Below, piece by piece: positions 1 to 20,000 of a DNA stretch of 20,000 nucleotides (within the stretch, counting starts at the first letter, position 1; each line of letters starts with the position of its first letter). The stretch is from Psammoneis japonica (taxonomy: Eukaryota), in contig QPGO01000199.1 in assembly GCA_008632985.1 (NCBI GenBank), forward strand, positions 113,957-133,956, read 5' to 3'. Made by a program: the position numbers and the translations under genes. The notes beneath the pieces were generated by a model. That model was not told the origin of the DNA and did no database searches. It was given only the letters and a program-made list of their open reading frames with translations.

Positions 1-269
1 ATCATGCCTTGCCTAAAACTTTAATCTTTGGTTGTGCTGATGCTTCATCTCCTCTCTGCACCTTCTGTCGGTATTCAGCATGGCAACAGCCGACGGGCAA
101 GCAATGGCTCAGGTGCTGAGTACGTTTAATCGCATGGAACGGGTTCGTTTTGAAGCTTTCATGACATCTGAATCTCCGACCCCTCACAAAATTCAACGCG
201 CCGCAAATACTCAACAACTTTTCTCGAAAGACACAACCCGCACAATACATAAGAAAGCAAAGCATCAAT

Positions 270-1451
270 TTGAATCATGGCACCGCAATATTGCAACAAG
301 AGAGTCTCTTTGACGAGGTGGAAATCAGCAATGAAATATTTATGGAGTCAGGAACAGATAATGATGATGTCTTTGCAAATAAGTCTGCTTGCTACTCTGC
401 ACCAGCATCCGAAAACAACGAGACTACATCCTATTGGAGACACCGCAAGTTTCGCATCATCGCCGTCATACTCACCGCCGTCGTGGCGATTGTGATTGGA
501 GTTTTCGTCATTGTAAGGGGTAGTGCCAATCCCAATGCTCTCTTTGTTCCTGTTGATCCACCCGGCAAGGAGAAAGCGGATCGTTGGGATGGCGTTTGCG
601 TGTCGTGAATGCATGCAGTGACGGCGAATGGACGGCTCTGTTTGATGCTTCCCTCAGTGATTGGAACTCAGATCCATCGCTGCAATTGACGCCGATTCGA
701 TCGACACATGATCCGGATTGTCAACCGGAAATGAAACGACTCAAGTTTTCAACGGCAATTATGGAAATACGGTTTGGCAAGGACTCAATACGATTTTGTT
801 GAGACGAGAAGTGATTGTGTGAAGTACGGTACGGCTCAATTATGATCAATCCATGGATAGTGAGCGAAAGTATTATAATGTGAGTGTGCTTGGTTGCCAT
901 CATTTGCAATTTTGGTTTTAGGTGCCACGAATTGGGTCACGGATTTGGTTTGCCACATTCCGACGAAAATCATTTTTGCATTAACTTAAGGGATTTCATG
1001 GATTACACAACCCGGCCCCGTTCCAACAAGCTGCCGGGACAGCACAATTTAAACCCCCTTAAAAAAGCTCCATGGTTCGCCCGACGAGCCACTTGTGTTT
1101 GGTGCGGCTGCCGATGTGAGTGGTACTACTTCTGGAAACTTACGTCCCAATCGAAATGGCAATACTCGATGAATGGAAAGCAATGTGTTAAATGGTGACA
1201 ATTCCACCCGTGTGGACGAGTCCGTGAACAAAAGCACCACCAGCACTATTGTACAAGAATCATCCGAAGAAGAAGAAGAGTCGGATGAAGAATCAAGTGA
1301 CGAGGAGCCTGTTTCAATGGATATATTCAACAAGCGGCACTTGAACAATATCTCTGTGCAAGGAGGATTTTTGTACCGTCTTTTTGGGACGAGATTATCG
1401 AGTCGAAATCAACAAGTTACGATTCTAACTAACACTCGCCTACTAGAGTAG
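270..1451 (+). pseudogene. Disrupted membrane-anchored metzincin-like zinc metalloprotease
   Basis: Acidic N-terminus and a TM helix (RKFRIIAVILTAVVAIVIGVFVIV). Successive frames then give LRVVNACSDGEW...DWN...DPDCQPE, NGNYGNTVWQGLN and CHELGHGFGLPHSDENHF...MDYT (HExxHxxGxxH at 926-958 followed by a Met-turn-like MDY). Frameshifts lie near 590 and 750, there is an in-frame TGA at 820-822, and a putative GTGAGT...TTAG intron at 880-921. Start and end are approximate. Confidence 0.7.
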
Positions 1452-2116
1452 AGAGTTCAATCAACGACGACTCCCTCCAAGTTGAGTGAGAGTTGCTGTT
1501 GCTGGTAGTTGGAGCTGAGGTCGTTGCTACTCTTGCTGCGTTGCTTAATGGTTGGGGCTGTTTCTGGCTGGAGATACGGTACTCTACTCGACAGCAACCG
1601 CAGAGTGTGAGTTGAAACGAATACATTAGACGTGCATTTTGGTTGAAGCCTCGAGATGAATCATCGCTCAATAAAACGGCCAAGGTCAGCCACGACAGTT
1701 GGTAAGCAGGTATTTTCCAACTTCCAACGTAATTGAATGTGCTTCGTCAGAAGGAATGTCAAAGTTCTGTACACGTAGCCTCGCTTTCTCTTACATCCTT
1801 AATATCTGTCGCTTCAATCTATAGAATATTCCCACGCTTCGACAGTTGTTTCGACGCCTCCTTGTGCTGGCCCTCACATCGCTGCTTAAACTCTCTAATT
1901 TCTTACTTAGAAAACTATGAACTAACAGATAAGTAACTAACGGTGTTTAGGTATAGCCGAATTGGGGAACACCATAATAAAATGCTACACGATTCTTACT
2001 GTCTACGGTACCTACAACACGTACATAGCTCTCTCTACCAGTAGAGAGTATTGTTCTTCTAGGTAATCGCGTGACTAGGACATTATACTTTGTCACATAC
2101 CCCTCGCGTCCACTTC

Positions 2117-3260
2117 TTATTGTGCTTCTCCTACGATCACATCATCTTCTTCTTCGATTATATGTGCTCTCATTGCGTCGTCAAAGAATATGCTGACGGC
2201 AAGATCTTTTGACACGTGTCTTTGTTAATAGCTCTCGAGCCAGCCAATGAGGAGGGCTGGGTTCCAACGGGTGCAACATGATATTACGATCCAAAGGATC
2301 GCCCGGAACAACTGCTCAATGGTCAAAAGCAGAATACACCATGGCCTGTCCCTGTGTAAAGCTTCGAATTTAAGTCTCTAGTCCAAAGCAATCAAGGACG
2401 GGAATGAAGCCTTTGACGACATGAAGTGTCGATCCCGCCATTGGTTTGTCTTGCACGACGTGTCCTCTTCGTTTGGTCAGGAGTGGCTGAATAGCGTCCA
2501 CGATTTCACCGGGGCATTGGATTTGCAATCTGTATGGGCTCCATAAGTCGCGGAGTTGCAGTAAGAAGTAACGAATGAACGGTGCGCCTTGAGGTCGGGA
2601 TCATCTGACCACCGCCACGATGAATAGGTTTATCTGCCAAGACTGCGTCTAGAATCTTGATTTTGGTACCTCGGACTGGTTCTTCACACAAAGGACCTTC
2701 CCGTGTTGCCCACTGGAAGCCTTGAACAATGCTGGATCGATACGTGCTCAGCAATGTCTTGTCTACCTCACTCGGCAGCGTATCGTCCATCAGAATGTTG
2801 GTACCGTGAGTGGGCGACGCGCCAAACGCCCATACGGAACGAGAAGAAAGCAAATCCCAATCGTACTGCTTTTGAAAGAATCGCCCGAGCTGAAAGAAAC
2901 GACCAGACACAAGTAGTGTGAGTTGAGTCAAGTAGACAAATCTAATGATCCGCGCAAGGCGCTTACCTTCCTGTTTTCCCAATTCAAATTCACTTTTCCC
3001 GCCTCGATTTTTTCAGCAAGGCCGTCGTCAAGAGGCTCCGCAATAAAGGTGAGCTTACTTCGCTTATTTGCAGTCTGAAGAACACAAAGCGGCGAGTTTG
3101 AGAACTACTGAAATAGGAACACGTGAAACAATTGACACTACTGTACTCGTTTCAACCACAGTCTCGCGGAATCCAACGACAGGGTCGGCGACTTTGACTT
3201 CAATATCCGAGTACACATGGCGAAGATCGTGCATGACACAGTCGATCGTCGTCCCGGCAA
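2117..3260 (-). pseudogene. EFTUD2: 5'-truncated, frameshifted copy of U5 snRNP 116 kDa GTPase (Snu114/EFTUD2), C-terminal part
   Basis: Recognisable motifs: [140 protein letters not shown]. Intact GTAAGC...TTCAG intron at 2966-2890. Frameshift at ~2533, in-frame TAA at 2372-2370, a deletion/frameshift at ~2213 removing RRKGL, and the natural stop at 2119-2117. No GTPase domain upstream. Confidence 0.9.
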
Positions 3261-6200
3261 GGTGCCATCTATTTGTAGACTTGCGAGTAACGATGGCGTG
3301 GTTGGGATGGACCAGCTTCGACGGTATTGCGGATAGTTGTTGGGGATTCACGCCCGGCACCAGCTTTCCGAGCTCGTCTGTAAGTAGGATATGATTATAC
3401 ATGTACAGTCAATGTTTTCCAGAGTCTCGGAAGCCCTTCCAGTGACCCTATACACTAGCAGCGCATTAATGGCGGCACTCTTTCATGCATAAATTGTCGG
3501 TGAAAGTGCCGAGCGCTTCGAATGTGAGGGCTGTGGATCAACGCCTCATGCAGATACCAATAAGCCACAACGAATTATAATAAGGACTGAAAACCTGGAT
3601 CGTGACGAGAGATAGCCGAATCCGTGAGTGAGTGAGTACATTTCTTTTTAAAAAAAAATAGAGAGAGCCATTTTGTAGCAAACGCAAGAACAACGGTAAT
3701 TCTCCAAGAAAGACAAATCCATTGCAGGACAACAACGAAAAGACACACGCGCGTTTCCATACCACTACTTGGAACTTACGAGATGCAATGGATGTGAAAA
3801 ATCAACGGTTCATAGATCACTTCTTGATGATGATTCAGTGTCATTGGATGTGTTTGTCACATTGTCCTTGTATTTGGGCAATGCAATACAAAAGAGAAAT
3901 AGGTCCGAAGTTGGAAGGATGAAAGTAATGAACACAACTGATTGACACAACGTGGCTTCATCCCAATTCAAAGCAAACGGCTTAAGCTCAGCAATCCAAA
4001 AACGCCATGGGAACTCCATTCACTCTAGCAGAGTTTTCGGCGTTTGTCTCTTAAGCTTCAAAACGAAATATTTGTCAAACGAACGCAATCTCGTCTGTAG
4101 GTTTGTGGCTTCTTTCATCCCTCCGGTCCTCCGTGGTGTTTGACTCGGTAAAGGATGTCCGCTGTTGAACGTGAGCTGTGATTGGAATGTTCCAGCGACT
4201 AATGGCCACTAGCTAGAGAGCGCTTCAACCTGCGCTTCAGCTTGGTCGGTGAAAGACGTGCGCGGCATATTCCCTCATTCTCATTCTTTGTGACTTTGGT
4301 GTTGCTGGTAGATGGCACTGCAGCTGTTCCGCCGTGGAATAAGCTGCAAGACAGAACAGCATGATGATGCTTTGTTCCACTGTGGTCGACGCATCAAGAT
4401 TGCACACATCATCAAAGATTTGAAACGCGCGAAAGATCCGCAATCCGCATAACGCGTTGAAGAGTGTTCATCCTCCTGCTGAAGATTCAAACATGACTCT
4501 GCCTCCGACTGGTGTTCTATGCACTGCCCATCCTAAAGGACTTCTTGAGGATGTGCCAGCTTGTGGCCAACAGGACACTTCCCCTTCCGGCAACACTCAC
4601 GGATGCGGGAAAGCTGTTGTGCTTCCTGCTGCATCTGTGACCTGTCCCATGCATTCTCATGGATTTAAGGCATCCAAGCTGGGCCCAGTTGCTGGGTCCA
4701 GTGCATGTGACACTGATGCTGCTGTTGTGTCTCATGTCACAGGTGCGCTCGCTGTGGACACTCGGATGGATCCTACGGATGCTAGTTCCTTGACTGTCAA
4801 GTCCACTGTGTCTGTCATGGAATCTGTTGGCAAGCCATCTGCAGTTGTTGACACTGGATCCCTCGAACTTCCCACCGAATCGGTGGCACTTCCTGCTGAA
4901 GTCCAATCCTGCCTGCTCGAGACCCCAAAGTTTTTTGTTTCTGGCCATTTTGTTGTTCCACACAAAGATGGCCATGTTCGCCCCAGTTGTGGACCATCCT
5001 CTGTTGTCAAGGTTGCACCCGAGTTGCTTGCCACCCACACGCCGCCGTCGTCTGTTGCTCATGGACGCTGCCAGTGCTTTGTTGGTTGTCAAGTTGATTC
5101 AAAATTGGATTTTTGGTTCGGCCGTCGTTGGTTTCGGATGTGCGATGCTGCCGTTCCTTCTCTTGTCCGATCAAGACCAGCGGAAGCGGGGCAACCCTGA
5201 AAGAGGGCCACCGGGTCTCATTGCCTCCCGCCATTTCATCTCTTTCCTCTGTTGTCAGGGCTGTTGTCGCATCCATTTGTGCTTTTCACGGTGCTCCGGA
5301 CCTGTCCACCATTGCCGATGATGATCCCACATTTTTTGATCAGGGAAGGGATTCCCATGGTGCAGAGGAAACATGTCAGGCCATTGAGAACTCAATCTTC
5401 CGCCAAGACACCTTGCTTGACGATCACTTTTTGAACGCCGTGCGATGCTCACCTCCGATGCGTCACTGTTCTTCCAACGTTGAGCAACTTCATGATGTGT
5501 TCTGTTTCTCTAACATGTTTTTCAAGGGCGACACAAAGTGTGGTGGCAGCATTGGTTTGCCAGGTGGGATGCCATTGCTTCATTTTCAACGCATCACTTG
5601 CCATGGTGGATTTCCAATTTTTGGCCCCATCTCTTCCGATGATCTTTGGCAACAGGATGACTCGCCAGAGTGTCCCGTTGCAGTCGATTGTTTGTGGATT
5701 GACAAAATTCTTCTCTGGTGCACGACTCAATTTGTCCAAAAGATTCATTGGGAACTGCCTTTGACATTTTTTGTCAAAGACCGACGCGCTGAGCATGAGA
5801 TGGATGTTTCATTCCCGACATGCTCGTCCCTTGATGGGATGTCATCATTGATTGTTGTCATGTTTGCGGACCAAGTCTTGGCCATTTCTTTTGGTGCTCT
5901 TCTTTGTTCTGCTGTTCTGGCCCTCTCTTTTTGTTTGGATCGTCTCTTTCTTGTTGAGCATTGCATTGCTCATCAGGGGAGGGTGACAGACATCCGAGAT
6001 GGGGAGCACACTCCCTTGTGTCGGACAGACCAGCATGGACAGCATGGAGAGATCCGATGTTCTCTCCTTTGCTCACTTTCTTTCTGATCCAGCACATGAT
6101 CATCATCTGTCCTAGACATCCGTTAGATTGTCCCGATGCCACCAGTCCATAAATTGCAAATGTTCCATGAGACTCTTTGGTTCCTGGTGCCTCTGAAAAA

Positions 6201-6939
6201 TCCACAAAAGATGCCATTTGTGGTCATTTTCATGTTCAAAACTTCTCTGTCAACAAAGAGACGGCATTCCACATCTCCTGCTTGCACCTCTTCCTCCATT
6301 TCTTTTCCTCATTTGGGTGGCCTTGGTGGAGACGTTTGCTGTGTTGCTGCTTCTTGACAGTGGCAACATTGAGACACACAAATCCTTTTGATCAGACCTC
6401 GCCCAGAGAATCAGAGCAAATGATTCACAAAAGGGTTGACAGCAGGCAGCAGGACAGTCACAATGACCAAACAAATGTTTGCAAGACACAAGATGCATCA
6501 TGCACCAGGGTTTCATGAATTTTTGTCAACTGCTTCTTTCTTTTGGCTGGACTTGGACGGGTGTGGCACGTTGCCACTTTGTGATGATGGTTTGCACTGC
6601 TTTGATCCACTTGATTTGGATGAGACAGAAGAAGCCCAACTTTTGCAACCTCCGTGCATTCAGGAAACCAATGCCGCCCCCCATGAAGCTTCATTCCATC
6701 AAGAATGAGTTGGCTGTGATGACAAAGATGTCTCTCCCACCAGCTGCACAAGTCTTTTTTTCTGTCTTGGGCCAAGCATGCCAAGGAGAGTGATTGCAAG
6801 TGCAAGTCTTTGTCCTGCTCTGCCACTTTGCATTGCCATCAACAAAACAGCTGGCTGCTCTTCTCCGCTCAACAAGCAAATGACAGAAGCCATGAAATCC
6901 AACAAATGAAGTCAAACCAATGAGCATGGTCAGGGAGCA

Positions 6940-8530
6940 AAATCTTTGTCTTGGGCAGCAGCAACCCATTGCATGAATCCACTGGAGACACAAAGATTCC
7001 CAGCTGCACAAGGTGTGCAAGCCTGAGGCCCACAGATGTGGCAAAAGAGGTGCGCAGTTGTCTTGGGATGATGCTGGGATGTGTCTTGGGCAGCAGCAGC
7101 CCCTTGCATGACTCAACAAACAGGAAGGAGTTGCACATCTGTGCAAGTCGTGCTGGAAGCATGAGGCCCACAGATGTGGCAGAGGAGGTGTGCAGCTGTC
7201 TTGGGGTGGCCTTGGACAACTCCAACAGGTCCCAAGGGACGCAACAGCAACAATGATTGGATGGCAAAGGCCTTGTCTTGTGTCAACACAGCCCCTTGTT
7301 GCTCTGACATGTGACTGGCTTGCACACCCAGCCACCCCACCCACAGAGACAAGGGAGCTTCCTGTGCTGACAAGAACAATGGCTGGGAAGCAAAGGCCTT
7401 GTCTTGTGTCAATGCACTCCCTTGTCTTTCTGACATGACTGGGTTTGGCCCAGCTCTCCACCTGCAGAGAACACCAGGGAACCATCTGTGTGACAGAGCA
7501 AGTGCACAAACATCCAAGATGACTCCATTGTGTTCCAGAGGACACAACAACAACAACGGCTGGGGAGCAAAGGCCTTGTCTTTTGTCAACACAGCACCTT
7601 GTCTTGCTGAGATGACTGGGCTCCATTGCCCAGTCACCCAACCTGCAGAGAACAGGGAACAATCCAGCATGTGACAGCACAAGTGCCAAGTTGCCTTGGG
7701 ACAGCTTTTGGTGACTCCATTGGGTCCCAAGAGACACAACAGCAACAATGTTTGGGGAGCAAAGGCCTTGTCTTGTGTCAACACAGCACCTTGCCTCTCT
7801 GACATGACTTGGTTTGGCCCAGTCATCACCGCCACACCTGCAGAGACAAGTGAGCCACCTGTGCAACAGTGCAAGTGCTCAGTTGTCTTGGGATGGCTTT
7901 TGATCACTCCATTGGATTCCAGGGGAGCCAACAACAAGAACAACTGGGAAGCAAAGGCCTTGTCTTGTGTCAATGCAGCACCTTCTTGATCTGACAGGAC
8001 TGGGTTTGGCCCACCCAACCAAGCTGGAAAGACAAGGGAGCCATCTGTGTGACAGCGCAAGCACTCAGTTGTCTCAAGGCAGGTGCAAGAAGCTCCATTG
8101 GGAGACACCAGTGGAGGCAGCAACAACAATGGTTGAGAACAGAAAGCCTTGTCTTGGGCTGACACAGCTCCTTTTCTCTCCCATGTGACTGGCTTGTTTT
8201 TTGGCCCACTGGCCACCACAGCACCTGCCTGCAGAGACAAGAGAACCATCTGCACAACCATGGGATGGCATTTCAACAATGAGCAGGAAGCAAAGGCCTT
8301 GTCTTGTGTCAATGCACCCCCTTGTCCCTCTGACATGTCTGGCTTTCACCCAGCTGCTGCACCTGCAAAGACAAGCACTGACAATGGCTGGGAAGGGAGC
8401 GCCTTGTCTTGGGCCAATGCAGCTCCTTTTGTCTCTCTTGATGTGACTGGTTTGCTTTTTGGCCTGGCTGCTGGCTGGCACACCTGCCTGCAGAGACAAG
8501 GGAGCCATCTGCACGACAGTGCAAGTGCTC
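6940..8530. repeat. Degenerate tandem repeat array (units 105-192 bp, core GCAAAGGCCTTGTCTTGTGTCAA), probably a former coding repeat
   Basis: The TGTCTT anchor occurs at 6947, 7082, 7274, 7400, 7577, 7769, 7961, 8150, 8300 and 8405. All spacings are multiples of 3, and ORF 7113..8336(-) repeats LTQDKAFA in a single frame. Confidence 0.85.
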
Positions 8531-8937
8531 AGTTGTTTGAGGTGAAATGATTGGAGTGGGGGTCATGGGCCACAGCATTCTTGGTGGCAGGTGGATGGTG
8601 GATTTGTTGTTGACAGAGGTGGCAGCAGTGGCAGGTTGTCAGCCAGAGTTCTGCAACAGCTCCAGTGTGGCAGAGCCTTCATTTGTCTTGGGGCTCCTTG
8701 TGCTGCACACTTGTGGCTGAGGTGGAGCACCATGACCAAGACTGCTGCCAGCACTGGAATGGTTGGCAGCACACGGATGGCTGCCGCTGCCTCCACAAAG
8801 AGTTTTTTCACATTTTTTTTTTGCGGCCTTGTTGCAACACATCAAAAAGAAAATGTGGTTGTGAGGGCAAGCAGATTGTGAAGATTGAAGCATCGGAACA
8901 TTGAAAAAAGATGGTGTGTGGCAGCAAAACTGTAAAA

Positions 8938-9045
8938 AATTCCATCTCAACAAGAGCACACATGCAAAACCTCATCCAAGTCATCTCAAATCATTTGAAC
9001 CTTCAGAGCTGAATGTGAGCATGAAATTTAAACAAAGTTGTCACT
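8938..9045 (+). repeat. Diverged direct repeat, copy 1 (partner at 16130-16259)
   Basis: TTCCATCT.AACAA...CACAC.TGCAAA...TCAT.CAAGTCAT...ACCTT.AGAG...TGTGAGCATG.AATTT...GTCACT is shared with 16130-16259. Confidence 0.75.
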
Positions 9046-9050
9046 TGGGA

Positions 9051-9269
9051 CGAACAAATCCCGATGCAGTCGCATGAGACAATGTCACACCTTGAGCCTG
9101 AGAGTGGCAGTGACAAACAAAGCAAACCCTGTTCCGATTGTGTTGTGTGAGATTGTGCGGGAAAGAACAACAGCCAAACCGTGCGCGCCAGCCCCGGACC
9201 AGGGGCTGACCGCCCCATCCAGATTTGCTTGGTGGCAGTCACAATGCCGATTCGTCTAAACGCAGAACA
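9051..9269 (-). repeat. 3' LTR of the copia element (outer ~44 bp missing)
   Basis: 9051-9229 aligns without gaps to 15936-16114. On the minus strand it starts TGTTC at 9269, immediately after the purine tract GAGAGGA (putative PPT, 9276-9270). Confidence 0.85.
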
Positions 9270-11984
9270 TCCTCTCAAAGAGAGGCAAACACAAAAACCC
9301 AAATTCAAACCACCAGCTGTGCTGGCTTGGGAGGCCAAGACACGTGGGCGTGAACCGCAGGTGCCTGGCCTTGGCGTTGGGACGCCACCAAAAAATGCAA
9401 GAACAAAGCTTCCAGCACCGCTCGCCTGTCACCAACTTCGTAAACAAATCCGCCAAGTTCGTGTCTGTGTCCTCCTTTCCAAAGCGAATGACACCAGCTG
9501 CTGCCGCCTCACAAACCACATGACAGTTAACGGCATTGTGCTTCTTGTGCAGTGCAGATTCCGGGACACTGACATTCTTCACCATGCCGTGGTCATTGCA
9601 AAATACATTGGCAGGGCCTTCGATCAGTGCTCCAAACATGCGAAGCTTGCAATGCAAAGCAACAGTCAACTCCTTGCAAATTCGCATCGCACAACCAACT
9701 CGCCACCAAACATTGCTGACTCCACTGTGTTCTGCCGCTTGCCAAACCAAATGATCAGAGCATTGTTCACAAATGTCAAGATCCCGCTGTGTGACCTGCG
9801 AGCAATGACATTCCCCGCATGGTCAGCATCAACAAATCCAGACACATTTGCTGGGTTGCCACGGGGCTTGGGCATCCGTGGCAGCAACTCCTCCTCAACG
9901 TCCCCACAGAACTCCATCCAATCTGCAGCAGAATTGAAAACAGATTCATCAATCTCAGGCATCTTCGGATCAGTGACCAACATTCAAATGCTTCTTCATG
10001 TGCGCAAACACGTGATGCAATGCTTCGAGGTGCCCTTTCCTTGGGTTGGCCTGGCACTGAGAGAGAACAGAAACTTCATGCAAGATGTCGACATGCCCCA
10101 ATTCAATTGCCCAGCGACAAATGCCAATCAGCTGCAAATGTCCATCCACCGAATTGGGTCCCAACTCATCTGTCACGTCCAATTCCGGCTTGCACTTGGA
10201 AGGCAATGGATCCTTGGCATTGCTCTTCAAGACTGCGCCATCTCCATCCTCTTCCAACAGACCTTCCACCGTCTTGATCGCCGACTTGATGTGTGATTTC
10301 GGTGAGCTTGCCCAAATGGTGCGCCCATCTTCGGTCTGAACCTTCTTGACATTGGCTCCAAGGCACAACGCCAGTTCTCCTTCGCTCCCAGGTTTGACAG
10401 CAAACGATTCACCTGTGCTCTTGACGATGGACTTTCCTTGATGGGAAATGATTAGAATGTCATCAACACACACGAGTGGCATTTCACAATGCTCGTGCCC
10501 ATCATCGCGAGTTGCTGCACAAATGCACATGTTGGGATCCACCTTCGCAGATTCAAAACCCACACCCCACAAAACCGTTGGTCCTGAACTCTTCAAACCA
10601 TGCAGCGCTCGGGTCACAATTGGCACCTTGCCTTGATGCTCCCCGCATTCCTTGCCACCTTCGAACCAAATCTTTTCCGCGCACGGGGCATTCAAACACG
10701 CGTTCTCCAGGTCGACAGCCATGGCATCCACTCCATTCAAAGCTGCCAATGGAAATCCTGACCACACGCTGTCCCTCGAAATGACACTTGAATGTGTGAT
10801 CTATGATGGTGTCTCTGCAGTGTGACCTCCTGCAACAAATCTGGCCTTCCCAGTGAAATCCATCTTGACGTCAAACACCAAGTGGCAGCTGATCTCCTGA
10901 TGACCTCACAAAGTTGTGCTCTTGCCTTCCCGGACAACTTGAGGGGTTTCAGCTTCGTGTTCGCGCCACGCGACCTTGCGCGCGACCTTGACCTCATTCA
11001 TCTCCTTGTTGGTTGCACGAGCCCAACAGTCTGTCCCCGTTTCCTGGTCAATCTTCAAAGCATCTTCCGCAGACTTGGGCAAATGCGTGCCGAACTTGTG
11101 GGCAGTGTGCCAACATTTCTTCTTAACCTTTGAAATGATCCGATTCCGCTTGCGCAATGCGTGCGCAACCCACCAAGCAAAAGCTGGCTCTTCGGTCAAC
11201 CTGTTCGCAACAGCATGCTCAGCAACTTCAATTGGGTTAGATTCCTTTAGATCCTTGAGCTTCACCCATGACAAGCCACCATCTTTCCATGTGACCAGTG
11301 ACTTCCATCCTTTCGCAGTTGTCTTCTTGTGTTCCTTCCCGTCAGCCACATGGACTGTCCCTTCCTGGGTCGGCATCGCTTTGCCAGTCTTCTCATGGTC
11401 CTGCATCTCCTGCAAGATAGAATGTTGGTTGCCTTCGCTGTCAACTTGAGCAAACATGTTCTCCGCGACTGCATTGGCAGCACACTTGTCCATGGCACCA
11501 TCAGTGCATTCAATCTCACATTCGCGGGTGTCAAACAATGGACTCTGATGTCGGGTCCCAATCGGTCGCCCATCCTGGCCCGTGCTCGTTTTGCTGCGAC
11601 TCCTTGTTGCTCAGCATTGGTTCCAACATCAAACACAAGCTCCATTCCCAGATGTTGGTCGATGGCCTCTTCGTTGTTGTCCTCGGGTCGTTCTCCTGGC
11701 AACAACATGTCCCCGCATTCCTCATCGGTTGGTGTCACACCACCTTCATGCTCCACTCCGGGGTTGCCGTCGATCGCGACATCATCCAAAACAAATGCCG
11801 GTGCTGCTTCATCACCTTGCAAAACGAAGTTCGTGTCATCCAATTGTGTCTCCAGTTGTTTGTTGAATTTGTCGACTTTCACACGAATGTCCGGTTGCAC
11901 CATGTCAGCCTGTGTTGCGTGCTCGACTGAAGTCTTCGAAACTGTCTTCCCGGATTCCGTGACAATCCAATGGCACATGTCTGA

Positions 11985-12424
11985 TGCAACACACAGCTGC
12001 TGATAAGAGTCAATGTATCACGGCGACGTGTTGCAGCATTTAAATGTCACAAAGGGCGTGACAAAAATGACCTTTTGTCTGCATGCATGCTGCATTGTGA
12101 ATTCATGGCGGAGTGGTTCGTCTCGCAACCATCAGGCAGGAGGCCAGGGGTTCGAAACCCTGAGTGGGAGTTGTCTGCAGCAACGTTGATCACTGTCGAA
12201 TGCGCAAAACTCTGTGCAGTTCTGTTTGTTCCTTCGTGCGCACCCACACTGTTCCGCCAAAACCGTGCAGTGTCAGCGCACGTGAGCGCAGGTCGCGTGA
12301 TGCATGGGGAGGAGTGCAATGTGCAGCTGCTGATGAGAGTCAATGTGTCACGGCGACGTGTTGCAGCATTTAAATGTCACAAAGGGCGTGACAAAAACAA
12401 CCTTTTGTCTGCATGCATGCTGCG
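11985..12424 (+). mobile_element. TRIM-like non-autonomous mini LTR element inserted in the copia integrase
   Basis: 110-bp direct repeats at 11985-12094 and 12315-12424 (TG...CA/CG) around a 220-bp interior. A PPT-like GGGGAGGAG (12306-12314) abuts the right repeat. The 4-bp TSD is CTGA (11981-11984) / CCGA (12425-12428). Removing the element restores in-frame GISHKVGS-DMCHWIVTESG. Confidence 0.85.
12106..12162 (+). promoter_or_regulatory. tRNA-like Pol III internal promoter (A box + B box) within the TRIM
   Basis: A box TGGCGGAGTGG (12106-12116) and B box GGTTCGAAACC (12149-12159), 43 nt apart start to start. The B box sits in a T-arm-like hairpin, GGGG-TTCGAAA-CCCT. Confidence 0.55.
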
Positions 12425-14094
12425 CCGATCCGACTTTGTGGGAAATGCCTGGCCACCGTCCAAGTCTCCTCGGGTCATCTGTTGCATTCGGTTTGTCGGG
12501 CCTGTCCCACCACCAGACCATGTCACAGAAACCAAAATCCAAGTGCTCGCCCATTTCGGGTGTCTGACCAGTCACCTCTTCACACCCAGTCCTCTTGTCG
12601 CGACCTCTTGCCATGCGAGGTGCCAGCTCCGATTCACACACAAGACCAAAATCCCACAGTCGTTTCGGCACCTTTTTCTTTGTCATGCGCAGATGCCAGC
12701 ACTTGGCTGGGAACCCAATCTCTCTTTCTGCAGCATGACTCTGATTCTTGCGACCTTGTTCCGTCGTCCTGAGTTGGGTCCTCATTCGACGTGCATGCTT
12801 GACAAAGTCGGCATTTCGTCCGGCAAACTCTCCAGCTCCATCCGACATGAGATGTTCTGGCACACCCACGTCATCTGCAAAATCAACAAGAGACAGACCT
12901 GCCTCCGACCTTGCAGTCATTGGCACAACCTTTGCGAATTTGCCCTGAGTGCAAACATTGGCACAAGTGTTGCCGAGCAAAGACTTCACCTTAGATGTCA
13001 ACGTGTCCACAAACCATGTCCCTTTTAGTCGCTTCCGGTGCAAGTCCAGGTGGTCAACCCTGACTCTCCTTGACATTGGTTGAGTCGCCGTCCACACGCC
13101 ATGTTGTGTGGTTGCATTGATGGTGTCCTCAGCCGTTTCCAAGCCGACTTTCCACTTTCGTGCTAGCTCTTCAGCGTCGATCTTGGAGTGACGGTCCTTG
13201 CTGCGCAGCTCCTTGATGGATCTTGCCTTCTCATCCACGTCAGACCTGTGCGGGCAAGCCACGTTGACTGAACTGATGAGCCTGTCACAGAAGGTTTGAA
13301 GGTGACAAACTGGAGACAATTGGGTTGGTTCAGTTTCAACTTCGCTTGAGACTTGGCCCTGTTGCTCATCATTTCTGAAATTTGTTCCTGTTGCATGCCA
13401 GATGTCATTGATCGGATGGCNACACATTTCAGATTGCTCCCGTGTGCGCTGTGGCAAACCCATGTCGACTTCTGTTGGTTCCCATGCATCTCCTGTTGGC
13501 AGCATGACTGGTGAGTTCTTCTCCTCCCAATCCATTGGAACGCGAGACTTGAAAGATGCGATTGTCCCTGTGGAATTGAAAGGGATGAAAGCCTCATCAG
13601 CTTCGACTCCAAACCCATTTCGAGCATCGCAGGGGTTGTCATGTGCAGGCATGTTGCATGCTCGCAATTGATTGGGATTCAACAGTGAATGCTGCATGTC
13701 AGTGCCAAACCATGACATTTGGTCTCCGACCAGCAAATGCTCGCAACTCGTCTCCGGATCCGTCCATGCCGTGCAACAACGCGCCACAGGGACCTGTTCA
13801 ATCGGCTCACAAGAATCTAGAAACGGGTGTGCTTCACAGATTTTGTTTGACAATTCCATGAGTTTCCAGTTGGCTCCAGCACAACAAGCATCCGTGTGGG
13901 TGTCACATTCATTCCTTGCCATGAAACCGGGTGTCGTCATGTTCGTTGTCGCAGTTGACACGCCTTTTCGTCGTCTTTTCTTGCAAATGAAACATTGGGT
14001 GGGGTTCAGTTAACAACACAATGAGCAACATGAACACAAATGACATGTGTGCCAGATGCGCCAATGCTCCCGTAGCTGAAACCACCCCAATCAG

Positions 14095-15494
14095 TCAAGC
14101 ATGGCCTTGACAGGCTCCTCGACCGAAAGCCCGCCCATTCCTGCCACCGCGATCACGGTCAGCTCCGCGACCGCGGCCGCCACCTTGACCTTGTTGCTGC
14201 TCTTGGCCTTGACGATCTTGGACCTGAGCTTCGGCTGCCTGCCCATTGTCTCCGTCGCATCCACCTCTTCCTGCAGCACCTCCGCGTCCACCGCGACCAT
14301 GCATCCTTTCATGAGCTTGAAAGACGCAATTGAGGCCTCTGTCAAAGCGCCACCTTTCCCATTCCTGGTCGGCAAAGTTCCTCCCACAACCGCCGCGATG
14401 GAAACCACGGCCACCGCTGCCACCTCGGCCAACCTGAGAGATCTTGCGTTTCGCACAACGCTGGGCTTCCAACTGAGCACCTGCATGTGAACGAGAGACT
14501 TCGGATGAGAAACAAGCACACGCCCCCGCGAAGTCGCGAGGGTGCTGGCCGCAGCCGCCACAAGACAAGTGTCATCTGACTTGACACCCTTTTGAAGGAT
14601 CTCAACCTTCTGCCGAGCAGATGCACGTTCATCTGGGATCTCATCCAAGGTGGCAAAGGCACTGGCAAGTTTCTCCGTGAACTTCTCAAACGCAAGTGCT
14701 GCTTCCTTCTTGTGGAACAGTGTTTCGACATTGGCCTTCGCCAGATGAACCCGCTTGCTCAATTCTCCTTCTCCGTTGCAATGATTGACCCATGCCCAGA
14801 ATGCTGCGTGCCCATTTTCAGTTGCATTGTGCGGTTCAATCCAAGCCCATCCAGCCGCATCAATCAAACATTCCTTTGGCACACGGCAAACACGACGATT
14901 GTCCACATCAAATGCATCTCCGGCGAGTGGCAGTTGATGCATGCGTTGTTCCTGAGTGTCCACAAACACAGCCGGTGCAGGCATCCTCATCATGACACAT
15001 TTCAATGGTTCCTTCAGCACACCAAGTTTCTGCGCCAATGGATTCAAGAAGGCATCCTCGCACACATCAAAATCATCCGTCTTGAATTTGGCAAGGTCGC
15101 TGACCATTGCAGTTGACTCCGTAAATTCCTTTTCAATGCGCCTGCCATCCCTGGCTGCCGCCACAGCTGCATTGTTAAAGTTCCCCGCGACCAGCGGTTG
15201 ACTCCTTTTCGTCAAATCCCTTGACCACCATGCCAACGCCTGCAAGTTCCTAATTTGAATCATTCCCAGAATCACGTGACCATCGGCTGCCGTGCGATGA
15301 GCTGCCCTCTGGGCTAAGTCCTCCACATCGTGATCAGTTTCCATGACAGCAACATTCTCAAGAGCAGCAAACCCTCCACAGAAAACAAGCCTCGCCCCAG
15401 CATTCTGGTCAACCACACCGCAAACCTGCAAAACTGCATCTGCATCAGCCGCTGTGGCCAAAGCCGCAAGTGCCACTGCAGGTGCCACTGCCAT
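14095..15494 (-). pseudogene. gag: Copia gag-like ORF, frameshifted near 14560
   Basis: Long ORF between the 5' LTR and pol with CoDi-gag-like segments (NLQALAWW, CEDAFLN, DNRRVCRVPKECL, GWAWIEP...NGHAAF, HCNGEGELSKR) and a Gly/Arg-rich tail in ORF 14095..14568. The likely ATG is at 15494. Confidence 0.8.
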
Positions 15495-15891
15495 CCCACA
15501 AAAAGAAATTAGAGGCAAAAACCCACACAATGGGTTGCGATCAAGTGTGAGTGCGCATGGTGCAGGAGGCCACACCGGCCGGTGTTGTGATGATGGGTTC
15601 ACTCAGCCAACCGACTTCGGGGTGATCAGTCCCGTGTCGTTTTTGTCGTGAGCACACGCTCGGGCATGCCACCCAATGCCGCAGTCACCCCACACCCGTC
15701 ACCAACATGGAGACATTGACTGTCGTGCAAGCATTTTCTGTTGCAAGCTGTTTCCTTGGTTGATGTGTGCGACACAGATCATGCGCTGCACGCGACAACC
15801 TCCTTTCGACGCCACGCGCACAACTCAGCACATTTTCTACAGCTGCTCGTTCCATGCACACATTCACAACAAACAACCGTTCACGACGAGT

Positions 15892-16114
15892 TGTTCCCTT
15901 GTCCTTTTCCATCAGCGTCAATGGCTCTGACAAAGCGAACAAATCCCGATGCAGTCGTGTGAGATGACATTGTGCCTCAAGCCTGAGAGCAGCAGTGACA
16001 AACAAAGCAAACCCTGTTCCGATTGCATCGTGTGAGATTGTGTGGGAAAGAACAACAGCCAAACTGTGCGCGTCAGCCCCGGACCAGGGACTGACCACCC
16101 CATCCAGATTTGCT
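15892..16114 (-). repeat. 5' LTR of the copia element (outer ~40 bp missing or diverged)
   Basis: Matches 9051-9229. On the minus strand it plausibly ends GAACA at 15892, the inverted complement of the TGTTC start of the other LTR, implying an LTR of about 263 bp. Confidence 0.8.
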
Positions 16115-16129
16115 CGAAAAAACAGCGCC

Positions 16130-16259
16130 AATTTCCATCTGAACAAAAAAAACACACTTGCAAAGCCCCGATGGCTTGACGATTCATTCAAGTCATTTTA
16201 AGCCATTCAAACCTTTAGAGTCAAATGTGTGAGCATGGAATTTTAAAAAAATGGTCACT
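16130..16259 (+). repeat. Diverged direct repeat, copy 2 (partner at 8938-9045)
   Basis: Visual alignment to 8938-9045 with one internal indel of roughly 15-20 bp. Confidence 0.75.
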
Positions 16260-18675
16260 CAAAAAGTGACACCAACAGGAGTCAACAGGCAGACAGGCCC
16301 GAGTTGTGACAAAACAGCAGCTGTCATTGCCTCACAAGACACAAAATGCAAAACACAGGGCCAGCCCAACATTGTGACAATGACAGCAGCAAGGGAAGGC
16401 AACAGAAGAGGACAAGGGGGAGCAGAGCAATGTGGGAAGTGAGACACAGCAAATGAGTTGGTGAGTGAATGGAGCCATGGCAACAATGTGATCAACCAAG
16501 ACTTTTGTCAAATCTTTCAAAACAGACTTGTTGACACAAGGCAACACAGTGCAAGTGGAGCCAGAACAGAAGAAAGTCATGCAGGGGCTGCACAAAGGCA
16601 AGCAGAAATGCCATTTGCAACAAGCCTGTTCTGCAGAAAACATGCACAATGTGCTGATCTGTTGCACACTGTTTTCTTGTCTTTGCAGTCATGATGGCTG
16701 TGATGAGATGGCATGACAAGCATGAAAAGCACAAGGTCAGGACATGGAACAAATGAACAATGCAGACAAAGGAGAGCAAATGCAAGGAAAGATGCAATGA
16801 GCCAAACATCAAACAAGAGAATGACTGTGGCACGGAAGCCATGGCAGGAGAAAGAACAACACAAGGGGGGGGGGAGAGCAGGAAGCATTTTGGCATGTTT
16901 GCTGCAGAAAGGTCAAAAGCAGTTGGCACAAATTGCATTTAAATTGTGCACAGCCAATGAACAAGCATCTCAATGAGATGAGCCAAATGTTGTTGTTGTG
17001 AGAAATGAGCAATGTCAGAAAATGGACACAATTGAAACCTTGTCAAGAGCCAAAAATGCCATGTTGCCAGCTTCATCAATTGTTGTTTCCCACTTGGAAT
17101 CTTTGTTTGACAATTGGACATGAAATGAACAACTGCAAAAACATTGTGGTTGCAAGCCAATCAAGATGTCATGCACCAGTTGCCCACAAGAGCCAATCCA
17201 TTGAGTGCATTTTCCTGTTGAGTGCATTTCCTGCTTTGCATGAGGGAGGAGGGGGTGATGATTGAAATGGCTTGATTCACAGTTGGTCATCACTTGCTGC
17301 ACTCTCATTCAGCACACAGATGAATTCTCAATGAAAGCAATGATGTTTTCCAGACTTGGTGGTTGCTCCTCCATGGCAGCAAACAGGACAAAGTCTTGAC
17401 ACAAAGAAAGGCATCTTTTCAAGCTGCAACTTGTTTGAAATCCCAGGAGGTGCAAGCAACACAACAGCTTCAGGTGGGAAATGCAAGTGGAAGCATGTTG
17501 CCAGTGCCTTTGCACACTTGCATGGCAACAGCGCTGCCAAAGCCACAAACAAATGCCTGTTGAAAAGAGTCTGATCAGACTGGCACCTTTTTGGACTTGG
17601 GGTGATCTGACACCAAACAAGCACATGATCCAACACTGGTGACTTGGCACCTTGTTTTGCCAGGGCTGTTTGCTCTTGTTTTCAAGGAGCAACTTGCACC
17701 CTGTGCATCTTCTTCCAAGTCATCTGCTGTCTCCTCTTCCAAGTCTTCTGTTGTCTGACATTTGACCATGAACCTTGCTGCAGCCAATCAATTGGTTGTT
17801 GAAAAAAGAATTGTGAGATGCGACAACTGCACGATGTTTCGTAGAAACCGCAACGACATTTGGAACAAACTGTGGCATTGGACATGGCAGTGCTGTTCAA
17901 ATGACTTGCTGGCAGTCGCTCAATCGTCTTTGTCAACACCAGCCAGAGACAACAAATGCTTGTCGCAAAATGAAAGAGCTGTCATTGTGCGCTGCAATGT
18001 GACAATTGCAGGACATGTGCAACCTTGGTTGTCTGTCTCTCCACCCAGAGCAACAAAAAGAAGATTGCTTGGCATTGCAGTCAGACCCCCACACATTCAT
18101 TCATCTTGCTTCTTGACGTGTTTGAAGGCAGAACCAAAGATGTTCTTGCGCCAACCCCTGAGTTGACTGGCGGCTTCTGATTCGCCATTTTCACCTCCAC
18201 TTTCGGCGCATTCATTCTAAGTAGATTCCACGTACAAAGATACGGCGCGCATGGTGGATGCTGAAAAGTTGGACGTGCTCTCTTCACGAGATTTGTGCAC
18301 TGTACGTACCGTACTTTACGCACATGTCACAGTCATTTGTCAACGTCATTTGAGACATTTTTGTTAAATTGCGTACGTCATCGAGATTTGAAACTCAACA
18401 TCTAACATCTCTGCTCTCTCTTCTCACAAAATGGATCGCTGAAGATCGCTCCTCTTTATGTACCGTAGGGCCTACCATACAATAATTTCTCCATAGAGAG
18501 CATTGGCAACCACCTATTGTATTGCAACCTTGGGCTATTGCTCTTGATAACACACGCTACTCAATTGTATCTTGGCTGGTTGCGAGTCACAACATTGCAT
18601 AGCATTCGTTCAGCCACTGGGAAAGTGCTGTCGATCGGATATCGGAGCATCGAAGCTTTCCATCCGCTATTAACT

Positions 18676-18881
18676 ATCAAAGTCGATTCGTTCTTCTCAT
18701 CAAAACTGTGGCGTTGTCTCTCATTCTGAACGACTTCTCCATTCGACATCAGACAATGCTAGGCCGATGCTAGCCGCCATCAACTTCGATTTGGTCTTCT
18801 CATCAAAACGGTCGCGTTGTCTCTCGTTCTGAACGACATCTCAAGTCGACATCAGACAATACTACCCCGATGCTAGCCGCC
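18676..18881. repeat. Two-copy 103-bp tandem duplication
   Basis: ATCAA...CTTCTCATCAAAAC...GCGTTGTCTCTC.TTCTGAACGAC...TCGACATCAGACAAT.CTA...CGATGCTAGCCGCC occurs at 18676-18778 and 18779-18881. Confidence 0.9.
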
Positions 18882-20000
18882 GACCTTCGTTGACAAGCCA
18901 GTATGAGTTTACACGACAAGGCAAGTTTCAAACCAAACCAGGATTGAGTTCCTTCGACTCTACGAGTCTTCTATCCCTCAAGAACAGCTCCTCAAGTGAC
19001 GTCGCAGGTTACTCCTATTGTACCGTTGATTGACGTGTTTGTTTGGCGCGAGTCTACAAGCTTTTCGACTCAAGAACGTTCCATTGATCTGTTATCGAGT
19101 TTGCTACGTACAATTCGTACTACTGGTACATCAAGATGGCAAATACCAAAATTCCTCCGCCTAAGACTCCACAGACGGGCGAGAAACCGCCTTTAAAAGA
19201 ATCAGGCACCAGCGATCAAAGCCGATCACGGTGAGTCCAACGTTATAGGGTTGAGTTTGCACTTGTCGCACTTACAATTGGGTTTAAATGAACCGGGAAA
19301 CGATGGAAATGTTGAATTGAAGCAGCCTGTGGATCACACATAGTGACAGCTGATTACGATGCCGACTTGATTCTGACAGACTGCTATTGCGAGCGATACG
19401 GTTAACTTGCTGCGGATACCTCGGCATGTGCAAGCCAATCGAAGGACAACCGAATCGTTGTCAAGACGACTAAGAAGAAGTTTCTCTGGAACAAAAGAGT
19501 ACTTTGTTTCGCAGCAGGATAGCGGAACTCCAAGAAAATGTCTAGAAAAAGTTTAAGACTCTCAGAAGAACAAGGGAAAGTGATTACAGTGCGACTTGAA
19601 ACTTGGAAACGAAAACTGCAATGGTGAGCACGAAGGAGAAGAAATCTAGTCATATTACATATCGATAGTGAAGGAGTCGAGGCGTTGGGAGAAAGCTGTC
19701 CAAGCGCGTCAATTCGAGCGGAGAACACAAAAAGCAGTGTCGTAACTTTGTTCAGCCGCACAAGAAGCGAAAGAATCGAGTGGCGAAGTAGTGACATGCA
19801 GCAAAAGCCAGCGTAGATTACGAACTGAAGCCTTCGTGAAAAGATCACACTGGCCTGAAAATAAGTGCGGACACGACTTAGTGCGACGCAGAAGGTCGAG
19901 AATCAACATCAATTCTGTCGAACAGCTCAGCTCTTTTCAAGAGGCAAATATGATCTTGAGGATCCAATAACCACGATACCATAGGTTCCTACATACAAGG

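Follow-up and report, generated by a model that had tools for sequence, protein, structure and literature searches.

The window analyzed here, a stretch of 20,000 nucleotides of diatom DNA, contains a block of retrotransposon and other repeat sequence in which TpA has been converted almost completely to TpG or CpA. It is quite probable that the block records a TpA-specific mutational process acting on chromosomal DNA after integration, of the kind found in the alga Bigelowiella natans. The change is specific for one dinucleotide, is symmetric with respect to the two strands, occurred after integration, has regional limits, and favors a pyrimidine at the +1 position.

TpA Depletion and Its Limits

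TA occurs 46 times in positions 4215-18215 (14,001 nt), where base composition predicts 851 (O/E 0.05), which bears out the preliminary description of this DNA, where TA was judged to be nearly absent over ~14 kb (about 40-45 by eye) and the flanks to be normal; by dinucleotide count, the left flank has 187 TA of 307 expected (O/E 0.61) and the right flank 84 of 132 (O/E 0.63). With six unmutated relatives as the standard for TA density, positions 4801-18215 hold 37 TA versus ~643 expected. Both TG and CA are raised in 4215-18215 (1405 versus 826 expected, O/E 1.70, and 1512 versus 921, O/E 1.64, respectively), and AA, TT, and AT (O/E 1.24, 1.21, and 0.91) show no depletion. The TpA/ApT ratio is 0.06 within the block and 0.67 outside. 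TG makes up 0.477 of TG + CA, and the outcomes at neighboring sites are uncorrelated (z = 0.17).

The right edge is abrupt, the last inner TA being at 17842 and the next at 18218, 18222, 18233, and 18241. On the left, the transition is gradual: positions 4215-4800 still contain 9 TA, where the density of the flank would predict 26 (P = 1e-4), and after 4800 the next TA is found only at 5511. CpG is also deficient (O/E 0.06-0.74 inside versus 1.03-1.14 outside), and the limits of this deficit are those of the TpA loss.

Organization of the Block

The features of the block and its surroundings are listed in Table 1. At least three unrelated nested elements had been recognized previously; the copia element is confirmed by homology, whereas only CpG content and the interruption by copia set the others apart. 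Segment B2 is segment B1 resuming past that insertion, and B1 is apparently older because it is CpG-free as well as TA-free. In B1, TG and CA both have an O/E of 1.82, and a tandem array of ~190-bp units extends over 7179-8440 (period 192 at 7518-8039 by TRF). In contigs assembled de novo from a public run (X1), segment A has a summed depth of 1215-3974, versus ~60-75 for unique contigs; its 329-residue frame (5098-6084) gave no homologs in a homolog search and no Pfam match. Segment B2 lies in one unique X1 contig (16375-18274, 0 differences). The stretch 16375-18215 is unique today; it may have been repeated when it was mutated.

Table 1. Features of the window and their positions
Feature	Positions	Strand	Remarks
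Flanking Snu114 / U5 116-kDa snRNP GTPase exons	2509-3408	-	EFG_IV, E = 2e-19; normal composition
Left edge zone	4215-4800		Partial TpA loss; adjoins 5' end of Snu114-like gene transcript
Segment A, repeat	4801-6150		TA-free (3 TA versus 79 expected); CpG O/E 0.63
Segment B1	6151-9050		TA-free and CpG-free; TA 2 versus 180 expected; CG 20 versus 183 (O/E 0.11)
Ty1/copia-type LTR retrotransposon	9051-16165	-	Inserted into segment B; LTR pair and pol homology
LTR, 3' end in element orientation	9051-9229	-	179 nt; pairs with 15936-16114
Reverse-transcriptase frame	9973-10800	-	CVDD where relatives have YVDD
Short repeat copy 1	11985-12093		Very high-copy, within copia; keeps two TA where copy 2 has TG
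Short repeat copy 2	12315-12423		Pairs with 11985-12093
Upstream pol frame, copia integrase position	12351-14009	-	59% identical to P0286 residues 38-548; holds N at 13421
Long frame at gag position	14094-15602	-	Assigned by position only
LTR, 5' end in element orientation	15936-16114	-	Pairs with 9051-9229
Segment B2	16166-17800		TA-free and CpG-free; TA 4 versus 120 expected; CG 5 versus 83 (O/E 0.06)
Segment C	17801-18215		TA-free (1 TA versus 29 expected); CpG O/E 0.65; ends at sharp right boundary (first flank TA 18218)

The best named relatives of the flanking Snu114 are all from diatoms (79-83% identical; best match overall 89%, none identical). The copia relatives likewise indicate a diatom, and both lines of placement are by homology. 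RNA-like contigs of a second set (X2) omit 2889-2967 and 3592-3778, with ends CT..AC, as expected of minus-strand introns; one stops at 4309. Positions 3710-4484 are matched without any difference by a unique X1 contig.

The pol region of the copia element is degenerate, being broken over at least five frames. Five collinear frames align with residues 38-1418 of polyprotein P0286 at 62% identity, and the homologs carry RVT_2. The reverse-transcriptase frame has 3521 relatives by phmmer (best E = 2e-71), and its own RVT_2 score is 12.2 bits, below the cutoff of 31.6. The frame at the integrase position has no Pfam match of its own; that at the gag position has neither a Pfam match nor similarity to P0286 and may be open simply because stop codons are rare in the block.

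Changes at Former TpA Sites

The two LTRs are 87.7% identical over 179 nt without gaps, with zero TA remaining in either copy, and none of their 14 differences is a transversion: 8 are TG versus CA, 4 are transitions at CpG, and 2 are transitions of other kinds. The copies of the short repeat, for which the bin 12007-12673 has a summed X1 depth of 58,510, differ at 5 sites, 3 being TG versus CA and 2 TA versus TG, with no others. Because the LTRs and the internal duplicates differ at former TA sites, the changes took place in situ, after integration.

The coding frames carry the same signature. None of the 34 Tyr residues of P0286, the nearest normal relative, is retained; Cys stands at 16 of these positions and His at 12, a total of 28. 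At the 12 columns where half or more of 69 homologs have Tyr, the residue is His in 6, Cys in 5, and Met in 1. The five peptide motifs quoted in the preliminary description are all present in minus-strand frames, CVDD at 10459-10470, LHGLK at 10591-10605, NACLNA at 10687-10704, AEHAVAN at 11203-11223, and CHW at 11967-11975, and normal homologs have Tyr at the first four of these places. The concern that intact family members might also lack TpA and Tyr is not borne out, since six unmutated metagenomic relatives have TA O/E values of 0.63-0.75 (CpG 0.81-1.08) and the closest polyproteins contain 2.7-5% Tyr; judged from these sequences, the ancestors of the copia element had normal TpA. The element itself (9051-16165) has 26 TA versus 403 expected and a CpG O/E of 0.74. 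Relative to the unmutated relatives, this represents losses of ~92% of TpA and ~26% of CpG, a per-site loss of TpA that is roughly 10-fold faster than that of CpG.

Sequence Context

YTAR accounts for 25 of the 37 TA dinucleotides that survive in 4801-18215, compared with 236 of 1507 TA in the relatives (P = 5e-12) and 52 of 271 TA in flanking sequence (P = 5e-9). By estimate, 25% of TA survive at YTAR, 2.9% at mixed sites, and 1.0% at RTAY. This predominance of YTAR among the survivors implies that the target is T-A-Y, which would be preferred three- to four-fold over T-A-R, as estimated from 37 survivors with the flanks and 50%-identical relatives as proxy baselines. Per kb, the excesses of TGC (30.1) and TGT (23.3) match the losses of TAC (25.6) and TAT (28.3), and the excess of TGA is 7.2 versus a TAA loss of 20.7. 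Some surviving TA may be new, made by later mutation.

Proposed Mechanism and Alternatives

We propose that the elements integrated first and that a mutational process limited to the block then attacked the chromosomal DNA, replacing A with G in 5'-T-A-3' on each strand independently, so that an ancestral TA would become TG or CA with approximately equal odds. With T-A-Y sites favored over T-A-R by the factor given above, it would have run until 4801-18215 had lost ~94% of its expected TA, at a rate per site about an order of magnitude greater than that of CpG decay in the same block. It would be the same kind of process as the real-time mutation of integrated viral DNA in B. natans, acting here on a nest of retrotransposon and repeat sequence in a diatom. 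The most likely chemistry, to which we assign about an even chance, is enzymatic deamination by a TadA/ADAT-fold deaminase, in which adenine in DNA would be converted to hypoxanthine and become fixed as G in the following round of replication. As for the address label, the likeliest candidate would be the block's chromatin state, silent and cytosine-methylated, rather than homology between copies; a label on the domain is favored over repeat-homology recognition because the TA-free stretch 16375-18215 sits in one unique contig. We infer the deaminase, adenine as its target base, the targeting through chromatin, and any role in defense. The earlier proposal of a DNA mutator that changes TpA to TpG/CpA on both strands of a repeated or silent block is supported by the LTR and internal-duplicate differences and the even Cys:His split, and also by the normal TpA of unmutated relatives and, in the available parts of the report, the mutation-accumulation study of B. 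natans (10.64898/2026.01.13.699255).

Since TpA is self-complementary, sequence alone cannot separate attack on A from attack on T. If an enzyme or a modification acted on the T of TpA, for example by oxidizing it to a base of the 5-hydroxymethyluracil type and so causing mispairing with G, the resulting T to C change would be A to G on the other strand; the LTR, Tyr-column, context, and P0286 results would fit equally, and the T-A-Y preference could be restated as R-T-A. We nevertheless consider this unlikely, as the present analysis produced no positive evidence for it, the context is akin to the native U-A-C substrate of TadA (PMC6506237, available text), and the authors of the B. natans preprint, in its available parts, favor adenine deamination, as a proposal (10.64898/2026.01.13.699255). 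Another explanation is that a maintained symmetric adenine mark (e.g. N6-methyladenine) at TpA in silent chromatin decays to a G-pairing product, as does 5mC at CpG, which would suit the palindromic dinucleotide and the co-extensive CpG decay, as from two maintenance marks on one domain. However, sites with T-A-Y on one strand only are nearly as depleted as RTAY, so that recognition of a half-site fits better than that of a palindrome; to our knowledge, moreover, no TpA-specific adenine methylation occurs in these lineages, and decay of such a mark is decidedly unlikely. The Pol eta hotspot includes TA, and error-prone repair synthesis in heterochromatin, with A to G errors at WA motifs, was among the candidates put forward in the preliminary description, but a WA preference should erode AA and TT, which are untouched (O/E 1.02-1.30 and 1.14-1.45, respectively, inside the block). 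Together with the 0 transversions in 19 repeat-pair differences, this makes a Pol eta-like polymerase very unlikely.

Editing of retroelement transcripts by ADAR/ADAT-type enzymes, followed by reverse transcription into DNA, is scarcely credible: it predicts marks on the sense strand only and identical LTRs, whereas the outcomes are symmetric, 8 former TA sites distinguish the two LTRs, and the tandem array, which is not retroelement sequence, is equally hit, as is sequence past the element ends. It does share a preference for U before the edited A, attributed to ADAR-type enzymes in the available parts of the preprint (10.64898/2026.01.13.699255), which is similar to the T before A here. It is highly improbable that the pattern arose as an artefact when a modified or repetitive region was sequenced, base-called, or polished. 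The block contains a single N, at 13421, and run X1, whose library type is unrecorded, may be the assembly's own sample, making the check not fully independent. The X1 contigs nevertheless reproduce the window at 3710-4484, 6276-7293, and 16375-18274 with 0 differences, including TA-free sequence and the sharp boundary. Context-driven base-calling error is unlikely because repeat copies in the same context differ in their TG/CA outcome, and Tyr-free, Cys/His-rich copia proteins come from other data sets as well, accounting for 10 of 150 representatives and for 1 of 120 longer hits among assemblies of ENA, JGI, and Logan.

Comparison with Known Systems

RIP in fungi likewise hypermutates repeated or selfish DNA in place through transitions; it shows a dinucleotide preference, leaves a block footprint, and may leak into adjoining sequence. 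It recognizes duplication before meiosis, however, and changes C to T, mostly at CpA, thereby creating the TpA that is destroyed here. Spontaneous deamination of 5mC in silent DNA is similar in that a self-complementary dinucleotide, CpG, gives way to TG/CA whichever strand is affected, but it hits C, whereas the change here hits A or T; CpG decay of this type is active in the block as well, as seen in its CpG O/E and in 4 of the 14 LTR differences. ADAR hyper-editing and APOBEC3 editing of cDNA share deaminase-driven transition clusters in selfish elements, but they act before integration and mark one strand, and APOBEC changes C, not A; the changes here are post-integration and symmetric. 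The earlier exclusion of RIP, 5mC decay, and strand-biased RNA editing is thus sustained by the destruction of TpA, the change at adenine/thymine, the symmetry of the strands, and the LTR differences. Natural TadA and ADAT2-ADAT3 edit tRNA by conversion of A to I, which is read as A to G, as are the changes here, and the same chemistry is used by TadA-derived adenine base editors. According to the available text of the sources, the edited A in the native minimal substrate of TadA is in a U-A-C context (PMC6506237), and engineered TadA shows that the fold can act on DNA (PMC9399415); the resemblance of U-A-C to T-A-Y is one of footprint only.

TpA to TpG/CpA hypermutation of integrated viral DNA in B. 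natans has been described by Mettrop et al. in a preprint that is not peer reviewed (bioRxiv 10.64898/2026.01.13.699255), and what follows is drawn from its available parts. Of 302 nuclear single-nucleotide mutations that arose in mutation-accumulation lines, 231 were in two viral inserts, and all but one of the insert mutations were A to G or T to C, those all at TpA. The genome has 124 clusters that are TpA-poor and CpA+TpG-rich, and TpA-poor coding sequences are enriched in reverse-transcriptase and DDE domains. ADAT2 is named as a candidate enzyme, and none is characterized (10.64898/2026.01.13.699255). A literature search found this signature reported only for B. natans (2026), and it is not categorically new, having been described there in an unrelated alga; the earlier statement that no characterized pathway is known still holds for the enzyme but not for the phenomenon. 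The hosts differ, being a rhizarian alga and a diatom, as do the main targets, which are giant-virus and virophage inserts in B. natans and, in the present block, a repeat-nested LTR retrotransposon. Depletion is partial in B. natans, with a Rho of 0.45 for the giant-virus insert, and approaches saturation in this block (0.00-0.11 per kb); rates are measured there and inferred here. Context beyond the dinucleotide and co-extensive CpG decay are described here and not mentioned in the available parts of the preprint. The two cases share exclusive A to G and T to C change at TpA on both strands, its confinement to inserted non-host DNA, and the coupling of TpA loss to CpA+TpG gain, and 11 of the 20 1-kb windows here, in runs of 8 and 3, lie within the preprint's cluster thresholds.

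Extent of TpA Loss

The near-absence of TpA from the block between normal flanks, the starting point of the preliminary description, is borne out by counting, since the block has 46 TA where its base composition predicts 851 (O/E 0.05), whereas the left flank has 187 of 307 expected (O/E 0.61) and the right flank has 84 of 132 (0.63). TG and CA are in excess in the block (O/E 1.70 and 1.64, respectively), a gain that matches the loss of TA, and there is no change in AA, TT, or AT. On the right the block ends abruptly, its limit being defined to within a few bases; the final inner TA is at 17842, and four TA follow in 18218-18241. The left edge is graded; there are 9 TA versus 26 expected in 4215-4800 (P = 1e-4), with the next at 5511, and the unique stretch 4215-4484, which adjoins the transcript end of the host gene, contains 4 versus 12 expected. 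This gradation may represent leakage out of the domain.

The block is also deficient in CpG, to an extent that differs among its parts (see table). The O/E for CpG is 1.03-1.14 in the flanks and 0.63-0.74 in the younger-looking segments, but 0.11 in B1 and 0.06 in B2, versus 0.74 in the copia element lying between them, suggesting that B1 and B2 belong to an older, long-methylated host element and that a second, slower decay process operates in the same domain. The frequency of TAA and TAG stops falls from 40 to 4.5 per kb in the block; when all stops are counted together, the decrease is from 81 to 48.5 per kb. The window contains 54 open reading frames of at least 100 aa, the majority of them inside the block and on both strands, a crowding that arises because TAA and TAG are scarce; most of the long frames in the block should not be taken as genes. 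On either strand, the tandem array produces long frames that are repetitive and spurious.

The TA-poor sequence is genuine. X1, a public sequencing run whose assembled contigs were compared with the window, contains 75% of the sampled words from 9000-18999, and its contigs have 0 differences from the window at 3710-4484, 6276-7293, and 16375-18274, the last of which crosses the sharp right edge, but it should be noted that this run may be the source of the assembly itself, so that the comparison is only partly independent. The window has a single N, at 13421. A context-driven error in base calling or polishing is disfavored because repeat copies with the same sequence context differ in outcome, one having TG where another has CA, and because the same protein-level footprint is present in unrelated public assemblies.

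Organization of the Block and Its Flanks

Features of the TA-poor block and the adjoining sequence
Feature	Coordinates	Strand or arrangement	Remarks
TA-poor block	4215-18215		
Segment A	4801-6150		
Segment B1	6151-9050		
Tandem array	7179-8440		units of ~190 bp; TRF period 192, 2.7 copies at 7518-8039; less regular copies to either side
Putative copia element	9051-16165	minus	
LTR pair	9051-9229 and 15936-16114	direct, around minus-strand frames	179 nt, 87.7% identical ungapped
RT frame	9973-10800	minus	
Short repeat inside copia	11985-12123 and 12315-12456		~110-140 bp; loose ends at 11985 and 12123
Segment B2	16166-17800		
Segment C	17801-18215		
Tandem pair	18676-18881		two copies of a 103-bp unit, 87% alike; normal right flank

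The minus-strand element is identified by sequence similarity as a degenerate LTR retrotransposon of the Ty1/copia type. Its pol frames are collinear with residues 38-1418 of P0286, a copia polyprotein of 1418 aa that is its nearest normal relative (62% identity over 1193 residues), and a search of the representative library with the RT frame yielded 3521 relatives, the best at E = 2e-71. In Pfam, this frame reaches only 12.2 of the 31.6 bits required for RVT_2, but it matches RVT_2-carrying proteins at E = 2e-71 to 2e-107, and full-length relatives match RVT_2 in Pfam with E = 4e-24 and 3e-21. The frame upstream of RT gives no integrase match in Pfam, and a related polyprotein gives a weak match to rve_3 (E = 0.04). 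A longer, gapped alignment of the LTRs past 9051-9229 produced noise only. A joint in X1 from 8960 to 16175, which skips 7214 positions and has a side of 24, was considered as a possible empty copia site and set aside, being too short to be relied on and having ends that differ from those of the LTRs.

B1 and B2, which are TA-free as well as CpG-free, are the two parts of one stretch split by the copia element. Segments A and C are without Pfam matches, the frames of A are without homologs at near lengths, and both segments are set apart by their CpG content. Of the three or more unrelated nested elements in the preliminary description, at least two can be upheld; three or four are distinguished by composition alone, all of them lacking TA. 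The summed depth of X1 in the bin 12007-12673, in the region of the short repeat, is 58,510 versus ~60-75 for unique contigs. Two TA that are kept in the first copy of this repeat are TG in the second, and the first copy may derive from a more recent insertion of a small element that is very abundant.

The gene in the left flank encodes the Snu114/U5-116K GTPase (EFG_IV, E = 2e-19). Among its best 120 matches, the named relatives with identities of at least 77% are all diatoms, with Thalassiosira, Nitzschia, Fistulifera, Skeletonema, Cyclotella, Epithemia, and others at 79-83%; the other named match is from one mammal, at 69%, and the best unnamed proteins are at 84-89%. These 120 include zero identical proteins and zero proteins of Bigelowiella. 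Contigs of a second public run, X2, skip 2889-2967 and 3592-3778 with CT..AC ends, like spliced minus-strand introns of Snu114, and X2 is regarded as RNA-like because of these skips, although it is listed as "DNA?"; its coverage is limited to 1-4309 and says nothing on expression of the block. Farther out, 1-1334 exceeds the neighboring unique sequence in summed depth by a factor of three to five, in X1 and in the RNA-like X2, and the contigs there have many differences and small skips, which points to a gene family present in multiple copies. A weak match to Metallopep (PF12044, E = 1e-4) is given by the frame at 884-1195, and Rho(TpA) is 0.43 in the first 1-kb window.

Relatives in Public Data

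The preliminary description raised the possibility that intact family members also lack TpA and Tyr. The relatives are normal in both. Six metagenome contigs carrying RT relatives (50-53% identity) have TA O/E of 0.63-0.75 and CpG O/E of 0.81-1.08, and the 119 closest normal polyproteins contain 2.7-5% Tyr, which rules out a native avoidance of TA. At the density of the relatives, ~643 TA would be expected in 4801-18215, where 37 are left, a loss of ~94%. In the copia element, TA O/E is 0.06 versus ~0.7 and CpG O/E is 0.74 versus ~1.0, corresponding to losses of ~92% and ~26%, respectively, and from this we infer that, site for site, TpA in this DNA has changed roughly ten times as fast as CpG.

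Ten of 150 representative RT relatives have less than 1% Tyr and more than 7% Cys plus His, the medians being 4.3% and 4.3%. These ten, from ENA, JGI, and Logan assemblies, are 35-53% identical to the window copy and therefore represent other copia lineages; one cluster member (P0275) is an unbroken polyprotein of 1377 aa with zero Tyr. In a set of 120 longer hits, one is Tyr-poor (0.29%), the remainder are the 119 normal polyproteins, and none is intermediate. This bimodal Tyr content suggests that copies are either untouched or saturated, and the public copies, judged for TpA loss by protein composition, look this way. The only named source among the copia RT relatives is the diatom Fragilaria crotonensis. 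Taken with the Snu114 matches, this makes it likely, on homology, that the window belongs to a diatom and not to B. natans.

Timing, Strand Symmetry, and Target Context

The LTRs of a retrotransposon are identical at integration. Those of the present element now differ by 14 events, comprising 8 TG-versus-CA pairs, 4 CpG transitions, and 2 other transitions, with 0 transversions, and zero TA are left in either copy. In the internal pair 11985-12093/12315-12423, the only differences are 3 TG/CA pairs and 2 sites with TA in one copy and TG in the other, so that 13 of 19 differences between repeat copies lie at former TpA and 0 of 19 are transversions. A TG/CA pair is explained by an ancestral TA that was struck on one strand in the first copy and on the other strand in the second, and because LTRs that were identical at insertion now differ at former TA, the TpA changes are chromosomal and postdate integration. 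The two LTR differences outside TpA and CpG (9188 and 9205 versus 16073 and 16090) are both C to T in the context G-C-C (GCC/GTC, or GGC/GAC on the opposite strand); they may hint at non-CpG cytosine methylation or be due to chance.

A similar symmetry is found in the encoded protein. None of the 34 aligned Tyr residues of P0286 is kept, 16 being replaced by Cys, 12 by His, 3 by Phe, and three by others, and at 12 columns having Tyr in at least half of 69 RT homologs the window copy has His in 6, Cys in 5, and Met in 1. All five peptide motifs quoted when the block was first described are present in the window; for example, NAYLNAPC, RALYGLKSS, and YVDD of the relatives correspond to NAC..., RALHGLKSS, and CVDD. 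Change of TAY to TGY represents A to G on the coding strand, and change to CAY represents A to G on the opposite strand. Replacements of Arg by Cys (5) and by His (7), relative to P0286, are attributed to CpG decay. The overall share of TG in TG plus CA is 0.477, and the TG/CA outcomes have no run structure (z = 0.17), which, together with the nearly even ratio of Cys to His, indicates independent hits on both strands. The strand clustering that is expected of processive single-strand deamination is likewise absent by this statistic, the power of which is limited, as only about one-third of TG/CA are derived from TA.

The TA that survive are not a random sample. YTAR accounts for 25 of the 37 (TTAA 10, CTAA/TTAG 12, CTAG 3), as against 236 of 1507 TA counted in the relatives (P = 5e-12) and, within the window itself, 52 of 271 flanking TA (P = 5e-9). 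The estimated survival of TA is 25% in YTAR, 2.9% where T-A-Y is present on one strand, and 1.0% in RTAY, a gradation that fits recognition of 5'-T-A-Y-3' independently on each strand, with a putative three- to four-fold preference over T-A-R. The product side is similar; TGC and TGT are in excess by 30.1 and 23.3 per kb, which matches the losses of TAC (25.6 per kb) and TAT (28.3 per kb), but for TAA the loss of 20.7 per kb is accompanied by a TGA gain of just 7.2 per kb, and the excess of TGC is the largest.

Mechanism and Targeting

The core of the preliminary description, a mutator acting at the DNA level, is supported: the process is specific for TpA, produces transitions only, and strikes each strand independently of the other; its substrate is integrated DNA, it does not extend beyond the block, and the base at +1 is preferentially a pyrimidine. 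Editing of RNA by an ADAR- or ADAT-type enzyme before reverse transcription is rejected, because the LTRs differ at 8 former TA, the TG share is 0.477, and the ratio of Cys to His is 16:12, and it is also contradicted by the equal loss of TA in segments that are not retroelements. In the mechanism that we propose, the adenine in TpA of DNA would be deaminated to hypoxanthine, which would pair with C and give rise to G at replication, the candidate agent being an enzyme with the TadA/ADAT fold. Such an agent is favored because in the native minimal substrate of TadA the A that is edited lies between U and C (PMC6506237) and because the fold can be made to work on DNA (PMC9399415); the footprint in the window, with T at -1 and Y at +1, resembles native U-A-C, although the likeness is one of footprint alone. 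The chance that DNA adenine is deaminated here by a TadA/ADAT-fold enzyme appears to be about even. Attack on the T of TpA instead of the A, or decay of a symmetric adenine mark, would each be compatible with the sequence but is less probable. A Pol eta-like process, a candidate in the preliminary description, would act at WA and is unlikely because AA and TT are untouched, with O/E of at least 1.0 in every segment of the block.

With regard to how the block is selected, duplication is a conceivable trigger, as in RIP, in that parts of the block are high-copy (4670-6670 and 12007-12673), yet the unique contig 16375-18274 is TA-free up to 18215. The TpA-free and CpG-deficient domains coincide, and in the diatom Phaeodactylum, H3K9me2/3 and H3K27me3 are present on copia elements (PMC4504042). 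From these observations and the unique TA-free stretch we infer that the block is addressed by its chromatin domain rather than by repeat homology.

Comparison with Known Systems

We know of almost no natural adenine editing in chromosomal DNA. The preliminary description saw no characterized precedent for the pattern, but the signature is already reported in a preprint on Bigelowiella natans dated 14 Apr 2026 (Mettrop et al., 10.64898/2026.01.13.699255); in the literature surveyed, diatoms included, with other papers judged on titles and abstracts, it was found in that preprint only. In mutation-accumulation lines of B. natans, 231 of 302 nuclear single-nucleotide mutations were in integrated giant-virus and virophage regions, and all but one of the 231 were A to G or T to C, every such change being on TpA, at a rate of ~6e-7 per site per generation, ~1000-fold over background, in some lines only. 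The genome has 124 clusters of TpA-poor, CpA- and TpG-rich 1-kb windows, reverse-transcriptase and DDE domains are enriched among the TpA-poor coding sequences, and the authors propose DNA adenine deamination, with an ADAT2 homolog as an untried candidate (10.64898/2026.01.13.699255).

The present case resembles that of Bigelowiella in the conversion of TpA to TpG/CpA through A to G and T to C changes (13 of 19 differences between repeat copies, and 28 of 34 Tyr replaced by Cys or His) and in the confinement of the process to inserted non-host DNA, the block consisting of copia and repeats between normal flanks. Under the cluster rule of the preprint, 11 of 20 1-kb windows qualify, in runs of 8 (6001-14000) and 3 (15001-18000). 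Unlike Bigelowiella, the host is apparently not a chlorarachniophyte, the best named relatives of Snu114 and the named relatives of copia being from diatoms. On its sequence features, we rate the block as probable TpA hypermutation of the Bigelowiella kind, at saturation in a retrotransposon nest of an apparent diatom, and the extended T-A-Y motif and the co-extensive CpG decay are details added to that case; in the portion of the preprint text available, "trinucleotide" has 0 uses and context beyond the dinucleotide is not given.

A broader reading, to which we give somewhat less than even credence, is that TpA editing of silenced foreign or selfish DNA is an old defense shared within SAR, at least by Rhizaria and diatoms, as opposed to a quirk of one chlorarachniophyte, and that it is carried out by a natural T-A-Y-preferring DNA adenine deaminase that is addressed by chromatin state and leaves copies either untouched or saturated. 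The same footprint at saturation in the retrotransposon nest of an apparent diatom would mean that the process is widespread in ecologically dominant phytoplankton, that ordinary transposons are targets besides integrated viruses, and that a lineage open to genetic work could be used to study it. The T-A-Y preference and strand-independent hits narrow the search for the enzyme. There is also a practical consequence, in that stop-poor blocks give rise to long false open reading frames and mislead gene prediction and domain searches, as illustrated by the sub-threshold RT frame.

Fungal RIP is excluded as the source of the present pattern because its C to T changes at CpA would raise TpA, whereas TpA/ApT is 0.06 in the block versus 0.67 in the flanks. 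The pathway would, if the broader reading is true, be a switch-like means of inactivation with a reach comparable to that of RIP, and its deaminase would be the natural counterpart of engineered adenine base editors and of interest for genome-editing work.

Follow-up and report, generated by a model that had tools for sequence, protein, structure and literature searches.

The two LTRs of a retrotransposon are expected to be identical at insertion and, from then on, to be struck by mutation independently. In the window, which is the whole 20,000-nucleotide stretch of DNA that was analysed, a Copia-like element carries two LTRs that differ by nothing but transitions, most of them forming pairs in which CA faces TG. 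The question raised by this locus is which process leaves such a pattern, on which ancestral letters it acted, and when. Very probably, the repeat island around the element underwent near-saturating, TpA-directed A:T to G:C hypermutation of chromosomal DNA. The LTR copies would then differ mostly because this process, turning TA into CA or TG, struck each repeat separately after insertion.

Judged by its sequence, the element at 9051-16114 is a Copia-type LTR retrotransposon on the minus strand, lying within a 13.4-kb repeat island. Its 3' LTR (9051-9229) and 5' LTR (15936-16114), both on the minus strand, are direct repeats of 179 nt, and no further LTR copy was found in the window, a transition-tolerant scan included. 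Directly inside the 5' LTR, from 15935 inwards, is a PBS-like stretch, which, apart from one TA to TG change, we take to resemble the PBS motif for initiator tRNA. The reverse transcriptase (RT; 9970-10800, minus strand) is of the RVT_2 type and is inactivated. A search at E≤0.001 gave 129 homologues, by which it was recognised; the best share 61-62% identity with it, and many have a precomputed PF07727 label. Its own Pfam score is 12.2 bits (E 0.13), below the cut-off of 31.6. In its Y-x-DD motif, the conserved Tyr reads Cys (CVDD). Upstream of the RT, as in Copia gene order, an integrase-like region (12348-14009, minus strand) forms a 553-aa frame with 65 homologues at E≤1e-10. None of these homologues bears a Pfam label, and a D,D..E-like pattern is visible by eye. 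The single N of the window, at 13421, is inside this region. An open frame at 14091-15602 on the minus strand has the position expected of gag, and it has no Pfam match.

No clean 5-nt target-site duplication was found at the element ends (TGGGA versus CGAAA, where two of five letters are identical and the three differences are all transitions). TG...CA termini are absent, as the LTR on the element strand starts AGCA and ends TTCG, and no run of purines adjoins 9230 to mark a polypurine tract. All three features may have been erased by later mutation. The left host flank (X, 8926-9050) and the right host flank (X', 16119-16264) are homologous to each other, with 94 matches, 22 transitions, 9 transversions, and 21 gap positions. 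On the strength of this alignment, X and X' are units of a tandem duplication that predates the element, which inserted into it.

The LTRs align over 179 nt with no gaps and 22 differences (87.7% identity). All 22 differences are transitions, and 16 of them form eight adjacent CA/TG swaps, located in the left LTR at 9073-74, 9080-81, 9083-84, 9086-87, 9088-89, 9093-94, 9105-06, and 9141-42. Seven swaps are clustered within 9073-9106 (partners 15958-15991), and the eighth pairs 9141-42 with 16026-27. The left LTR reads CA at four sites and TG at four, the right LTR is likewise divided, and the two outcomes are intermingled inside each copy, a few bases apart. Neither copy contains a TA. The first-pass annotation had described this all-transition alignment with its eight swaps, and the description is exact down to the strings it quoted. 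When 22 transitions were placed randomly on the left copy 200,000 times, the maximum number of swaps was five, and six or more occurred in none of the trials. A control tandem pair outside of the TA-free domain (18676/18779, 103 nt) has 13 differences, comprising 10 transversions and no swaps. LTR divergence is 12.3% with the swaps and 3.4% without them, so the earlier warning that LTR dating would overestimate the age of the element is arithmetically correct. The proposal that the swap cluster marks a destroyed TATA box is not supported. Between the cluster and the PBS-side end of the LTR there are only 29-39 nt, which fits LTR geometry poorly because almost no space is left for R and U5.

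Two ancestral states could give rise to such CA/TG swaps. One is CpG, where methylated C would have been deaminated on opposite strands in the two LTRs as part of the ordinary decay of a silenced transposon. Such decay is active at this locus: four of the six single LTR differences (9144, 9158, 9180, and 9212; the other two, 9188 and 9205, are elsewhere) set CG against TG or CA, and CG o/e, which is 0.74 in the element, drops to 0.20-0.27 in older parts of the domain. Nevertheless, seven CpGs are intact in both LTRs, as the annotation had noted in general terms, and one of them directly adjoins the first swap (GTCG at 9070-9072). Counted as CpGs, the LTR sites would be 7 kept, 4 half-decayed, and 8 doubly decayed, which a single rate does not fit (goodness-of-fit p 0.002); it gives 0.29 discordant doubles where 8 are seen (Poisson 9e-10). 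A model with two rate classes, such as a densely methylated, hyper-decaying cluster, would fit the LTR counts. An ancestral CpG also requires at least 19 CpGs in a 179-nt ancestral LTR, against a CG o/e of 0.74 in the element interior.

The other state is TA, and a nested repeat bears on the choice. A repeat search found 1.33 copies of a 330-nt unit at 11985-12423, in which 109-nt repeats (11985-12093 and 12315-12423, pair D6) flank a stretch of 221 nt in which there are tRNA-like A and B boxes. The insert in pol is exactly one 330-nt unit of in-frame extra DNA. The 109-nt repeats have 8 base differences, all of the TA type, made up of three CA/TG swaps and two TA-versus-TG sites. One TA and four CpGs are kept in both copies, and no CpG differs. 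The intermediates are TA-versus-TG, never CG-versus-TG, which speaks against an ancestral CpG; a single-rate TpA model fits the pair (p 0.43), whereas a single-rate CpG model fails (p 0.003). In sequencing run X1, summed word depth over the 330-nt unit exceeds that of neighbouring bins by a factor of about 30-100, and one contig links 12423 back to 12123.

The conserved residues of the element also argue against CpG. In the RT alignment (42 of the 120 listed homologues, 197 columns at ≥60% consensus), Tyr is kept in none of 14 conserved columns, which now read His (6), Cys (6), Phe (1), and Ala (1); Gly is kept in 17 of 17 columns and Lys in 11 of 12. In the integrase-like alignment (56 of 65 homologues, 343 columns), none of eight Tyr columns is kept (Cys 5, His 2, Val 1). 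Across both regions, not one of the 22 conserved Tyr columns has kept its Tyr, and 19 now read His (8) or Cys (11); of 47 Arg columns, by contrast, only 11 have lost Arg and 36 keep it. Seven of the lost Arg columns read His, Cys, or Trp, a point in favour of CpG decay. Other genomic copies were compared through the best-supported 40 of 957 variant rows of run X1, a set that does not include the swap sites. At 8 sites they show TA against CA or TG in this copy; 9 sites show CG, and 4 the opposite swap. The sites with CG again favour CpG decay. On balance, the sequence evidence supports ancestral TA as a better fit to the swaps than ancestral CG, with the state at the eight sites reconstructed, and CpG decay is an improbable source of them. 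The annotation had held that TA was resolved independently in each LTR after insertion, a view now supported indirectly by the complete loss of Tyr, the intermediates in the 109-nt pair, and the failure of the CpG model.

The loss of TA extends well beyond the LTRs. A TpA-depleted, CpA/TpG-enriched domain spans about 4800-18217 (13.4 kb), with a sharp right edge at 18217/18218 and a left edge graded over about 4340-4800. The hypermutation may also reach some hundreds of bases into adjacent sequence. The domain holds 37 TA, and its TA o/e is 0.05 compared to 0.61-0.64 in the flanks. CA (1464 counts) and TG (1336 counts) have o/e values of 1.65 and 1.70 compared to 1.09-1.21 in the flanks, and CG o/e is 0.52 compared to 1.04-1.15. 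Within the element, CA and TG sum to 1.56+1.65 against about 2.3 in the flanks, an excess about equal to the TA and CG deficits together. The TA-free state reaches 4 kb and 2 kb past the element into unrelated repeats. It also covers tandem repeats and the nested 330-nt unit, and an array of ~190-nt repeats at 6900-8600 is without both TA and CG. The survival of a TpA is about nine times likelier in the Y-TA-R context. Outside of the domain, the exons of the host U5 snRNP 116-kDa (Snu114) gene (2370-3408, minus strand) have normal dinucleotide content. All named protist matches to Snu114 are diatoms, at 79-83% identity, and by this comparison the host gene looks diatom-like and not chlorarachniophyte-like.

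The spectrum of the process, its saturation, its use of both strands, its regional limits, and its timing after duplication or insertion are shown by these data. TpA is its own reverse complement, so the strand that is hit would decide the outcome: a hit on one strand would give TpG, and a hit on the other CpA. Each TpA site would then be a coin flip and, once converted, no longer a target. With independent coin flips in the two LTRs, about half of the ancestral TpA sites would read CA in one and TG in the other, which would account for the eight swaps. A slower CpG decay, presumably deamination of 5mC in silenced repeats, would account for the four single differences at CpG. The most likely reaction is deamination of adenine to inosine, carried out by an ADAT2/TadA-like enzyme as has been proposed in Bigelowiella natans; a lesion directed at thymine would leave an identical pattern. 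Targeting could occur via chromatin or small RNA, and the role could be genome defence.

An alternative to mutation of chromosomal DNA is that the editing preceded or accompanied integration, acting on RNA (ADAR-like) or on cDNA, or that the LTRs come from two differently mutated elements that recombined. The absence of a clean target-site duplication, of canonical termini, and of a visible polypurine tract means that the LTRs could stem from two recombined copies. Moreover, ADAR-type enzymes favour a 5' U according to work cited in the accessible text of bioRxiv 10.64898/2026.01.13.699255, and APOBEC acts on LTR elements during reverse transcription according to that of PMC4866542. Nevertheless, edits in RNA would be common to both LTRs since both are copied from the same templates, and editing of a single-stranded intermediate would give one polarity, where each LTR here has 4 CA and 4 TG. 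With an RT that has lost all 14 conserved Tyr, including that of Y-x-DD, the element could hardly have transposed. The TA-free state also spans non-element DNA on both sides; together with the interleaving, this argues against editing of RNA or single-stranded cDNA. For recombined elements, X and X' as units of one local duplication favour a single insertion site. Editing before integration, or recombination, is thus very unlikely.

The letters themselves could also be wrong. Modified bases can cause systematic miscalls, and a modified T (or A) in TpA could be misread while the true DNA is still TA. Run X1, the sole run containing the stretch, may be the assembly's own source data and is therefore not independent proof of the letters, and the window has one N. 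Strand-specific misreading, however, would yield all-CA and all-TG read classes and not the mixture seen here. Of the 31-letter words that were sampled, a fraction of 0.67 is present in the run, with word depths of about 60-86 per contig, and mixed words are probably among them; an exact 287-nt piece covers 16067-16353. Furthermore, TA is readable in this family, since some TAs are left and TA also occurs in other copies. Such an artefact is the least likely of the readings considered. Hypermutation of chromosomal DNA, which the annotation had proposed, is supported by the interleaving of CA and TG, the TA-free state past the element, and the precedent of B. natans.

Among known systems, adenosine deaminases (ADAR, which hyper-edits dsRNA of repeats, and ADAT2/TadA-type enzymes, for which editing of DNA is reported, as far as the sources consulted extend) convert A to I, which is read as G, next to a 5' U or T neighbour. 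In the tRNA substrates of ADAT/TadA, the edited A34 is preceded by U33. The change here is fixed in genomic DNA and found on both strands, and an enzyme of this type is a candidate. APOBEC is likewise a host-driven hypermutator that kills LTR elements, but it converts C to U on minus-strand cDNA, giving G to A with one polarity, before integration and as a rule in both LTRs (PMC4866542, accessible text). Decay of 5mC at CpG also takes a self-complementary YpR step to TG or CA and yields the same type of swap between old duplicates; it acts on CG and is much slower here, where 7 of 11 visible LTR CpGs are kept in both copies.

Fungal RIP, too, hypermutates repeated or mobile chromosomal DNA by transitions, regionally and close to saturation; it inactivates elements and inflates divergence-based ages, and its possible leakage into adjacent DNA resembles the graded left edge. 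RIP creates TpA (CpA to TpA, C to T), while the process here destroys it (A to G or T to C). RIP itself was rejected as the cause, since TpA is nearly absent and CpA in excess in the domain, the opposite of the expected TpA excess. We tentatively suggest, at somewhat less than even confidence, that diatom-like stramenopiles defend their genomes in a RIP-like way with the opposite chemistry: a saturating, domain-wide and TpA-specific adenine deamination, or an equivalent lesion, of silenced transposon and satellite islands, with a wider sequence preference that tends to spare TpA in the Y-TA-R context. No report of TpA to CpA/TpG hypermutation in a diatom was found in the literature searched.

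Such hypermutation has been described so far in only one other alga, B. natans. Of 302 new mutations in its mutation-accumulation lines, 231 were located in two regions of integrated viral DNA, and almost all of these were TpA to TpG or CpA (bioRxiv 10.64898/2026.01.13.699255). The same preprint reports 124 TpA-poor, CpA+TpG-rich clusters in the genome and an enrichment of reverse-transcriptase and DDE Pfams among TpA-poor genes; LTRs, retrotransposons, diatoms, and wider sequence context go unmentioned in its accessible text. As far as that text extends, both systems share A:T to G:C changes only at TpA on either strand, a bounded region where TpA is low and CpA+TpG is high (with normal flanks here), and mobile or foreign DNA as the target, here a Copia-like element, tandem arrays, and the 330-nt unit. 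The B. natans target is a giant-virus or virophage insert, and a single-copy region is hit there, whereas the target here is a retrotransposon and satellite island. Depletion here is near saturation (TA o/e 0.05), compared to a Rho of 0.45 in the B. natans NCLDV region. In B. natans mutations were seen in real time, while chromosomal action here is deduced from the LTR and 109-nt pairs and the extension past the element. B. natans is a chlorarachniophyte, and the host gene here appears diatom-like. If diatom-like stramenopiles do have such a defence, every LTR-based dating in such genomes would be distorted, and TpA hypermutation would, together with B. natans, be an old and widespread system of the SAR clade, not the oddity of a single alga.

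The Copia-like element at 9051-16114 lies on the minus strand, with its 3' LTR at 9051-9229 and its 5' LTR at 15936-16114. The two LTRs align over 179 nt without gaps, and all 22 differences between them are transitions. Eight CA<->TG swaps, in which adjacent bases read CA in one copy and TG in the other, account for 16 of the 22. In left-copy coordinates the swaps are found at 9073-74, 9080-81, 9083-84, 9086-87, 9088-89, 9093-94, 9105-06 and 9141-42; the left LTR reads CA at four of them and TG at the other four. Four of the six single differences are CG versus TG or CA (9144, 9158, 9180 and 9212), and two are of another type (9188 and 9205). Seven CpGs are kept by both LTRs, and neither LTR contains a TA. 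When 22 transitions were placed at random on the left copy, the maximum over 200,000 trials was five swaps. A control 103-nt tandem pair outside the TA-poor domain (18676/18779) has 13 differences, 10 of them transversions, and no swaps. The eight-swap pattern between the LTRs is not due to chance. The first-pass annotation had described all-transition differences with eight swaps and CpGs that persist in both copies, and the counts bear out both statements. No third copy of the LTR turned up when the window was scanned with transitions tolerated, and one unchanged 31-nt stretch of the LTR had no match among JGI metagenome contigs.

The minus-strand frames of the element are ordered as an open frame in the gag position (14091-15602), an integrase-like frame of 553 codons (12348-14009) and a reverse transcriptase (RT; 9970-10800). 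None of the 65 homologues of the integrase-like frame is Pfam-labelled, and the frame includes the sole ambiguous base of the window, a single N at 13421. A search with the RT gave 129 homologues at E<=0.001, of which the closest share 61-62% identity; a precomputed PF07727 (RVT_2) label is attached to many of them. The element RT itself scores 12.2 bits against RVT_2 (E 0.13), the sole relevant match at E<=10, and a Pfam search of seven frames gave no match at E<=0.01. Just inside the right LTR is a candidate primer-binding site, similar to the motif for the initiator tRNA and carrying one TA->TG change. Inspection of the LTR ends showed no TG...CA termini, and a polypurine tract was not seen in the element. 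A clean 5-nt target duplication was not found at the insertion, where TGGGA and CGAAA match at 2/5 bases and differ by transitions at the other three. Host sequence borders the element at 8926-9050 and 16119-16264, and these two flanks form homologous direct repeats with gaps and about 75% identity (94 matched positions, 22 transitions, 9 transversions, 21 gap positions). This homology fits the pattern expected if the element had inserted into an older tandem duplicate.

Within pol, 11985-12423 is composed of 1.33 in-frame copies of a 330-nt unit. The unit joins 109 nt of element sequence to a 221-nt piece that contains A and B boxes of tRNA-like type; ARAGORN and Rfam (gathering thresholds) found nothing, the tRNA-like piece included. 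In X1, a sequencing run compared with the window, the word depth summed across 11849-12610 reaches about 30-100 times the depth of the bins next to it, and one contig links 12423 back to 12123. From this depth and this join, the unit seems to be an abundant tandem array elsewhere.

CA<->TG swaps are predicted by a TA ancestor and a CG ancestor alike, so discriminating evidence was sought. Conserved columns of the RT were drawn from an alignment of 42 of the 120 listed homologues (197 columns in which the consensus was 60% or more), and those of the integrase-like region from 56 of 65 homologues (343 columns). None of the 14 conserved RT tyrosines is kept (now His 6, Cys 6, Phe 1 and Ala 1), and among those lost is the tyrosine of Y-x-DD, a motif that reads CVDD in the element. 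Conserved Gly is kept at 17/17 RT columns and Lys at 11/12. All eight conserved tyrosines of the integrase-like region are also lost (now Cys 5, His 2 and Val 1). CpG decay converts Arg to His, Cys or Trp; over the two regions, 36 of the 47 conserved arginines are kept, and seven have become one of these residues. Where a His or Cys of the element departs from the homologues, their consensus residue is Tyr in 19 cases and Arg in five. With Tyr kept at 0/22 columns and Arg at 36/47, TpA loss is complete in the present copy and CpG loss partial.

The 109-nt repeat pair inside the element (11985-12093 and 12315-12423) differs at five sites alone, three of which are CA<->TG swaps and two of which are TA in one copy and TG in the other. 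One TA and four CpGs are common to both copies, and no difference involves a CpG. Judged from this alignment, the TA-versus-TG sites are the intermediates expected from a TA ancestor and not from a CG ancestor. Under a single CpG rate for the LTRs (p about 0.2; seven kept in both, four in one), 0.29 discordant doubles are expected versus the eight counted (Poisson 9e-10). When one CpG rate is fitted to the LTR counts of 7/4/8, the goodness-of-fit p is 0.002, and in the 109-nt pair a single rate gives p 0.003 for CpG and p 0.43 for TpA. Single-rate CpG decay is thus a misfit in both pairs, but CpG decay with two rate classes would fit the LTR counts. CpG decay is also real, because other copies in X1 have CG at nine sites (best 40 of 957 variant rows). 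X1 contains 0.67 of the words sampled from 8801-16400, with 2131 contig pieces at 80% likeness or more, and its 964 variant places comprise 754 transitions and 210 transversions. Variants were compared between copies in the best 40 of 957 rows, all outside the LTRs. Among these 40 rows, other copies have TA at eight sites where the present copy has CA or TG, the opposite swap at four sites (eight rows) and other changes in 15 rows. Copies that are less mutated and retain TA thus exist; as the rows compared all lie outside the LTRs, we infer TA as the ancestral state at the eight swap sites. The origin of the swaps from ancestral TA, as first proposed, is supported indirectly, by the convergence of the Tyr and Arg columns, the intermediates in the 109-nt pair and the LTR counts.

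The LTR pair also bears on when and on what the process acts. Both LTRs of one element are copied from the same templates, and differences between them postdate synthesis. RNA editing was rejected because its edits would be common to both LTRs and because the TA-free state extends past the element. Editing of single-stranded cDNA was rejected as well, since one polarity would be expected, whereas each LTR has four CA and four TG, interleaved within 34 nt. The lost Tyr codons now encode His eight times and Cys 11 times, and an RT without all 14 conserved tyrosines could hardly have made the present copy. Both polarities, a dead RT and TA-free neighbouring repeats argue for a process on chromosomal dsDNA after insertion. 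Such a process would hit chromosomal double-stranded DNA, or both strands in turn, and the mutation would proceed region by region. The first-pass annotation had placed the mutation after integration and on dsDNA, not on RNA or during reverse transcription, and the two polarities within each LTR and the TA-free flanking repeats support this placement. It is unlikely that the swaps come from miscalls at a modified base. X1 may be the data behind the assembly itself, but an artefact would be expected to yield all-CA and all-TG read classes, and CA and TG are interleaved instead.

The TA-poor domain covers ~4800-18217 and has 37 TA over 13.4 kb (counts per 500 nt and per 100 nt), with 15-36 TA per 500 nt in both flanks. 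Observed/expected ratios in the domain are 0.05 for TA, 0.52 for CG, 1.65 for CA and 1.70 for TG, and those of the flanks are 0.61-0.64, 1.04-1.15, 1.13-1.14 and 1.09-1.21, respectively. The whole domain contains 1464 CA and 1336 TG, and within the element the TA deficit plus the CG deficit approximately equals the CA+TG excess. The TA-free state extends over unrelated repeats, 4 kb and 2 kb on either side of the element, and the nested 330-nt unit is also within it. On the right the domain breaks off within a few bases, at 18217/18218, and the final TA-free stretch stops at 18217. The left edge is a gradient of ~0.5 kb (about 4340-4800) with intermediate TA density, which could be leakage of the process into adjoining DNA or older, partly affected sequence. 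The CG ratio is 0.74 in the element (9051-16114) and 0.27 and 0.20 in the older domain parts at 4800-9050 and 16115-18217. This domain-specific CpG loss points to repeat-restricted cytosine methylation beside the TpA process. Because TAA and TAG are gone, stop codons are rare in the domain, and a six-frame count finds 36 frames of at least 100 codons overlapping the 8 kb at 8500-16500.

A tandem array at 6900-8600 (period ~190 nt) has no TA and almost no CG, with CA+TG at ~23% of dinucleotides; its 84-nt copies have 36 CA<->TG swaps, a sum over 21 non-independent pairs. Exons of the U5 snRNP 116-kDa (Snu114) host gene were placed by protein homology at 2370-3408 (minus strand). No exact match to the gene was found; the best homologue is 89% identical, and the named ones are diatoms at 79-83% and one mammalian at 69%. 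Judged by this homology, the window would derive from a diatom or a near relative of diatoms, and not from Bigelowiella natans. The gene lies ~1.4 kb from the graded domain edge and has normal TA and CG content.

The TAs that survive in the domain are in a biased context. Y-TA-R accounts for 25/37 of them versus 53/273 in the flanks (Fisher p 6e-9), and with both strands counted a purine is 3' of the A in 60/74 domain TAs and 240/544 flank TAs. Given this bias, TpA with a purine next on both strands seems to be a poor target. The lost Tyr codons run in the predicted direction, at too few sites to weigh: those with a preceding purine became His (8) or Cys (8), and those with a preceding pyrimidine became Cys (3) and never His.

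LTR divergence is 22/179 (12.3%) with swaps and 6/179 (3.4%) without them, and the two differences outside TpA-type and CpG sites amount to 2/179 (1.1%). These values agree with the earlier caution that LTR dating overestimates the age of the element. The suggestion that the swap cluster marks a destroyed TATA box is unsupported, though not disproved. Read along the element strand, the cluster covers positions 141-150 of the 179-nt LTR and is 29-39 nt away from the end abutting the primer-binding site; with a start site ~30 nt downstream, hardly any R/U5 would remain.

Taken on sequence evidence, the ancestral-TA, post-insertion reading of the LTR swaps is supported. If true, TpA-directed chromosomal hypermutation, so far reported in one preprint on a chlorarachniophyte, would also occur in another algal lineage, one that is distant and ecologically dominant. 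The process would kill retrotransposons outright, as none of the 22 conserved tyrosines survives in its RT and integrase-like regions here. The LTR pair would be a natural experiment on timing after insertion and on the involvement of both strands. LTR-divergence ages in such genomes would be inflated several-fold, mutated elements would be missed by profile searches (Pfam E 0.13 for a clear RT), and stop-poor six-frame ORFs would arise. A deaminase responsible for it would become a concrete search target in diatom genomes.

The kind of phenomenon is already described in one preprint, on Bigelowiella natans. In mutation-accumulation lines of this alga, 231/302 new nuclear mutations fell in integrated giant-virus and virophage regions; 230 of the 231 were A->G or T->C, all 230 on TpA (bioRxiv 10.64898/2026.01.13.699255). 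The B. natans genome has 124 clusters of TpA-poor, CpA+TpG-rich windows, its TpA-poor genes are enriched in reverse-transcriptase and DDE domains, and its authors put forward an ADAT2-like enzyme that would deaminate adenine in DNA (bioRxiv 10.64898/2026.01.13.699255). So far as the available preprint text goes, its spectrum and signature are like those of the domain described here, and that text makes no mention of LTRs, retrotransposons, diatoms or wider sequence context (bioRxiv 10.64898/2026.01.13.699255). A literature search found no report of TpA hypermutation in diatoms. Fungal RIP, rejected as the cause here for its wrong direction, is the nearest functional analogue; its chemistry runs the opposite way, and RIP creates TpA. 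Relative to these systems, what appears to be new is the lineage of the host, the targeting of a retrotransposon and satellites, the nearly saturated state and the bias in sequence context.
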